From assembly GCA_035504095.1 (NCBI GenBank), contig DATJSN010000092.1:68845-132844 (forward strand): a stretch of DNA of 64,000 nucleotides. Reading direction: 5' to 3'. Within the stretch, counting starts at the first letter, position 1. Each line of letters opens with the position of its first letter. The notes under the pieces were generated by a model, which saw only the letters and a program-made list of their open reading frames with translations, was not told the DNA's origin and ran no database searches. Both the position numbers and the translations under genes were made by a program. Shown here piece after piece: positions 1 to 64,000 of the stretch. This DNA comes from Phycisphaerae bacterium. GTDB lineage: Bacteria; Planctomycetota; Phycisphaerae; WQYP01.

Positions 1-1035
1 TTATTTTGTTTGCAGGTTCATCGGTCCGGTGATTTGAATATCTACGGTGTTATTCTGCAGATCAGTCGCTTTAAGTCCGGTTGAACCGCCAAGCTCCTGC
101 TTGAGGGCGGAATAAAAATCATCCGGTGCGCCACCATATTGAACGGCCAGTTCGCCATAGGCGGAGGTGCTGGAGCCGGTGATGCCGCGATTAATTACGC
201 CCAATACGCCCGGGACTTTTTGAATGTATTGTTTGATGGTCAGAACATCATCAACTGAAGCGGCATTGTAAATGCGAACAATAATCGGGTTATACGCCGC
301 AACTCCCCCATTCCATACCGCGGCGAGTTTCTGCATGACCTTGTCGGCCAGATAACTGGTGTAAAGGTTGATGTTGGTTTTGCTCATGGGAAGCGGCATA
401 TCGACATAGTCGGCGCCGAGGACGCGCCCGTCGGTGGTGCTGATAATCGAAACCAGCAGGCGCAGGGCTGTTCCAATGGTTGCCTGAGCGGTCGGGGCAG
501 CTTGTACGACGACCACGACGTCGGTCTGCAGACTTTGTTTAAGCAGAGGCAAAACCGTCTGATCGCCGTTTTGCAGACGCAGGAAGCTTTCGCGATCAAG
601 CACTTTCTGGGCCATGGTGGGATCCTGGATGTCCACCTGACCATTGGCGCCCAGGTAATCGATCATGGAAATCTGGATGGCGTCGTAATCCTGCTGCGAT
701 GCGGCGATGGCCGGAGTGTACGGAGAAGTAGTCTGCGGTTGAATGACTTCAATCATGATGCGCGGCGAGTGCTGGGCCTGATAAGCCTGTACATAAGCCG
801 GTTCATCCGGCAACGGCACGTGCTCGCCATAAGGATTCACGCCGACGGAGGGCGAACCCTGGTTTACACCCATCGGATTGTTATAAGCATTTACCGGCAG
901 CGGCTTGGGCTGTACAACCGGCTGATAAGCGGTTTGATCCTGCGGCGGAGGAACGGGGACATTTTGAACGCTTTGACTGCACCCGGCGAGAGTGAACGTA
1001 ATAAGAGAGATGAATAAGACCAAATTCCTGAACAT
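1..1035 (-). CDS. putative lipoprotein of unknown function (signal peptide with lipobox LAGC)
   Basis: Complete 344-aa ORF. N-terminus MFRNLVLFISLITFTLAGCSQ looks like a typical lipoprotein signal; no family recognised. Confidence 0.45.
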   Translation of the reverse strand: MFRNLVLFISLITFTLAGCSQSVQNVPVPPPQDQTAYQPVVQPKPLPVNAYNNPMGVNQGSPSVGVNPYGEHVPLPDEPAYVQAYQAQHSPRIMIEVIQPQTTSPYTPAIAASQQDYDAIQISMIDYLGANGQVDIQDPTMAQKVLDRESFLRLQNGDQTVLPLLKQSLQTDVVVVVQAAPTAQATIGTALRLLVSIISTTDGRVLGADYVDMPLPMSKTNINLYTSYLADKVMQKLAAVWNGGVAAYNPIIVRIYNAASVDDVLTIKQYIQKVPGVLGVINRGITGSSTSAYGELAVQYGGAPDDFYSALKQELGGSTGLKATDLQNNTVDIQITGPMNLQTK

Positions 1036-1099
1036 AATTTATTCCTCCCAATTGCATGGCGGCCACTTCGCATTAATTATATGCAACATAGGTCACAGG

Positions 1100-1127
1100 T
1101 TACAGAGAGAAGGTTACTGGCTAGAAT
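1100..1127 (+). promoter_or_regulatory. candidate sigma70-like promoter (TTACAG-16nt-TAGAAT) directly upstream of lutA, implying a near-leaderless transcript
   Basis: TTACAG at 1100-1105 and TAGAAT at 1122-1127 with a 16-nt spacer; the lutA ATG is at 1134. Confidence 0.25.
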
Positions 1128-1133
1128 ACCCCT

Positions 1134-1889
1134 ATGAAAGTCAGCTTATTTGTCACCTGCCTGACGGATTTATTTTCACCGCAGGTGGGTTTGGCGGTGG
1201 TCAAAACACTGGAACATTTTGGTTGCGAGGTGGATTTCCCCAGTGCTCAAACCTGCTGTGGACAGCCCGCGTTCAACAACGGCTTTCCCGAGCAGAGCAA
1301 GCCGCTGGCGGCGCGGATGATCCAAGTTTTTCAGGACGCGAATTACGTGGTTACGCCATCGGGTTCCTGCTGCGCGATGATCCGCGATCATTACATTGAG
1401 CTATTTAAAGGCGATTCAGCCATGGAACACAAGGCGACGGAATTTGTCGCCAAGTGTTATGAATTCGTGGAATTTTTGACCAAAATTCTCAAGGTGGATT
1501 TGAACAAGCTTAAGCTCAAAGAAAAAACAACGTTTACCTACCATTATACGTGCCACTTGCGCGGGCTGGGCGCCACCGGCGATCCGGCAATCCGGCTGCT
1601 TAAACAAATCGGCAACGCTGGTTTTGCTCCGCTGGAAAAATCAGAACAATGCTGCGGCTTCGGAGGCACGTTCGCCGTCAAATACCACGACATCAGCGGC
1701 GCCATGGTCCGAGACAAGGTGGATTGCGGGAAAAAAAGCGGCGCCGGCGTCATGATCGTCAACGACACCGGGTGCGCGATGAACATCGGCGGAGCAGGCC
1801 ATCGTTATGCAGCGCCGTTTAAGGTTCGGCACATCGCCGAGGTTATCGCCGAGGCCATTGAAAACAGCCGGGAAGGCGCGAGGAAATGA
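1134..1889 (+). CDS. lutA: lactate utilization protein A (LutA/YkgE, CCG-domain Fe-S oxidoreductase)
   Basis: N-terminus MKVSLFVTCLTDLFSPQVG...TCCGQP and duplicated CCG cysteine motifs. Start overlaps/abuts lutB. Confidence 0.85.
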   Translation: MKVSLFVTCLTDLFSPQVGLAVVKTLEHFGCEVDFPSAQTCCGQPAFNNGFPEQSKPLAARMIQVFQDANYVVTPSGSCCAMIRDHYIELFKGDSAMEHKATEFVAKCYEFVEFLTKILKVDLNKLKLKEKTTFTYHYTCHLRGLGATGDPAIRLLKQIGNAGFAPLEKSEQCCGFGGTFAVKYHDISGAMVRDKVDCGKKSGAGVMIVNDTGCAMNIGGAGHRYAAPFKVRHIAEVIAEAIENSREGARK

Positions 1890-3388
1890 GTCGCCCCGAA
1901 GCCAAAGCATATTCGAAAGCATTCCGGATGCCGCTGCCGGTATTTCATCCGGATTTTCTCAACGAAGCCGCCGCGGCCTCTAAGGATAAAGCCCTGCACG
2001 CGGCTCTGGACAACTCGGTGACCAAAAAAGATTACGGACGCCGGGCAACAATGGCAGAACTGCCCGACCCGGAAGGCCTGCGGGAACTTGCCGGCCGGAT
2101 CAAACGCTTCACACTGGACCACCTGGATTATTACCTGGAGATGCTGGAGCGCAACGTGATCGCCAACGGCGGCAAGGTGCATTTCGCAGCCGACAACGCT
2201 GAAGCTAATAAACTGGTCGTGCAGATCGCGCGCTTTTCCAGCAGCAAGCTGGCAGTCAAAAGCAAAAGCATGGTCAGCGAGGAAACCGAGCTCAATCAAG
2301 CCCTGACCAGCCAGGGAATTGAAGTGGTGGAAACGGATCTGGGGGAATTTATTCTTCAGGTGGACAACGACCACCCCACACACATCGTGATGCCGGTGAT
2401 TCATAAAACCGCTCCAGACATCGGCAAGGTATTCGCCAAATTTTTCAAAACGCCTTTCACGAACGACCCGCAGGAACTCGCGGAAATGGCCCGCGTTTAT
2501 CTGAGGGATAAATTCCAAAAAGCAGACATGGGAATCAGCGGCGTTAACTTCGCCGTGGCGGAAACCGGCTCGATCGTCATCTGCACCAATGAAGGCAACG
2601 GGCGCATGTGCACATCGCGGCCAAAGGTGCATGTGGCCATCATGGGCATGGAAAAATTGATTCCCTCGCTCGACGATTTACCGGTGTTTCTAAAGCTTTT
2701 AGCGCGCTCCGCTTCCGGCCAGTCGCTCACCCAATACACCAGCATCATCACCGGTCCGCGGCGCGAGGGCGAATTCGACGGGCCGAGTCAATTTCACCTG
2801 ATCGTCATGGACAATGGCCGCTCAAAAATCCTCGCCGGCGAATATCGCGACACACTGCGCTGCATTCGCTGCGGTGCATGCCTGAACGCGTGTCCGATTT
2901 ACCGTAAAGTGGGCGGCCGCACGTATGGCAGCGTTTATCCGGGGCCGATTGGCGCTCTGCTGACGCCTCTGTTTAACGGCATGGAAAATCATAAGCATCT
3001 GCCCAATGCCACAAGCCTGTGCGGTGCGTGCTTTGAGGCCTGCCCGGTGAAAATCAACATCCCGGAAATGCTTATCCAGATGAAAGCGGATCAGAACAAG
3101 CTGGGCATCACGCCGCGGAGCCAGAAGCAGCTTTTTAAATTCTGGTCATGGGGTCTAAAGCATTCGTGGAGTTATGCTCTGGGCCAGAAGCTGCAAAAAT
3201 TCATGATGCGGCGGCTGGCGAATAAAGACGGCTGGATTAAAAAGCTGCCCGGACCGGCAAGCGGCTGGACGATGGAACGCGACTTTCCCGCGCCGCCGAA
3301 GGAAAATTTCCGCAAGTTGTGGAGTAAACACCGCCGGGAACAAAGAACACTAAAGAAAAACAAACCTCCGCCGGAGGCCCGGAAATGA
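1886..3388 (+). CDS. lutB: lactate utilization protein B (LutB/YkgF, 4Fe-4S ferredoxin-type)
   Basis: CIRCGACLNACPIY and CGACFEACP ferredoxin motifs plus a LUD domain; 4-bp overlap with lutA. Confidence 0.85.
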   Translation: MSRPEAKAYSKAFRMPLPVFHPDFLNEAAAASKDKALHAALDNSVTKKDYGRRATMAELPDPEGLRELAGRIKRFTLDHLDYYLEMLERNVIANGGKVHFAADNAEANKLVVQIARFSSSKLAVKSKSMVSEETELNQALTSQGIEVVETDLGEFILQVDNDHPTHIVMPVIHKTAPDIGKVFAKFFKTPFTNDPQELAEMARVYLRDKFQKADMGISGVNFAVAETGSIVICTNEGNGRMCTSRPKVHVAIMGMEKLIPSLDDLPVFLKLLARSASGQSLTQYTSIITGPRREGEFDGPSQFHLIVMDNGRSKILAGEYRDTLRCIRCGACLNACPIYRKVGGRTYGSVYPGPIGALLTPLFNGMENHKHLPNATSLCGACFEACPVKINIPEMLIQMKADQNKLGITPRSQKQLFKFWSWGLKHSWSYALGQKLQKFMMRRLANKDGWIKKLPGPASGWTMERDFPAPPKENFRKLWSKHRREQRTLKKNKPPPEARK

Positions 3389-4107
3389 CCTTTGATCCCA
3401 GAGCATCCGCCCTGGCGCCAGGCACAAATCCCAAACGCGACGAGTTTCTCGCCATTGTACGCCATGCGCTGGGGCATTCCGCGGTCGGCAAGCTCGCAGA
3501 ACCAACTGGACGCCCCCCGCGGCATGAAAAGTTGATCCGCCAGATCCAGGCGAACGATCCCGGCCGCGTGGATCGCTGGATTGAATTGGCCGGAAAAAAC
3601 GGCGTAAATGTCAAACGCGCCAGGACCGCAGCGGGCTTACAGGCGGCCATCGACGAATGTCTGAGCGCCCATCAGGTTCAATCAGTATTATTGAACATGG
3701 CTGATTTACCGGAAGAAAGTTTCGCGGCACATCTTACCAAAAAGGGGCTCAAGATTTATCACTGGGCGAAGGAAGGTTGTGCTGAAGCGGCGTTTAATTG
3801 CGATGCGGCGGTAACCGACTGCCGTTATGGACTTGCGGACACCGGCGCCTTTATGGTGTGGAGCGACACGGGATTCGGCCGGTCTTCCACCCTTACGGTT
3901 CCAGTGCACGTGGTCCTTTTACCCGTGGGACGCATCGTCGCCGATATGGTTGATGCGCTGCCGCATGTTTTGCGCGATACCGGCGGACGGATGCCTTCAA
4001 ATGTCGTCATCATCAACGGGCCGAGCAAAACCGCGGACATCGAAATGAAATTGGTGACAGGCGTGCATGGTCCAAAATTTTTGTATGCCGTTATTATTGA
4101 TGATTAA
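3385..4107 (+). CDS. lutC: lactate utilization protein C (LutC/YkgG, LUD domain)
   Basis: Third gene of the overlapping lutABC operon; size and position are typical. Confidence 0.75.
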   Translation: MTFDPRASALAPGTNPKRDEFLAIVRHALGHSAVGKLAEPTGRPPRHEKLIRQIQANDPGRVDRWIELAGKNGVNVKRARTAAGLQAAIDECLSAHQVQSVLLNMADLPEESFAAHLTKKGLKIYHWAKEGCAEAAFNCDAAVTDCRYGLADTGAFMVWSDTGFGRSSTLTVPVHVVLLPVGRIVADMVDALPHVLRDTGGRMPSNVVIINGPSKTADIEMKLVTGVHGPKFLYAVIIDD

Positions 4108-4542
4108 TCAGAGCGCATTGGGGCCAAGCGCAATATTCTCAAGCTGCCAGGCATTGCCATTGCGGGCAAAAGTAAGTGTTTGCCGGGCCGTCGCGCCGGC
4201 ATAGGAAGCAAATACATCGGCAATCAGCTTATTGCTGGATGGATTTTTACAATCGATGCGAATTTGACCGCCGTTGTCAGAGAGTTGCGGCGGCAGATTC
4301 AAAGACCATTGACCCTCAGCGGTTTTGCCGCTTAAAAGCCGATTTTCCAGGGCTGTTCCGCCGGAGAGCAGCATCGCCTGAAGTTGCCCGCGATTCTGAA
4401 TGATTCGCGGCAAGCGGAGTTCATAACTAAACGCCGCGGCCAACAAAGCCAGGCACATTCCAAGCAGAACCACCGCGAACAAAGCGGTAATCAGAGCAAC
4501 ACCGCGACGCCGTGAAAATGAATTGGCGACCAGAGCGTTCAT
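4108..4542 (-). CDS. minor pseudopilin-like protein (prepilin-type N-terminal hydrophobic segment)
   Basis: ALITALFAVVLLGMCLALLAAAF transmembrane segment; sits in an operon with GspE/F-like genes. Confidence 0.45.
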   Translation of the reverse strand: MNALVANSFSRRRGVALITALFAVVLLGMCLALLAAAFSYELRLPRIIQNRGQLQAMLLSGGTALENRLLSGKTAEGQWSLNLPPQLSDNGGQIRIDCKNPSSNKLIADVFASYAGATARQTLTFARNGNAWQLENIALGPNAL

Positions 4543-5153
4543 TTGCCTGAAGCCTCCTCCAGCGAACGATAAAATTTAAACGTCTCGGGCAATTCAACGA
4601 CATTGTCGTGCCCGTCAACTTTATCGTGTACATGGACGATCAACCCGGAAACAGCGAAGCGCATTTCCGCCCCGATGCGCGGCCAGGTCGTGGTAAGATC
4701 AGGCCGAGGGACGATTTGTAAATGATTACCGATGATGGAAACAACCGTGCGGGTTACATCGCCGTTGGAATTGATCACCCATTGAATCAGATCGGCGTCC
4801 GGGCCGTTATCGCAAACCAGCCTATTGTCACTAATCAGACAATCATGAGCCGTCCAGACGTCCTGCCCGAGTTGTGAATACAGACTGTTGGTAAGAGCCA
4901 GGTTGTTTTCGCGGATACTGATGTCCCCCATGGTCTTGACGCTGAACAGGAACATTTGGCCGGCAATCAGCAGGAACACGCCCAGGAGCGCCATCCAGAC
5001 CAAGACTTCGCCTATTGTAAATGAGCCAGACGAGCGGGAGATGGTTCTCTTGCGCTGCACTATTGACCTCCGGCGGACTTTGAAGGCACGGGGGCTAAGA
5101 CAAAAACCGGGACGTTCATAGACGCTTGAGTCTTGGGAGAAATAGAAATCCAT
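4539..5153 (-). CDS. pseudopilin-like protein (GspJ/minor pilin-like)
   Basis: FTIGEVLVWMALLGVFLLIAG N-terminal hydrophobic helix; translationally coupled to its neighbours. Confidence 0.4.
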   Translation of the reverse strand: MDFYFSQDSSVYERPGFCLSPRAFKVRRRSIVQRKRTISRSSGSFTIGEVLVWMALLGVFLLIAGQMFLFSVKTMGDISIRENNLALTNSLYSQLGQDVWTAHDCLISDNRLVCDNGPDADLIQWVINSNGDVTRTVVSIIGNHLQIVPRPDLTTTWPRIGAEMRFAVSGLIVHVHDKVDGHDNVVELPETFKFYRSLEEASGK

Positions 5154-5407
5154 TGATAGCCAGTCGGGGTCTGGTTAAGACGAATCGTCTGGACTCTCAG
5201 GCCTGCCGATTCCGCCGACGGCTTGCCATTGATCAGCATCTGCCAGGCGGCGTTCTGCTGCAGTCTCAAACCATTGCGTAATTGCAGGAGTTTTTGCTCG
5301 CCGATTCTGGATTGGGAAAATACGGCAGCGGCCAGACTGATGGCGACGAGCAGAATGGCAAAGCCGATGACCAGTTCCATCAGAAAAAATCCACGTCGCA
5401 ATCGCAT
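5060..5407 (-). CDS. prepilin-type N-terminal cleavage/methylation domain protein (GspG/H-like pseudopilin)
   Basis: RRGFFLMELVIGFAILLVAISLAA matches the G-F-x-x-x-E prepilin motif. Confidence 0.6.
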   Translation of the reverse strand: MRLRRGFFLMELVIGFAILLVAISLAAAVFSQSRIGEQKLLQLRNGLRLQQNAAWQMLINGKPSAESAGLRVQTIRLNQTPTGYQWISISPKTQASMNVPVFVLAPVPSKSAGGQ

Positions 5408-6675
5408 TATCTCAGTCCCCCAGATTCCATTACATTCATCAATGTAGCATAGGGGAGATACATGAGAAGCATCGTGATTAATACGATGAAGCCCAGAAAA
5501 ATCACTGCTGTGGGAATTAGTGCTCCGCGTACCAGCGACGCGGCTTGTTCATAGCGTCGTTGATAGATCGCATGAATAAACCCAAGCGAGCCGGCAAACG
5601 TGGATCCCGTGGCTTCATCCAGATTGCTGCACAAAAGTCGTGGGAGACCGACGGTCAGTGCTGCGGCTTTAGGCGATTGTCCTTTCTCCATTCTCTTTTT
5701 CCAGCGCAGCAGTCGCCAGCGGGCGATGCTGTTAATTCCGGAATTAGCGGCGGATTCGACTGCAGAAGTAAGTTCGCCGCCAGCGAGTGCATACTCATGC
5801 AGGATGGCTGTAACATTCGCCCAGGTGCGCCATCGGACAATGGCGCAAAAAAACGGCGTGTACCAGGCCAGCAGATCGCCTAAAGTCACAAATCTGCGCA
5901 CACGTTTATAAACGGGAAAAAAGATGCGGGTCAGCAATATAACCATAGCGCAGAGCAAAATAAAAAAAAGAACGATAGGAATGAAAGGCAGAGCGGGTTC
6001 AAAATAGTTTTGGATTTTGGTATAAAAACTCCAAAATATTATGTCCATTTCAGGTAAGGGTAAATGATATTGAACGTATACACGCAATGAATGCGCAATA
6101 AAAAAACTGGGAATTAAAATGATTGCCGTGACAAGAAATAACAGATAAACCCCATAACTCACGTTCAATTCATTGGAAAAGTCCCAGGTCGATTTTGCGG
6201 CGAGCATCCGTTTAAGTGCGGATAAAAGATTTCCCGATTCTTCGGCGGCGGCTATAGCGGCTGCGTCGCTGGCGCGAACTTCGGGAACCGCCAATGGCAG
6301 GGCCTGACCCAGCGTCTTTCCCTGCTGCAGCATTTCTGAAAGAACTGTTAACCTCCTACCCAAGGCCCCACGTTCCGTGTTGCCCGCGGCCGCGAGTGAA
6401 CTCGCCAGCGGATGACCCAGGCGCACCGTGCGATAAAGATAATCGAGAATCAAATCAGCTCTGCGACGCAAACAGAAATAACGAGCGAAAAAAATGACCG
6501 GTAAAACAGCAACAGCGATCTGAATGAATGGGATGAGAAGTAATGTTATAACCACGTACAACAAAGCCATAATCGTAAACTTGAAGCTTTTAGTAGTGCG
6601 CTGTGGATGCACCATGGATTTGCCAAACCTCTTGATTCTTAATTGTTTGAACCACTCAACCAAGATAATCTCCAA
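5407..6675 (-). CDS. type II secretion system F-family platform protein (GspF/PilC paralog)
   Basis: Polytopic membrane protein with a GspF-like cytoplasmic segment (...AAEESGNLLSALKRML...). Confidence 0.55.
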   Translation of the reverse strand: MEIILVEWFKQLRIKRFGKSMVHPQRTTKSFKFTIMALLYVVITLLLIPFIQIAVAVLPVIFFARYFCLRRRADLILDYLYRTVRLGHPLASSLAAAGNTERGALGRRLTVLSEMLQQGKTLGQALPLAVPEVRASDAAAIAAAEESGNLLSALKRMLAAKSTWDFSNELNVSYGVYLLFLVTAIILIPSFFIAHSLRVYVQYHLPLPEMDIIFWSFYTKIQNYFEPALPFIPIVLFFILLCAMVILLTRIFFPVYKRVRRFVTLGDLLAWYTPFFCAIVRWRTWANVTAILHEYALAGGELTSAVESAANSGINSIARWRLLRWKKRMEKGQSPKAAALTVGLPRLLCSNLDEATGSTFAGSLGFIHAIYQRRYEQAASLVRGALIPTAVIFLGFIVLITMLLMYLPYATLMNVMESGGLR

Positions 6676-6681
6676 CTAGAA

Positions 6682-7938
6682 TTAATTAAGAGAACCAATG
6701 GCTTGCAGTATGCGCGTCAAGGGCAGGACCATGGCATAGATGACAAAAAAAATCGCCCCGCCGAAGACTATTAGAAAAACCGGAGACAGAACCGCAGGAA
6801 TCATCGCCGCCCGGCTGCCAGATGCACGGCCGAAACTTTCCGAGAGGATATCCAGCGAATCGGAAAGATTGTTGGCTTGAATCGCACTTTGTAGTGTCGC
6901 GGTTACCGTGGCGGGGATGATGCGCCCGCGCGGCGTCTGATCCAGATTAGCGCCGCGGGTGATCGCCGCGCTGATTTGCCGCCCATCATTGATCGCTGCC
7001 GGGGAGCCGGTGATTGCACCCGCGAGCTGGATGGCATCGGGAAGATCTAATCCAGCTCCAACGGCGATCTTCAGACCGTCGCACCAGCGGGCGATGATGG
7101 CATTACGCAAAGCAGGGCCCAGGAATGGAACGTGTAAAGCCGTCCAATCGCGCAGATGAAGCATGATCCGCCGGTTGCGGCAGGCAATCCAAAATAAAAA
7201 TATTAAAGCCAGAATGATGACGATGGCTGTCAGAATTTGGGGCGCAAGATATCCCGCTTCCCAAATTATTCGTGTGGGCAGGGGAAGAAGCGGAACTTCC
7301 TGCCATGAATTATCTGAATAAACAAACCACTTGGATGCCTTTAATAGCAAAATCATTTGCTGATAGCGCGGAAAAACCACCAGACCCAGAAAACCCAAAA
7401 CCAAAATCGCTCCTAGGAAAACAAAGAATGGATAGGTCAGGGCGCGAAGCAGCGCATCTGAAATTTTTTGTTTTAAATACAGATGTTCACTCAGGTTCAT
7501 TAACACATCGGATAGATTGCCGGACTTGATGCCCGCATCGACAAGCAGGGCATAATCGGCGGGGAATTTGCCGCGATGTTTTTCCAGCGCCTGCGGCAGC
7601 GTGGCGCCAGCGTCGAGTTCCTGGCTGAGCTGCTTAATTGCCGACGCGAGGCGGCCGCGGTGCATGTCCGCTACGAGCAATTTCAATCCGTCTTCAATCG
7701 GCAGGCCGGCTTTTACCAATAGCGCAAGTTGCTGATTGAACGATTTAAAGTCCGCGGGGCCAAGTGGTTTGGAACGTACCGCCGCACCTGAAGGCCAGAT
7801 GCCCAGAACCTTGAGTTTTAGAGATTCAAGCAACGCCGTTGCGGCATTCATGTCGACGGCGTTGAGTGTACCAGCAAACTCGCGGCCGGAATCCAATTGA
7901 GCGCGATACCCAAAGCTTCGTTCTGACGGTCCCGACAT
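6682..7938 (-). CDS. type II secretion system F-family platform protein (GspF/PilC)
   Basis: GspF-type N-terminus (YRAQLDSGREFAGTLNA...ALLESLKLKV) with two GspF repeats and TM helices. Confidence 0.7.
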   Translation of the reverse strand: MSGPSERSFGYRAQLDSGREFAGTLNAVDMNAATALLESLKLKVLGIWPSGAAVRSKPLGPADFKSFNQQLALLVKAGLPIEDGLKLLVADMHRGRLASAIKQLSQELDAGATLPQALEKHRGKFPADYALLVDAGIKSGNLSDVLMNLSEHLYLKQKISDALLRALTYPFFVFLGAILVLGFLGLVVFPRYQQMILLLKASKWFVYSDNSWQEVPLLPLPTRIIWEAGYLAPQILTAIVIILALIFLFWIACRNRRIMLHLRDWTALHVPFLGPALRNAIIARWCDGLKIAVGAGLDLPDAIQLAGAITGSPAAINDGRQISAAITRGANLDQTPRGRIIPATVTATLQSAIQANNLSDSLDILSESFGRASGSRAAMIPAVLSPVFLIVFGGAIFFVIYAMVLPLTRILQAIGSLN

Positions 7939-8100
7939 GTTTACTCCGCCCGCAAAGACAAAGCTGCTTATCTTTTCGGACCTGAAAGGTCCTATATTGA
8001 CTGTGCTAACATTGTATCGTCGAGGGAAATAGATAAATATGAAAAAATTAAGATTTTTTGGTGGGATTTGGGCGGGGATTCGTTAAACCGAATTTTCTCC

Positions 8101-9207
8101 TTACTCCGCACCTAAGACGCGCTGTACTTCCGCCTGATCGGTATAACCGCGCGCCACCAGTTGGGCGGCGTAATCTTTAAGGGAAAAATAGCCCGGTGAG
8201 CTCTGAATTGCCCCTTCGAGCTTGGTCGTGGTGCTAACATCGTCCACCAAGGCCTGTTTGATGCCATCATTCATCCGGACAAATTGCGCCACCGGCATTC
8301 GGCCACTGTATTTGCCGTTAACGGTTCGGCGCACCAGCCGCTGAATCAGCAAGCCATATATGCTGCTGATGATCTGGTAACGCTGAATACCCATTTCCAA
8401 TAAACGGGTGAAGGCAGCCAATGGCGAGCCGGCGTGCATGGTGCATAAAAGTCGATGGCCGGTTAGCGCCGCCTGAATGGTAATTGACGCGGTCTCGGCG
8501 TCGCGCACTTCGCCGACGAAGAGGACCTGAGGGTCTTGCCGCATCATGCTGCGCAGCGCCTTGTGATAATCCATTTGACCCTGGGGTTTAATTTCGATCT
8601 GGGTGACGCCTTTGAGGGTGCGTTCGATAGGATCTTCAAGGGAAACGATACTCAAACCGGGCTGGGTGCGGGCCATGTGTTCGAGCAAAGTGTAAATCAC
8701 GGTGGTTTTACCCGAGCCGGCCGGTCCGACCACGGCCAGCAGGCCGTTATCGGCATGGGCAAAACTTTCAAGAAAATTAACGACGCTCGGCGGCAACATC
8801 AGATCGGAAAGTTTTTGCGGCTGGTACAGATCGGCGGGCATGCGCACCACGGCGCGGAGGCCATGAACCGTGGGCATCACCGCCAGGCGCAACTCAAGTT
8901 TGCGGGATTCTTCAAGTTTGAACGTGATGCGTCCTTCCTGGGGAATATCCTTGCGGTAGGTCACGAGTTTTCCCATGACCATCATGCAGTTCACCATGGC
9001 TTCGCCGAGTTCGGAGTTAATCGAATCGAGCGTGTAAAGCATGCCATCGATGCGCAGCCTGATCTGATATCCCGTGGGAATTGGTTCAATGTGAAAATCC
9101 GAGGCCCGCGAGTTCATGGCGCGGGCAATAAGAGAATCCACGTAAGGGCGGGCATCGGGCGGTGATGTATCACGCGTCGCCAAAATAGTCTCCACTAGCG
9201 ATGACAT
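8101..9207 (-). CDS. GspE/PilB-family type II/IV secretion ATPase
   Basis: Walker A VVGPAGSGKTT, Asp box and His box (LLCTMHAG). Confidence 0.8.
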   Translation of the reverse strand: MSSLVETILATRDTSPPDARPYVDSLIARAMNSRASDFHIEPIPTGYQIRLRIDGMLYTLDSINSELGEAMVNCMMVMGKLVTYRKDIPQEGRITFKLEESRKLELRLAVMPTVHGLRAVVRMPADLYQPQKLSDLMLPPSVVNFLESFAHADNGLLAVVGPAGSGKTTVIYTLLEHMARTQPGLSIVSLEDPIERTLKGVTQIEIKPQGQMDYHKALRSMMRQDPQVLFVGEVRDAETASITIQAALTGHRLLCTMHAGSPLAAFTRLLEMGIQRYQIISSIYGLLIQRLVRRTVNGKYSGRMPVAQFVRMNDGIKQALVDDVSTTTKLEGAIQSSPGYFSLKDYAAQLVARGYTDQAEVQRVLGAE

Positions 9208-9357
9208 CTATTACTTCGCGTTGATTTTACCGTACGCCGGACTATGCAGGCAATTAGCGGCTTGGCGCGACGAACTGTATTGCATGCAGAGGACGTATCA
9301 ATCAGGTGATCGAGTGAGCAAATTGGGATTCCTTGTGATAAACTTACAAAACCAACC

Positions 9358-9431
9358 GCGCCCGTAGCGCAATTGGATAGAGCGCGTGGCTTCGAACCAC
9401 GAGGTTGCAGGTTCGAGTCCTGCCGGGCGCA
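9358..9431 (+). tRNA. tRNA-Arg (anticodon TCG)
   Basis: Acceptor stem GCGCCCG/CGGGCGC, anticodon arm CGTGG-CTTCGAA-CCACG, T-arm GCAGG-TTCGAGT-CCTGC, discriminator A. Confidence 0.8.
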
Positions 9432-9612
9432 GTTCGGCCGAAGGCCGAACTAGAGCAGGAGAGGGTTGAGCAGTCGATCAGGAGAGCAAATTAAGGAAAT
9501 GGATAAATGAGGCCGCCGCAGATCGACAAATGAATTCTCTTCTGCGGTCACCTGTTCTACAGTTCTAAACCTCGGCCGAAGGCCGGAACGAAACGGGGAA
9601 GCAGAGTCTAAG

Positions 9613-10530
9613 ATGAAAAAGCAATCCCCGGCATTGGATTTAACCACCTACCTACTGGCGCGCTGGGCGGTCATGATGCTCGGGTTTTTCCCCGTGAACG
9701 CCAATCTCGCTACGGCGCGGGCTTTTGGTTCGCTTCTCTGGACGTTTGATAAAAAGCATCGCAACCGGGCCATGGAAAATATCACCCGAAGTTTCCCGGA
9801 TATGCCGCGCCACGAAGTGGAGAGAATCGCCCGGCGGTCAATCGAACATTTTTGCGAACTGGCCATGGATGTGATGTTTACCACGCGAATCATCAACGCG
9901 GAAACCTGGCATCATTATGTGCATCCGAAGAATTTCCAGGCCGTGCTGGATATTATCCTGCACGGCAAGGGAGCCATCATGCTCACCGGCCATTACGGCA
10001 ATTGGGAAATTCTGGGCTATACGCTGGCCACGCTGGGCATACGATCCTACAACATCGCCCGGCCGATTGATAATCGATACTTTGATGCCTGGGTGCTTGG
10101 CGTCAGGGAGAAAAAGGGACAGATCATTCTTTCCAAGCGCGGCGTAACCACCACCGCCCAGGAAGTTCTGGAGAATAAGGAAATTCTGGGGTTAACCGCC
10201 GATCAGAATGCCGGTCCCAAGGGAATGTTTGTGCCGTTTTTCGGCAGAATGGCCAGCACGTACAAAAGCATCGGCCTGCTGGCGATTCAACATCAGGTAC
10301 CGGTAGTAATCGGTTATGCGCGGCGGCGCGGCAACAAGTTTGACTTTGATATGGGTGTACAGGATGTGATTTATCCGGAAGATTGGAAAAATCAGCCGGA
10401 TGAACTCTATTACATCACAGCCCGTTACACACGGGCCATTGAAATGATGGTCCGCGACGACCCAACACAATATTTATGGATTCATCGCCGCTGGAAAACA
10501 CGGCCCAAGGGAGAAGAAACGCCGGCCTGA
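9613..10530 (+). CDS. lipid A biosynthesis (LpxL/HtrB-family) lysophospholipid acyltransferase
   Basis: TGHYGNWE (H-x4-E/D) acyltransferase motif; size matches LpxL-like proteins. Confidence 0.7.
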   Translation: MKKQSPALDLTTYLLARWAVMMLGFFPVNANLATARAFGSLLWTFDKKHRNRAMENITRSFPDMPRHEVERIARRSIEHFCELAMDVMFTTRIINAETWHHYVHPKNFQAVLDIILHGKGAIMLTGHYGNWEILGYTLATLGIRSYNIARPIDNRYFDAWVLGVREKKGQIILSKRGVTTTAQEVLENKEILGLTADQNAGPKGMFVPFFGRMASTYKSIGLLAIQHQVPVVIGYARRRGNKFDFDMGVQDVIYPEDWKNQPDELYYITARYTRAIEMMVRDDPTQYLWIHRRWKTRPKGEETPA

Positions 10531-10557
10531 GCGCCGCGGGCAAACTGGTCGTCTTTC

Positions 10558-10761
10558 TTACGGTTTCTTCCGCTGGGCCACGGCCCCGAAGAAGGTCATA
10601 AACGCGCCGAAGAACAGCAGAAGAATTCCCCAATCGAGATCGGCGTTGATCTTCTGTGTGATATTTGGAATCACATTTTGCGGCGAAATGATGCCATAGA
10701 CGGTCAACACCAGACCGATGAGCAGAAAAAATATTCCAATGGGTAATCTTAAATCCATCAT
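10558..10761 (-). CDS. small two-helix membrane protein co-oriented with the symporter (DUF3311-like)
   Basis: 67-aa hydrophobic protein immediately downstream of the SSF transporter on the same strand. Confidence 0.35.
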   Translation of the reverse strand: MMDLRLPIGIFFLLIGLVLTVYGIISPQNVIPNITQKINADLDWGILLLFFGAFMTFFGAVAQRKKP

Positions 10762-10800
10762 AGATGGCTCCTAAAATTCAAAGAATTCAATATACGACAA

Positions 10801-12603
10801 TCACCAGAAAAGAATATTCAAAATGAGCGTCGCTAAAAATACCAACACGGCCAGAACAACAGGCTTCTTCCACCAGGGAAGAAGATGTTCGCCTTCGGGT
10901 TTGGGCGTAAGCTGGTAAACAAGTCCGACCATTTCCTTCTCGGGTTTTTTCTGGGTGAATAAGCTGACAATTATGGCTGCCGCTGCGCCATAAACAAAAG
11001 CCCAGAAAGCGCCCCAGAAATTACCGGCCTGATCGGTATTAAAGGTCAGATGCAAAGACGCCGATCCAAGATGAATGGTATAAGTTCGTAAAATCCAGTG
11101 AACCACGGCGGCGCCTGTGCCAAAGAGCAGGCCAAACACGCCACCCCATGGGGTTGTGAAAGTGGTGAACATGCCCAACAGAAAAACCGCGATAAGCGGA
11201 GCGTTTACAAAACCAAAAATGGTCTGCGTATATCCCATAATGCTGCTTTGACCTTCGGCTATATAAGCAAATCCGACGCTGATGAGCACGCCCACCACGG
11301 TCATGATTCGCCCGACATTCAGATAATGTTTGTCGGGAGCATTGGGACGGATGTAAGCGGCATAAAGGTCATAAGTAAACACAGTGTTGAATGCGGTCAC
11401 ATTGCCGGCCATGCCGGACATAAAGGAAGCCAATAGCGCCGTGAGCCCCAGCCCCAACATGCCTGCTGGGAAATATTTTCCCATCATCAATGGCAAAACG
11501 TTATCAATTTTCATGCCCGCCGGAACGGCGACTCCACCGGGCATGTGTGCGTTGCCCGGGAGAAGACCGGGAATAAGCGGAATGGCCAAAATTCCAGGAA
11601 GAATGACGACAAAGGGAAAGAGCATTTTCGGAATCGCCGCGATCAGCGGCGTGCGCTGGGCGTCATTCATATTTTTGGCGGCCAGTGTTCTCTGTACTAC
11701 GAGGAAATTGGTGCACCAATAAGAAAAGGCGAGTACAAAGCCCAGCCCAAGCACAAGCCCGGGCCAAGTAATTTGCATGGTATTATCGCTGGTGTTTCCC
11801 GTGCCGGTCCACGTAGTCAGGTAATGGGCCCCGGATAAGACATGTCCCCCAGGCACGGGAGATAGCTGCATACCGGTGAGTTTTTGCGTAAATACATGCC
11901 AGTCATTCCACAGGTTCATCCCGCCGCCGTTGGCGATCAGACCGATTATCACGATCGGAGCCGTGCCCAGTACAATCAGGAAAAACTGCAGCACCTCGTT
12001 GTAGATGCTCGCGGTTAAACCACCCATGGCTGTGTAAACCACCACGACCACCGCCGAAAGCGCGACGCTTGCGGTGAAGTTCCACCCCAACAGATCTGAA
12101 AAAACCAATCCCATCGCGTACATGCTGATGCCGGAAACAGCAGGAGTAAAAACCGCGAAAAATATGGCGTTAATGAAACGAGCGACTTCGTTATAGCGCT
12201 TTTTGAGGAACTCCGGCACACTGCGCACTTTGCTGCCGTAATAGAACGGCATCATAAATACGCCCATGAAGATCATGGCCGGAATAGCGGCGATCCAGTA
12301 AAAATTGGCCGTCATCATGCCATATTGATAACCTGAAGTCGCCATGCCCATGACTTCCAGGGCGCCTAAATTGGCGGAAATGAAGGCCAGGCCGGTGATC
12401 CAGGCCGGAATGCTGCGGCCGGAAAGGAAAAAGTCTTCACTGGTCTGATGGCCTTTGCCGGTGATGAAACCGATGGCAAGCACAAAAAGCAGATAGATCA
12501 ACAAAATGACGATGTCTACCGCATGAATATGCAGAAGGGGACCTGATGAAATCGGAACTGGTGTTTGCGCGATCAGATTTCCCAGCATGAATGAAATGTT
12601 CAT
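10801..12603 (-). CDS. sodium:solute symporter family (SSF) transporter
   Basis: 600-aa polytopic membrane protein with the typical SSF N-terminal region (GRSIPAWITGLAFISANLGALE...). Confidence 0.8.
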   Translation of the reverse strand: MNISFMLGNLIAQTPVPISSGPLLHIHAVDIVILLIYLLFVLAIGFITGKGHQTSEDFFLSGRSIPAWITGLAFISANLGALEVMGMATSGYQYGMMTANFYWIAAIPAMIFMGVFMMPFYYGSKVRSVPEFLKKRYNEVARFINAIFFAVFTPAVSGISMYAMGLVFSDLLGWNFTASVALSAVVVVVYTAMGGLTASIYNEVLQFFLIVLGTAPIVIIGLIANGGGMNLWNDWHVFTQKLTGMQLSPVPGGHVLSGAHYLTTWTGTGNTSDNTMQITWPGLVLGLGFVLAFSYWCTNFLVVQRTLAAKNMNDAQRTPLIAAIPKMLFPFVVILPGILAIPLIPGLLPGNAHMPGGVAVPAGMKIDNVLPLMMGKYFPAGMLGLGLTALLASFMSGMAGNVTAFNTVFTYDLYAAYIRPNAPDKHYLNVGRIMTVVGVLISVGFAYIAEGQSSIMGYTQTIFGFVNAPLIAVFLLGMFTTFTTPWGGVFGLLFGTGAAVVHWILRTYTIHLGSASLHLTFNTDQAGNFWGAFWAFVYGAAAAIIVSLFTQKKPEKEMVGLVYQLTPKPEGEHLLPWWKKPVVLAVLVFLATLILNILFW

Positions 12604-12854
12604 CCTTATTCACTCCACGAAGAAACAGAATTGGTTTTGCAACACTACTTTTACGGCTATTCCCCGCACCGCCATGCGGAGAATAGCCGCGATGTTAGCA
12701 AATCATGGCTAAACGTCAATGAACAATTTTGCACCCGTTAGCGATACCCAACCGTACCCTAACGGGGTGAATATGCTTTTTATCGCGGGATATTTTGCAC
12801 TTTTTATTTGCGCCGGGTTGAACTCGCCGGCCCCGGAGTTTATGAAGGGGTGAT

Positions 12855-13244
12855 ATGAACATCGCCCGCATCGACCATTTTGTCCTCACGGTGGCATCGA
12901 TTGACGCGACGTGCGCTTTTTATTCACGAGCCTTGGGGATGCAAGTGATAACGTTTGGCAGTGGACGAAAAGCATTGGCTTTCGGAAACCAGAAGATCAA
13001 CTTGCATCAGCGCGGGCAGGAGTTTAACCCCAAGGCGAAAGTTCCTACTCCCGGTTCCGCGGATTTCTGCCTGATCAGTGACGTACCCATTGCTGAAATT
13101 GTGGAACATCTAAAATCGATTGGCGTATCCATCGAAGAAGGTCCGGTTGCGCGTTCCGGATCGCTTGGTCCAATGACTTCGATTTACATCCGCGACCTCG
13201 ATGGCAACCTCGTGGAAATCTCCAATTACCCACAAGAGAAATAG
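12855..13244 (+). CDS. VOC/glyoxalase-bleomycin resistance family protein
   Basis: [23 protein letters not shown] is a typical VOC N-terminus; 129 aa. Confidence 0.7.
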
Positions 13245-13281
13245 TGATTCCGGCTTTTTAGGTTCTTTGGGCGATTTTTAG

Positions 13282-13765
13282 CTAGCTAAGGCTGGCCAAC
13301 TTCCCCAGTTTTCCCGCCCGAACATCCGCCATTGCCTGACGAATTTCCTCCGGCGAGTTCATCACAAACGGACCGTATGTAACCACAGGTTCATCAATAG
13401 GCTGACCACCCAAAACAAGAAGTTCCGCATCTACCTGCGCTTCAACGATTACGCCATCGCCCTGGCGTTCCAATAACGCCAGTTCCCGTTCACTCGCCGT
13501 GTGCGTCCCGCCCAGCCGGACCTGACCAGTGCGTACAAAGACCGCTGAATTAAAGCCATCCGGAATGAGTAATTTTACCTGGGCGCCTTTGCGAAGGCTT
13601 ACGTCCCACAAAATCACCGGCGTGACTGTTCGTGCCGCGCCCAAGTTTGAATCAAATTCCCCCGCGATGATCCGCGCGCTACCGGCGTTGTCGGGCAATT
13701 GGACCGTTGGAATCGCATCGCGCAACAGAGTTTGGTAGCGCGGCGGCGTCATCTTAAATTTTGCG
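13282..13765 (-). pseudogene. 5'-truncated pirin paralog fragment (C-terminal half only)
   Basis: DNA 13320-13765 is ~97% identical to 15245-15690, the 3' half of the intact pirin gene. The N-terminal ~40 aa of the ORF (13766-13899) are unrelated sequence. Confidence 0.65.
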
Positions 13766-14008
13766 GGCAGATTCCTATAGCACCTGAACCTGCTTCGCTG
13801 GAGCTGCTTGTCGGAGGATCTGTGCTGATGCTTTTTCGCCTCCGGCGTTTGGCCGGGTAAATCGGCTCGAGAAAAGTTTTTCGTGTCCCAGAGGACCATC
13901 GATTCCCGTCTTCAAAGATGTCATTCGAATTTTGACGCTTGATCTCCTTAATAATTCCGCTCGCGAGGTGCTTCGGTTAAATTCTCATTTAAATTTGATG
14001 ATTACTGT

Positions 14009-15157
14009 ATGCTGTTGTCAATGTTTGATAACGTTCAGACAACATCGAAAAAGATTCAAACGCCCGAAACCGAACCAGAGCAGAAAACGCCTGCCCATAC
14101 CAGTTCGGAAGTTGAGGCCAGAGCCGTATGGCTGGAACGCATTGATCCTGGTGCTCATCGCCGCATCAAAGGATTGCGTCTGGTTACCGCGTATGGAATC
14201 GCGGCCATGCTGGGCACCCTTCTGGGTGTAACATATGGTTTTCCCGGCGGTCCCTTACTGGGTTATCTTGCCGGGGGTTTTGCATTATGGGCAAGCGTTT
14301 CAGAAGGTCGGTCGACAAGATATTTATCCAGCCGCGACCTTGTAATATTGACCATGGCCGGGGCCTTGGGCGCGATCTCGATGATCTGCTTGGCGCCGCT
14401 GCTGAGCGGCAAAGACCGGCCTGGACCCGAATTGACGTTCGTGATCGGCGCTTTTCTCGTGGGCTACTTAAAGCGATTCGGGATTCTTGGTGCGGGAATC
14501 GGTTCACAAATCTATATTGGGCAATTTCTTGCCTATCAATATGGATTAACTTTCGCGGATCTGTCAACAATTCTACTGGCTGAACTGGTTGCTTTGGTAG
14601 CGGCGGTTGTCCCGCGGTTGCTCAGTGGTCCGGCGGAACATCCGGCAAGTATATTATCAATCTCGGTCGTCAATGGCGGCGGACTGCCGCAGGAACTTCG
14701 TATGGGATTGCAGGCAGGTGCTGCCGCTCTTGCGATTGTCCTGCTCGGCAATATCGTGAACCTGAAAGAATCCGCGTGGGCCATCACGGCATGTACGTAT
14801 GTCATCGCGGGCTCCGCGATCGGCACGATGAGCCGGGTTCTTCAACGCGTCGTAGGAACATTGATTGGCGTACCGCTTGGCATTGCCTGTCTGCCAATTA
14901 CCGAACACGCAGTTCCCCTGGCCTGGATGTTGGCGGCGGCGGCCATGATCATTTATTCCATGGCGTTGCCTGACCGTTACGACATTGCTTGTGGAGCGTA
15001 TGCCTTCGCATTGATGGTGACACTGGCATTGGGTGGGCAACATTCGGAAGCCCTGCTGGCGGCGCGCATCTGGGAAACTATTCTCGGAGCAACGCTTGGA
15101 TTTGCTGCCGCGACATTTATTCTGCCGCTTCGAACCTCCCGCCCAATAAGCAGTTGA
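14009..15157 (+). CDS. FUSC-like / aromatic acid exporter family inner membrane protein
   Basis: 382-aa protein with many Gly/Ala-rich TM helices; inserted between the pirin fragment and the intact pirin. Confidence 0.45.
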   Translation: MLLSMFDNVQTTSKKIQTPETEPEQKTPAHTSSEVEARAVWLERIDPGAHRRIKGLRLVTAYGIAAMLGTLLGVTYGFPGGPLLGYLAGGFALWASVSEGRSTRYLSSRDLVILTMAGALGAISMICLAPLLSGKDRPGPELTFVIGAFLVGYLKRFGILGAGIGSQIYIGQFLAYQYGLTFADLSTILLAELVALVAAVVPRLLSGPAEHPASILSISVVNGGGLPQELRMGLQAGAAALAIVLLGNIVNLKESAWAITACTYVIAGSAIGTMSRVLQRVVGTLIGVPLGIACLPITEHAVPLAWMLAAAAMIIYSMALPDRYDIACGAYAFALMVTLALGGQHSEALLAARIWETILGATLGFAAATFILPLRTSRPISS

Positions 15158-15208
15158 TTGGCATGGATTTGTTTTCAATGCCTTTTCCTTCACGGTATCT
15201 TTGTGCCG

Positions 15209-16093
15209 TTAATCCAGACTGCCCAGCTTCCCGGAATGAACATCCGCCATCGCCTGACGAATTTCCTCCGGCGTGTTCATCACAAATGGACCGTATGCAA
15301 CCACAGGTTCATCAATAGGCTGACCACCTAAAACCAAAATCTGCGCATCTTCCTGCGCTTCAACGATTACGCCATCGCCCTGGCGTTCCAATAACACCAG
15401 TTCCCGTTCATTCGCCGTGTGCGTCCCGCCCAGCCGGACCTGACCAGTGCGTACAAAGACCGCTGAATTAAAGCCATCCGGAATGGGTAATTTTACCTGG
15501 GCGCCTTTGCGAAGACTTACGTCCCACAAAATCACCGGCGTGACTGTTCGTGCCGCGCCGGGGTTTGAATCAAATTCCCCCGCGATGATCCGAGCGCTAC
15601 CGGCGTTGTCGGGCAATTGGACCACTGGAATCGCATCGCGCAACAGAGTTTGGTAGCGCGGCGGCGTCATCTTAAATTTTGCGGGCAGATTCACCCAAAG
15701 TTGGATTACTTCAAACGCACCACCCCGGCGGGTGAAATCGCGCGAGTGTTTTTCTTCATGTAATACGCCCGAAGCCGCGGTCATCCACTGCACGTCTCCC
15801 GGCCCGATGCTTCCGCTGTTGCCGCCGGAGTCCCGGTGTTCAAGTTCTCCCTGATAAACCACGGTCACGGTTTCAAATCCGCGATGCGGATGCGAATCCA
15901 CGCCGCGCGGCCGGTCCGCAGGCTCAAATTCAACCGGGCCCGCATAGTCCATCAGGATAAATGGGCTTAGGCGGTTCCCAACGTTCTGTGGGGATACTAT
16001 GGTACTGACCGGAAAACCGTCGCCCACCCAATGGGCGTCGGAATTGGTCAGGACGGCTTCGACTTTCTTTAAGTTGTTCATAACAACCTCCAA
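15209..16093 (-). CDS. pirin family protein (bicupin)
   Basis: 294 aa with cupin His/Glu motifs (HPHRGFETVTVV...); divergent from an HxlR regulator. Confidence 0.8.
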   Translation of the reverse strand: MEVVMNNLKKVEAVLTNSDAHWVGDGFPVSTIVSPQNVGNRLSPFILMDYAGPVEFEPADRPRGVDSHPHRGFETVTVVYQGELEHRDSGGNSGSIGPGDVQWMTAASGVLHEEKHSRDFTRRGGAFEVIQLWVNLPAKFKMTPPRYQTLLRDAIPVVQLPDNAGSARIIAGEFDSNPGAARTVTPVILWDVSLRKGAQVKLPIPDGFNSAVFVRTGQVRLGGTHTANERELVLLERQGDGVIVEAQEDAQILVLGGQPIDEPVVAYGPFVMNTPEEIRQAMADVHSGKLGSLD

Positions 16094-16136
16094 TCTGAGG
16101 TCATTATATACACGTCTAATACATACATTATTGCCC

Positions 16137-16160
16137 TATACTATCCTTTATGATAGTATA
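16137..16160. promoter_or_regulatory. perfect 9-bp inverted repeat TATACTATC-N6-GATAGTATA, a candidate HxlR operator in the pirin/hxlR divergent promoter
   Basis: Read directly from the sequence; lies 17 bp upstream of the HxlR ATG. Confidence 0.4.
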
Positions 16161-16176
16161 AATATTGAGGTTCTTT

Positions 16177-16515
16177 ATGGCCAAGCCGCAAAAGTTAGTA
16201 AGTTGTCCGGTCGAATCGACGCTCCACGTGATCGGTGGAAAATGGAAAGTGCTGGTAATTTACCAGTTGCTGGGAAACACCCGGCGATTCAATGAACTCC
16301 ACAGGCTTTTGCGCAGCGTTTCACCGCGTACGCTTGCCAAACAATTGCGCCAACTCGAACACGACGGCGTGGTTCGGCGAAAGGTTTATCCGGAAATCCC
16401 GCCCCATGTCGAATATTCATTGACTCCGCTGGGCAAAAGCCTGGAACCCATCCTCATGGCGATGGATAAATGGGCTGAGGCGTTTTCACATCGTGTTCCC
16501 ACTCGTGAAGATTAA
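16177..16515 (+). CDS. HxlR-family winged-helix transcriptional regulator
   Basis: CPVESTLHVIGGKWKVLVIYQL...HVEYSLTPLG is classic HxlR. ATG at 16177 is preferred over the TTG at 16165. Confidence 0.8.
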   Translation: MAKPQKLVSCPVESTLHVIGGKWKVLVIYQLLGNTRRFNELHRLLRSVSPRTLAKQLRQLEHDGVVRRKVYPEIPPHVEYSLTPLGKSLEPILMAMDKWAEAFSHRVPTRED

Positions 16516-16552
16516 TCAGCCTTGGAGGACGATCCTTATTGGATGATTATCT

Positions 16553-17656
16553 CTATTCCCGATCCAAAAACTCTCCCGCGGTATCGAGCGCTAAATCCAG
16601 GCCTGTATCCGGCAACTTTAAAATCGCCGCGGCGCATTGGCGAACGCGATCTTTAAGCGCTTCATCCGTGATATATTCAACGGGCGATTTGCCGTCTATG
16701 CGCGCCAGCATTAAAGCCCCCAACACCCGCCCCGCCGACGAAGTAACTTCCTTCGCAATGGGTTTAGTCGCCCGCGCCTGATAGATATGCCAGAAGCCGT
16801 CCGCAGCCAGCATGAATCGCCGCCAGTGTTGGCCATGGTGAAAACCTTTCAGCAGCAGATGATTAATCAGCGTGGCCGCATCAAATGATGGATGGCCGTA
16901 GAAATTCACTTCAAAATCCAGCAGCATCAACCTGATCGACTGGTCCGGTTCCGGTATCACAAGCATATTTTTAGGCGAATAATCGCCGTGAATCAGACAG
17001 ATTGGATTCTTTAATAATAGATCACTTACTTTTGCCAATTCATCCGCGAGTTCCGGATGCTTTTGCGCCGTGAAATTCAGATAGGGATTGATGCGCTGTT
17101 GGATGAACAGGCGCGGCTCGCCGAAGCGATCGGAAAATGCCTTCTGCCCCGCAGTCCCGGCATGCATGGCCGCCAGGAACCGCGCGGCGGCTTCAAAGCA
17201 GCGCTTATCTACGCGGCCGGCCAGCAATTCCGACTTCCAGTTCAACGCCCCCGCCGGCGCTGCGGAAACAGCCAGTATAAAATTATCCTCATCGCTCCAG
17301 AGCACTTCGGGAATACCGCCGGCGGGAACTGTTTTTACCAGCATTTGTAACGCGTCGCGCTCGACCCAAATGCGGTCGCGATCTACAAACCATTCAGCTT
17401 TCGTCCGAAATTTTTCCAGCGGCTGCTTGATGACAAAGCACCGCCCTTCGCGCATGCGTTTATCGGGTACGCCTCGTTTTTTCTGGCTTTCCGTGCGCAT
17501 GTCCGTGCCCAGCGGCTCGCCGTAATCCACATCCATGATTTTCAGCACAATTCCCGCGACCCCGCCGGAGAGGGATTTCACCAGAACCTCTCCATTGCCC
17601 ACAGCGCCGCGCTTGCGGAGGTATTCGACAACATTCATTTCTGTCAGTTCGATCAT
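16553..17656 (-). CDS. phosphotransferase (APH/choline-kinase-like) family protein
   Basis: LIHGDYSPKNMLV catalytic loop and DFE motif; 367 aa. Confidence 0.55.
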   Translation of the reverse strand: MIELTEMNVVEYLRKRGAVGNGEVLVKSLSGGVAGIVLKIMDVDYGEPLGTDMRTESQKKRGVPDKRMREGRCFVIKQPLEKFRTKAEWFVDRDRIWVERDALQMLVKTVPAGGIPEVLWSDEDNFILAVSAAPAGALNWKSELLAGRVDKRCFEAAARFLAAMHAGTAGQKAFSDRFGEPRLFIQQRINPYLNFTAQKHPELADELAKVSDLLLKNPICLIHGDYSPKNMLVIPEPDQSIRLMLLDFEVNFYGHPSFDAATLINHLLLKGFHHGQHWRRFMLAADGFWHIYQARATKPIAKEVTSSAGRVLGALMLARIDGKSPVEYITDEALKDRVRQCAAAILKLPDTGLDLALDTAGEFLDRE

Positions 17657-18030
17657 ATTCTTCCCGGCAACTGACGGATTTTTACCCGCCCCCTGGTGAT
17701 TGTGTACAACCGCCGCGGCGCCAGACGCGGATAGCGTTCAAAAAGCCTGTCCATGGCAGTGGCCGGATCCACGCCGGAGTCACCTTGTAAAAAAACGATG
17801 CAGTTTGGAAAACTAAGCTTAAGTTCATAAACAGCCTGAACCAGATCGCGATCGGTGGTAAGAAGGTTCCACTGGCGAGTGGTGAGATGTTTGAGAAGAT
17901 CTTCCGGCAAAAGGGTATCCGGAGCCAGTGCAACTTCGGCCAGGTCAGTATGGGTGTGAACCGTATGGCCATGGCGCTGCAACGCGCCGGCCAGCTCACG
18001 ACCCCCGGAATGAACGAAAAACTGCATCAA
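17653..18030 (-). CDS. hypothetical protein (possibly PIN-like/DUF5615)
   Basis: 125-aa ORF overlapping the neighbouring gene by 4 bp. Confidence 0.3.
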   Translation of the reverse strand: MMQFFVHSGGRELAGALQRHGHTVHTHTDLAEVALAPDTLLPEDLLKHLTTRQWNLLTTDRDLVQAVYELKLSFPNCIVFLQGDSGVDPATAMDRLFERYPRLAPRRLYTITRGRVKIRQLPGRI

Positions 18031-18035
18031 AATCC

Positions 18036-18926
18036 TTATGTTTTAAGCAACTCTGCCGCCGTCAGTGCCTGGACCGCAAGTTTAACATTATGTACGCGAT
18101 GAATCAGAACGCCTTGCGAGGCCAGAAGCGCGGTAACGATTGCCGTAGCCTGATCGCGGGTCGACCAATCACTTTGTTGCGATTCGTGCGCTTCACCGCA
18201 CAAATCGGTCAGGAAACGTTTGCGCGACACACCCACCAAAACCGAATAACCCGTGCGAACGAGCTGCGTGATGCCGGAAAGTAATTTCCAATTATCCGCC
18301 GCGGTTTTTCCAAAGCCGATGCCCGGATCCAGAAAAATATTCTCGCGTGCTATTCCCGCTGCTTCTGCGGCGCCGGCGCGATGCCGGAGATAACCAAAAA
18401 CCTCAGCACAAACATCCTGATAAACCCCGGGCGGCTGACCGGGTTGCTCCATACGGCTGTGCATCAGAACAATTGGACAAGAGTGCGCGGCGGTCAGGGG
18501 AAACATTTCCTGATCGTGCGTTCCTGCGGAAACATCATTGATTATATCCGCGCCAGCATCGAGCGCAGCTCGGGCTACTTTGGCGCTGCGCGTATCGACG
18601 CTGATGGTCACGGGCCGATAAGAATTGTTGTCCATAACCCCTTGCCTGCGGACTCCGGCGATTACGGGAACAACCCGCTGAATCTGCACTGATGGTTCGA
18701 CCGGTACAATGCCGGGCCGATGAAACGATGTGGCCTCACCGCCGACGTCGACGATCGCCGCCCCATCAGCGGCAAGTTCACGGGCATGCTGGATGGTGGC
18801 GCTGTAATCAACATCGGTATTTTCAGTGCGCGAAGAGATAAAACGCCCTCCGTCGCTGAAACTGTCGGGGGTGACGTTCAGAACGCCCATAATCACCGGT
18901 CGGGTTAGATTAAGTTTTGCACTCAT
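18036..18926 (-). CDS. folP: dihydropteroate synthase
   Basis: GVLNVTPDSFSDGG pterin-binding motif. Confidence 0.85.
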   Translation of the reverse strand: MSAKLNLTRPVIMGVLNVTPDSFSDGGRFISSRTENTDVDYSATIQHARELAADGAAIVDVGGEATSFHRPGIVPVEPSVQIQRVVPVIAGVRRQGVMDNNSYRPVTISVDTRSAKVARAALDAGADIINDVSAGTHDQEMFPLTAAHSCPIVLMHSRMEQPGQPPGVYQDVCAEVFGYLRHRAGAAEAAGIARENIFLDPGIGFGKTAADNWKLLSGITQLVRTGYSVLVGVSRKRFLTDLCGEAHESQQSDWSTRDQATAIVTALLASQGVLIHRVHNVKLAVQALTAAELLKT

Positions 18927-19019
18927 GGGAAAACATGATAGCTGTTTTAGGCCATAGGGTAGAGGCCACAGTAGGGATCAGAGGATAGGCGACAGGTTAC
19001 AGTTGAAGGAAAAACAATA

Positions 19020-19805
19020 TCAGGCAGAACGTAAATACCGCTGAATCTTTTCCAGAGACTGGGCGATGCATTCCTGGCGCGGGTTTACAGCCAGTGATTT
19101 TTCATAGCAGCGAGCGGCGTCAGTCATATTGCCAATGTGCGCATAACAGTGCCCCATTCCGGCCATCGCGCCGAAATGTTGTGGCATCAGACTCAGCACA
19201 CGCCGGCAATCACGGATGGACTCGTCGTAACGTTCCTCAAGATAGTAAGCAATGGCGCGCTGGTTGAACGCTTCGGAAAATCCGGGGTCGGCTTCAATAG
19301 CCAGAGAAAATTTTTCAATCGCGGTTTCGAAATTGTTGTGCTTGAGATGATCCAACCCGCACTTCAGGTGATTTAAACTTCGGCCCTTGCCGGAACGGAA
19401 CCAGATTCCCCAAAGGGCATGTTCCGCGGCTTCATTAACCGTCGCATCAGCATCGTGCAGCGCAGCGGCCAGCGGTTTGACCGCGCCCAAATCCCCAACC
19501 AATGAGAGCGACAATGCCGTGAGCCGGCGTACGGCGGCGTCTTTATCTTCCAGCAAAGCAACAAGTTTTTCCTGCGGCCAACTACTTAAAAGAATGTCCA
19601 CCGCGCCCTGGAGTTTGGCGCCGCCGAGCAAATGCTGCAATTCGCGCATGAAACGCGCGGATTCAGAAGAGCCTTTTTTAGGATTCGGATCGGGCATATA
19701 TGGGCCTCCAAGCCGTATAGCTTGTCCGCCCGCAGGAATTTCGTCTTTGCCGTACTTCCCTAAGGCCACGCGGGCGTAATCCACCCTCAAAGCCCCAGTC
19801 GTCAT
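19020..19805 (-). CDS. TPR/HEAT repeat protein
   Basis: Repeated A-x-x-x-Y/L helical hairpin motifs (AIAYYLEERYDESI...). Confidence 0.5.
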   Translation of the reverse strand: MTTGALRVDYARVALGKYGKDEIPAGGQAIRLGGPYMPDPNPKKGSSESARFMRELQHLLGGAKLQGAVDILLSSWPQEKLVALLEDKDAAVRRLTALSLSLVGDLGAVKPLAAALHDADATVNEAAEHALWGIWFRSGKGRSLNHLKCGLDHLKHNNFETAIEKFSLAIEADPGFSEAFNQRAIAYYLEERYDESIRDCRRVLSLMPQHFGAMAGMGHCYAHIGNMTDAARCYEKSLAVNPRQECIAQSLEKIQRYLRSA

Positions 19806-19906
19806 TTACGCCGCTAAAACGGGCATTTTTGTTCGCCAGGGCCTCATATCATGTTATGCAACATCAATGGTGTCAGACAATAAAGTTTTTAATACCCGAG
19901 AGTTTT

Positions 19907-20158
19907 TTAGTACCCGCCAATACCCGTGCCGCTGTTAACCGGCGGCGCGACGAATCCGCTATCGTTAAATTCTCCCTGGTTAGATTGCTCAATAGGCTGG
20001 GGATCAGGGAAGTAGAGTGCTTTATCCTCTGCCTGAGGAGCATTTGGATCGGCAAAAAGGTTGTCGCTACAGCCGCTTAACATGCCTGCGGTTAAGACGG
20101 CAAACAGCAGGACAAAAACCGCCATGCGGCATCTATATTTGTGAAGTAGACCGCTCAT
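19907..20158 (-). CDS. small lipoprotein
   Basis: VFVLLFAVLTAGMLSGCSDN signal peptide with lipobox. Confidence 0.4.
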   Translation of the reverse strand: MSGLLHKYRCRMAVFVLLFAVLTAGMLSGCSDNLFADPNAPQAEDKALYFPDPQPIEQSNQGEFNDSGFVAPPVNSGTGIGGY

Positions 20159-20469
20159 GTGTACTTACACCTTTGGCCCGAGTGAATGAGGCTCTGGGGC
20201 TATTGTAAAAAAAAATCGTGCCAGCTTCAAAACAATAGACCAAAATTGTTGGGTAGACAAGCTACGCAATGATGAATTAAGCTGAAACGAAGGGAATTAA
20301 GCGTTTGGCTTGGACATGGGTGAACTTCTCAATCAAGACGGGATGGCCTGGAGCCTCTAACAAAATAAGATAGGCCGACAGCGCCGCAGAAGGGCTATTG
20401 GCGGCCCAACACGACTCCTAGCTTATTTTGTTAGAGACTCTTAAAGTAACGCCGCCATAATTGTTTATT

Positions 20470-20511
20470 TCTCGCCCGGGTGGCGGAATGGCAGACGCTC
20501 AGGACTTAAAA
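20470..20511 (+). repeat. attL: 42-bp direct repeat equal to 4 nt of upstream sequence plus the 5' 38 nt of tRNA-Leu (through the anticodon loop)
   Basis: tctcGCCCGGGTGGCGGAATGGCAGACGCTCAGGACTTAAAA is identical to 54554-54595. Confidence 0.8.
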
Positions 20512-20655
20512 GCCCCCGATGAGTGTTCCCAACCAGCGGAAAATCAAGGACTTACGCCCACTAATCCGAACCCTGCACAATTAGTGCATAAAACCGATCC
20601 AGACTTGGAATTTTTAGCCGAGCGCTGGGATAGCCTGCCCGAAAACATCCGCAGA

Positions 20656-20692
20656 GCGATCCTGGCGCTGGCTGATGTTGCGGGACGGTAAC
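20656..20692 (+). repeat. 36/37-bp direct repeat (copy 1) flanking the AbiE module
   Basis: gcgatcctggcgctggctgatgttgcgggacggtaac matches gcgatctggcgctgactgatgttgcgggacggtaac at 22676-22711. Confidence 0.6.
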
Positions 20693-20748
20693 GGGAACGC
20701 TGACCGGGTGCCCATCGAATCGGTTCGCGCCAGTGGCTTAATATATGC

Positions 20749-21828
20749 TCACTTCGATGCGCTATTAATCGCGGATTCCATCTCGTTGAGGACGGACAGA
20801 ATGTGATCGAAAGAAGGAGGCGGCCCAAAGATCATCTCCTGCATGCTCTGGTAGTCTTTGCGAAGCTCGTCTAATCGTGATTTAGGCGGAACAAGCCGGA
20901 GTGTACCGGGACGGGCATTCGTATAGTTGGCAGATGCTGATGCAAAAAAGACGCTCTTATGTTCTGCCACCTTGAGCAGCAGTTCCGTGTTCTTCATCGC
21001 CTCACGACCAATGCCGTGTTCGTACATACGGACCAGATCATAATAATGGCGAGATTGCCGCTCCCGCAAAATCTTTTTCTCCGAGGTATGGTACCAAGCG
21101 TGAAGGATTGTCGCCTTTTCCCAAAATGTGCGTTCAGCCGCCAGAACATGCACGGAACATGTGGGTGATACAAAAACCTGCGGGAAATCCTCTGCGGCAT
21201 AAGGCGTCACCACACCATCAATGGCTGGCCAATGATCGGAGCGTGCCCCAATCTCCAAGCGGACGATGGGATGAATGTATGCGGGGCTGGTAACTGATGT
21301 TGCCGTGCCGCTGCCAGGATAGTGGAACACCAGCGTCTGCTGATGAGGATCGCCCTGGACAAGGTCCAAAGTCCATGTTTGCCCAGAAGCCTTGCCCAGC
21401 GCGGTAACGAACGAACTGCGAAGCTGAGGAAGAAACGTGTCGTGGATGAACTTTCGGCAAACGTTTGTAAGCGAGTCCAGCCGTTTCTCGCGTTGTTTCC
21501 CAGTCTTCGCGGCAGCGGGGTCGGAATCACCGCCAAACCCCAAATCGCCTCGGTTAATAGAAAGATCGATGTCTTCCGAGAACCGCTCGATCACCTTGAA
21601 CACTTTGGCCAGAGATGTGCCTCCTTTGAAGATCAACCCTGCCGGCGGCGGGCTTAGTGAGAACAATCGCTTCAGTGTCCAACAAACCCAGAAATCCTTC
21701 TCGATGATGGACGTGCTCAATCCGCGACGGGTTGCTACAGCATGGAAAAGATCGGCTCGGTCGCTAGCAGATCGTTGTGCGAATTCATCCACGCACAGTC
21801 TCCGCTGGCTTCCTAGCGTGGCTGACAA
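20749..21828 (-). CDS. abiEii: AbiEii/AbiGii nucleotidyltransferase toxin (type IV TA / abortive infection)
   Basis: FKGGTSLAKVF motif (DUF1814-like); 44-nt overlap with the upstream AbiEi. Confidence 0.7.
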   Translation of the reverse strand: MSATLGSQRRLCVDEFAQRSASDRADLFHAVATRRGLSTSIIEKDFWVCWTLKRLFSLSPPPAGLIFKGGTSLAKVFKVIERFSEDIDLSINRGDLGFGGDSDPAAAKTGKQREKRLDSLTNVCRKFIHDTFLPQLRSSFVTALGKASGQTWTLDLVQGDPHQQTLVFHYPGSGTATSVTSPAYIHPIVRLEIGARSDHWPAIDGVVTPYAAEDFPQVFVSPTCSVHVLAAERTFWEKATILHAWYHTSEKKILRERQSRHYYDLVRMYEHGIGREAMKNTELLLKVAEHKSVFFASASANYTNARPGTLRLVPPKSRLDELRKDYQSMQEMIFGPPPSFDHILSVLNEMESAINSASK

Positions 21829-22459
21829 TCTGACGGACGACGCCAGCTATCCAATCGGTGGTGTAACGGGAGTCTTTGGCTAGATCACGTTTTTCCTTCG
21901 CCGGAATCACCGCCTTAAGCCGAGTCACGACTTGCGGGTCAACTGCTTGTTTGCCCATGTACCGTAAGGCTTGAAAGACCAAGGCGCTGGTCTGGCTGCC
22001 AAGAGGTAGTTCTTTTGGAGCGACGTGTTTAATTTGCAGTTCCATCTTTCCAATACGAATACGCCGGGATCGCCCATCGCTTAGATACACGAACTTGGCG
22101 GGTACCTGTGTGGATAGCCCGAAGATATTGGCGGCGACCGCTCCGGAGGGGACCATTCGGCTGCCGGTTCGGCGTCCGATGGCCTGAGCGACTTGGTCAA
22201 CATCGGGAGTGAGCTTGATTTTCAGGCGAGGGTTGATACGGGGGTAGTAATAAAGGCCTCGTCCTAGACGCTGGATGTTGCCAGAACGAACCAGACGAGA
22301 AAGAGCTTGATCCGTGGCATGGCGTGAACCAGTGTCGAGGAAGTCTTTGGGTGTAAAGACCCCCCCGCTTTTGGCCGACCGGATACGCTCAAGAATGGTT
22401 TGTTGTACAGTATCCATAGGCGAAACCTCGTCAGAAAAGTGTATACGTTTTTCTGACAA
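21785..22459 (-). CDS. abiEi: AbiEi antitoxin/transcriptional regulator
   Basis: N-terminal winged-helix region with RLGRGLYYYP motif. Confidence 0.65.
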   Translation of the reverse strand: MSEKRIHFSDEVSPMDTVQQTILERIRSAKSGGVFTPKDFLDTGSRHATDQALSRLVRSGNIQRLGRGLYYYPRINPRLKIKLTPDVDQVAQAIGRRTGSRMVPSGAVAANIFGLSTQVPAKFVYLSDGRSRRIRIGKMELQIKHVAPKELPLGSQTSALVFQALRYMGKQAVDPQVVTRLKAVIPAKEKRDLAKDSRYTTDWIAGVVRQIVSHARKPAETVRG

Positions 22460-22675
22460 ACTTCAATCCCTTGGTTTTAATCGAGTTGGTACCAGCGGCC
22501 AAGTGAGGGATGGTAGGAATGCGTTAAACATGCCAAGGTTTCACTGCAAATATCAATTTCAACAGATGCTGAAAACCATAAATGCAGTGAAATGTGCGCC
22601 AAAACGCAATTATATTCTTAATAATAAATTACTTGTTCATTATATGGTTATTCGTAGGATATACTCGTTCGGCGT

Positions 22676-22711
22676 GCGATCTGGCGCTGACTGATGTTGC
22701 GGGACGGTAAC
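22676..22711 (+). repeat. 36-bp direct repeat (copy 2) flanking the AbiE module
   Basis: See copy 1. Confidence 0.6.
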
Positions 22712-22843
22712 AATAACAAAGCCACACATAGCGATAGCGACAATTTAAGGTTTGTGTAGCTAAGACGTGATTTTCAGGCCCAGCGCCTTTAAAATATTGG
22801 AGCTTAAGCCAGCATTTTTAAAAGTAGACGATAGGACATCACG

Positions 22844-23314
22844 ATGGCCTTCTCGGTTTTCATCAGTTATTCCACAAACGATCTGGCCAACGCAAAGGCC
22901 TTAAGCTCTTGGGTCAAGGCAGCAGGCGCACAGCCGTTTCTTGCCGAGTATTCGTTGTCGCCCGGCCAACCGTTGGCGTCAGGCATATTGGCAGCGATTC
23001 GAAACTGTAATTTATTTCTGCTCTTGTGGACTGGCAACGCGCGTAACTCGGAATGGGTGCCTCAAGAGATCGGGATTGCAAAAGGCGCAGGCAAAGACAT
23101 TCTTCCAATTGTTCTGCAACGGGGGCTTACGCTGCCCGGTTTCATCAAGGACCTTAAGTACCTCGCCGTTTACAACGATCAGACAGCTACGATTCAATGG
23201 TTGTATCAACATCTGACGGGCAAGGTCAAGCAAAAGGAGGAAATCGAAAAAGTGGTTGCGGGCGGCATTGTCGGCGCGATTCTCCTTCTGTTGGCCGTGG
23301 CTAGCAAGTCCTAA
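22844..23314 (+). CDS. TIR-domain protein with C-terminal transmembrane helix
   Basis: FISYSTNDLANAKAL TIR N-terminus and C-terminal VVAGGIVGAILLLLAVA hydrophobic helix; 156 aa. Confidence 0.65.
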   Translation: MAFSVFISYSTNDLANAKALSSWVKAAGAQPFLAEYSLSPGQPLASGILAAIRNCNLFLLLWTGNARNSEWVPQEIGIAKGAGKDILPIVLQRGLTLPGFIKDLKYLAVYNDQTATIQWLYQHLTGKVKQKEEIEKVVAGGIVGAILLLLAVASKS

Positions 23315-23515
23315 CTAAGACATGATTTTCATGCCTAGCACTTTTAGAAGATGCTGAAGCTTGTTACTTCCCATCGACTTCCGGCGATGCAGATAATCGT
23401 AAATGTGCCGCTGGCTGATCTTTCCGTCTACTGCCTGGCCAAGTGAGTAAGAGTTTAACCCCAGCTTTTCCACCTTAGCGATCACTGCTTCCTGGATTTC
23501 GTCTTTTTGACTCAT
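23315..23515 (-). CDS. small XRE/Cro-like DNA-binding protein
   Basis: 66 aa; last gene of the ArdC-AlpA operon. Confidence 0.35.
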   Translation of the reverse strand: MSQKDEIQEAVIAKVEKLGLNSYSLGQAVDGKISQRHIYDYLHRRKSMGSNKLQHLLKVLGMKIMS

Positions 23516-23530
23516 GGGTACGATTATACT

Positions 23531-23824
23531 TCATTCTTTTTTTATCCGCTCCCACTTATCGCGCGACGGTGCTCCAGCAGCCAACCAGTCGCGTAGCTCG
23601 TCGATGAGCCAGAGATGACGCCGCGCGATCCAAAAACCTAGCGGCGTCTGGCCAGCCGAAAACTGTGCCAGCCAAGTAGAGCGTGAAATGCCGCATAGTT
23701 TTGCGGCATCAGCAGCCCCAACGGCCAGCGGGGTGATAGGGCTGGCTTGTGGTGTGGCGGTTACGGTGCTAACGGTTTCATCGGGACCGCAGCGTTGGGT
23801 CCGTTTTTCGAGATTACTTGCCAT
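23531..23824 (-). CDS. AlpA/excisionase-family helix-turn-helix protein
   Basis: AKLCGISRSTW...WIARRHLW. Confidence 0.5.
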   Translation of the reverse strand: MASNLEKRTQRCGPDETVSTVTATPQASPITPLAVGAADAAKLCGISRSTWLAQFSAGQTPLGFWIARRHLWLIDELRDWLAAGAPSRDKWERIKKE

Positions 23825-23898
23825 GCTATTTCACCACGCTGCGCCAGAGTCGGGCACGACACATGTCCGGCTCAGGCCCCTATTGTTCAAGTTATTCC

Positions 23899-24876
23899 TT
23901 ACGCTGCAATCGCTTCCGGCTGCTGTTCCGTTGCGACAGCCGCGCCATGCTGGCCAGTGATCCAGTCAGCGGCCTTCTGTGCCGCACCTGCCGCGACTAC
24001 GGCAAGCCGATTGTTGCCGCGTAGAACCTTGATCCATGAGCCGATATAGGCGGCCTGGTTCTCAATGGTCGCTGGCTGAATGCCAGCCCGAGCGCACAGA
24101 TACGCGGCTGACATTTCGGCGATCAACTCTTCACGTACATATTCCGGCGTCTCATGCCCCGTCGGTTTCATCCCGTCTTTGCGATCAAGACGTGTGAAAT
24201 GTCCCGTAGAATGCGCCAACTCGTGAAATAGCGTTGCGTAGTAAGCTTCCGGTGAGACAAACCGTGTAGGCTCCGGGATCAAAACCTTATCTAGCGATGG
24301 CCGATACAACGGGGCGAGGCCGCCATGCTCAATTGTCGGTGCGTTGTCGTACCCTTTGACGATTGCTTCCGCATTTTCAATTGGCGAAAACAAAGTCGGC
24401 TTATATTCGCTGGCATCCGGCGCCGCGATACCTTCGCACTGGTCAACATTGAACACGTTGTAGTAACGCAGCATCGGCACTGTGTCAGGCTCTCCGGTCT
24501 GGCGGTCTACAATCGCCAATTGCTTCCAGAAGATAACCATTGACGATTTTTCACCCTTTTTTACCGAGCCGCCGCGTTCTTTTGCCTGATTGAACGTCAA
24601 CCAGTAAGACGAGACATAACCCTTGCAATACGCCGCAATGTTCAGCGTGAACACGTTCAGGCCGCGATACCCTTTGCCAGTGTTTAGGTTTTTCGGCCAG
24701 CCTGTCTCGCCGCGCCCTAGCACTGGATGACGCCAGGGAACCACGCCTTTTTCAAGCATGGCGACTATCTGATCCGTTACTGTTTGGCACAAATCGAATC
24801 TACTCATTGATGCATCCTCACTATCCCGACGACCGGTCGGCGCGGGCAATCGAACAAATTGGATCGCTAAAGACAC
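23899..24876 (-). CDS. ardC: ArdC-family antirestriction protein (ssDNA-binding N-domain plus HExxH zincin domain)
   Basis: N-terminus DQIVAMLEKGVVPWRHPV and C-terminal FHELAHSTGH. Confidence 0.75.
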   Translation of the reverse strand: MSLAIQFVRLPAPTGRRDSEDASMSRFDLCQTVTDQIVAMLEKGVVPWRHPVLGRGETGWPKNLNTGKGYRGLNVFTLNIAAYCKGYVSSYWLTFNQAKERGGSVKKGEKSSMVIFWKQLAIVDRQTGEPDTVPMLRYYNVFNVDQCEGIAAPDASEYKPTLFSPIENAEAIVKGYDNAPTIEHGGLAPLYRPSLDKVLIPEPTRFVSPEAYYATLFHELAHSTGHFTRLDRKDGMKPTGHETPEYVREELIAEMSAAYLCARAGIQPATIENQAAYIGSWIKVLRGNNRLAVVAAGAAQKAADWITGQHGAAVATEQQPEAIAA

Positions 24877-25214
24877 TATAGAGCTATCGCTCTATAGTGT
24901 CAAGCACATTTTTATAGAATATTTAATAAGACTTGAAGTGAGCGAGCTGTTTAAGTTATATGGGGTTTACACGCTGTTTATTATCGCCGTTATGGTGTCG
25001 ATTCTAGTGGTGATAGCTACGCGAGCATATATCCAATGGACTGATAGTCAGCCAATACCGCTATGGCATCAACCGTCTACAACGCAACAATAATTTGTAT
25101 AATATTCTTATCTCGGATATTTTTTCACCATGCCTAAGCGTCCATTATTAGTTGTGAATAAATATGGCTAATATTTTTCTAGTGGAGCGTGTAGCGAGCT
25201 GAGGAAATTTAAGA

Positions 25215-26579
25215 ATGATACTTGCAATCGTTGAGAACAACAGCCCAGCAATAGCGCTTTTAATTGTGGTAGGCATAGCCGTTCTCGGAAATACTTTATT
25301 GCGTGGATCCAGACTACTATTTAGGAAGTTGAGCGGTTGGAAGGCATTGACACAAAGATTCCCCGTGAAAATTATCCATATGTCCGGCGAGAAATACAGA
25401 GCACATGGAGAGTGTGTCAACTTTAGATTTCGCCACAGCGGCCTATATAAACCGTACCTAATTGAGCTTGCACAAGAAGGCCTTTTAGTCACGGCCAGTT
25501 TCGCTTCAGGCTCGCCAATATTTATTCCCTGGTCTAGTGTCGGCGGTGTTAGCGTGATCGATCTAGATCATTTGGGGACGGCAGTTGGGGTGACTGTGGA
25601 CTATGAAAAAATAATGCGTTTCGAGCTTCCCAATGCCGCACTGACCACCATTCAAAAAAATATTCTTGCAGAACGATTCCAAAAAGTAACGAGTTCTCCA
25701 TTATCTACTGTCTCACTATTCGAGACGAGAAATGCACCAACAATAGAAAAAGACGAACCCACAAAAAGCGTAACGAGAAACCAACCAACGACGGCAGGGC
25801 AAACCTTAATCACCAAACCGAAAATTGCTCCAACTTCAACCAGCCCTGGCAATTTACCAGTTACGATTTCTGAATGGCAATCTGCTACTGATCAACTAGC
25901 CGGAATTAATGAAAGCACTTGGATTCCTTCAAAAGGGTATGCCAATAATTCCCAGAATGTTAATAATGTATACAAATTCTATCAAACCATATACGAGGCG
26001 AATCCTAATCTTTTGTGGGCCGGTCTGGCTGCTGTGGCTGGTAGTAATGATGTACTGTGGACATTGAAGATACTGAATTCACTCGCCGTCTATGATCCAA
26101 CTGATGATCTTCCCATTACTGAAGACACGCTTCTAACTATGCAACAGAACATTTACAAAGACCTTGCTTGGCAACAAGTGGCATATCAGTTTGGTAGGAT
26201 CGATGCAGTCACAAACATTTATCTAAGTGGTGGAATAACGCCAGAAAATTATCAAACATGGCTGAAAATAGATAATGGCATCCAGACAGGTATTAGCAAG
26301 CAAATCGTAACTGGCAATTATGAACTGCTCTATAGGGAACAATTCATGATTGTCACCCCAGGATATGTAAAACTCAGGAACCTTCCCTTCCCAGTCCCAT
26401 CTGTCGTGGAGGATTTATTTGTATCAAATCCAATTCCAGGAGGTGCGCAATTTGATGGCGATATAACTGATTTCCAACAACGAATGTCTTGGATGGGTGA
26501 TCAGGTATTTTATCCATTTAGTCAGATGTCTCCAGGCGACCGTTTAAATCTTGTCGCAAAACCAATTATGAATCAGTAG
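25215..26579 (+). CDS. hypothetical membrane-anchored protein (N-terminal TM, Thr/Pro-rich linker, C-terminal globular domain)
   Basis: 454 aa in a very AT-rich segment; no family recognised. Confidence 0.4.
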   Translation: MILAIVENNSPAIALLIVVGIAVLGNTLLRGSRLLFRKLSGWKALTQRFPVKIIHMSGEKYRAHGECVNFRFRHSGLYKPYLIELAQEGLLVTASFASGSPIFIPWSSVGGVSVIDLDHLGTAVGVTVDYEKIMRFELPNAALTTIQKNILAERFQKVTSSPLSTVSLFETRNAPTIEKDEPTKSVTRNQPTTAGQTLITKPKIAPTSTSPGNLPVTISEWQSATDQLAGINESTWIPSKGYANNSQNVNNVYKFYQTIYEANPNLLWAGLAAVAGSNDVLWTLKILNSLAVYDPTDDLPITEDTLLTMQQNIYKDLAWQQVAYQFGRIDAVTNIYLSGGITPENYQTWLKIDNGIQTGISKQIVTGNYELLYREQFMIVTPGYVKLRNLPFPVPSVVEDLFVSNPIPGGAQFDGDITDFQQRMSWMGDQVFYPFSQMSPGDRLNLVAKPIMNQ

Positions 26580-26648
26580 AGGACAGAAGACAGGATATTC
26601 AGCGAAATTTACCGTACAGAAAAATATGTAGCGTGTGCGGAAAATTGA

Positions 26649-28286
26649 TCAGATAATTTTTAACCATGATACCTCAACATCATCAAATTCTTCTGATAAA
26701 CTAAGAAAAGCCGGTAGACAAGCTCCACATTTCTCTCCTAGATTTTTATTAAATGCTTCATTGTATGAATCGGCATACAACGTGGAACAAATCAAGGCAC
26801 GTGATGTATGGTATTTTACCTTTTCGCTGTAGAAACCAACGCCACCCAGAACAGTATTAAACCACATTTTAACTGTTTCAGCAAAATTATAAGGAATATT
26901 AAGGCGAGATAATGCCCGAATACAAAGACGCCAACCTTGTCTTTCCTCTTTAATATATTTTGGTCTTCTAAAACGCAAAACACTAGTACCATTGCAATAT
27001 TTGTCCAAATTTGTAATCCTGACATTACCCCCACGAACTAAGCTATCAAATGTGGCTTCTACTACATTGTAACCATCTCCAATATACATGGCGGCATGTG
27101 TCCATTGAGCATCCTGGTCCTTGTAGCCGCCTTTGTTTTGGACTTGACTAATCCACTTTGATACAAAATCATTCACCTTGACATCCCGAACTAAAAGCAA
27201 ATCACCAGCGCACAATTTCTTTGTATCGATTAGCTTTCCAAATTTTCTTGTTGTGTCCGGTAATGCGCGCAAATCGCTAATGGTGCCTTTGCTATCGTTA
27301 TTAGGAAGAAGCTCATGCTGGGTTGGTAGCACAAGTGCTGTCGAATCTGGTAAAGCGATTTTCACAAGTTCATTACAGGGAATACATTTTTTTAAGCATT
27401 GTGCAATTATTTCCTCTAGTTCCTTTAGTTCCTTGCTCTCGTCTGATAATACATTCGCTTTGTTGTTAAAGTGTTTAATAAACTCTTCTTGCATAGCATT
27501 GACCAACGAACGCCGCGTCGTGTTCAATGTTATTTTCGGCATATTAATCCCACTGATTTTATTACCAATATAATTTTTAGGAATAGTTCCGCCAATCTCT
27601 TTTGAGGTTTCACTGTGCAAGTTATTGAAATCAATTGCATATTTAGGGTGCTTATCTACAATCAAAACATCTTTAATAAACGGCGCTTCCTTTTGGAGTA
27701 ATGGCTTTATGTTTTCTACCATATCTTTACTCATGTGAAGCTGAGATTTGATTGGCGAATCATTACAAAATAAAACCACGTCATTATTTATGTGTGATTT
27801 TAAAGTCGGTAGATCAATAATAAGTTCTGATATCGCGCCACTGTAATTAAGGAATTTCGTATCCGATCCATATTTCTGTTTGGCATCATCCAATGCTGGT
27901 GCTTTATCTTGTTGTGGACGTAGGTATACTTTTCGAATATTTCTTCTTTGTCCGGTAGTTCTTTTGATTTTAACGCCGGTAACTTTACCAGACTTTGAGT
28001 CTATAGAATATGATACAGGCGTATTGGCGCGGAGATGCAATTTAGTGAAGGACTGACCTCGGTAGTTTTCAATTGCTTCCGGCGTGAAAACTAAAGTCTT
28101 ACCTTCTGGAGTTGAAATATAAACTAATGATCTACCGGATATCCGTTCAACAACACCATTCAATCTAATTCCATCAGTTTGTCCAGCCGCCCCAACTATA
28201 TTCTTTTTAGTACTCGGCATATTGCACCCCTTAAAACTCCAAGCGAATTTACCGTTACCATAGTTTTCTACGTAGTCTATCGCCAC
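26649..28286 (-). CDS. hypothetical protein with C-terminal permuted papain-like (His-then-Cys; YiiX/C92-like) putative hydrolase region
   Basis: 545 aa. WTHAAMYIGDGYNVVEA followed by ALICSTLYADSY; AT-rich. Confidence 0.35.
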   Translation of the reverse strand: MAIDYVENYGNGKFAWSFKGCNMPSTKKNIVGAAGQTDGIRLNGVVERISGRSLVYISTPEGKTLVFTPEAIENYRGQSFTKLHLRANTPVSYSIDSKSGKVTGVKIKRTTGQRRNIRKVYLRPQQDKAPALDDAKQKYGSDTKFLNYSGAISELIIDLPTLKSHINNDVVLFCNDSPIKSQLHMSKDMVENIKPLLQKEAPFIKDVLIVDKHPKYAIDFNNLHSETSKEIGGTIPKNYIGNKISGINMPKITLNTTRRSLVNAMQEEFIKHFNNKANVLSDESKELKELEEIIAQCLKKCIPCNELVKIALPDSTALVLPTQHELLPNNDSKGTISDLRALPDTTRKFGKLIDTKKLCAGDLLLVRDVKVNDFVSKWISQVQNKGGYKDQDAQWTHAAMYIGDGYNVVEATFDSLVRGGNVRITNLDKYCNGTSVLRFRRPKYIKEERQGWRLCIRALSRLNIPYNFAETVKMWFNTVLGGVGFYSEKVKYHTSRALICSTLYADSYNEAFNKNLGEKCGACLPAFLSLSEEFDDVEVSWLKII

Positions 28287-28831
28287 GAACCCGGTTCTTC
28301 CAGAGTTTTCGCTATATTCAGATGTATAACGTCAAATCGGGAATTTGAGTGAGGCTATGTAGGATTGACAATCTGTTCGGATCGCGTTCGATACTAAAAA
28401 TAATTGGTTAACCATTGAGCGATACCGGCAGGTGCGTTAACATCACCCAACGTCGCCATTTCCTGTCGTAATTGCTGGCGACGGTCTGTAAAACATGAAA
28501 ATTTAAGGGGTCAATATGAACGGTCAACTTGATCATGTTGATGAAATGCTCTCGCAACTACGGGCTCTTGCCACCAACAAACAAAACCCAAATAGACCAT
28601 TGCTGTGGAATGAACTGGGATTAATTATTAATTCAATTGACACAATTAAAGACGTTTTACGGGCACAGCAGATTGAAATTGAAAATTTAAAGAAAAAGTA
28701 ACAGTGGAGCACCCGAAAACAAACCGCCGCTAACTCTAAACGGAACCACGCGGGGCCTTCTTTTTAGCTACACAAGAACTTGATTACGTAGTCAAGTAGG
28801 CCATTTTAAGCAAGTTAACCTGCCGGGCTTT

Positions 28832-29038
28832 TTACTTCGCCGTCGGCAGCGTTTCGATGATCGCCTCAATTTCGCCGCGCCGCCAGCGGGTTGATCCGGC
28901 CAGCCGGACCGGGGCGGGCAACTTTCCGGCACTGCTCAGTTTCCAAACCTGGCGGCGGCTCAGGCTGAGTAATTCCGCTACTTCCCAGTCCTTCATCAAA
29001 GCGGACGCCGGATTGCTGGATTTCAGGAAATCGGTCAT
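28832..29038 (-). CDS. AlpA-family phage regulatory/excisionase-like HTH protein
   Basis: WEVAELLSLSRRQVWKLSSAGKLPAPVRL...RWRRGEIEA. Confidence 0.55.
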   Translation of the reverse strand: MTDFLKSSNPASALMKDWEVAELLSLSRRQVWKLSSAGKLPAPVRLAGSTRWRRGEIEAIIETLPTAK

Positions 29039-29259
29039 TTTGGCACTCCATTAAACTCACCTGTTGACAAACAGGCTACAAAAATAAAATTAGCAAATTC
29101 TGTGCATTGGGTTGGCACTCGATTAAACTCGCCTGAGCAAAGCTAAAAAAAACCGCCATTGCTGGCAGATACACGTCCGGCTTAGACGACCCAGGAGTCC
29201 ATTCTCCCAAATTTATGCTGCTGGTACGATTGTCCTTGAAATGAACCTTTTTAAGGATA

Positions 29260-30171
29260 TTGTTCATGAATCTTTTTTCCCGTAAGAATCAACCAAAGCC
29301 AGACACATACCAGTACACGTTCCCTAGTAATGTTCGTAGTCGAATTCTCCTGACCTTCGCAGGCTTTTATGAGAACAACTATGATGGGTCTTCTTTTCGA
29401 TCACTCTTAGATGACGTAGCCCCAATACTTGCGAGAGAGTATGGAGGTTTAATGGGGGGCGACCAAATGGCGTCCCCTAGTCACGACCACCATCCAGTGA
29501 TCTTACACTTGTCATATTGCTCCGACCCGCAAGTGATTGATTTCATAACTATCGCTTTCCGGTCATGGAACTATAGGGCAGGACAGCACGGTGTGGATGA
29601 GATCAATCGCATTCTTCGAGAAGAATCTATTGGATACGAGTTCACACAGTACGTTGAACGAGAAGTACTTAGCCAAGATTCCAGTGGAAGAACAAGAAGA
29701 CTTATCGAATACGATTACCCAGAGGTGATCGTTAAGCACGAAGAATATGCCCATGAAAGCATTGTCAAGCCTTGTCTCAGCGTACTTGCCAATCCAGTGT
29801 TCAAGGTTGCTAACGATGAGATGTTGAAGGCACACGAACATATTCGGAAGAATAACTTGGATGATGCTATAACGTGTTGCGGAGCGGCGTATGAGAGCGT
29901 CATTAAGACGGTTCTCGATAAGAAGGGGTGGACATATGACGCCAAGAAGGATACGTGTGCCACGTTAGTGGACATCTGCGTAAGGGAGGGCTTACTGCCC
30001 GGATTCTGTGCCGATGCATTTAAGGCACCCGGTCGCTTCCGAAACAACCTAAGTTCAGCACACGGACGAGGTCCAACACCACTCCATGTCGCCGACCTCG
30101 AACACGTCGATTATATGATTCAGCTTTCATCTGCCAATATAATATTCCTAGTGAAATTGGCGAAATTCTGA
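29260..30171 (+). CDS. hypothetical protein with C-terminal HEPN-like R-x6-H motif (AbiJ-like architecture suspected)
   Basis: RNNLSSAHGRG near the C-terminus; first gene of a plus-strand block ending in the STAND NTPase. Confidence 0.3.
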   Translation: MFMNLFSRKNQPKPDTYQYTFPSNVRSRILLTFAGFYENNYDGSSFRSLLDDVAPILAREYGGLMGGDQMASPSHDHHPVILHLSYCSDPQVIDFITIAFRSWNYRAGQHGVDEINRILREESIGYEFTQYVEREVLSQDSSGRTRRLIEYDYPEVIVKHEEYAHESIVKPCLSVLANPVFKVANDEMLKAHEHIRKNNLDDAITCCGAAYESVIKTVLDKKGWTYDAKKDTCATLVDICVREGLLPGFCADAFKAPGRFRNNLSSAHGRGPTPLHVADLEHVDYMIQLSSANIIFLVKLAKF

Positions 30172-30203
30172 AGCGCTGGCAAAAGCAAATAGACTGGTAT
30201 TTC

Positions 30204-30776
30204 ATGGCAATTTTCTATCGTGGCGCTGGCATTGGAACTTGGTGGCACAAACACGGTCCTGGCCCAAAAGGCTGGAAAGCGCATTCACCCTATATGGAAG
30301 CTAGCGAAACACGCTTAATGAACCACATTGCAGAAGGCAGCACTGCCAGCCCTTTCATATCTTTAACGCGCTCGTATGGCGTTGCGTTAAACTATGCTCG
30401 TAATTCTGGCTTGAGTCGCCCCAATCGTAGGCGCCGTGCATTCGTTTGGGAAATCGAGCTTGAAGAACCTCTTCCGGATGGCTTGCGTTTACATGACCCT
30501 GTAAAAAGGATTGCCAACCATGTTCCACATCCCCTCGCAACTATTCCGTACCAGCACAATGGTGCACCGACCTGCCTCATCGGTTTGATTGATATAACAC
30601 AAGAGAAACTTCTCGCGCAGATATGTCCTGTGCCACCTAATTCAAATCCACCTTATGGCCCCCCTAATATTTCCCTGGGGCTCAAAACTTTAATCTTCGC
30701 ATTGAGAGACGCGGAAGTTCTCGCTACAGGAGTAATACCCAAAGAATGTGTACGCCGTCGATACGATGTTTTTTAA
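30204..30776 (+). CDS. hypothetical protein with R-S-E ADP-ribosyltransferase-like motif arrangement
   Basis: FYRG (residue 5-8), FISLTRS (~50), EIELEE (~83), spaced as in C3/iota-type ARTs. Confidence 0.3.
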   Translation: MAIFYRGAGIGTWWHKHGPGPKGWKAHSPYMEASETRLMNHIAEGSTASPFISLTRSYGVALNYARNSGLSRPNRRRRAFVWEIELEEPLPDGLRLHDPVKRIANHVPHPLATIPYQHNGAPTCLIGLIDITQEKLLAQICPVPPNSNPPYGPPNISLGLKTLIFALRDAEVLATGVIPKECVRRRYDVF

Positions 30777-30789
30777 TGGACTGATTAAA

Positions 30790-33700
30790 ATGGCTTCTAT
30801 GAGCAAAATCCGCACAATTAAACTGACAGGGTCACTCGGACCGTTGACTTTCCTGAGGGTCGAACTGACAAACGACGCGAGCAACGATTTTGCGATTATC
30901 CGCTACTCTCTTTCGGGGAAGGAGCAAACGGGAGGCTTAAGGCTCGATCTCAATAAACGTACCTTCTTAGATTTGACAGGCGTTGCGGCGGTTGATACCC
31001 AACTTCCTCAAATCGCGCTCCAAGTCCTTAATGCCATTGGAGACAGAGGTAAACATCGCACTCGAAGACCGCCTTACGTGGTCAAAATGCGCGAACCGAT
31101 CACTTCCGAGCGATTCCAACCGCTTTCAACTGGCGCAAAAACAAAAACATTTCTTGGCTTTGACTCTACATCGTTATCTCGTCTTGCAACGAAAGAGACA
31201 ATTGAATTATTTAGAAAAATGTTGTGGTGTTCTGCACGCCGTCATTCGTTGCCTATCCAATCGATCACGATCTCATTAAATGTAAACGCGCCAGATGGCG
31301 GTATCGATGCGTGTGTCGCACCCAACACGATTAATACGGATCAAGACTTATTGATCTCAGGGAATTCATATTTTCAGATCAAAGCTGGCGACTCTTCGAC
31401 CCCATGGCAAAAGTCGTGGCTTCAAAAGGAACTCTTTGGTAATGTTAAAAAGCATTCCAAAGCAGCACTAGGTAAGGCCGTCCAGAATTGCCTTGCGCAT
31501 AATGGCCGATACGTCATTGTTTGTTTCGGAATTGATCCAACCGATTCACAGCGTAGAAAAAGCATCAAATATTTGCGGGAATTATTTGCTGCTTGTGGCT
31601 ACAAACATGCACAAGTTGACGTGTGGGGGCAGGGAACACTGGCGGGTCTTATTCATCAGTTTCCATCAATAGAATTGCAGTTGTCCAACCGCCATCAATT
31701 ACCGTTTTCGACCCACGATGAATGGAAACTCGATTCTGAGATGGGGCGATCATTGCACCTAGGCAATGCTCAAAAAGAAATCATTGATGTAATTCGTAAT
31801 TGTCTACGTGGAACTGAAGTTTACCATGTGCGATTGATCGGTGAGCCTGGATTGGGTAAAACGCGCTTGGCACTCCAAGCGTTATCCGCTGAAGACTTGG
31901 CTCCAACTGTAATTTATGTGCGACACCCCGAAGATTTTCAACAAGGGCCACTGTTCAATGAGATACTTCGTGCCGACAATATATCTTCTATGACGCTTGT
32001 CATAGACGATTGCTCTGAAAAAGAACGAGCTTCGATCTGGAATGTTCTACGGCAACGAAGAGATCGCATTCGTCTCATTACCCTTGACCAAGGGCCAGAA
32101 AAATCTGCCGACGACTTAATGCAAGTATTCGAGTGCCCCGCTCTTGATAAGGAGCAAATAAAGGCAATACTCGCTGAATATATCGGTATGAATCCAGATA
32201 CAAATCGATGGATTGATTTTTGTTCAGGATCACCGCGTGTGGCTCATGCCGTAGGTGAAAATCTTCGTAGGAATCCTGATGATGTCCTTAAGCCAACAGC
32301 AACTGTACCTCTTTGGGAACGCTTCATTCAAGGAAATAGTAAAACTGGAAGCCAGGATGAATCTGAGAAAGAAACCGCTCTTAGGCACATTGCATTATTT
32401 CACAAATTTGGTTTTGAGCATCCTGTAGATGGGGAAGCCAAATTCATTTCGAGCATGATCGAGATTGCAAATCCGGCAATCACGTGGCAACGATTCCAGT
32501 CGATCATTAAGGATTTCCGTGATCGCCGAATTCTACAAGGCAAAACAACCCTCTTCATAGTACCCAAACTTTTACACATTTATTATTGGTGCCAATTTTG
32601 GGAACACTACGGGCCGGGGACGGACATCAGCAACTTGATTTCTCGTATGCCGCAGTCGCTGTTTCGCTGGTTTACCGAGATGTTCAAATACGGCCATGTA
32701 TCACAGAGTTGTCTCACTCGCATCGAGATTATTACTTCGTCAGGTGGTCCATTCGATAAACGAGAGTTTCTCATTTCTGGTCAAGGCTGTGTATTCCTAA
32801 ACGAGCTGGCTGAAGCGAATCCGGAGGCGACACTTCGTTGCCTTGAACGAACGATAGGCAATTGGTCACGTAAAGAGCTATTCGAACTTAGGCAAAGTCG
32901 TCAATACCTTGTATGGGCGTTGGAGAAAATCGCAATATGGAAGAATTTGTTCCAACGTGCCGCCACGGTATTGCTTAAGTTGGCGTTGGCGGAAAATGCA
33001 CCTAATAGCAACAACGCCATCGGTACTTTCTGCGATCTATTTACAATGGGATATGACCGGTTTGCCAGTTCTGAAGCACCGCCAGAATTGCGGCTACCCG
33101 TGCTGCGCACCGCACTCGAATCATCAGACCATGCGACACGAATGCTCGCATTGAAAGCCATCGACAAGAATTTGGATAACCATCCACACACTAAAATAGG
33201 CTGCCCAGAGTACCAAGGAATGCGTCAGCTTCCTGCGCTCTGGCGTCCCAAGACCTACGGAGAACTATTCAACGCCTATCGTTCTTGCTGGCAACTGGTT
33301 GTCGGATTCCATCGAACTGCGACTGGTGTCGAAAAAACAACGGCAACTAAAGTTATGATTGATGCTGCCTTCGGGTTGGTGCAAAATAGATGGATAGAAA
33401 AAGAGATTTTGGTCACACTCGAAAAACTGGCGGTCGATCCTGAAACAGACTTACGTCCTATCGTCAGGTTAATTTCACGATTTCGCGTTCTTCACTGGAA
33501 GAACCTTAGTAGAAATGCCGCCAAAAAATTGCATGCAATTGACAACAGAATTCGCGGCACAACGATTGAATCTCAGATTAAGCGAATGGTATTGCTGGCC
33601 AACCATGACGATATTGATAGAGGCGAGGGTAGCCAATACGGGAACAAATATAGGAAGAAACTAACACAGCTTGCACGATCAGCAATGTCGCAACCAGAAA

Positions 33701-34929
33701 TATTGAAAGCACTTTTGCCTGATTTATTGTCGCAACAAGAGGGTTTCGCCTTAATTTCATTTGGACAAGCTTGGGGAAATGAAGACCAATCTTTAGAATG
33801 GTGGCCCACTATTCTAGAACAGTTCACAGCATTAGGAGGTCAGCGGAATCCAGAACTGATGGCGGGGTATCTTGGAAGTATATTCAAAAAAAATCGCGAA
33901 AGATGGCAACTTATTGCACTGCAAATATTGGAAGATAGAACACTAGTTCGTTACGCAAAGCAACTGATTCTGGGGTCAGGTATGACCGAAGTTGTAATGA
34001 CAAAGCTGTGTACCGCGATAGAAGGCGGTACAGTTTCGGCAGAAGTACTTAGTCAAATGGGATATTTTGGAAAAGCATACGGCTTATCCACCGAACAACT
34101 AGTGGGGTTTATCAGTTGGTGTGCCAAACAAGGAACATTCGAACTGATGAGTGTCGGCTTAACTGCGGCGTACGCACTCTTCTGCACGGATAAGGATGCT
34201 CCACCAATTCCTGAAAAACCACTTCTCCAACTGCTCACGGCACCCAATGTACTGCATAGTCGTACGCCCGACCTTGCAGATTATGAATGGTCTGAGCTTA
34301 CTAAGCGATTTGTCGAGGCATATCCACAACATTCAATGCGCATAATTGAAAGCGTATTAAATCATTTTGATGATTTTGAGTTTGTGTTAGCCTTCTCACA
34401 TTCACAAGCACAGACGGCGATGCTTGATCTGGTACGTCGTGAACGACACGGGGCATGGTTGGCTGTCATCAACAAATTGAATCTACTTAACGGAACGATC
34501 TCGCACAACCTTCAGCATTGGCTAAACCCCGGCTACAAAGTAGGAGAAAATACCGAATTGGGCGTGTTAAACCTATTTGATATAAATGACATATTGGTTT
34601 GGATAGACGAAGATCCAAAAGTGCGAGCGCCATTCATTGCACGGGTATGTCCAAAAACACTAAACCAACATGAAGGAGGGCGACTGACGCGAGAAATACT
34701 CCACCGTTATGGCGATCAGGCCGAGGTTAAGAATGCTTTATGGGTGAATTTTGGCACAGAAAGCTGGATCGGAAGCGCGAGCAGTCATTATCGAAATAAA
34801 CGCGACCAAATGCGAGAGTGGCTATCCAAAGAAACCGTCACGACAGTTATTCGCTGGTTAGAAGAATACATCGATTACCTGGGTAATGAGATCAAGCGCA
34901 ACGAAATTAGCGAGGAGCGTGAGTATTGA
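30790..34929 (+). CDS. Avs-like antiviral STAND NTPase (N-terminal Mrr-type PD-QxK nuclease domain, P-loop NTPase, C-terminal helical repeats)
   Basis: DGGIDACV...FQIKAG (Mrr_cat-like), Walker A GEPGLGKTRLA, Walker B LVIDDC, ~800 aa of alpha-helical repeats. Start at ATG 30790 chosen to avoid overlap with the upstream gene. Confidence 0.6.
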   Translation: MASMSKIRTIKLTGSLGPLTFLRVELTNDASNDFAIIRYSLSGKEQTGGLRLDLNKRTFLDLTGVAAVDTQLPQIALQVLNAIGDRGKHRTRRPPYVVKMREPITSERFQPLSTGAKTKTFLGFDSTSLSRLATKETIELFRKMLWCSARRHSLPIQSITISLNVNAPDGGIDACVAPNTINTDQDLLISGNSYFQIKAGDSSTPWQKSWLQKELFGNVKKHSKAALGKAVQNCLAHNGRYVIVCFGIDPTDSQRRKSIKYLRELFAACGYKHAQVDVWGQGTLAGLIHQFPSIELQLSNRHQLPFSTHDEWKLDSEMGRSLHLGNAQKEIIDVIRNCLRGTEVYHVRLIGEPGLGKTRLALQALSAEDLAPTVIYVRHPEDFQQGPLFNEILRADNISSMTLVIDDCSEKERASIWNVLRQRRDRIRLITLDQGPEKSADDLMQVFECPALDKEQIKAILAEYIGMNPDTNRWIDFCSGSPRVAHAVGENLRRNPDDVLKPTATVPLWERFIQGNSKTGSQDESEKETALRHIALFHKFGFEHPVDGEAKFISSMIEIANPAITWQRFQSIIKDFRDRRILQGKTTLFIVPKLLHIYYWCQFWEHYGPGTDISNLISRMPQSLFRWFTEMFKYGHVSQSCLTRIEIITSSGGPFDKREFLISGQGCVFLNELAEANPEATLRCLERTIGNWSRKELFELRQSRQYLVWALEKIAIWKNLFQRAATVLLKLALAENAPNSNNAIGTFCDLFTMGYDRFASSEAPPELRLPVLRTALESSDHATRMLALKAIDKNLDNHPHTKIGCPEYQGMRQLPALWRPKTYGELFNAYRSCWQLVVGFHRTATGVEKTTATKVMIDAAFGLVQNRWIEKEILVTLEKLAVDPETDLRPIVRLISRFRVLHWKNLSRNAAKKLHAIDNRIRGTTIESQIKRMVLLANHDDIDRGEGSQYGNKYRKKLTQLARSAMSQPEILKALLPDLLSQQEGFALISFGQAWGNEDQSLEWWPTILEQFTALGGQRNPELMAGYLGSIFKKNRERWQLIALQILEDRTLVRYAKQLILGSGMTEVVMTKLCTAIEGGTVSAEVLSQMGYFGKAYGLSTEQLVGFISWCAKQGTFELMSVGLTAAYALFCTDKDAPPIPEKPLLQLLTAPNVLHSRTPDLADYEWSELTKRFVEAYPQHSMRIIESVLNHFDDFEFVLAFSHSQAQTAMLDLVRRERHGAWLAVINKLNLLNGTISHNLQHWLNPGYKVGENTELGVLNLFDINDILVWIDEDPKVRAPFIARVCPKTLNQHEGGRLTREILHRYGDQAEVKNALWVNFGTESWIGSASSHYRNKRDQMREWLSKETVTTVIRWLEEYIDYLGNEIKRNEISEEREY

Positions 34930-35054
34930 TTACGTTGAGGGAGGCGAAACCGGAGGGCGCTACACCATATTTATATTGGTTGGAATGATGCTATCTTGCG
35001 AGTGCTGCCACACAAAGCATTATCGAGCTCGTTCATGGTAGTACAAGTACCGGG

Positions 35055-36407
35055 TTACGAATAACAGTTTCGTCCGGATACATCATAGCCCAAGGCTTCC
35101 AATACCCGGCAAATTTCGCTCCAAACCACGCCAGGGTACTGTGTCTCAATTTCGTCAATCTGCTTCTGGGTGATCTTATGCATTGATTCGGCGTCTTGTA
35201 CGCCCAGGGCAATCAGTACGGATTTAGTCCTTGGGGTTATGTCAAATTCGTCTAATAGCTTGTTCGTGGGAGGTTTCGCAACTTCAGGCCGGGGCGCCAC
35301 CTTGAACAAAGGGTCAAGAGAGTCGGCATACCAAGAGGCCCACTCAGACCATTCACGGAAATTTCTTTCGTCAATGATTCGCATTTCGCCGGATTCCACA
35401 AACTGATTTATCGCTTTTAGATAGGCGCGGATGCGTTCAGCATAGTGCCATCTGTCAACTTGTACCGCCAAACTTTCCCGTCGCTCCTTTTCTTTTTCAT
35501 TGTGCTGTTGTTTGGCCAATCTTAGTTGTTCAATCGCGTTCTTCTGGCGGGCATGGCATTCATTGTCGAGCCGGTGCCGTTTCCGATTTTCAATCTGAGC
35601 CACCAAGCCGTCGAGGATTCGATTGAGAATCTTCTCCAGTCGCTGATGGGTTCCATCGGCCCAATTCAAACGGAGTCCCTCGCTTTGAAAATTCTCGATT
35701 GAAAAGACCAATCGACCGTTCGGACGACTTGGTGGATACCTACGCAAGCGCCTTTTCTCCGGTGTCCCGTTCGGAAGCGGTTCGGGGAGCTCTTTTAGAC
35801 TCACGAGTACTTCATACGGGCCAATTGCAAATGCCGTGCTGTAATGACCAAGGAAACTTTTGACCCCGAGCTTGACCGATCCGCCGACTTCTTCCCATGC
35901 ACGAATCAACGCATCCATGATTTTCAGGGCGCGGGTGATCGAGTCTGACGCGACCGCGATATTCAACGCTGTTTTAGGGTCGCTATGAACGATGCGATTA
36001 TCATCAGGAGTACCTGCACGAAGTTGTATTCTTGTCTGTTCGACCAGCGCATGCGGTGATAAAAGATGCTCGGAAATTAAGATCGGTGCACGATTCACCG
36101 CCATTTGTCCAGATGCCCCATTGGTCACGGTATCGCCAAAAATCGCCGGCTGAGGGTGAAATTGAACTTTTTGAAGCTGCGGATCAGTTACGACCGGCAG
36201 CGGCGTGCGTTCGATCTGGTAGCCATACTTTCGCTGTGACCAGTACCCCTTCGGAGGACGCGGGATATTATGTCGGCGGCATGCTTTGCCGAGGGCCACA
36301 TCAGAAACGCCGTATTTCCGTGAGAGTTGCGTGCCCGGTACTTCCCAGAGTTCCACATAAAGCGTTTCCCGATCAACGCAATGATTTTCAGTTTGAAGTT
36401 GGGACAT
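35055..36407 (-). CDS. hypothetical protein (N-terminal HTH-like segment)
   Basis: 450 aa, 166 bp downstream of the GHKL operon on the same strand. Confidence 0.35.
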   Translation of the reverse strand: MSQLQTENHCVDRETLYVELWEVPGTQLSRKYGVSDVALGKACRRHNIPRPPKGYWSQRKYGYQIERTPLPVVTDPQLQKVQFHPQPAIFGDTVTNGASGQMAVNRAPILISEHLLSPHALVEQTRIQLRAGTPDDNRIVHSDPKTALNIAVASDSITRALKIMDALIRAWEEVGGSVKLGVKSFLGHYSTAFAIGPYEVLVSLKELPEPLPNGTPEKRRLRRYPPSRPNGRLVFSIENFQSEGLRLNWADGTHQRLEKILNRILDGLVAQIENRKRHRLDNECHARQKNAIEQLRLAKQQHNEKEKERRESLAVQVDRWHYAERIRAYLKAINQFVESGEMRIIDERNFREWSEWASWYADSLDPLFKVAPRPEVAKPPTNKLLDEFDITPRTKSVLIALGVQDAESMHKITQKQIDEIETQYPGVVWSEICRVLEALGYDVSGRNCYS

Positions 36408-36572
36408 AAATACTCTCCTGGTCTACGAAATAAACGGTGCATAAAATGTCCCGGATAAGTTACACGACAATACGGCAGAATTCAGCGAGATTTACCGGGC
36501 GGCGGGCCGAGAAATTGAAGTGCATGCGGAAATTGGTATCATGCTAGTTATGTCCTCATTCCGCTCTGTGAG

Positions 36573-37520
36573 TTAGAGGACAAGCTCAGCATAGGATGGG
36601 AGAAACCGATACACATCGCGGTACCTCTTGATATCCTCAGGTGCTGCTTCAAACGCATCTGGAACCCATTCATCTGCACATGGCATGACACAATCCAAAT
36701 GCAGGCGTTCTTTTCGTGTGAATCGCGGAATTTGTAGTTCACATGGGTCAAAGGAAAATGAAGTTCTGTAGTATATAGTGTTCTCTAAACCGGCGGCGGA
36801 CAATCTCCGTTTCTCATCAGGTGTACAAATCATTCCACCCACGGTGAGCATTGTATGGCCATCTTTGTATACAAAATTGAATATGCGGCAAAATTCAGCC
36901 TCACTCCTCGAACGCATTCCACGACTAATGATATTGTCAAGAATTTGCGTATTGAGTTTAACCATGTTTGATTTTGCAAATGTTGTACTGTCATGCCCGC
37001 GTGGAAGATACTCTGCAACCTCGGTAGCAAAATGCTCTTGCCATTGTTTCGGTCCAGTATCCTCTTTTCCCGGAGGTTCGACATCAACGGTTGTGAGCAA
37101 AAGTGATCCGGTCGTCAGACTACTTAAGGCGGATACAATATCGCGTGCATAATCGGCTCTAATAACTGTGTCATAGTCCAACCAAAGAATGTGCTTTCGG
37201 TCACGAGATAGTTCGGGGATTACTTTGCTAATTGGGGCAATGCGAACCTCAACGTTTCCATAAGGCTTATTGAATTCAACCCGCTTTTTAATTGCACTCG
37301 ATATTTCTACGCTGAGCATTTTCTGAATTCCTAAATACTTATGGAACAACGCGAAGTCGAAGAAGTAGATTGAGCCCATACCGGTATATTGATAGTCGGC
37401 AATAGGAAAACCAGCCGCGATTAGCCGTTGAAAGGCGTCAACCAACATGCGTCGCTCAACCTGTTTCGCTTCGCGAAGATCATATGGAACTTTTCGGTAG
37501 CTTTCGCTAATGGCGTTCAT
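36573..37520 (-). CDS. hypothetical protein, partner of the GHKL ATPase
   Basis: 315 aa; 4-bp overlap with the upstream ATPase gene; no recognisable family. Confidence 0.4.
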   Translation of the reverse strand: MNAISESYRKVPYDLREAKQVERRMLVDAFQRLIAAGFPIADYQYTGMGSIYFFDFALFHKYLGIQKMLSVEISSAIKKRVEFNKPYGNVEVRIAPISKVIPELSRDRKHILWLDYDTVIRADYARDIVSALSSLTTGSLLLTTVDVEPPGKEDTGPKQWQEHFATEVAEYLPRGHDSTTFAKSNMVKLNTQILDNIISRGMRSRSEAEFCRIFNFVYKDGHTMLTVGGMICTPDEKRRLSAAGLENTIYYRTSFSFDPCELQIPRFTRKERLHLDCVMPCADEWVPDAFEAAPEDIKRYRDVYRFLPSYAELVL

Positions 37521-38884
37521 TGGACGCCCTCCTGCTTGAGAAAATAATCGAATGTATAACGGCCAATATCTTTGGGAGGCATGCTAGGGCGCCGTAGGTG
37601 TTCGCGCACCTTTTCTAAGTCTGTAAGATTCACATTGTATCGAACGCTCGCCGTGGTCTTCTGTTTTCGCGGAAGCTTTTCCGGATTAAAGCTGCGGCTT
37701 GGCACTGAAGCAACCTGTCCAAGATCAGCTTGGCTAAGGGAAGTCATTATCTTCCGTTCATCCGAGGTCACTTCTGATTTTGACTGAGATAGACTGTTCA
37801 AGAAAGAATAAACTGGCCTTGCGATACTCGCCATTCGCTCACGAACTCGCAAGAACACAGCAGCTTCACGGTTGAGGCTGCGCTTCGTTGTGGTCCATGG
37901 AAGTTTCAAGGGGTCGCGAGAAGAAAAGGAAGCAATTCCAATGAATCCTCGCGATACACTGGTATGAAATTGTGGAAGAATGCCAGCTCCCCATCCGGTC
38001 AACTCCGTTTTGTCTGCGGCAAGAATTACGCGACCGTTACAGAGAACATACCATCCGGCAGGTTCAGCTCGCCATTCATTGGATTCGCCCCTTGCTGCAA
38101 GTCCAGCGATAAGTGTGATGTGGACGCCTTCCTCATCCCATGTCTCCACGGCGGGCGTGAAATTTTCGGACGCACCAAGTGGGATTAATGTGGGAGAAAT
38201 AGACATTCCGTTGAGAATAATATCGACGTATCGAGTTAAAAATGAAGCATAAGTTTGTGCAATCGAGCGATGCAGTGCAGTTGTTGTTGTCGGATCTCTG
38301 AACAGCGACTGGATGTCAGGGCTGATTCGTGCAATATTGATTGTCGTTCCAGGCTGCTCTGGGGGCATTGCTCCTTCAAGGTGATCCAAGGGAAACCGCC
38401 AGTCATTGAGAGTGTCATCCTTCTGTGACCACTCAGCAACATCCACCTTGACTCGAAATCCGTTAACGGCTGTATGAGATGTCATTTCGAAATGATCGCC
38501 AATCTTAAAAATTGCTCGCTTGAGACCAATTCCATAAGCACCCAGTTGTGTTGTGCCCATATCACCGGCAGGGTGTTCCGCATGGCCAAAATTGAATACT
38601 TCCCGTTCAGCATAAGCTTGGTCAATTCCTCCACAATTGTCCTGAATGGAAAAACCGTCTTTTGTATAACTAACCTGAATTCTAGCCTTAGGCTCGTTGA
38701 TAGGTATTATAGGATTGGTGTTCAACAGGTCCTTTGCGTCGAGATTAAGTTGACGCGACCGAATCAGGCCATCAATGGAATTGTCGATCAAATCTAAAAT
38801 GCAGTCTTGGAGTGAGATGTCTCGCGTGAACATCTCCAAAAAAAACCTCTTACGCGGGAGCGCGAGTGCATATGTGTCGGACAT
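37517..38884 (-). CDS. GHKL-superfamily (MutL/MORC-like) ATPase
   Basis: N-box LDLIDNSIDG, G1 box IQDNCGGID, G2 box GAYGIGLKRAIF. Confidence 0.6.
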   Translation of the reverse strand: MSDTYALALPRKRFFLEMFTRDISLQDCILDLIDNSIDGLIRSRQLNLDAKDLLNTNPIIPINEPKARIQVSYTKDGFSIQDNCGGIDQAYAEREVFNFGHAEHPAGDMGTTQLGAYGIGLKRAIFKIGDHFEMTSHTAVNGFRVKVDVAEWSQKDDTLNDWRFPLDHLEGAMPPEQPGTTINIARISPDIQSLFRDPTTTTALHRSIAQTYASFLTRYVDIILNGMSISPTLIPLGASENFTPAVETWDEEGVHITLIAGLAARGESNEWRAEPAGWYVLCNGRVILAADKTELTGWGAGILPQFHTSVSRGFIGIASFSSRDPLKLPWTTTKRSLNREAAVFLRVRERMASIARPVYSFLNSLSQSKSEVTSDERKIMTSLSQADLGQVASVPSRSFNPEKLPRKQKTTASVRYNVNLTDLEKVREHLRRPSMPPKDIGRYTFDYFLKQEGVQ

Positions 38885-39345
38885 GCTCTGTTCCTTCCAA
38901 TCTCTGGTCAGGCACTAATCAGTATATAGTTACCCGTATTCGCTTCAGCCAACCGTTCTATACCACGTTTCGGAACTAATTCCAGTTGGCAGCAAAACCG
39001 ACACCAACCCTAGTGCACGACCACGATGCTGATCTTTCCGTTGTAGGACTTGTTGGCTAGGTAACCTGCGAAACACCAGCCACTCTTCAATTTTGAAATC
39101 ATTGTCGCTTGTTTGAATCGCCCTGTAAACGGCTAATGCAACGACGGATAATCAGATGCCTGGTTAATAATTCAAAGCGTGCGTGCCGGAATTGGTGGTT
39201 GTCCCTAATAGTTCCAAAAGGTCGCTGTCCAAACCATTTCACACCCTCACGCTTAAACTTGCTTCCTAATCGCACTGATATGGCATATGCCCCGGTAAAT
39301 TGCGGCTGCGTCGAGATCACTGGCGGTCATGATCCTGCAACGATT

Positions 39346-40797
39346 TCATCTTCGAACAACCAAACGATGTCCTTTTAGTGTGACTCCGCGTTGGAGCAAG
39401 ACTTTTTCCCAACCGTTGCGCGTTCCAATTGTTGCGGTATCATCAAAAAGTCTATGCCTTTCTTCTTGTTTGGTAAGATGCTCAAAGCGTTCTCTGCGTG
39501 GATCATCAGGCCCTAGGAATGTTTCCTTGCGATGCAATATGGGTGGGTTTGTTGAGTCCCGGAAGTTCAAGTGCTTTACATCCCCGTTGCTGAGCTTAAG
39601 ACGTAGTGATTCAGCTAGAGCAGGATGAGGATCGGTATTAAACTCTGGATACAGCAGATACGACACTTTTGGCTCAACCCGATTCAACTTGATCAAATTT
39701 GCGCCCTCAACATGACCCAGATAGCTGCGAGCACACCCCTCATAGACGCGGAGTAGAGCTGGCAGATGGGCCAGCGCATCGACATGCACATAAAGGGCTT
39801 CGCCCGTAAGCTTTCCGACCGGTGAATGCTCCATCGAATGATTGAGTTCCGCCATGTTTCCGGTGCGGAAAAGCAGTTTATCACCCTCAACGCAGGCCTT
39901 ATTGTACGTGGAGAAGAATTCTCGCACATCCAATTGCTGGTCCGCCGGTAGCTCGGAGAACCGTGGGCGACCACCAAAGCGGTCCAATGCAAAGTGGATT
40001 AGCAACTCTTCTCGCCGTTCCTGCTGTAACTGCTCCCAACGCTCTGCCCCAGTGACGCGCCGAACAACCGCGAATGCTTTCGGCACACTGCCGAAGATTT
40101 CAGCAAGTTGACCATGAACGGGGAATTCTTCAGGTGCAGGCAGCCGTCCGCGATCAGCCACAAATTCCATCAATGGCATGAGCAGATTCTCATGCTGTTG
40201 GAACAGAATGTCGCTCATCCGTGGAACAGGCACCGCCCGATGTCGCCTATACCTAGCTTCTAGGAACCGCTGGCGCAATTCTTCATCGCGGAAAATAAAG
40301 AAAATTCCTGGCGCAGCAGCCAAGGCACGTTGCACCAAGACCTGCTCCAACCAGTCCCGTAGCTCAAGTTGGTTGAAGAATTTCTGAAAAGTTCCGCGAC
40401 CGGTTAGACACCCATCGGCATATGACTCGAACCTCGCCTCCTTGGCCTCGTATACGAGCCGAGCTGAAACAATCAACAGTTTCTTGGCCAAGTCCCATGC
40501 TGATCGCACGACATTGGCCCGTTCTTCTACATTTTCGATAACATTGACTACATAACCCAAGTTCACTACGTCCGCAGATATTCGGGGTGCCTGGGGTTGA
40601 TGGACGGGGTCCCAGCCCGCCGCTTGAAATCCAGAGTCCGCAAGGTTACGCAAATCGTCGCCGCGCCCGCAACCATAGTCGAAAACGGTCGTTTCAAAAT
40701 GGATTAAATGCGACTCCAGGGCCGCACGGAAGGGCTTTGATAGTCCGGCGCGTCCGATAGCCGTTTTGTGACGATGAATTTGAGGCACGTTCGACAT
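39346..40797 (-). CDS. DNA phosphorothioation-associated putative SAM-dependent methyltransferase
   Basis: VFDYGCGRGDD motif I. ATG at 40797 preferred, since the longer ORF to 41004 would overlap divergent dndA. Confidence 0.55.
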   Translation of the reverse strand: MSNVPQIHRHKTAIGRAGLSKPFRAALESHLIHFETTVFDYGCGRGDDLRNLADSGFQAAGWDPVHQPQAPRISADVVNLGYVVNVIENVEERANVVRSAWDLAKKLLIVSARLVYEAKEARFESYADGCLTGRGTFQKFFNQLELRDWLEQVLVQRALAAAPGIFFIFRDEELRQRFLEARYRRHRAVPVPRMSDILFQQHENLLMPLMEFVADRGRLPAPEEFPVHGQLAEIFGSVPKAFAVVRRVTGAERWEQLQQERREELLIHFALDRFGGRPRFSELPADQQLDVREFFSTYNKACVEGDKLLFRTGNMAELNHSMEHSPVGKLTGEALYVHVDALAHLPALLRVYEGCARSYLGHVEGANLIKLNRVEPKVSYLLYPEFNTDPHPALAESLRLKLSNGDVKHLNFRDSTNPPILHRKETFLGPDDPRRERFEHLTKQEERHRLFDDTATIGTRNGWEKVLLQRGVTLKGHRLVVRR

Positions 40798-40910
40798 GTT
40801 ACATTCGAATTTCCAAAACAAAGCCGACGGTCCATGTTTCGAGCAAGCGCAAGGCTGCATTGCAACAGCCTGCCATTGGCTCAGACAACAGTATGTCATA
40901 GGATGTCGGC

Positions 40911-42041
40911 ATGATCTATCTCGATCACAATTCAACAACACCAGTGCTGCCGGAAGTATTGGAGACGATGCTGCCTTATTTCGGCACAGAATGGGGGAAT
41001 CCATCGAGTACTTATCGTTTTGGTGCGAAATTGAAGGGTATGATTGAAGCTGCTCGTGGTGAGGTCGCCGAACTTATCGGAGCACATTCCCGCGAAATAT
41101 TATTTACTTCCTGCGCTACGGAGAGCAATAATACGGCGATTCATGCGGCATTGAAAGCCAATCCTGGCAAGCGGCACATTGTTACATCATCGGTGGAACA
41201 TTCGTCAGTTTTGAATTACTGCATGGCGTTAGAAAAAGAAGGCTTTCGTATAACTTATTTGCCGGTAGATCGAGATGGTCTTCTAAGACTAGCGGACCTA
41301 GAAAATGCAATTACAGTTGATACCGCCATCGTATCTTTAATGTGGGCAAATAATGAGACGGGGGTGCTGTTTCCTGTAAAAGAGATTGCGGAACTATGCC
41401 GGTCCCGAGGGGTTTTGTTCCATTGCGATGCAGTGCAAGCGGCTGGGAAGATTGAAATTGATGTGAAAAAAGTACCAGCAGATTACCTATCGCTAACTGG
41501 CCATAAGTTTCATACACCAAAAGGCATCGGAGCCTTGTTCGTGCGCCGGAAATCTCCATTTACACCATTGATATTTGGCGGGCATCAAGAACGTAGTATG
41601 CGCGGTGGAACTGAGAGCGTGCCGCTAATCGTCGGCATAGGCAAAGCTGCGGAATTAGCGAAGAAACACCTGTCCGACTACAACAAAAAGGTCCGCCCCT
41701 TACGTGATACACTAGAAAAGGGCATTTTGAACTCAATTCCGAACGCAGAGTTAAACGGCCATAAAACGCAACGACTGGTTAATACCACAAACATTACTTT
41801 TCACGGAATTGAATCTGAAGCAATGCTTATACTTCTCGACAAAGAAAGTATTTGTGCTTCGTCCGGTTCGGCTTGTTTGGCGGATTCAGATGAGCCGTCA
41901 CACGTAGTTCGGGCCATGAAGCCCAATTCAACGGCGTCGCGGCAGATGATACGTTTTTCTCTGGACATTGCGAATAATTCTGCCGACATCAAGACGACAT
42001 TGACGGTTTGTCAGCAAGTGGTCGCAATGCTCCGCAGTTAG
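40911..42041 (+). CDS. dndA: cysteine desulfurase (NifS/IscS class; DndA role)
   Basis: PLP-fold desulfurase: TSCATESNN, HK (SLTGHKFH), C-terminal SGSAC active-site Cys loop. Confidence 0.8.
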   Translation: MIYLDHNSTTPVLPEVLETMLPYFGTEWGNPSSTYRFGAKLKGMIEAARGEVAELIGAHSREILFTSCATESNNTAIHAALKANPGKRHIVTSSVEHSSVLNYCMALEKEGFRITYLPVDRDGLLRLADLENAITVDTAIVSLMWANNETGVLFPVKEIAELCRSRGVLFHCDAVQAAGKIEIDVKKVPADYLSLTGHKFHTPKGIGALFVRRKSPFTPLIFGGHQERSMRGGTESVPLIVGIGKAAELAKKHLSDYNKKVRPLRDTLEKGILNSIPNAELNGHKTQRLVNTTNITFHGIESEAMLILLDKESICASSGSACLADSDEPSHVVRAMKPNSTASRQMIRFSLDIANNSADIKTTLTVCQQVVAMLRS

Positions 42042-43273
42042 CGACGTTTAATCCTTGCATGTGCGTCTCCGAGTACCCTCCGGTACTCTTCTACGACATT
42101 GTAATTTGTCGGCGCTGGGTCTTGGTTGGCCATGTAGAGAAGTAAATTCAACGCAAGTTTCTTATACTTCACGATCATAGTCTTTGTGGCAGCATTCCAG
42201 AGCACACCCACCAATGGATTTGACGAAAGATTTAACTGTACCTTCGCTAACTTCATTACGGCGGAATCAACGGATGTTCCCCTATCAATCATCACTCTAA
42301 CTGCCCGTGTGAAGGCCTGTAAGCCAGCGGGTCTAAAAAGCAAATGTCCTCCATTTTCTGTCCTATATCTTCCGGCGAGCGCTGCTCTTGGTGGTGAAGA
42401 CATAACCTTCGCTAGAGGAGGGATGTTCTGCTTGAGTGCGTTCCAATAGGAGATTACAAAATCATTAATTTCTTCGACACGCTGCCAATTAGGCGGGCCC
42501 ACCTCCAGCACCTTTCGTTCACGACTTCCGGTAGCAATACTTATAGTTCGAACCAATTCATAAAGTGCTATTACTGTAGTAACACTAGTCAGATTTCCTG
42601 GCGGAATATTCGCAGTTGGAGAGAGTGGTACAAATTCACCGTTCAGTCCTTGGTATGTGTCAATTAGCCGACGAGTCACGATTGCAAATGCATCATCGTC
42701 GTTGAGGGCGATTAGCTCGGCAGGAGACACAGGCTTTGCGTATTTATTGAGAGTTGTGAACAATCGGCGTGTTCTCTCTCTTCCTTCGTCGGTTCGCTTA
42801 TGTGATACGAAAATGACGACTAATTCATCTTCTTTCAGCTCTACATTACGCTTCAGTGCTTCTTTGATTCCATCAACACGGTGCTGTCCATCGACTGCGA
42901 ATATCTCTTCATTTCCTGACAGATGAAGAAAACCAAAAGTGTTTGCCTGACGTTCATCAAGCTTGATATCCTTTAGCGTCTTACTACTACCGACCTCAAC
43001 TGGAAACCATTCAGGTTCTCCACCATAGATGCCAACAACCACAGCATTAAAAAAGTGTTGTTTTTGTTTAATGAGATAGGTTGCGATTTCCTCTTTCCTT
43101 TCAGGGCGCAAAACTCGTTGAATCCAAGTCTTTAATTCCTTCCTCTCATGTATTTCATCGACTTGTCTGATCCATTTTGCGACTTCGGCGAAGGTCAGAG
43201 TAGTGACATAGAACCATCGATCTCCCATCCGGGAACGAAGTGCGGGAAACAGATTTGAAGGTTGTTCATTCAT
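42038..43273 (-). CDS. dndB: DGQHR-domain protein (DndB-like)
   Basis: Exact DGQHR motif (FAVDGQHRVDGIKEA). Confidence 0.6.
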   Translation of the reverse strand: MNEQPSNLFPALRSRMGDRWFYVTTLTFAEVAKWIRQVDEIHERKELKTWIQRVLRPERKEEIATYLIKQKQHFFNAVVVGIYGGEPEWFPVEVGSSKTLKDIKLDERQANTFGFLHLSGNEEIFAVDGQHRVDGIKEALKRNVELKEDELVVIFVSHKRTDEGRERTRRLFTTLNKYAKPVSPAELIALNDDDAFAIVTRRLIDTYQGLNGEFVPLSPTANIPPGNLTSVTTVIALYELVRTISIATGSRERKVLEVGPPNWQRVEEINDFVISYWNALKQNIPPLAKVMSSPPRAALAGRYRTENGGHLLFRPAGLQAFTRAVRVMIDRGTSVDSAVMKLAKVQLNLSSNPLVGVLWNAATKTMIVKYKKLALNLLLYMANQDPAPTNYNVVEEYRRVLGDAHARIKRR

Positions 43274-43276
43274 GGA

Positions 43277-43783
43277 TCAATGCGAAAATATTTTGGCTAA
43301 AGCATGACGAACCGAAGCTGGAAATTTGTGATTAGAAGGTGGTAAATATGCTGCGAGCAAGGCATTTTCCACTTTTTTTATGTCTTTTCTTTTGTGTATT
43401 ACAGCATAGTAAAACCATAAATAGCCATCCCATTTGTCCAGCATCTCAACCACATGCAGCCGTCGAGACAAGTCGCCTCTTTTTTTATCACTTAAATACT
43501 GAGAAAACCGATCACGAAGCATTTGCCTCTCCGTCATACCGACGTACATAAGATAAGAACAACTAGGGTGGCGGGCGATTCCCGGCTTTATTATAAACGT
43601 ATAAACACCTCCCGCATTGTTGGGCACGTAATTACTCTTCGTAGATTCAAACTTAACATAATGCCACTTCAGTTTTGATCGCAACTTGTAACTGCACCAA
43701 TGTGAAGGAGAAAGCACCATCCTTGTCAATTTATAATCATTGAGTTTGTACTTAGAGGTTTGTCTGCTAAAAATATCGTCCAT
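43277..43783 (-). CDS. small GIY-YIG-like putative nuclease
   Basis: GVYTF...YVGMT...R...E...N spacing resembles GIY-YIG. Confidence 0.3.
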   Translation of the reverse strand: MDDIFSRQTSKYKLNDYKLTRMVLSPSHWCSYKLRSKLKWHYVKFESTKSNYVPNNAGGVYTFIIKPGIARHPSCSYLMYVGMTERQMLRDRFSQYLSDKKRGDLSRRLHVVEMLDKWDGYLWFYYAVIHKRKDIKKVENALLAAYLPPSNHKFPASVRHALAKIFSH

Positions 43784-43789
43784 GCAAAT

Positions 43790-45277
43790 TTATTTTCCTT
43801 CATCTTTCCAAAACTGCCTAGCCATGCCGGTGGTTTGCAACTTCCCACGATTACAAAGCGCTGCTTCGGCCTTTAAAAATTTCTGATGAATGACGCTCCC
43901 GAGAACATTTTTTTGATCCGCGACACTCAGTGTCTGTGGGGAAAAGTGCACGCCGCACTCGGCGAGTTGGGCGAAATTGGTTTCATTCGTACCCGTGGTC
44001 AAAAACTTGTCGGCATCTTGAGACGCGAGCCAGACGGGAAAACCCCATGATCTTCCCTGCCGGGCGAGCGAACTTAATAAGCCAGCTTTATTTTCCTTTG
44101 GCAAGAGCAAATGGGCTTCGTCCACGAACAACACCATTTTGATCGGTTGTACGTCATTTTTGACAGCTACTTGTTGGCTCAATTTTTTAATGAGGAAGTT
44201 TAGGATGAGCGCAACGGCAAGCGCTTTGCCATCGCTGTCTGTGTTAAATTCCTTAAAGTCAATCACCATGGAACTATTCAGCCACTCTTCTGGAGGAATT
44301 GCAGTATGGGCACTGGCAAAAAGATTATAACGCTCAATTTTTTGCACGATGGACAAATCAACTCCGTTTGCGCCGCTGTTTTCCAATTCCCGAACCAAGG
44401 AGGTAATGTCAGGAGAGGCAAGCCGTCGGTAGCAATCGCAAATATTCCGTTCCTGTTTTGCCCCCATTTGTGGCGCAAAGCAACGAATCAAACCAGCTAT
44501 CTCGTAGGCAATTTGATCGTTCTTCGTTGGATTTGGGTGCCGGTAAAGCGGATTGATTGGCAAATCTTGCTGGATAAGACGGACATAGCGTGCACTAGTC
44601 TGTTCCAAAAATTTGGTACGGTTCTTGCGTTGCTGCGGGCTGCGAGGATCGTCTTCTAGTTCACCTTTCATGTCAAAAAAAACAAAACGGACGCCAGTAT
44701 TGCTGAGTTGCGCCAAGAGATCGAGTGCAAGCTGGCTTTTTCCACTACCAGGTTGCCCAGAAATAACTAACAGTCCATTGTTAGTTCCGGGACCGTTTAA
44801 CGACCATTCGGGCGCGTCCGTCAGAACCTTGAGTTTTATTTCCTTTTCGACTAATTGCATGGGAGCCACGGCCTGTCTCAGCATGTAAGGAAGGTCAAGA
44901 TCGCCTCCTATAGATTTCAACAGGGAGGTAACAAAACGCGCTTGGTCGTTGCCTGACTCTACCCATATCTGCCGTAATCGCTGACACCCAAACTCAAAAT
45001 GTCGGCGAAATTCCTGACGGTAGCCCCCTTCATCGAGAGTTTGTCCGGCACGGTGATTCAAGGCTGTTCGCACCAAATCTCTCAACTCATCGCCGACAAC
45101 CTGCTCGTCATTCAACGTCACCCCTTTGGCGTCTTTGGGTTTAAATTCGGCGGGTATACCTTCACCCAACGCCAAGAAAAGTGCCGCACGTCCTAGAATT
45201 GCCTGATTCCTTGCGCCTACACGCGCAAAGACATTTTCGATGAATTCGTGCGCTTCGCTGCTTGTATCAAATTTCAA
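43790..45277 (-). CDS. HerA/FtsK-like (DUF87-type) P-loop ATPase
   Basis: Walker A ISGQPGSGKSQ; Walker B VLFVDEAHLL. Confidence 0.5.
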   Translation of the reverse strand: MKFDTSSEAHEFIENVFARVGARNQAILGRAALFLALGEGIPAEFKPKDAKGVTLNDEQVVGDELRDLVRTALNHRAGQTLDEGGYRQEFRRHFEFGCQRLRQIWVESGNDQARFVTSLLKSIGGDLDLPYMLRQAVAPMQLVEKEIKLKVLTDAPEWSLNGPGTNNGLLVISGQPGSGKSQLALDLLAQLSNTGVRFVFFDMKGELEDDPRSPQQRKNRTKFLEQTSARYVRLIQQDLPINPLYRHPNPTKNDQIAYEIAGLIRCFAPQMGAKQERNICDCYRRLASPDITSLVRELENSGANGVDLSIVQKIERYNLFASAHTAIPPEEWLNSSMVIDFKEFNTDSDGKALAVALILNFLIKKLSQQVAVKNDVQPIKMVLFVDEAHLLLPKENKAGLLSSLARQGRSWGFPVWLASQDADKFLTTGTNETNFAQLAECGVHFSPQTLSVADQKNVLGSVIHQKFLKAEAALCNRGKLQTTGMARQFWKDEGK

Positions 45278-45292
45278 GCTGGTTTCTCCAAC

Positions 45293-47362
45293 TCAAACAA
45301 CATGTCCAAAGTAGTCATTTGTGACGCGAACCTCATAATTATGACCATCGGTTCGTCCATGCGGATGCAGCGTATATACACGCGCGAGTCGATTACGAAT
45401 TTTATCAAACAAAGGGCCATCTGGATCAATTTCAGCATTGGTGCTAAGGATAATGGATTGGTGGCCGCTAAGGTATAGTTGGTCAAGCACGTTGGCACGC
45501 ACTTCTTTATCGAGCCGCGCTAAAGGCGTATCCACAACCAATGGCGGAACGAGCTTGGCGAGACGCCGAAGGGCTTCATAAAAAGCCAACATTCGCACCT
45601 GCCGCTGCCCGGCAGACGTATTGGTTTCTTCCCATGTCACCTTTTTGCCGCCACGCCGTACAAGCCAGCATTGCCAATTACTATCAAATTCCATACCCTC
45701 GAACTCGCGTTCCCGTTCTGCGATTTCCACCCATAACTTGCCAACTTCTTCTGAAATCTGCCGGCGCATTTGAATAGCAGCACGACTACGAATCTCGCCA
45801 GCGGCTTCGCGATAGCGTGTTGATAAAGCAGCCAGGCTTTCACCACGTTCAGCACGTTCGGCAATTTCCCTTTGCGTGGTTTCCTGACGTTTAAGATCAA
45901 CTAATTCAACCCCCATCCGAGTGATTTCAGCATCAATGTCCTTTAGCCGGTTGCTAATTTGATCGCGGCAAGTATTGAGACCGCCCCGTTTTTCATGGAG
46001 TTCTACGCCACGCTTATATGCTGCTGTATTTTGTTGCATCTGTTTCAGCTTTTGATCAATCTGCCGCAACTCCACGGTCATTTTTTCGATGTTGACGCAC
46101 ATTTCAGCTAAATCACGAAGATCACTTTGGTTTGTGGCCAGCCGTGCGCGCACTTGAGCACTCGTGTCGTTACGATCCGCTAGATAAATCCGATCCGGGA
46201 TACCTTGGGGAGGCGGATGAAACAGCCGATGGAGCGCGTCCTCAAGCCGCTTCATGTAAAAAGACTCAATATCTGGCTGAATCGCAAATTCCTTTGGCAC
46301 ATTGCCGAACACATCCTGTTTTACCTGCGGAATTTTCGGCTCGACGCTGGATTTAGCGCTTTCCCATTCACGACGGCGCTCTTCTGCAAGCAGAGTATCG
46401 TGCAATTCTTTCCGATAAATTCCCAGCAAAGAAACCGGCAAGGTCAATTCCCAAGCTTCTGTGAGTTTATCTTCAAGTTTTGTCTTGGCTTCTGTGAGTT
46501 CTGTCCGACGTTCTTGAGCTTTTTGTAACTCGTCAGGATCAACTGCACCGAGGGTCTTCAAATCGTCTTCGACTTCCAATAATTCCGCCTCGATTTCATG
46601 CAAATCGCGCTTAAGCGCATCAAGCTCTTTTCGTCTTGCCTTCAGGACACCTTCGACGGTTATGACTTTGCCATTCAATTCGGCCAGTAACGTTTCGGGG
46701 TCTGTGCCGCCAGAAGCATTGTAAACACGAGGAATTTTTGAACTGATCAATTGGCGGAGATCACTTTCCAACTCGGAGTATGTCCAAAGACCGAGAATTC
46801 GACTCACGCCTTCAACAATGTCTTGTTGTCCCAGATTGATGCTCTGACTGCGTTCAGCATCAAAGAAAAAGAAACGGGCGAGATGCCGTGGCAGAAAAGC
46901 GTCACGTAGTTTATGAATTACCTGTTCATCTTCGATTCGACCTGCTGTGTCGGAACGTGTGGCATAATGTTCCCAGATAGGTGATGAGTTAAGACGAAAC
47001 CGAACTTCACGAAGCAGATCAATTTTTCGACTACCAATTTTATCATCACGAAGATGAACAACGGCTTTCAAACGCATCGTGTCCTGACCCTCAGCCAAAG
47101 CGCGTCGATTCAAAGATTTTTCAAAAGCAAATCGGGTTGCATCGGAGCCAGTCTCCACTTTTTTCAAATCTCCAACCCCGCTTTCACCAACGACCGCCAG
47201 ATACAAAGCGCGAAGCAAGTGCGTCTTTCCGGCACCATTCTTTCCTCCTATAAGAATGCCACATTTGCCTTCTAAACTGCGGAAGTCAATTTTGTGCTCG
47301 CCATAGAATGGCCCAAAGTTCTCCAGCGTTAATGAGTCAATATAGACTTCGGACATAATCAA
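45293..47362 (-). CDS. dndD: DNA sulfur modification protein DndD (SMC/ABC-like ATPase)
   Basis: N-terminal P-loop GGKNGAGKTHLL, long coiled coil, C-terminal signature/D-loop region; 689 aa. Confidence 0.7.
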   Translation of the reverse strand: MIMSEVYIDSLTLENFGPFYGEHKIDFRSLEGKCGILIGGKNGAGKTHLLRALYLAVVGESGVGDLKKVETGSDATRFAFEKSLNRRALAEGQDTMRLKAVVHLRDDKIGSRKIDLLREVRFRLNSSPIWEHYATRSDTAGRIEDEQVIHKLRDAFLPRHLARFFFFDAERSQSINLGQQDIVEGVSRILGLWTYSELESDLRQLISSKIPRVYNASGGTDPETLLAELNGKVITVEGVLKARRKELDALKRDLHEIEAELLEVEDDLKTLGAVDPDELQKAQERRTELTEAKTKLEDKLTEAWELTLPVSLLGIYRKELHDTLLAEERRREWESAKSSVEPKIPQVKQDVFGNVPKEFAIQPDIESFYMKRLEDALHRLFHPPPQGIPDRIYLADRNDTSAQVRARLATNQSDLRDLAEMCVNIEKMTVELRQIDQKLKQMQQNTAAYKRGVELHEKRGGLNTCRDQISNRLKDIDAEITRMGVELVDLKRQETTQREIAERAERGESLAALSTRYREAAGEIRSRAAIQMRRQISEEVGKLWVEIAEREREFEGMEFDSNWQCWLVRRGGKKVTWEETNTSAGQRQVRMLAFYEALRRLAKLVPPLVVDTPLARLDKEVRANVLDQLYLSGHQSIILSTNAEIDPDGPLFDKIRNRLARVYTLHPHGRTDGHNYEVRVTNDYFGHVV

Positions 47363-48654
47363 CCCTTTTTCTCTGCTGATTGCTCTGCCAAGTCATCTTT
47401 CAAAATATTGAGCAAATCGTCCGGCAAGCCGTATGCACGATGGCTTTCACTGTATTCCTCTACTTTGGCAAGCATACGACGGAGAATATCGGGGTTGATT
47501 TTCTTTTCACTGGCAACTTGTTCCTCCAGTTGGCGTAGACGGTTCAGTTCTCGCAAATCGGTATTCATGATGACACCTCGTTGTTTGTTGATGATTCGGG
47601 CAACACCCCGACCATCGTCGGGGTCACGTGCTGCTTTCCACATTTGCTGAATCAAAAGTAGCTCTTCTGGCGTGATGAGCGGCAACCCAGTTTCTTCCTG
47701 TAGCTGGAGAAGGCGCTTCAAGAGTTCGCGGCGACCTTCAATTCGTAATGGTCCAGGTCCATCATTGCCGTTCATGCGGCGGCTGTCACGCCAACCATTT
47801 GCAGGATCACGGAATTGTATAAGTGTTTCACGGAAGGCTATCAGATGTTCCATTCGTTCATCACCAGCGGCAAGCAATCCTTCGCTTGCCTTGTCACGAT
47901 CTACAACGGTGCATGTCCAACATCCAAAACGCGAATTGCCGCAAGAGGGAGTGCTGGTATCAATCTGGATAGGGCACTCGCCGTTGGAAGCATTGGCGTA
48001 TAGTCTATACAAGGAGCGATTATCACTACCCCAAGGATTGTTTTTTTGAAGCAGATATGCCCAGACTTCCTCAGTAGAGAGGAATTCGATTGGATTGTTA
48101 ACCCACACGAGCGGCAAGTCAGGATGACGACGCAAGCCATTACGAGTTATCTGGCCAGCCATTGTCTGTGCCCGTGTGGCGCTTTCAGCACGTCTTGCAC
48201 CCAAATGTAAAATGGCTTCGCCCCAGTGACCAATACGCTGGTTTACGAATGTCGTGACTGGATCAATTTTCATACGCTGAGTACACCAGCGGAATGTACG
48301 ATTTGGTGGTGGATAGCCGCGACCAATAATATTGACCCAAAAGGATTGTTCCGGAGGCGGCTTTAGCAACTGAGTTTCAATGTTAAGATTATTTTGCCGA
48401 GAGCAGCGCCGCATTCGCTCAAGATTCCCTTCAATCCCCTCTGAAACTGCCGGTATCTCGACACGAGTATCAGTGCAAAGGATCGCAATGGGCTTTTTCC
48501 GCTGGTCAACCGGTAGGGACAGGACAGTGTCAAAAACGAGTGACGCGACCATCGTGCTGTCTTTACCCCCGCTGAATCCAACAAGCCAAGGACGTTCATC
48601 TTCGACGTAGAGTCGCAGCATTGCATCTCGTATATCCTGGAACGCCGTGCTCAT
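47359..48654 (-). CDS. dndC: DNA phosphorothioation sulfurtransferase DndC (PAPS reductase/PP-loop family)
   Basis: FSGGKDS PP-loop and C-terminal Cys cluster CGNSRFGCWTC. Confidence 0.8.
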   Translation of the reverse strand: MSTAFQDIRDAMLRLYVEDERPWLVGFSGGKDSTMVASLVFDTVLSLPVDQRKKPIAILCTDTRVEIPAVSEGIEGNLERMRRCSRQNNLNIETQLLKPPPEQSFWVNIIGRGYPPPNRTFRWCTQRMKIDPVTTFVNQRIGHWGEAILHLGARRAESATRAQTMAGQITRNGLRRHPDLPLVWVNNPIEFLSTEEVWAYLLQKNNPWGSDNRSLYRLYANASNGECPIQIDTSTPSCGNSRFGCWTCTVVDRDKASEGLLAAGDERMEHLIAFRETLIQFRDPANGWRDSRRMNGNDGPGPLRIEGRRELLKRLLQLQEETGLPLITPEELLLIQQMWKAARDPDDGRGVARIINKQRGVIMNTDLRELNRLRQLEEQVASEKKINPDILRRMLAKVEEYSESHRAYGLPDDLLNILKDDLAEQSAEKKG

Positions 48655-49280
48655 AATTCCTGTTCTTTCTTTACAAAGTGTTGAAATGCGACCGCGAAGC
48701 CTAGACCCTGCGGAAGCTACGAAAACGGTACTTCACAAATAGGACTATAAGGATAACTTATGGTCCGTTTACTGGCCAATAGGCTCCTAAAAGCAAAAAT
48801 GTCCTCTTCGATTCTGGGCTTAAACAGGGTGAAATTCTTATTTGATGGTTATTTGATGAAAAGGCCGTGAATAGACAGACAATCAGTCGATTGAGCCCAA
48901 AAACCTTGATTTTCAATGGATATTGCAGAAGGGAGAAATGGGTTTTATTTGATTGTCATGTCATATTTTCAATGATTGTCTGGAGCAGGATCATCCGGAA
49001 GCGTTTTTCTATCATGAGTATGGCCAGTGGGGATGTGAAAAATCGTGAGATTTTGATACTAAATCACATAATCCCTTGCAGGTACCTGGCTTAAGATACA
49101 CAAACCAGTCTCAATCCCCGTGAGACACGTTGCACCAGACGAGTCGGGACGACATTCACTCTGAATAGGTTGATCCGGACGATGTAATAGTTCCAGGCAG
49201 GGTTTGAAGTCAATGTTGAGGGCGGAATTAAGCCAGGCCGTTGTCATGCCTGTCAGTCAAGTTTTAATTTCAGCCGGGCA

Positions 49281-49329
49281 AATTAAAGGATTACGCCTTT
49301 TCCTTTAATTGTGAAGCCTTTAATTAAAG
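49281..49329. promoter_or_regulatory. cluster of CCTTTAATT iterons/palindromes (AATTAAAGG ... TCCTTTAATT ... CCTTTAATTAAAG) in an AT-rich intergenic region upstream of alpA-primase
   Basis: Read directly from the sequence. Confidence 0.35.
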
Positions 49330-49692
49330 TTCCCTTCATTGAGAAAATTGGGTCAGCTTTATCAACAGAATCGGCGGCTGGCGTGGTGCTAATAAGAGGA
49401 AATGAATTAATTGTGAGGCTTGAAAGTGTATATAAAACGCTTGTTTTCCCGTCTAAAACCGCTCGTTTTACTTCTCACGATAGAATTTATTTACTATTTT
49501 AGACCCATAATATCGCTATTATTATTAAAATATATCATATTTTGTTCATAATAACGATGTTTTGATCGTAATAAGTTCTAAAAACACAAAATTTCATCGC
49601 ATCTAACCTGCGTGGTTTCCCTATTCATAGATAAAGCACGCCGTGGCAACGCAAGTGCGTTGTGCAGTGCCAATTGGTAACAGGAGTTTTTT

Positions 49693-49881
49693 ATGTTACG
49701 TCAGGATCGAAACGAAACGCTTCTAACCAAAGTTGAAGTCTGTCAGCGGCTTAAATTTTCCTCGCGCAAGCTAAATCGGCTTGTTGCAGCCCGTCAGATT
49801 CCAGCCCTACGGGCCGGGCGGCATCTTCGGTTCCGCGCAAGCGACATTGATCGCTACATCGACACCCTTCCGGCGGCGTGA
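49693..49881 (+). CDS. AlpA-family transcriptional regulator/excisionase
   Basis: KVEVCQRLKFSSRKLNRLVAARQIPALRAGRHLRF. Confidence 0.55.
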   Translation: MLRQDRNETLLTKVEVCQRLKFSSRKLNRLVAARQIPALRAGRHLRFRASDIDRYIDTLPAA

Positions 49882-49936
49882 CATACGAGCTAGTTGAAAA
49901 TGGTTAAGACAGACGCGAGTAGAAAGAAGTATTTAC

Positions 49937-51931
49937 GTGAATAATCATACACAAACTAATCCGGTATTGCAGGCGGCGCTCGATTATTCGCGCCTGGGAT
50001 TACCGGTGTTTCCATGCCGCCCAGACAAGACACCATATACGCCGAACGGCTTTAAGAACGCGACGACCGACGAGAAAACGATTCGGGGTTGGTGGAATCT
50101 TTACCCCGATCTTCTGATTGGTATGCCAACAGGTAAGTCATCTGGTGTGAGCGTGCTGGACATTGACGGCGCCGAAGGTGAAGCAGGCTTAGCAACTTTA
50201 TTGGCAAACAATAATATGCCGGACGCCCCATGTGTTCGCACTGGACGAGGCGGAAGGCACTATTGGTTTTCTCACCGGGATGGAATCAAAAACTCGCAAT
50301 CGACAATCGCTCCGGGCATCGATGTTCGCGGTGAGGGTGGCTATGTGATCCTTCCGCCGAGTTCAAGCAAGCATGGCGCGTACTCGTGGATTAGGAAGTT
50401 TTCCGACAAGCTTGCCGAACTTCCAAACTTCCCCGATTGGCTCAAACCTGCGCCCAGTCAGCCAGCTTTGCCGGTGGGGCATAACGCGACGATTATTTCG
50501 CCTGATGACCAGATAAAACGATGCCGTGCCTACCTGGGCAAGATGTCGGGCGCTATTAGCGGGCAGCGTGGACATGATCGCACGCTTGAGGCAGCGGCAA
50601 CGTGTTTCCGGTTCGGGCTTTCAAAAGATCAGGCTTGGCCACTGATTCTAGAATTTAACTCGCGATGTTCGCCGCCTTGGACTGAGAAAGAACTCGGGCA
50701 CAAGCTCGAAGACGCCGAGCGGAAGGTTCGCGAGTCCGGGGAATTCGGAAAGTTTCTCAATGAGCCGACCTGGCAGCCTTCGCCGTCCGCGTTAGCAGAA
50801 AAAACAACCGGGGTTTTGCCGGAATTGTGCGAGGCCGCTGACATTGCTGACGATGAAAATTCTGAGCTTGGACCACCGGTCATCGACGGCTATCTAAGGC
50901 AGTCCGAGACCATGAATCTCATTGCCGCGCCAAAACTCGGCAAAAGTTTTTTGAGTTACGGTCTTGCCCTATCGGTAGCTCTGGGGCAGCCATGGCTCGG
51001 TCAGTTTCCCTGCCCCCCTCGCAAAGTTTTAATATTGGACAACGAATTGCACAAGCGCACGTTGCGTCACAGGATTAAGCAGGTATGCCGGGCGATGAAC
51101 ATTGATCCTGAAGCACTTCGCGGAAGATTATTCTTCGATATATTTCGTGGGCGACTGGTGCGATTCAATGAACTAACACCATACTTTACCAGCCTGGCTG
51201 ACCACGGGTTCAGCCTGATTATTTGTGACGCATATTATCGGTTTTTTGCGGGCGACGAAAATTCCAATTCCGAAACCGCCACTGCATATAACCTGCTCGA
51301 TCAGTTCGCCGCATTGACCGGCGCGGCAATCGTCCTCATACACCACCAATCGAAGGGGGATCAGTCCGGTAAGTCCGTCACCGACGTGGGCGCTGGCGCT
51401 GGTTCGCAGAGTCGGGCAGCGGATACCCATGCTGTTATGCGGGAACACGAAGAGCCGGGCAAGGTCGTCCTGGAGGCTAAATGCCGGACTTGGAGAACGC
51501 CTCTGGCGATTACGCTCGAATACGACTATCCGTTGTGGAAGGCTCGCCCAGACATTGTGCCTGTTCTCAAAACCCTAAGAAAAAGAAGGGTGCGCGATGA
51601 AACCGAAAAACCCAGTTACGAGACGGCTGCCGAACTCGCCCTTGATGAACCCAAGCCGCTGGTTTATTTCACGGCAAAAATGCGTCTTGGGGCAACCAAA
51701 ACAAGGCAACTCTTAGCGGAAGCCGTGGAGTGTGGTTTGATCCATGCATGGCCGCCGGCAACAAAAAATGAACCCGCTCGGTGGGCAAATAAATCACCCC
51801 CGTTAACGCAAGAGGGGTGCTCGCACGCACCCTATATACACCCCAAGTGTGCGGGAACGCACCTTGGGGCTGAGGTGCTCGCAGGTGCGAGCACTCGCAA
51901 AAAAACGGAAAACGAAAAGGAGAAACCATGA
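49937..51931 (+). CDS. bifunctional DNA primase-polymerase (Prim-Pol) with RepA-like AAA_25 helicase/ATPase domain
   Basis: N-terminus LGLPVFPCRPDKTPY...; Walker A AAPKLGKSF; Walker B VLILDNE. Confidence 0.7.
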   Translation: MNNHTQTNPVLQAALDYSRLGLPVFPCRPDKTPYTPNGFKNATTDEKTIRGWWNLYPDLLIGMPTGKSSGVSVLDIDGAEGEAGLATLLANNNMPDAPCVRTGRGGRHYWFSHRDGIKNSQSTIAPGIDVRGEGGYVILPPSSSKHGAYSWIRKFSDKLAELPNFPDWLKPAPSQPALPVGHNATIISPDDQIKRCRAYLGKMSGAISGQRGHDRTLEAAATCFRFGLSKDQAWPLILEFNSRCSPPWTEKELGHKLEDAERKVRESGEFGKFLNEPTWQPSPSALAEKTTGVLPELCEAADIADDENSELGPPVIDGYLRQSETMNLIAAPKLGKSFLSYGLALSVALGQPWLGQFPCPPRKVLILDNELHKRTLRHRIKQVCRAMNIDPEALRGRLFFDIFRGRLVRFNELTPYFTSLADHGFSLIICDAYYRFFAGDENSNSETATAYNLLDQFAALTGAAIVLIHHQSKGDQSGKSVTDVGAGAGSQSRAADTHAVMREHEEPGKVVLEAKCRTWRTPLAITLEYDYPLWKARPDIVPVLKTLRKRRVRDETEKPSYETAAELALDEPKPLVYFTAKMRLGATKTRQLLAEAVECGLIHAWPPATKNEPARWANKSPPLTQEGCSHAPYIHPKCAGTHLGAEVLAGASTRKKTENEKEKP

Positions 51932-52197
51932 CAATGAAACCTGAAAATCTGCCGCCTTGTCCGGCTGAGCTTCCGATGCCCCAAGGTGGCTGCCTGCTTT
52001 GCGGTCAACCGGAGACATCCGCATCTGTTTGGATGAGGCTTGCTCACCACGGTAAACAGAGAGCGATCAAATATCGCCTTTGCCATGAACATGCCATACA
52101 TGCGGAGGACTTTGTTGATGCCATCAAAGACGCCATTAGGCGAAAAGTAGTAGCTGAGCGTGCAACTAAGAATAACTTTGATACGGAGAATTTATGA
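51928..52197 (+). CDS. small Cys/His-rich (zinc-ribbon-like) protein
   Basis: CPAELPMPQGGCLLCG...CHEH. Confidence 0.3.
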   Translation: MTMKPENLPPCPAELPMPQGGCLLCGQPETSASVWMRLAHHGKQRAIKYRLCHEHAIHAEDFVDAIKDAIRRKVVAERATKNNFDTENL

Positions 52198-52445
52198 AAA
52201 TCGACAATAAAATTCGGCGTGAAGTATTGATACGGTTTGGCGAGGAAAGACGGGAGACCATCGAGGCAGATTGGCGTCCAGAGTTGGTTGACGACGTGGC
52301 CTGCCTCTTTGTCGCCCAAAGGATGGACCTTCCGCTTAGTTTGGTGCGTGAAATATGTCTGACTGATGCCCCGGAGACTTAACAACGCAAGCGCGAGGGT
52401 ATCGGGCAGGGACTGAAAACGAGATAAATACGGGTTTTTTGTCCG

Positions 52446-52904
52446 TTGAATAGGTTTGATTGGAGATTTTTTATGGCGCGGCCTCTATTGAACATCGACC
52501 CCATTATTGTGGGCAAGCTCGCGGCTATGGGGTGCTCAAATTGCGAGATAGCAGACCTACTCGGTTGCAGTGAGGGCACCATACGGTCAAAGCGTTTTTA
52601 CGAGATTTTGGCCAAAAATAGAGCCGAGATTCGTAAGAACTTACGTAAAGCCCAGATTGACGCGGCACTTGCGGGAAATACAGCCATGATGATCTGGCTT
52701 GGCAAACAAATGCTCGGCCAAACGGATAAATCGGAAACCGAAATCAGGGACCAAAGGGGTGAGCCTCAACAGTTGATTGTTGTGCTTGAAGCAAGAAAAG
52801 ATGGGTCGTTAAGAGAAGTTCAGGATGCGAGCGAGGAACCGGCCCAGTTAAACGCCGGTAGCAGCATTGGCGGCGTTATTGACGTGCAGGCTGAAGTGAA
52901 ATAG
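52446..52904 (+). CDS. HTH (sigma70 region-4/LuxR-like) DNA-binding protein; true start possibly ATG 52473
   Basis: LAAMGCSNCEIADLLGCSEGTIRSK. Confidence 0.35.
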   Translation: MNRFDWRFFMARPLLNIDPIIVGKLAAMGCSNCEIADLLGCSEGTIRSKRFYEILAKNRAEIRKNLRKAQIDAALAGNTAMMIWLGKQMLGQTDKSETEIRDQRGEPQQLIVVLEARKDGSLREVQDASEEPAQLNAGSSIGGVIDVQAEVK

Positions 52905-52907
52905 GTC

Positions 52908-53135
52908 TTGACATTAGGCAAGAGGCTTGATAATATATGCATCGTGAACATCGGCGAACAATTAAAATTCTACATTCGCAAGAGCAGGATCACGCAGGCC
53001 GAGCTTGCCCGGCAGACCGGGATTCAAGAATCAGCAATAAGCCGTTTTCTGACTGGTGAGCGGGGATTAGACCTGGTGAGCATCGAAAAACTGGCGAAGT
53101 ATTTCCGCCTGGAACTTAGGAAAAAGGTAAGGTGA
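52908..53135 (+). CDS. XRE-family HTH regulator
   Basis: ITQAELARQTGIQESAISRF. Confidence 0.5.
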   Translation: MTLGKRLDNICIVNIGEQLKFYIRKSRITQAELARQTGIQESAISRFLTGERGLDLVSIEKLAKYFRLELRKKVR

Positions 53136-54664
53136 AAAACATGGCATCAGTTTTCAAACGTGGAAAGAATTGGATTGCATCATTTAAGGATAAGGACGAG
53201 CGTTGGCATCAGAAAGCTTGCGGTAGGGATAAAAGCGTAGCCCAGAAGATCGCTAATAAGCTGGAAACCGAAGGGATGCTTCGCATAAACGGCTTGGTAG
53301 ACCCGAACGTGGATCGCATCGCTGCCGCTGAGAAGAAATCTCTGGCTGTACACTTGGCCGAGTTTCGTGCCGACATTGCAAGCCGAAACGGCAATAACGC
53401 TTATGCCATGCAAGTCCATCAGCGGGCCGAGCGCATCATCAGTTTTGGCGGTATTGAACAATTGTCGCAATTGAAGGCCGCCGCAGTGAACACCGCTATT
53501 GCCAGACTACGCGAGGCCAAATATGCCAAAGCTAAAGATAGCAAGGATAAAGAGGGCAAAGCCAAATATGGCAAAACCAGTGTGTCTCATCATCTGCGGG
53601 CCATCAAAATGTTTTCGCGCTGGTTGTATTGCAATGGACACACCGCTGGCGATACGCTGCTGACCATCAAAGTTCCGACCGTAGCCGCATCGGATAAGAA
53701 AATGCATCGTCGGGCGTTAAGCCTGGCTGAATTTTACGCGCTGGTAACGTTTACTGTCGGGTCTGGAAGCGCCTATGGGATGACCGGCGAAGATCGGGCA
53801 ATGCTCTACACCATGGCTGGATCGACCGGTTTTCGGCAGGGTGAACTACGCGCCCTGACTCCGGAAAGCTTTACTCTTGATGCTGACGCTCCGGCAATCA
53901 CCGTAAAGGCTGCATACTCCAAACGCCGCCGGGATGATCGGCAACCCGTCCCGCCTGCCTTGGCCGACACGATAAAGCCATGGCTGGACCGCAAGGTTGC
54001 CGGAAAACCCGTATTCGCCATGCCATCGCGTTACGAGGTGGCTGATATGCTCAGGAGTGATCTTGATGCCGCCCGGAACCAATGGCTTAAAGAAGCGGAA
54101 AAGAATCAGGAGGAATTAAAGCATCGGCAAGAGGATAGTTTTCTCTCTTCCGATGAGGTTGATTTCCACGCCCTGCGCGTGAGCTATATCTCGTGGCTGG
54201 TTCAAAGCGGTGTGAACGTTAAAACGTGCCAGGAGCTTGCCCGGCATTCAACACCCGTCCTGACCATCGGAACATACGCTCGGATGAGCCTAAATGACCA
54301 AGATAACGCTTTGGCGGCTTTGCCTGTACCCGGAGCCCATCCATACACCCAGCAGCAAATTATTCTGGAGACCGGAACCGGCAACATATCGAGCAACGTC
54401 CATGCACAAAATATGCACAAAGCCGGCGTCCAAATACCGCAAATTGAGGCTCATAGAGGCAAGCGTAAATCTACCATCCAGGCGAGTGCAGGATATCAGG
54501 AAACCACTGTAAATACAGGGGAAAGCCCTGTATTATCCGAGACATTATTGACCTCTCGCCCGGGTGGCGGAATGGCAGACGCTCAGGACTTAAAATCCTG
54601 TGTTGCGCAAGCGACGTGCGGGTTCGAGTCCCGCTCCGGGCAATCGATTGAGAGAGACGCTTGA
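53132..54664 (+). CDS. int: tyrosine-type site-specific integrase
   Basis: R...HALRVSYISW...TIGTYARM catalytic motifs. The ORF runs through the tRNA-Leu gene, so the true C-terminus is uncertain. Confidence 0.8.
   Translation: MKNMASVFKRGKNWIASFKDKDERWHQKACGRDKSVAQKIANKLETEGMLRINGLVDPNVDRIAAAEKKSLAVHLAEFRADIASRNGNNAYAMQVHQRAERIISFGGIEQLSQLKAAAVNTAIARLREAKYAKAKDSKDKEGKAKYGKTSVSHHLRAIKMFSRWLYCNGHTAGDTLLTIKVPTVAASDKKMHRRALSLAEFYALVTFTVGSGSAYGMTGEDRAMLYTMAGSTGFRQGELRALTPESFTLDADAPAITVKAAYSKRRRDDRQPVPPALADTIKPWLDRKVAGKPVFAMPSRYEVADMLRSDLDAARNQWLKEAEKNQEELKHRQEDSFLSSDEVDFHALRVSYISWLVQSGVNVKTCQELARHSTPVLTIGTYARMSLNDQDNALAALPVPGAHPYTQQQIILETGTGNISSNVHAQNMHKAGVQIPQIEAHRGKRKSTIQASAGYQETTVNTGESPVLSETLLTSRPGGGMADAQDLKSCVAQATCGFESRSGQSIERDA
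54554..54595 (+). repeat. attR: 42-bp direct repeat (start of the intact tRNA-Leu)
   Basis: Identical to 20470-20511. Confidence 0.8.
54558..54642 (+). tRNA. tRNA-Leu (anticodon TAA), class II with long variable arm
   Basis: Acceptor GCCCGGG/TCCGGGC with discriminator A, D-arm GGCGGAATGGCAGACGC, anticodon loop CTTAAAA, T-arm GCGGG-TTCGAGT-CCCGC. Confidence 0.85.
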
Positions 54665-54765
54665 TTCCACCGTGCATGACGATGCGCTCTGATTGCTGAT
54701 GCACTTGCAGGGCATAATCCTTAACTTGCGTTTTGCGTTAGCGCATGCTATAGACTTCACGAAAT

Positions 54766-55329
54766 ATGAGTTCAGATGTCCTCCTTGCCATTTTCACACT
54801 CGGTCTGATGTTGTCCACAATTTGGCTGGCGGTTGCCACGCATTTTCTTGTCGTAGGAGCTGAAAAAAACGCCCGAAGACAGTTGCGGGCTTATATTGGA
54901 GTAAGCGAACAGACGGCGGACATCGAAGGCGATCACGTCAAGCCGTTGCGTTTCAAGATTACATTACACAATTATGGAAGCACCCCGGCGTATGATGTGG
55001 TTGTAAAAATCGATGTTTCTTCCATTTGCACGTTTGATACAAAAATAGCGTTTGACCATCTGGTTAGTCTTAAAAAGGGAACGCCGAAGTCTATTATGTT
55101 TCCCGGCAAGGACGTTCCTTATTGGCATTACATGATGAGTACGTCCATTTATCAGGCCATGGCCGAAGTGGGACAGAATGCCAGGGTTATATTTGTATTT
55201 GGTTATATTACGTACAAGGATATTTTTGGTGAAGAACATGACACCAAATTCAGGTCCATGTTCAGCAGGGAATCAGTTCACGGCGGCGGTGGGCTGCTTG
55301 TTTGTGAAGAAGGCAACGAAGCAACGTGA
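54766..55329 (+). CDS. hypothetical membrane-anchored protein
   Basis: N-terminal TM helix; 187 aa. Confidence 0.35.
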   Translation: MSSDVLLAIFTLGLMLSTIWLAVATHFLVVGAEKNARRQLRAYIGVSEQTADIEGDHVKPLRFKITLHNYGSTPAYDVVVKIDVSSICTFDTKIAFDHLVSLKKGTPKSIMFPGKDVPYWHYMMSTSIYQAMAEVGQNARVIFVFGYITYKDIFGEEHDTKFRSMFSRESVHGGGGLLVCEEGNEAT

Positions 55330-55375
55330 TCGTCGCCGTCATTGCCGGTGATTGCATCATATCTGCGGTGAGAAA

Positions 55376-58300
55376 TTATTTTACCGCCGGCGCCTGATAC
55401 CAATTTCTTTCTATAATCTCCCTGAGTAGTTCCAGCGGCGTGGGCACATCGTAAGCTAAACGCACGCCAACGTCGGAAAATCCGCGCGGTCTGTTGAGGC
55501 TGTTATTATCTGACTCGAGTGGAACTTGTGGGGAATTTTGCCAATCAATAGTAATTGATTTACCCGGTGAACGATCGCCAAGAGGCGAAAGCGCGGATCC
55601 ACCGATAACGTAGGTTTCCTCAATAGCCGTGGGTGTCATCAATGAAGTAATCGCGTCGCTGGTCAGGGAGTTGGGATTCTTGAACCAATTGTTTAAAGCC
55701 GTGCGATAATCATTCTCATCGTCGAAAACATAGTCGGCAACGTTGCCCCCAAGGTTGATTGACGTGGTTTGCCCGTTTCCCGCATCGACCGGCTCGAAGA
55801 AAAGCACGGGATTGGGGTCCGTGCCATAGTCATCCAGTGAATTCGCCAGGCCGGGTGCGGAATAAACGAAGAGATCCCAGGCATTTGGCCTGGGCAGACG
55901 GGCGTCATTCGTTGAATTTACGTCTGTTAAATAGGCGATGTAAGCGGAGAGGGTTTTACCCGGCAGATGAAGCTGGGCTTGCGCGCGGTTCTCGAACTGC
56001 CATGCATAATCCCATTCAGCCGTTGTTGGCAACCGACATCCCAACAGGGCCGCGAGGTAAATTGCGGCTCCAGGCGGCACATACTGAACAGGATCATCAA
56101 GACTTGGTGCTCCACCGGTTGCTTTATTTAATTGATCAGGATTCTTGGCGTCCGCCATGTTGGTTGGATAGCGCGGAGCGTTGTAAACCGTGTTGGAATC
56201 GGTAAACCATTTCGGCGCCAAACTGACCTGACCATTATCCGTGTCATACCACCATGTATGAGGACCGAGATAATTATTTATGTCATATTCCGGCTCTGGG
56301 TCGTTTGGCGATCTTACAATGAAATCGTAAAAACCATTTGCCGGATTATGCAACAAATTGTCATTGTTGGTTACCACGTCCAGAAATACCCCTACGCTCA
56401 AATCGGTTGTGCAAAAATAATACGGGCCCAGTCCGCTGGACACAGGCGGCTTGAGCAACACAAAATTTAACGTATAGCCGGACGGACTGGTAAAGGTGCG
56501 GCCGCCATTAGCGGTTTTTGTTTCCTTCCAGCCGGCCAGGGCGGGTCCTGATTGTTGTGACAAGTCAGGATTGGTGCGAATGACATTGTTGAGCGCCGGC
56601 ACAAGCAGCGTGGTATATGTTGCCCATTCAGGACTGTTCGCCAAAACGTCATGCATCTGCTGGGCAATTTGTTGCGCTGTTCGCTGCTGGGTTATGGAAG
56701 CGCCTCCTGCGGCGGGGATATTTTTGACGGCTTTGATGAACTGATAAACAAAAAGATCGAAATTTGCCCTTTGATTCAGTTGAGGAATATCCGGTTTTTG
56801 CGGAAATGAAGGGATTTCGACGCCATAATCAGCCGCGACGGCGCTTACTCCTTCCGTCTGAGGCGCCGTAACGGCCCAGTTCATGCGCTCCAGCCAGCGT
56901 TGGTTATATTGCTCAGACAATCTTTGCAGAAGTGTTTGTTTTCGCCCCAGGGCCAGGTTCTCATCGGTTTTAAGGATATCATCAAGACGTGTGGGAACCC
57001 GGCTTTCGGTATCGATTAAGTCAACAGCGGCGGTATGGGTCATGGAGCCAAGCCTTTGCCAGACGGCAAGCATTAATATGCTGCGATTGACGCTTGCCAG
57101 ATTATTTTTAATTACGTCAAGCGCGGCGGAATTGATTTGCTGCATTTGGCCAACAACAGCGATATCGTCGGAATATATCTTTTGGATGTCAGGATTCGAC
57201 CACCATTGATTGGCTTGCGCCGCCGCATACAGATCGGCTATAGTGCTTCCATCAGAAAGTTGTTCGTCCAGAAGTCGGCAATCTGCGATCGCACTTTGCA
57301 TTTTGTTCAAGTCGACCCGTATGGATTCAAATGCGGTATAGCTTTGCTTCCACGCTGAGGATGATTCCGGATCAATACTCGGAACCAGACCATTCAGGCC
57401 GCCCCAATGTAAACTCGAAATGGCGGAAGTAATGGCCTGGGTCCAGGCTTGTTTGACGCTGTCCGGGAAATCATCCCTTTTAGGGAAATCATTTGCGATC
57501 AAAGCCAGGAGCGAGTCCCGCACCTGTATCATCTCGCGAACTTTGTTGGGCATCTTCCCAATTTGCGGCTTCAGGAGTTTGGCCAAATCGTCAGCATTCA
57601 TCTGGTCAAAGGCGATTGTTCGTCCCAGAAGCACCTGTCCGATTTCGTCAAGACAAGCCTGGTGAACTGCTGGAATAGCGACAATGTCGCCGTGCAAAGC
57701 CGGGGTTATTTTCCCGGATGATGAAGGAATCTGGACGGTTTGCTGCGACTGGGGATCAAGGAACTCAGGGACCCATTTCTTGAGGTTAAAATGCGCATCC
57801 ACGAAATTGGTGACGATCGGAAGCAGGGCATTGATGTCGTTCATGGCATACGCGACTTGCCGTTTAATCTGGGGAAGGTTTTTCTGGATGGGAATAATAT
57901 TTTTGGCGCCATCCAATTCAGCCTTACAAGAATCCAGTTTACCGGTGAAATTTTGTGTATTGGGAAATTGGTTCGCATCTGAAATAAGATCAGCGGCCTG
58001 ATCTGTCAGACTCGTAAACGTTTTGGTGCTAAGAAGAACCGGATTGGCACTATCGGGAATTGGGAGATAGTCCCGAAGATCGGGAAAATATTCGGAGAGG
58101 GAAACGTTCATGTTTGGTTGCGGTAGAGAATCTACCACATCCCAGCGAACCTGATCGCCATATTGTTTTAATACAGCCAATTCCTTCTGTGCGGCCGTCA
58201 GCAACTCCTTTTGTCGGTTTAGCAGAGTCTCCGGATCGGCGGCGGAAGCGAGATAGTTTTGTGCATATGCAGGAAAATGATTAATTAACGCATGCTGGCT

Positions 58301-59725
58301 GTTTTTAAAATTTTTCTCCAGGAAGGCCGAGAGTTGCTGGTCCGTTTGCGCGACCTGCTGCACCTTATTAATTTCATTGAGCCATAGTGAAAGCGATGGA
58401 CCGCCCGGTCCAGGTGCGAATTGCCAGAGAGAACAGAGTTTCCCGGTTCCCGCTGGATTGTAATCTTTCAAAAATGGCAGCAAGGATGCGGCTTGATGCG
58501 GATTATCAGATTTCATGGGATCGAGCAGCATTTGTTTAAAGCTGCTTTCAGCCAGCCAGTGATTGGCGAGCCACTGTCGGTCTTGTTCCTTTAGATGCTC
58601 TGCCAGCAGGCTCATGTTGTATTCCGTATCCATTAACAGCTTCACGGCTTGCCAGAAATTGAGCGCTTCGGACCGATGCGACGTAATCCACTGCTGGACA
58701 TTTTGAGTTGTCATATTCTCGGTATATACATTGAGAATGTTGTCTGGAGCCAGTTCCTGAGGGTCCAGTGGAGCCTCTTGCTTTGAGAGGTTTGCGAATT
58801 CGGGTATTTTGCTTAAAGCTTTACTTTGCGCCGCAAAATCCTTGAACCAGTTCACGTAAGCAGTGTTATATGGAACATAGGTTAGTGGAGTATCCGTGGG
58901 AGGCCCGGGGCGCCAGAAATACCAGATCGTCAAGGCAATGACTAATGCAGCCCCGGCGGCTGTTCCAATTAACGGAGCACGGCTTTTCCTTGGTTTTAAT
59001 TTCGCCAGCATGGCCGCGGCTGTCGTCAGGTTTCGCTCATTGGCGGGTAATGTGGTATCAAGCAAAAAACGGCAGAACTTGATCCAGTCTTTGCGTTGAA
59101 ATCCCAGAGCGCGGAATTCCGCCATGGACGGATCGAGTTCCGTGGATGGTGTCCAGCGGCGGGATGCCATAAGTTCGCAGATCAGACGGCCGAGTTGCTC
59201 CAGATCGCTGGAAACCGCTTCGACCGGGTTGAAAATGGAAGCCTTTGGTGCAGTTAGCACGATGCCGGCCGTTGCCAGTGTGCCATGAGAGGCAAGAACA
59301 TTTTCCGCTTTTAAATCGCCGTGCGTGCGCTCGGTCAATCGTTGAGAGTCTTGCAGAGCCGAAAGCACATCTTTAACCAGCTTGTATAAATCGGCTGGCG
59401 TTGGCTTGATTTGCAGTTGAATGAACCGACTCGCTGACCAGTCGAATCGCTCTAAAACACAGAAAGCGCCGTTCTCTCCAATCGTCTGAACGTCATATAC
59501 TTGCGCCCAGGAAGATGACTGTTTTCCGAGCAGGCGCTGAAGATCATAACTTGCTATAAAAGCCGATTGCGCGTTGCGTAAGCGATAGGGCTTCCAAAAA
59601 TCAATGTTTGGTTCAAGGACGTGAAGTATTCTTGGTTGTCCTGCGTCCTCATTGAGTACGTAGAAAGCGCCCAGGACCTCTCGGCCTGTCATCTGGCTGA
59701 TTTGATATGAACCGAAGTTCGGCAC
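55376..59725 (-). CDS. Ser/Thr protein kinase fused to a large extracytoplasmic region with a C-terminal FGE (SUMF1)-like domain
   Basis: HGDLKAENVL catalytic loop, a single TM helix, C-terminal GCRLPTTAEWDYAWQ FGE-type motif; 1449 aa. Confidence 0.7.
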   Translation of the reverse strand: MPNFGSYQISQMTGREVLGAFYVLNEDAGQPRILHVLEPNIDFWKPYRLRNAQSAFIASYDLQRLLGKQSSSWAQVYDVQTIGENGAFCVLERFDWSASRFIQLQIKPTPADLYKLVKDVLSALQDSQRLTERTHGDLKAENVLASHGTLATAGIVLTAPKASIFNPVEAVSSDLEQLGRLICELMASRRWTPSTELDPSMAEFRALGFQRKDWIKFCRFLLDTTLPANERNLTTAAAMLAKLKPRKSRAPLIGTAAGAALVIALTIWYFWRPGPPTDTPLTYVPYNTAYVNWFKDFAAQSKALSKIPEFANLSKQEAPLDPQELAPDNILNVYTENMTTQNVQQWITSHRSEALNFWQAVKLLMDTEYNMSLLAEHLKEQDRQWLANHWLAESSFKQMLLDPMKSDNPHQAASLLPFLKDYNPAGTGKLCSLWQFAPGPGGPSLSLWLNEINKVQQVAQTDQQLSAFLEKNFKNSQHALINHFPAYAQNYLASAADPETLLNRQKELLTAAQKELAVLKQYGDQVRWDVVDSLPQPNMNVSLSEYFPDLRDYLPIPDSANPVLLSTKTFTSLTDQAADLISDANQFPNTQNFTGKLDSCKAELDGAKNIIPIQKNLPQIKRQVAYAMNDINALLPIVTNFVDAHFNLKKWVPEFLDPQSQQTVQIPSSSGKITPALHGDIVAIPAVHQACLDEIGQVLLGRTIAFDQMNADDLAKLLKPQIGKMPNKVREMIQVRDSLLALIANDFPKRDDFPDSVKQAWTQAITSAISSLHWGGLNGLVPSIDPESSSAWKQSYTAFESIRVDLNKMQSAIADCRLLDEQLSDGSTIADLYAAAQANQWWSNPDIQKIYSDDIAVVGQMQQINSAALDVIKNNLASVNRSILMLAVWQRLGSMTHTAAVDLIDTESRVPTRLDDILKTDENLALGRKQTLLQRLSEQYNQRWLERMNWAVTAPQTEGVSAVAADYGVEIPSFPQKPDIPQLNQRANFDLFVYQFIKAVKNIPAAGGASITQQRTAQQIAQQMHDVLANSPEWATYTTLLVPALNNVIRTNPDLSQQSGPALAGWKETKTANGGRTFTSPSGYTLNFVLLKPPVSSGLGPYYFCTTDLSVGVFLDVVTNNDNLLHNPANGFYDFIVRSPNDPEPEYDINNYLGPHTWWYDTDNGQVSLAPKWFTDSNTVYNAPRYPTNMADAKNPDQLNKATGGAPSLDDPVQYVPPGAAIYLAALLGCRLPTTAEWDYAWQFENRAQAQLHLPGKTLSAYIAYLTDVNSTNDARLPRPNAWDLFVYSAPGLANSLDDYGTDPNPVLFFEPVDAGNGQTTSINLGGNVADYVFDDENDYRTALNNWFKNPNSLTSDAITSLMTPTAIEETYVIGGSALSPLGDRSPGKSITIDWQNSPQVPLESDNNSLNRPRGFSDVGVRLAYDVPTPLELLREIIERNWYQAPAVK

Positions 59726-59779
59726 GGTTTGTTCCAGACCTTGCCCTGGACGATACGACGTCGCTTCTACAAACTTTCT

Positions 59780-60310
59780 CTATGAATTAGGCGGAGTTTC
59801 ACACACCACACCACTGTTCTTGATCTGAATGATGATGGGGTTCGTTGAATCCGACCAGCTGGATTTTGGCAATGGGAGTATGAGACGTCGCGGGTCTTGG
59901 GCGCCCGGCAAATCCTGATGGATGCCCGGAAGTTGCACCATCACAAACAAATATTTATCTCCCTCAGATTGCCACTGTTGCCAGACTGGATCATCCTTGG
60001 CAAAAACGATTGTCGCCGAAGAGCCGGGTATAAAGTCTTCGGTTTTCTTGGTTGCATCGCTGCGTAATGGATCACCTGCTGAAAAATATTGCGTCATCGA
60101 ATAGTTATACCAGCGTTGATAGTCCGATTCGTTGACGCCTACCAGGTCGACCGCGACAGTCCCTACGGATTGATCATCCGCCTGCAGGGTCGGCCCCAGG
60201 TTAATCTGGATGTCCCGATCGACAAGGCCGCTTCCACACCCCGCCAGTCCGGCAAACAGCACCGCCGTAAAAACTGCGTAAACAGCACGATGAATTTTAG
60301 AATGTTTCAT
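59780..60310 (-). CDS. lipoprotein
   Basis: VLFAGLAGCGSG lipobox. Confidence 0.5.
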   Translation of the reverse strand: MKHSKIHRAVYAVFTAVLFAGLAGCGSGLVDRDIQINLGPTLQADDQSVGTVAVDLVGVNESDYQRWYNYSMTQYFSAGDPLRSDATKKTEDFIPGSSATIVFAKDDPVWQQWQSEGDKYLFVMVQLPGIHQDLPGAQDPRRLILPLPKSSWSDSTNPIIIQIKNSGVVCETPPNS

Positions 60311-60549
60311 GGTGCATTCCCTGCTTCTAAATAATCAAGTAACTTGTGAAACCGGAAGCGGCTGCCAACCTGCCTGGAACCGGCGTATCACAGAGCGTAT
60401 CTTACAATTGAACTGCCGATCCATTACAACCAGGCTCCGTGTTTGAATCAATGAGCCGCGGAAGTTTGACCGTCCCTGATTGGAACGTCCTCGCTGGCGG
60501 CCGCATTATACCTTAATGCAAGATGCCGGCACTCGGGTTTCACTTATCA

Positions 60550-63500
60550 TCAATTTTGACTGTCAGATCCCTCGACAAGGTTGACAAACTCCTGTGGCTG
60601 CATCTGATCGGGACATAAATCAGCGAGGATTGTGTTGCGAGAAAGGTTATATTCTGCTTCGCCCAGGCCAAGGTTTTGCGCTTCAATCAGGAGATGACGG
60701 AGGTCCAGAACCGTCAACCAGACCCCTGGTTCACGGTTAATTAGAAAAGCGCGGAATCCCGCGACGGTCGGTTCGTTGTTATTGGTTGTGCCTTTAAGTG
60801 AAACCAGGTAGTCGGCATAAGCTGCCGTAAACATCGCTCCAAGGTCGCTTCTGATAGATTTGTATACATGTCCTCCCTTCTTATTTACCTCCTGTTTTCC
60901 TGTGGTTTTATCGATTACGGGAACAAAAAAGATTTTTAGGTAGTCTGCAATGAAAGCCTCGGTCTGCGAATACGGCAAACGATCGACCGTCACAAAGTAG
61001 TCCTTCAGAGTCGGGTTGAAAATGATAAAGCCGTACTTTTCGGGAATGTCATTGAAAACCGCTCCATGGCTGCTCATGCCGAGCGAGTCTGCGATGTCCG
61101 GGTTGCGGGCGTTGATTCCAGCCTCCAGCAGGGTGGCGACCTGTGCCGCCGATAAAATAACGATAGGGCTGATCTGAGGCGGTGGTGGAATAACGATGTG
61201 TACTGTGACGACTTCGTCATTAGCAATGGGAATACCAAATGGAATATTGAAGCTCAAGAAGTCTGCTACAAGTATAAAACCGGTGCCGTTTTCAAGAAAC
61301 GAAGGATCGCCCAATGCATTTAGTATTGTTCCCGTCATTGTGAGGCTTTTGTCAAGTATGATCGTACCGTAGTAGGTTTGAGGGCCGGTCGTGGTGACGT
61401 TGCCATTAAGTGTTGTGGTCGTTGCTATATTGGGGTCGCCCACGGTCAGCGAAGCCAGAGGAGTAATGCCGCCGACAGTCCCATTGAACATAACGTTTGC
61501 CGGGTTATCCCCCGCGATGGCTGTCAGCGAATACGCGCCATTTACTGTTGTTTTGAAGCTTATCCCTTTGGCGCCCGAATCTGTCAACGTTACATCCTGG
61601 TTCAATGTGACGCTGTTGGCATAAGTCTCACCATTGTTGGTAAATACGTTGATTGCATTAGGCCCGCCAAAAATGGTATTGCCGGTTATGTATAGAGCCC
61701 CTAGTGGTGTTGCTTCGGAACCGAGCGAGCTGTCAAAAGTCACATCGTCTATGATCGTAGACGGTGTACCTATAGTTAGGCTGTCGCCCGGGGTACCTGC
61801 GATTACATTTCCTTGAAGTATGAAATTAGCGCCAGATCCTGTGGAAGTAAGGCTGTTGTTTGCATCTCCTAATGTTATAGCCTGTTGAAAAGTGGTTGTA
61901 TCGTTGGCGCCGATCAGCGTGCCATCCAGCGCGTAGGGTTCTGAGAATATCAGATTGGCAACATCAGAGAAATTGGTTGGATTGATGGTAGTGAAGTCCA
62001 ACTCAAGCGTCTGGCCCGGCCCTATAAATGTTGGGCTGCCGGTGGCACTTAGAGTAGCCCCTGTCATTGTGATGTTGTTGTTAAGTGTTACTGAACCCAC
62101 GTACGTCTGATTGCCGGTGGAAGTAACATTGCCGCCCAGCAAAGTCGTGCCGGTTACATCCAATGTTCCCAGTTGTCCGTTGGCGTCGGTGCCCACGGGA
62201 CCGTCGAAGACGGCGTCGCCGGTGACGGTCAGGTTGTATGCATTGCCTGGATCGCTCTCCACGCTGTCCGCGGCATCTTCAAAACTAATCGTGGTTCCGG
62301 TGAGATTCACCGATGAAGTCAGAGTGACCGTGTCAGTGTAGCTTTGAGTTCCGTTGGTGGTGACATTGCCGCCGAGAGAGGTTGTGCCGTAAACGGTCAG
62401 CGCCGCCAGAGACACATTCGAACCAACATTGGCGCCAAATGAAGCGTCAGTAGCCTGGCTGTTGGAACCAATGGTCAGGGTGTCATCGTCAGCGGTGGCG
62501 CCGTTAACCGTGCCGCCAAATGTCACCAGATTAGCGCCGGCCAGGAGGGTGAAGACCTTGGCTGATCCGGTGTCCAACAGAGTCAGATTGCCGTCATATG
62601 TCTGATTGCCAGTAGAAGTCACGTTGCCGGCTAAGGAGGTTGTACCGGTGACATCCAGCGTGCCTAGTTGTCCATTGACCGCTGAGCCCACCGGACCATC
62701 GAAGACGGCGTCGCCGGTGACGGTCAGGTTGTAGTCCTTGGTGGCCTGGCTATCCACACTGTCGGCGGCATCTTCAAAACTAATCGTGGTTCCGGTGAGA
62801 TTCACGGACGAAGTCAGAGTGACGGTGTCGGTGTAGCTTTGAGTTACGCTGGTAGTGACGTTGCCGCCGAGGGAGGTTGTGCCCCAGACCGTCAGTGCGG
62901 CCAGGGACACGGTGTTGCCGACCGTGGAACCAAATGAAGCATTGGTGGCCTGGCTGTTGGAGCCAATAGTCAGAGTACCGTCGCCGGCGGTGGTGCCGTT
63001 GACCGTGCCGCCAAATGTCACCAGATTAGCGCCGGCCAGGAGGGTGAAGACCTTGGCTGATCCGGTGTCCAGCAGAGTCAGATTGCCGTCATATGTCTGA
63101 TTGCCGGTGGAAGTAACATTGCCGGCTAAGGAGGTTGTGCCGGTGACATCCAGCGTGCCCAGTTGTCCATTGACCGCTGAGCCCACCGGACCATCGAAGA
63201 CGGCGTCGCCGGTGACGGTCAGGTTGTAGTCCTTGGTGGCCTGGCTATCCACACTGTCGGCGGCATCTTCAAAACTAATCGTGGTTCCGGTGAGATTCAC
63301 CGATGAAGTCAGGGTGACGATACCGTAATAGGTCTGCGTCCCACTGGTGGTCACGCTGGCCCCATTGATGTCGATGCTGCTGCCGGAATAGCCCATGCCG
63401 GTATCAACGTCGAGCGCGTCTAACGCTTTGGTGTTGCCGACATCCCCTTCAAAATCCGTCAGGCCGGTGGTATACACCGTCAGGCCATCGGTCCCGGCGG

Positions 63501-64000
63501 CATTGCCGTCGTTGATCGTTGAATCAAACGTGATGTTGCCGGCGTCGGTATCCTTAAGCGTCGTGGTCGTGGTGATGGAAACCGCGCCGCCATATGTCTG
63601 GCCGCCCACATCCGTGGTTACGCCGGCCCCGTTAATGTCGCTGCTGTTGTCCACATCGAGGTATTGGAGCGCCACCGTGTTGCCTACCGAACCTTTAAAG
63701 TCCGTCAGGCCGGTGGTGTCCACCGTCAGGCCGTCCGTCCCCGCGGCGTTGCCGTCATTAATGGTTGAATCAAAGGTGATATTGCTGGCGTCGGTATCCT
63801 TAAGTGTCGTGGTTGTGGTGATTAATACCGCGCCACCATAAATCTGGCCGCCGGCGTCCGTGGTTATGCCGGCGCCATTGATGTCAGTGGTGCCGCCGGA
63901 ATAGCCCATGCCGGTATCAACATCGAGATATTGCAGCGCCGCCGTGTTGCCCACCGAACCTTTAAAGTCGGTCAGACCGGTGGTATCCACCGTCAGGCCA
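60550..64000 (-). CDS. giant beta-strand-repeat surface protein (adhesin/autotransporter-like), 5' end beyond the window
   Basis: More than 1146 aa of Thr/Gly/Asn-rich repeats (VTGDAVFDGPVG..., TDFKGSVGNT...) followed by a non-repetitive ~300-aa C-terminal domain. Confidence 0.65.
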   Translation of the reverse strand, partial: GLTVDTTGLTDFKGSVGNTAALQYLDVDTGMGYSGGTTDINGAGITTDAGGQIYGGAVLITTTTTLKDTDASNITFDSTINDGNAAGTDGLTVDTTGLTDFKGSVGNTVALQYLDVDNSSDINGAGVTTDVGGQTYGGAVSITTTTTLKDTDAGNITFDSTINDGNAAGTDGLTVYTTGLTDFEGDVGNTKALDALDVDTGMGYSGSSIDINGASVTTSGTQTYYGIVTLTSSVNLTGTTISFEDAADSVDSQATKDYNLTVTGDAVFDGPVGSAVNGQLGTLDVTGTTSLAGNVTSTGNQTYDGNLTLLDTGSAKVFTLLAGANLVTFGGTVNGTTAGDGTLTIGSNSQATNASFGSTVGNTVSLAALTVWGTTSLGGNVTTSVTQSYTDTVTLTSSVNLTGTTISFEDAADSVDSQATKDYNLTVTGDAVFDGPVGSAVNGQLGTLDVTGTTSLAGNVTSTGNQTYDGNLTLLDTGSAKVFTLLAGANLVTFGGTVNGATADDDTLTIGSNSQATDASFGANVGSNVSLAALTVYGTTSLGGNVTTNGTQSYTDTVTLTSSVNLTGTTISFEDAADSVESDPGNAYNLTVTGDAVFDGPVGTDANGQLGTLDVTGTTLLGGNVTSTGNQTYVGSVTLNNNITMTGATLSATGSPTFIGPGQTLELDFTTINPTNFSDVANLIFSEPYALDGTLIGANDTTTFQQAITLGDANNSLTSTGSGANFILQGNVIAGTPGDSLTIGTPSTIIDDVTFDSSLGSEATPLGALYITGNTIFGGPNAINVFTNNGETYANSVTLNQDVTLTDSGAKGISFKTTVNGAYSLTAIAGDNPANVMFNGTVGGITPLASLTVGDPNIATTTTLNGNVTTTGPQTYYGTIILDKSLTMTGTILNALGDPSFLENGTGFILVADFLSFNIPFGIPIANDEVVTVHIVIPPPPQISPIVILSAAQVATLLEAGINARNPDIADSLGMSSHGAVFNDIPEKYGFIIFNPTLKDYFVTVDRLPYSQTEAFIADYLKIFFVPVIDKTTGKQEVNKKGGHVYKSIRSDLGAMFTAAYADYLVSLKGTTNNNEPTVAGFRAFLINREPGVWLTVLDLRHLLIEAQNLGLGEAEYNLSRNTILADLCPDQMQPQEFVNLVEGSDSQN
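61770..63300. repeat. three near-identical tandem copies of a ~510-bp unit inside the giant-protein gene
   Basis: 62593-62810 is nearly identical to 63103-63320; the protein repeat of ~170 aa occurs 3 times. Confidence 0.7.
63300..63990. repeat. tandem ~220-bp coding repeats (74-aa units) in the giant-protein gene
   Basis: Protein repeat TDFKGSVGNT(A/V)ALQYLDVD... occurs 3 times at the N-terminal end of the visible ORF. Confidence 0.6.

Follow-up and report, generated by a model that had tools for sequence, protein, structure and literature searches.

A DndEi-type phosphorothioation cassette on a tRNA-Leu element of a Phycisphaerae bacterium carries a GIY-YIG/DGQHR gene pair as putative two-component accessory

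The stretch of 64,000 nucleotides analysed here, in the following called the window, derives from a Phycisphaerae metagenome-assembled genome and harbors an element of approximately 34 kb that is integrated at tRNA-Leu. The element is bounded by exact direct repeats of 42 bp (20470-20511 and 54554-54595), the second of which ends within the 5' half of the tRNA-Leu, and its G+C content falls to 0.38-0.49 compared with about 0.52 outside. In addition to genes for an integrase and a Prim-Pol/AAA_25 protein, it carries numerous genes for defence and addiction (AbiEi/AbiEii, TIR, AbiJ-like and a PD-Lambda-4_A-like protein). The locus of interest on this element is a predicted phosphorothioate (PT) modification cassette of the DndEi type, consisting of a dndC-dndD-dndEi operon with a convergent dndA (Table 1). 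All seven open reading frames listed in a first-pass annotation of the window were found again at their positions, and the profile matches described below bore out the identities and the order of these genes. Five of them, from dndC to the DGQHR gene, are tightly packed on the minus strand with one overlap of 4 nt followed by gaps of 15, 6 and 3 nt, the 6-nt gap being the one between dndEi and the gene for a GIY-YIG protein of 168 amino acids. The dndA gene overlaps the DGQHR gene convergently by 4 nt and is separated from the divergent methyltransferase gene by a spacer of 113 nt.

Table 1. Positions of the element, the PT cassette and associated genes in the window, with the matches on which the assignments are based.
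Feature	Position	Strand	Size	Basis
Integrated element carrying the dnd locus	20470..54595	.	~34 kb	42-bp direct repeats, tRNA-Leu, integrase
Methyltransf_35 gene	36573-37520	-		Pfam
GHKL ATPase (HATPase_c_3)	37517-38884	-		Pfam
PT-associated putative SAM methyltransferase	39346..40797	-	483 aa	TIGR04096; ATG at 40797
dndA, NifS/IscS-class cysteine desulfurase	40911..42041	+	376 aa	Aminotran_5, PADLOC DndA
DGQHR-domain, DndB-like ParB-superfamily protein, proposed sensor/NTPase partner	42038..43273	-	411 aa	TIGR03187, Pfam DndB
GIY-YIG (URI) nuclease-like protein, proposed effector	43277..43783	-	168 aa	Conserved catalytic motifs
DndEi, DndE domain plus HerA/FtsK-class ATPase	43790..45277	-	495 aa	Pfam DndE, family profile vs PDB
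dndD, ABC/SMC-like ATPase	45293..47362	-	689 aa	TIGR03185, PADLOC DndD/PbeC, AAA_23
dndC, PP-loop/PAPS-reductase-like sulfurtransferase	47359..48654	-	431 aa	TIGR03183, PADLOC DndC
Prim-Pol/AAA_25 gene of the element	49937-51931			Pfam Prim-Pol
Integrase of the element	53132-54664			Pfam Phage_integrase

In PT modification, sulfur is supplied by DndA and transferred by DndC, and DndD and DndE(i) locate the target site and open it. The dndC product scores above the equivalog cutoff of TIGR03183 (367.9 vs 290.4 bits) and reaches 416 bits with the PADLOC DndC model. The dndD product stays below the cutoff of TIGR03185 (174 vs 245.85 bits) with an alignment that runs from end to end (residues 8-685 of the protein, positions 3-650 of the model); it is matched by the PADLOC models DndD (201 bits) and PbeC (202 bits) as well as by Pfam AAA_23, and its gene adjoins the one bearing the DndE domain. 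For dndA, matches to Aminotran_5 (284.6 bits) and PADLOC DndA (480 bits) were obtained, while the equivalog cutoffs of TIGR03235 (379 vs 480) and TIGR03402 were not reached; its position and convergent orientation are kept in 62 related loci.

The first-pass annotation had reported that the locus has no recognisable dndE and an extra HerA-like ATPase. The former statement has to be withdrawn, and the ATPase is not an extra component. Pfam DndE (PF08870) aligns with residues 3-103 of the 495-aa protein over positions 2-105 of the 111 in the profile and scores 28.7 bits (gathering threshold 25); on TIGR03184, which models the stand-alone DndE, the score is 16.5 against a cutoff of 71.85. The Pfam match is shared by 23 of 25 family members, and the identical protein is annotated at NCBI as 'DndE family protein'. 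When a profile of the family was compared with the PDB, its N-terminal part found the solved DndE structures 7x4e (1.7e-16), 4lrv (2e-5) and 5wtu, and the remainder found the C-terminal domain of DptH (7es4, 2e-49), HerA and FtsK. Both the Walker A (GQPGSGKS) and the Walker B motif (VLFVDEAH) are intact, and a partial PADLOC match to DndH (46 bits) is confined to the ATPase domain. Hence, the N-terminal part of the protein is a DndE DNA-binding domain and the rest a HerA/FtsK-class ATPase, and the ATPase belongs to the modification core because DndE is its N-terminal domain.

Such a fusion is already known as the DndEi type and is therefore ordinary. DndEi-type dnd clusters have been described from Riemerella anatipestifer, Flavobacterium indicum and Kordia (Zheng et al. 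2016; Barbier et al. 2013; summarised in PMC6435447), the extra domain of the Riemerella protein has been reported as a helicase/ATPase required for PT modification (PMC6435447), and clade-3 HerA/FtsK proteins fused to DndE have been recorded by Rakesh, Aravind and Krishnan 2024 (PMC10853773). In both bodies of literature the fusion gene adjoins dndD (PMC6435447; PMC10853773). The window shares with the published clusters, in the case of the Riemerella protein going by its published description, the combination of a DndE domain and a P-loop ATPase of the helicase/translocase type in one polypeptide, the placement of the fusion gene directly after dndD (dndC-dndD-dndE(i)) and a cysteine desulfurase nearby. 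The GIY-YIG/DGQHR cargo, however, is a feature of the window that is absent from the published description of DndEi clusters. Members of the lineage to which this DndEi belongs stem from uncultured Phycisphaerae, Nitrospirota, Acidobacteriota and comparable groups, and their identity to the remote members of the family that were sampled is only 21-28%.

The organization of the cassette was compared across 62 related loci, out of 114 fetched, in which dndEi as well as dndA was identified and in which the dndC, dndD, dndEi and dndA products are 60-89% identical to those of the window. As judged from these sequences, the space separating dndEi from dndA is a variable cargo slot, which in the window holds the GIY-YIG and DGQHR module. 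A small protein together with a DGQHR gene is the commonest content (40 of 62 loci), nine loci contain a HATPase_c_3 plus Methyltransf_35 pair, the slot is empty in L059 and L066, and elsewhere a PIN protein, methyltransferases or different genes are present. Of the 40 slots that contain a DGQHR gene, 14 yielded no GIY-family reading frame; in seven of these, which were read individually, the frame preceding the DGQHR gene encodes a small protein with 3-4 hydrophobic segments (five were scored for hydrophobicity), which are probably membrane-spanning. The clades of the DGQHR protein track the type of partner, and the DGQHR motif is kept in all of them.

The 168-aa product of the slot has no match in Pfam, NCBIfam or PADLOC, the latter including the DndF, DndG and Pbe models, and the profile of its family found nothing among PDB sequences. 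Its description as GIY-YIG-like in the first-pass annotation has nevertheless gained support. The catalytic set G59/Y61, Y80-V81-G82, R92, Y96, E139 and N151 is conserved to at least 90% in 28 aligned members of the family, drawn from Dnd-linked as well as Ssp-linked loci, with a spacing of about 19 residues between GIY and YIG that is longer than usual. One homolog (P0039) carries PF01541, and the top Foldseek match of the protein is T4 EndoII, a weak hit (E 0.18, probability 0.82) obtained with a model of mean pLDDT 69. The motifs and this weak fold match thus point to a GIY-YIG nuclease-like protein with retained catalytic residues.

Its partner is related to DndB. The DGQHR protein exceeds the cutoff of TIGR03187 (125.9 vs 58.85 bits), matches Pfam DndB with 113 bits, contains the motif VDGQHR at residue 128 and aligns by hhalign with the canonical DndB of locus L015 at 98.3% probability over 343 columns. 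Therewith, it shares the DGQHR motif, the Pfam match and homology along the full length with DndB as defined by TIGR03233. However, it remains below the DndB equivalog cutoff of that model (70.5 vs 328 bits), to which its N-terminal half alone aligned. Moreover, the gene in the window is located at the end of the operon while a dndB gene is located at the head, and genes of the window type always have a small partner gene before them, which sets them apart from dndB. The DGQHR protein is not simply DndB: in L015, a bona fide DndB (PF14072, 460 bits) stands alongside the GIY-YIG/DGQHR pair, and a true DndB likewise accompanies the pair in Rhizobium sp. NXC14.

The two genes of the pair are strictly linked. 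Wherever a related locus was of sufficient length for a judgement (33 of 33 loci, from at least ten bacterial and archaeal phyla), the DGQHR gene comes immediately after the GIY-YIG gene, and the stop and start codons often overlap. These loci include sspABCD clusters without any dndEi, and hence the earlier suggestion that the DGQHR protein belongs with the ATPase did not hold: its partner is the GIY-YIG protein. Sufficient flanking sequence was available for 24 genome loci, and in 22 of them PT-modification genes lie at most 10 kb from the pair, namely in six loci of the DndEi type, one with canonical dndBCD and fifteen with sspBCD; in the two others, the archaeal loci L020 and L027, no PT genes were found within this distance. 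The pair accordingly adjoins DndEi-type dnd clusters, canonical dndBCDE that keeps its own dndB, and sspABCD. Beyond these genome loci, three plasmids from cultured strains carry the pair beside PT genes. On plasmid pRspNXC14a of Rhizobium sp. NXC14 the order is GIY-DGQHR-MTase-dndBCDE-A, and on pROLI83 of Roseobacter litoralis B14 the pair directly follows sspABCD. On pTiK1_93 of Rhizobium sp. K1/93 it heads a run encoding proteins of 589, 513 and 1809 aa (the last with an FtsK C-terminus), which resembles SspFGH and is convergent with sspABCD. The pair also coexists with SspE-like genes (L024) and is therefore, together with its coexistence with SspFGH-like genes, not a simple replacement for them. 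It diverges faster than its surroundings, being 44-68% identical where the core genes of the same loci are 71-85% identical, and no copy was found on the viral contigs searched.

Further genes around the cassette may belong to the same context. The methyltransferase gene diverging from dndA was correctly named in the first-pass annotation, although its length is 483 and not 484 aa if counted from the ATG at 40797. Its product reaches 583 bits with TIGR04096 (cutoff 150), the alignment beginning at residue 75 of the long reading frame, and homologs stand beside PT genes in L032, L094 and L095. The GHKL ATPase and Methyltransf_35 genes (36573..38884) show about 30% identity to the pair that fills the slot in the nine sister cassettes mentioned above; they have no PADLOC match and possibly represent a second accessory module. 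From their sequences and neighborhoods, both the TIGR04096 methyltransferase and the GHKL/Methyltransf_35 pair are putative further PT-associated accessories.

Based on gene context, we infer that the GIY-YIG/DGQHR pair is accessory to PT and not part of the modification machinery. The DGQHR protein would be an NTP-dependent sensor reading the PT state of DNA, which would license or restrain the small GIY-YIG partner as effector. The pair might thereby introduce nicks into foreign DNA that lacks the modification, or cause the death of the cell when modification fails, and would work as a two-polypeptide, split analogue of DndI/SspE. Known partners of the dnd and ssp modules are DndI and SspE, PT-stimulated NTPase-nickases in which a ParB-like NTPase is fused to an HNH nickase in a single chain (GmrSD-type DUF262 plus DUF1524; PMC11662687; PMC9646914). 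Like these, the pair combines an NTPase-type domain of the ParB superfamily with a small endonuclease, occurs beside Dnd and Ssp genes and can coexist with DndFGH/SspFGH-like modules. Unlike these, it is split into two separate chains, a GIY-YIG nuclease and a protein of the DGQHR/DndB type, whereas DndI and SspE are one polypeptide with an HNH domain and DGQQR/DUF262. Neither protein of the pair is matched by GmrSD_N or GmrSD_C in Pfam, hhalign of the DGQHR protein with a GmrSD-like protein gave 0.2% probability, and hhalign and Foldseek detected no sequence or fold link to the N-terminal domain of SspE/DndI; the only Foldseek match was a weak one to sulfiredoxin. Given the DGQHR motif, the missing GmrSD matches and the hhalign result, the pair is at most a functional analogue of SspE/DndI and not a member of that family.

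Stand-alone URI (GIY-YIG) nucleases in dnd neighborhoods have been noticed before and were proposed as effectors (Rakesh et al. 2024; PMC10853773). Those genes and the one in the window have in common that a GIY-YIG-class gene lies beside Dnd modification genes. However, the former are found at system boundaries, sometimes on the opposite strand, and were viewed as unregulated back-up suicide effectors, whereas the latter is inside the operon, strictly paired with the DGQHR gene and present in Ssp systems too.

How far does this reading hold against others? The DGQHR protein might instead be the DndB of the cassette, an ATP-modulated repressor or limiter of PT, with the GIY-YIG protein making the nick to which DndE-type proteins bind, so that the pair would stand on the modification side. 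This would agree with the full-length homology to canonical DndB and the Pfam match, with the shared operon and its gaps of 3-15 nt to dndC-D-Ei and with the pair of small protein and DGQHR gene being the commonest slot content; moreover, DndB is documented as regulator of the PT level, not as restriction factor, and DndE prefers nicked DNA (review). We nevertheless regard it as rather unlikely, because a genuine DndB coexists with the pair in L015 and Rhizobium sp. NXC14, the slot is empty or occupied by unrelated cargo in some sister cassettes, a nicking helper would not be swappable for a small membrane protein, and on pTiK1_93 the pair is co-oriented with the SspFGH-like genes and not with sspABCD. 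The pair also accompanies sspABCD, a system with a nickase of its own (SspB) that is not known to require DndB. A stand-alone toxin-antitoxin-like or abortive-infection module, in which the DGQHR protein would control a small toxin in defence islands without reading PT, appears still more doubtful. The small partners are indeed of toxin type, either nucleases or proteins with 3-4 transmembrane segments, the element of the window is rich in defence and addiction genes, the two archaeal loci have the pair without PT genes within 10 kb, and the stand-alone URI nucleases near dnd genes were proposed as back-up suicide effectors (Rakesh et al.; PMC10853773). However, PT genes of three non-orthologous types lie no more than 10 kb away in all but two of the 24 genome loci and usually share one gene run with the pair, a far more specific coupling than general residence in defence islands, and no copy was seen on viral contigs.

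Two other explanations deserve the least credit. According to the first-pass annotation, HerA-like ATPase and GIY-YIG nuclease could together be a compact module for restriction or regulation that replaces DndE and DndFGH. The genes are adjacent, and the ATPase domain of DndEi is related to the C-terminal ATPase of DndH/DptH, but the ATPase itself bears the DndE domain, about 80 loci, the majority of them without a GIY-YIG gene, keep dndC-dndD-dndEi at 70-87% identity, and the GIY-YIG gene accompanies sspABCD where dndEi is absent. PADLOC detected no DndFGH or PbeABCD module at the locus beyond the partial DndH match to the ATPase domain and the PbeC match to DndD; a dndE homolog is thus present while the small protein matches no DndFGH/PbeABCD component. 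This grouping is contradicted by the distribution of the genes and very improbable, whereas the underlying notion of a compact, phosphorothioation-linked accessory module at the locus was right. It is hardly credible, finally, that the 168-aa gene represents a homing endonuclease of the free-standing GIY-YIG kind which entered the operon by chance. GIY-YIG homing endonucleases are common mobile genes, and selfish nucleases do invade this operon, as dndD is interrupted by an HNH_2 reading frame in several relatives. However, the position relative to the DGQHR gene is constant across phyla and systems, the protein diverges in step with its DGQHR partner, and, being only 168 aa long, it is without the DNA-binding domain that homing endonucleases typically have at their C terminus.

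On balance, we slightly favor the view that the locus is a DndEi cassette on a tRNA-Leu element whose slot pair may act as PT sensor and effector, with gene context pointing to the sensor-effector part. More tentatively, and with somewhat less than even confidence, the DGQHR protein and its small partner could represent an undescribed family of two-component PT accessories, in which the DndB-like subunit would sense and the small one, either a GIY-YIG protein of two subtypes or a protein with 3-4 transmembrane segments, would restrict or kill, and which would be portable among DndBCDE, DndCD-Ei and SspABCD systems. About 84% of the sspBCD clusters have neither sspE nor sspFGH, i.e. no known restriction partner. 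If true, the two-component family could explain part of the PT clusters in this situation. The pair therewith addresses the question of what role is played by 'orphan' dnd and ssp clusters, most of which have no recognised restriction partner, and it bears on whether proteins of the DndB family regulate the modification or sense it. Since cultured carriers exist, the idea is directly testable, and a nuclease plus DndB-like pair that tracks three PT machineries in bacteria and archaea is a clonable candidate for a missing partner.

The locus at 39346-48654, in which seven intact genes were found, is a DndEi-type modification cassette for DNA phosphorothioation (PT). Its five minus-strand genes are tightly packed, with a 4-nt overlap between dndC and dndD followed by gaps of 15, 6 and 3 nt, and the desulfurase gene is convergent with the DGQHR gene and divergent from the methyltransferase gene, which in fact starts with the ATG at 40797 and so encodes 483 aa. 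Identical proteins are recorded from a Phycisphaerae metagenome-assembled genome, where NCBI names include "DndE family protein" and "DGQHR domain-containing protein". The scan for promoters and terminators between 38.8 and 50 kb gave no signal above shuffled controls.

Features of the cassette, its host element and related loci (positions refer to the window unless a related locus, L, is named)
Feature	Location	Strand	Remarks
dndC	47359-48654	-	TIGR03183, 367.9 bits vs cutoff 290.4
dndD	45293-47362	-	TIGR03185 full-length match, 174 bits, below cutoff; PADLOC DndD/PbeC about 201 bits
495-aa P-loop protein (DndEi)	43790-45277	-	residues 3-103 match Pfam DndE
168-aa GIY-YIG-like ORF	43277-43783	-	GIY-YIG residue set
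411-aa DGQHR protein	42038-43273	-	TIGR03187, 125.9 bits vs 58.85; Pfam DndB 113 bits
dndA, NifS/IscS-class cysteine desulfurase	40911-42041	+	PADLOC DndA 480 bits
PT-associated methyltransferase	39346-40797	-	TIGR04096, 583 bits vs 150
HATPase_c_3 + Methyltransf_35 pair	36573-38884	-	outside the slot
Direct repeats of the element	20470-20511, 54554-54595		42 bp, exact
Tyrosine integrase	53132-54664		beside tRNA
Prim-Pol/AAA_25 replication protein	49937-51931
Conflict genes of the element	20749-22459, 22844-23314, 23899-24876, 29260-30171, 30748-34929
Slots with HATPase_c_3 + Methyltransf_35	L056, L062, L064, L070, L090, L092, L099, L102, L103
DGQHR slots without GIY-family ORF (included)	L044, L047, L048, L050, L061, L063, L071, L072, L089, L094, L106, L110
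Interrupted dndD	L001, L002, L009, L081, L083		probably also L048, L068, L097, L102, L103, L114
Extra 80-aa gene	L003 8246-8488, L004 2259-2501		between dndD and dndEi
Pair-headed run, pTiK1_93	L117 171742-182472
HATPase_c_3/helicase/PLD trio	L015 5597-9903, L032 11668-16014, L118 (pROLI83) 10654-15078

The first-pass annotation was mostly accurate on these genes, but its headline of an atypical locus, lacking a recognisable dndE and carrying an extra HerA-like ATPase, is wrong. The Pfam DndE profile matches the 495-aa protein with 28.7 bits at a gathering threshold of 25, covering profile positions 2-105 of 111, and it singly matches 23 of the 25 members (21-86% identity) from which a DndEi family profile was built. 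The N-terminal part of this family profile matches three solved DndE structures, 7x4e (1.7e-16), 4lrv and 5wtu, and its remainder matches the C-terminal ATPase domain of DptH (7es4, 2e-49), HerA and FtsK; the family profile was needed, as a PDB-sequence search with the N-terminal 140 residues alone gave nothing useful. Because the protein carries a DndE domain, the "extra ATPase" belongs to the modification core and is of the already known DndEi type. We liken it to the Riemerella DndEi by the description of the latter, whose extra domain reportedly has a helicase and ATPase activity that PT modification requires (PMC6435447). Among clusters of distant DndEi-like proteins, the look-up brought up no named member from Bacteroidota, and no DndEi relatives were found in the plasmid collection.

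Scanning metagenomes with DndEi yielded 80 loci, onto which the window proteins were mapped. The core of these loci runs dndC-dndD-dndEi and then dndA in convergent orientation, with 60-89% identity to the window, and the interval between dndEi and dndA ranges from 66 bp to 4.8 kb with contents that vary by locus. Hence, the DndEi cassette has a variable cargo slot. Among the 62 loci in which both interval ends were located, 40 hold a small ORF plus a DGQHR gene, nine an HATPase_c_3 plus Methyltransf_35 pair, two are empty (L059, L066), and the remaining ones contain a PIN protein, methyltransferases or unknown genes. The window has its own HATPase_c_3 (GHKL/MORC-like) and Methyltransf_35 (PF20553) pair, which shares about 30% identity with the slot pairs of the sister cassettes and gave no match in PADLOC; this pair may be another PT-associated accessory module. 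As a separate observation, dndD is interrupted in several related loci, where an ORF of about 310 aa with an HNH_2 domain separates dndC from a truncated dndD and short AAA_23 fragments lie close by, which looks like recurrent nuclease insertion or a split dndD. Two further loci carry an extra 80-aa gene without Pfam match between dndD and dndEi, which is absent from the window with its 15-nt gap.

The cassette resides on an element of about 34 kb with lower G+C than its flanks. Since the 5' half of tRNA-Leu(taa) contains the end of the right-hand bounding repeat, the element appears to be integrated at the 5' side of this gene. The integrase ORF as listed extends across the tRNA gene and therefore probably stops earlier in reality. 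Other conflict genes on the element are of AbiEii/AbiEi-like toxin-antitoxin type or encode a protein with a TIR domain, a metallopeptidase-domain protein that resembles the anti-restriction factor ArdC, an AbiJ-like protein (AbiJ_NTD4/DUF7014) and a 1393-aa protein that matches PD-Lambda-4_A (95 bits).

Regarding the slot content of the window, the 168-aa protein is accepted as a putative GIY-YIG nuclease on the basis of its intact active-site residues. It has no match in Pfam, NCBIfam or PADLOC and no record in the exact-sequence look-up, and it belongs to a compact family of 45 clusters with 50-63% identity. Across 28 members from all contexts, G59-x-Y61, Y80-V-G82, R92, Y96, E139 and N151 are at least 90% conserved, matching the GIY and YIG motifs and the Arg, Glu and Asn residues typical of GIY-YIG nucleases. 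The equally conserved hairpin P-x-IA-x-HP-x-C-x-YL (residues 66-78; at least 90% family-wide) forms an insertion that separates the GIY strand from the YIG strand and makes their spacing unusually long; partner binding or substrate recognition are possible roles. One homolog carries PF01541 and another is named a UvrC-type nuclease by JGI. The fold evidence alone is weak, because the AlphaFold model (mean pLDDT 69) has T4 endonuclease II as best but weak PDB match (E 0.18, probability 0.82), and the PDB-sequence search with the family profile gave nothing useful. A homing endonuclease was rejected in view of the constant position before the DGQHR gene across phyla and systems. Checking the locus against TIGRFAM/Pfam, as the first-pass annotation had proposed, and against PADLOC revealed dndE and no match of the small protein to any DndFGH or PbeABCD component, hence it was also rejected as a part of those systems. 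The suggestion that ATPase and GIY-YIG protein form one compact module replacing DndE/DndFGH was abandoned, because the ATPase is DndEi, carrying DndE itself, and the GIY-YIG gene pairs with the DGQHR gene.

The pairing of the GIY-YIG and DGQHR genes is obligate. When the GIY-YIG family alignment was scanned over one genome per species, 26 loci were found, and in all 33 judgeable loci (genome loci and metagenome contigs) the DGQHR gene lies directly 3' of the GIY-YIG gene, its start codon often overlapping the GIY-YIG stop codon. Carriers include Acidobacteriota, Verrucomicrobiota, Nitrospirota, Poribacteria, Chloroflexota, Cyanobacteria, Actinomycetota, Desulfobacterota, Bathyarchaeia, Hadarchaeota, Thaumarchaeota and others; none was found among the viral contigs searched. 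Three kinds of PT machinery accompany the pair. Its closest relatives are within dndC-D-Ei cassettes, one pair (L015) adjoins a canonical dndB-C-D cluster, and fifteen adjoin SspB (DUF4007, 310 bits), SspC (PADLOC, 1075 bits) and SspD (389 bits), mostly accompanied by a desulfurase. PT-modification genes occur within 10 kb of the pair in 22 of the 24 genome loci with enough flank, the other two being archaeal loci without such genes in this range. In loci with the pair, identity to the window amounts to 44-68% for the pair and 71-85% for the core genes.

Three cultured carriers were found in the plasmid collection. The plasmid pRspNXC14a of Rhizobium sp. NXC14 has the order GIY-DGQHR-methyltransferase-dndB-dndC-dndD-dndE-desulfurase followed by Pbe-like genes, and pROLI83 of Roseobacter litoralis has sspA-B-C-D-GIY-DGQHR followed by PLD, ATPase and helicase genes. 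On pTiK1_93 of Rhizobium sp. K1/93 the pair heads a co-oriented run, convergent with sspABCD, with genes for proteins of 589, 513 and 1809 aa. The latter three resemble SspFGH by published description, with a domain match for the 1809-aa protein only (FtsK-type C-terminal domain; PDB 2iuu, 1e-37), hence one plasmid has the pair and SspFGH-like genes in a single gene run. Next to the pair in one Dnd-linked and two Ssp-linked loci, a recurring trio of HATPase_c_3 ATPase (about 575-615 aa), ResIII/DEAD helicase (about 540-555 aa) and PLD-family nuclease (about 300-320 aa) was noticed, with weak PADLOC matches to MzaB, PbeA and DrmC. In five Ssp loci from Poribacteria and Latescibacterota (L017, L018, L022, L024, L026), an ORF of about 820 aa immediately up- or downstream of the pair shows a weak GHKL ATPase signature (HATPase_c_3, E 2e-4); L024 has, in addition, a gene for an SspE-like protein (GmrSD_N+GmrSD_C).

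Homology of the DGQHR protein to canonical DndB extends along the entire protein (hhalign 98.3%, 343 columns), but the protein scores far under the DndB equivalog cutoff (70.5 vs 328 bits). Because it coexists with true DndB, namely in L015 (PF14072, 460 bits) and Rhizobium sp. NXC14, it is taken to represent a paralogous DndB-like subfamily rather than the DndB of the cassette. PDB-sequence searches gave nothing useful, and Foldseek against the PDB with its model (mean pLDDT 85.6) gave no significant match, listing just a sulfiredoxin at rank 5. The partner of the DGQHR protein can be swapped. In 14 of the 40 DGQHR-containing slots the GIY-family HMM found no ORF, and in seven of these that were read the ORF ahead of the DGQHR gene encodes a small protein with hydrophobic stretches, with 3-4 membrane-spanning-like segments in the five that were hydrophobicity-scored. 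Those partners with a clear start measure about 160-180 aa. The partners belong to no fewer than three families unrelated to one another, and each of these families has a DGQHR clade of its own; other slots hold a divergent GIY-like partner of 194 aa. The DGQHR clade matches the partner type exactly, and the motif DGQHR (residues 109-135) is kept in every clade. Thus, a predicted membrane protein can replace the nuclease.

As to function, we infer that the pair is more likely than not a PT-linked sensor-effector module working like DndI and SspE, ParB-like NTPases fused to an HNH nickase, in which PT-DNA stimulates the NTPase and thereby controls nicking (PMC11662687). The DGQHR protein would be the sensor or switch and the small protein its effector, and both together would constitute a PT-linked restriction or abortive module. 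The likeness would be one of principle, because domain tests placed the pair outside the DndI/SspE family; hhalign of the DGQHR family against a GmrSD/SspE-like protein found no relationship, although remote homology may have escaped a comparison with a single sequence as target. Full-length homology to DndB favours instead a DndB-type regulator with a nicking helper, which is the main rival; however, it appears unlikely, as the pair coexists with true DndB and also accompanies Ssp systems, some slots are empty, and a membrane protein can serve as the partner. A PT-independent toxin-antitoxin or abortive module is even somewhat less probable, because it would poorly fit the specificity of the association with PT genes.

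In the profile libraries and literature searched, no description of the pair as a unit was found. PADLOC has no model for its GIY-YIG nuclease, and the sole literature mention found concerns URI nucleases in general at system boundaries (PMC10853773). The part of this locus worth following up is the GIY-YIG/DndB-like pair.
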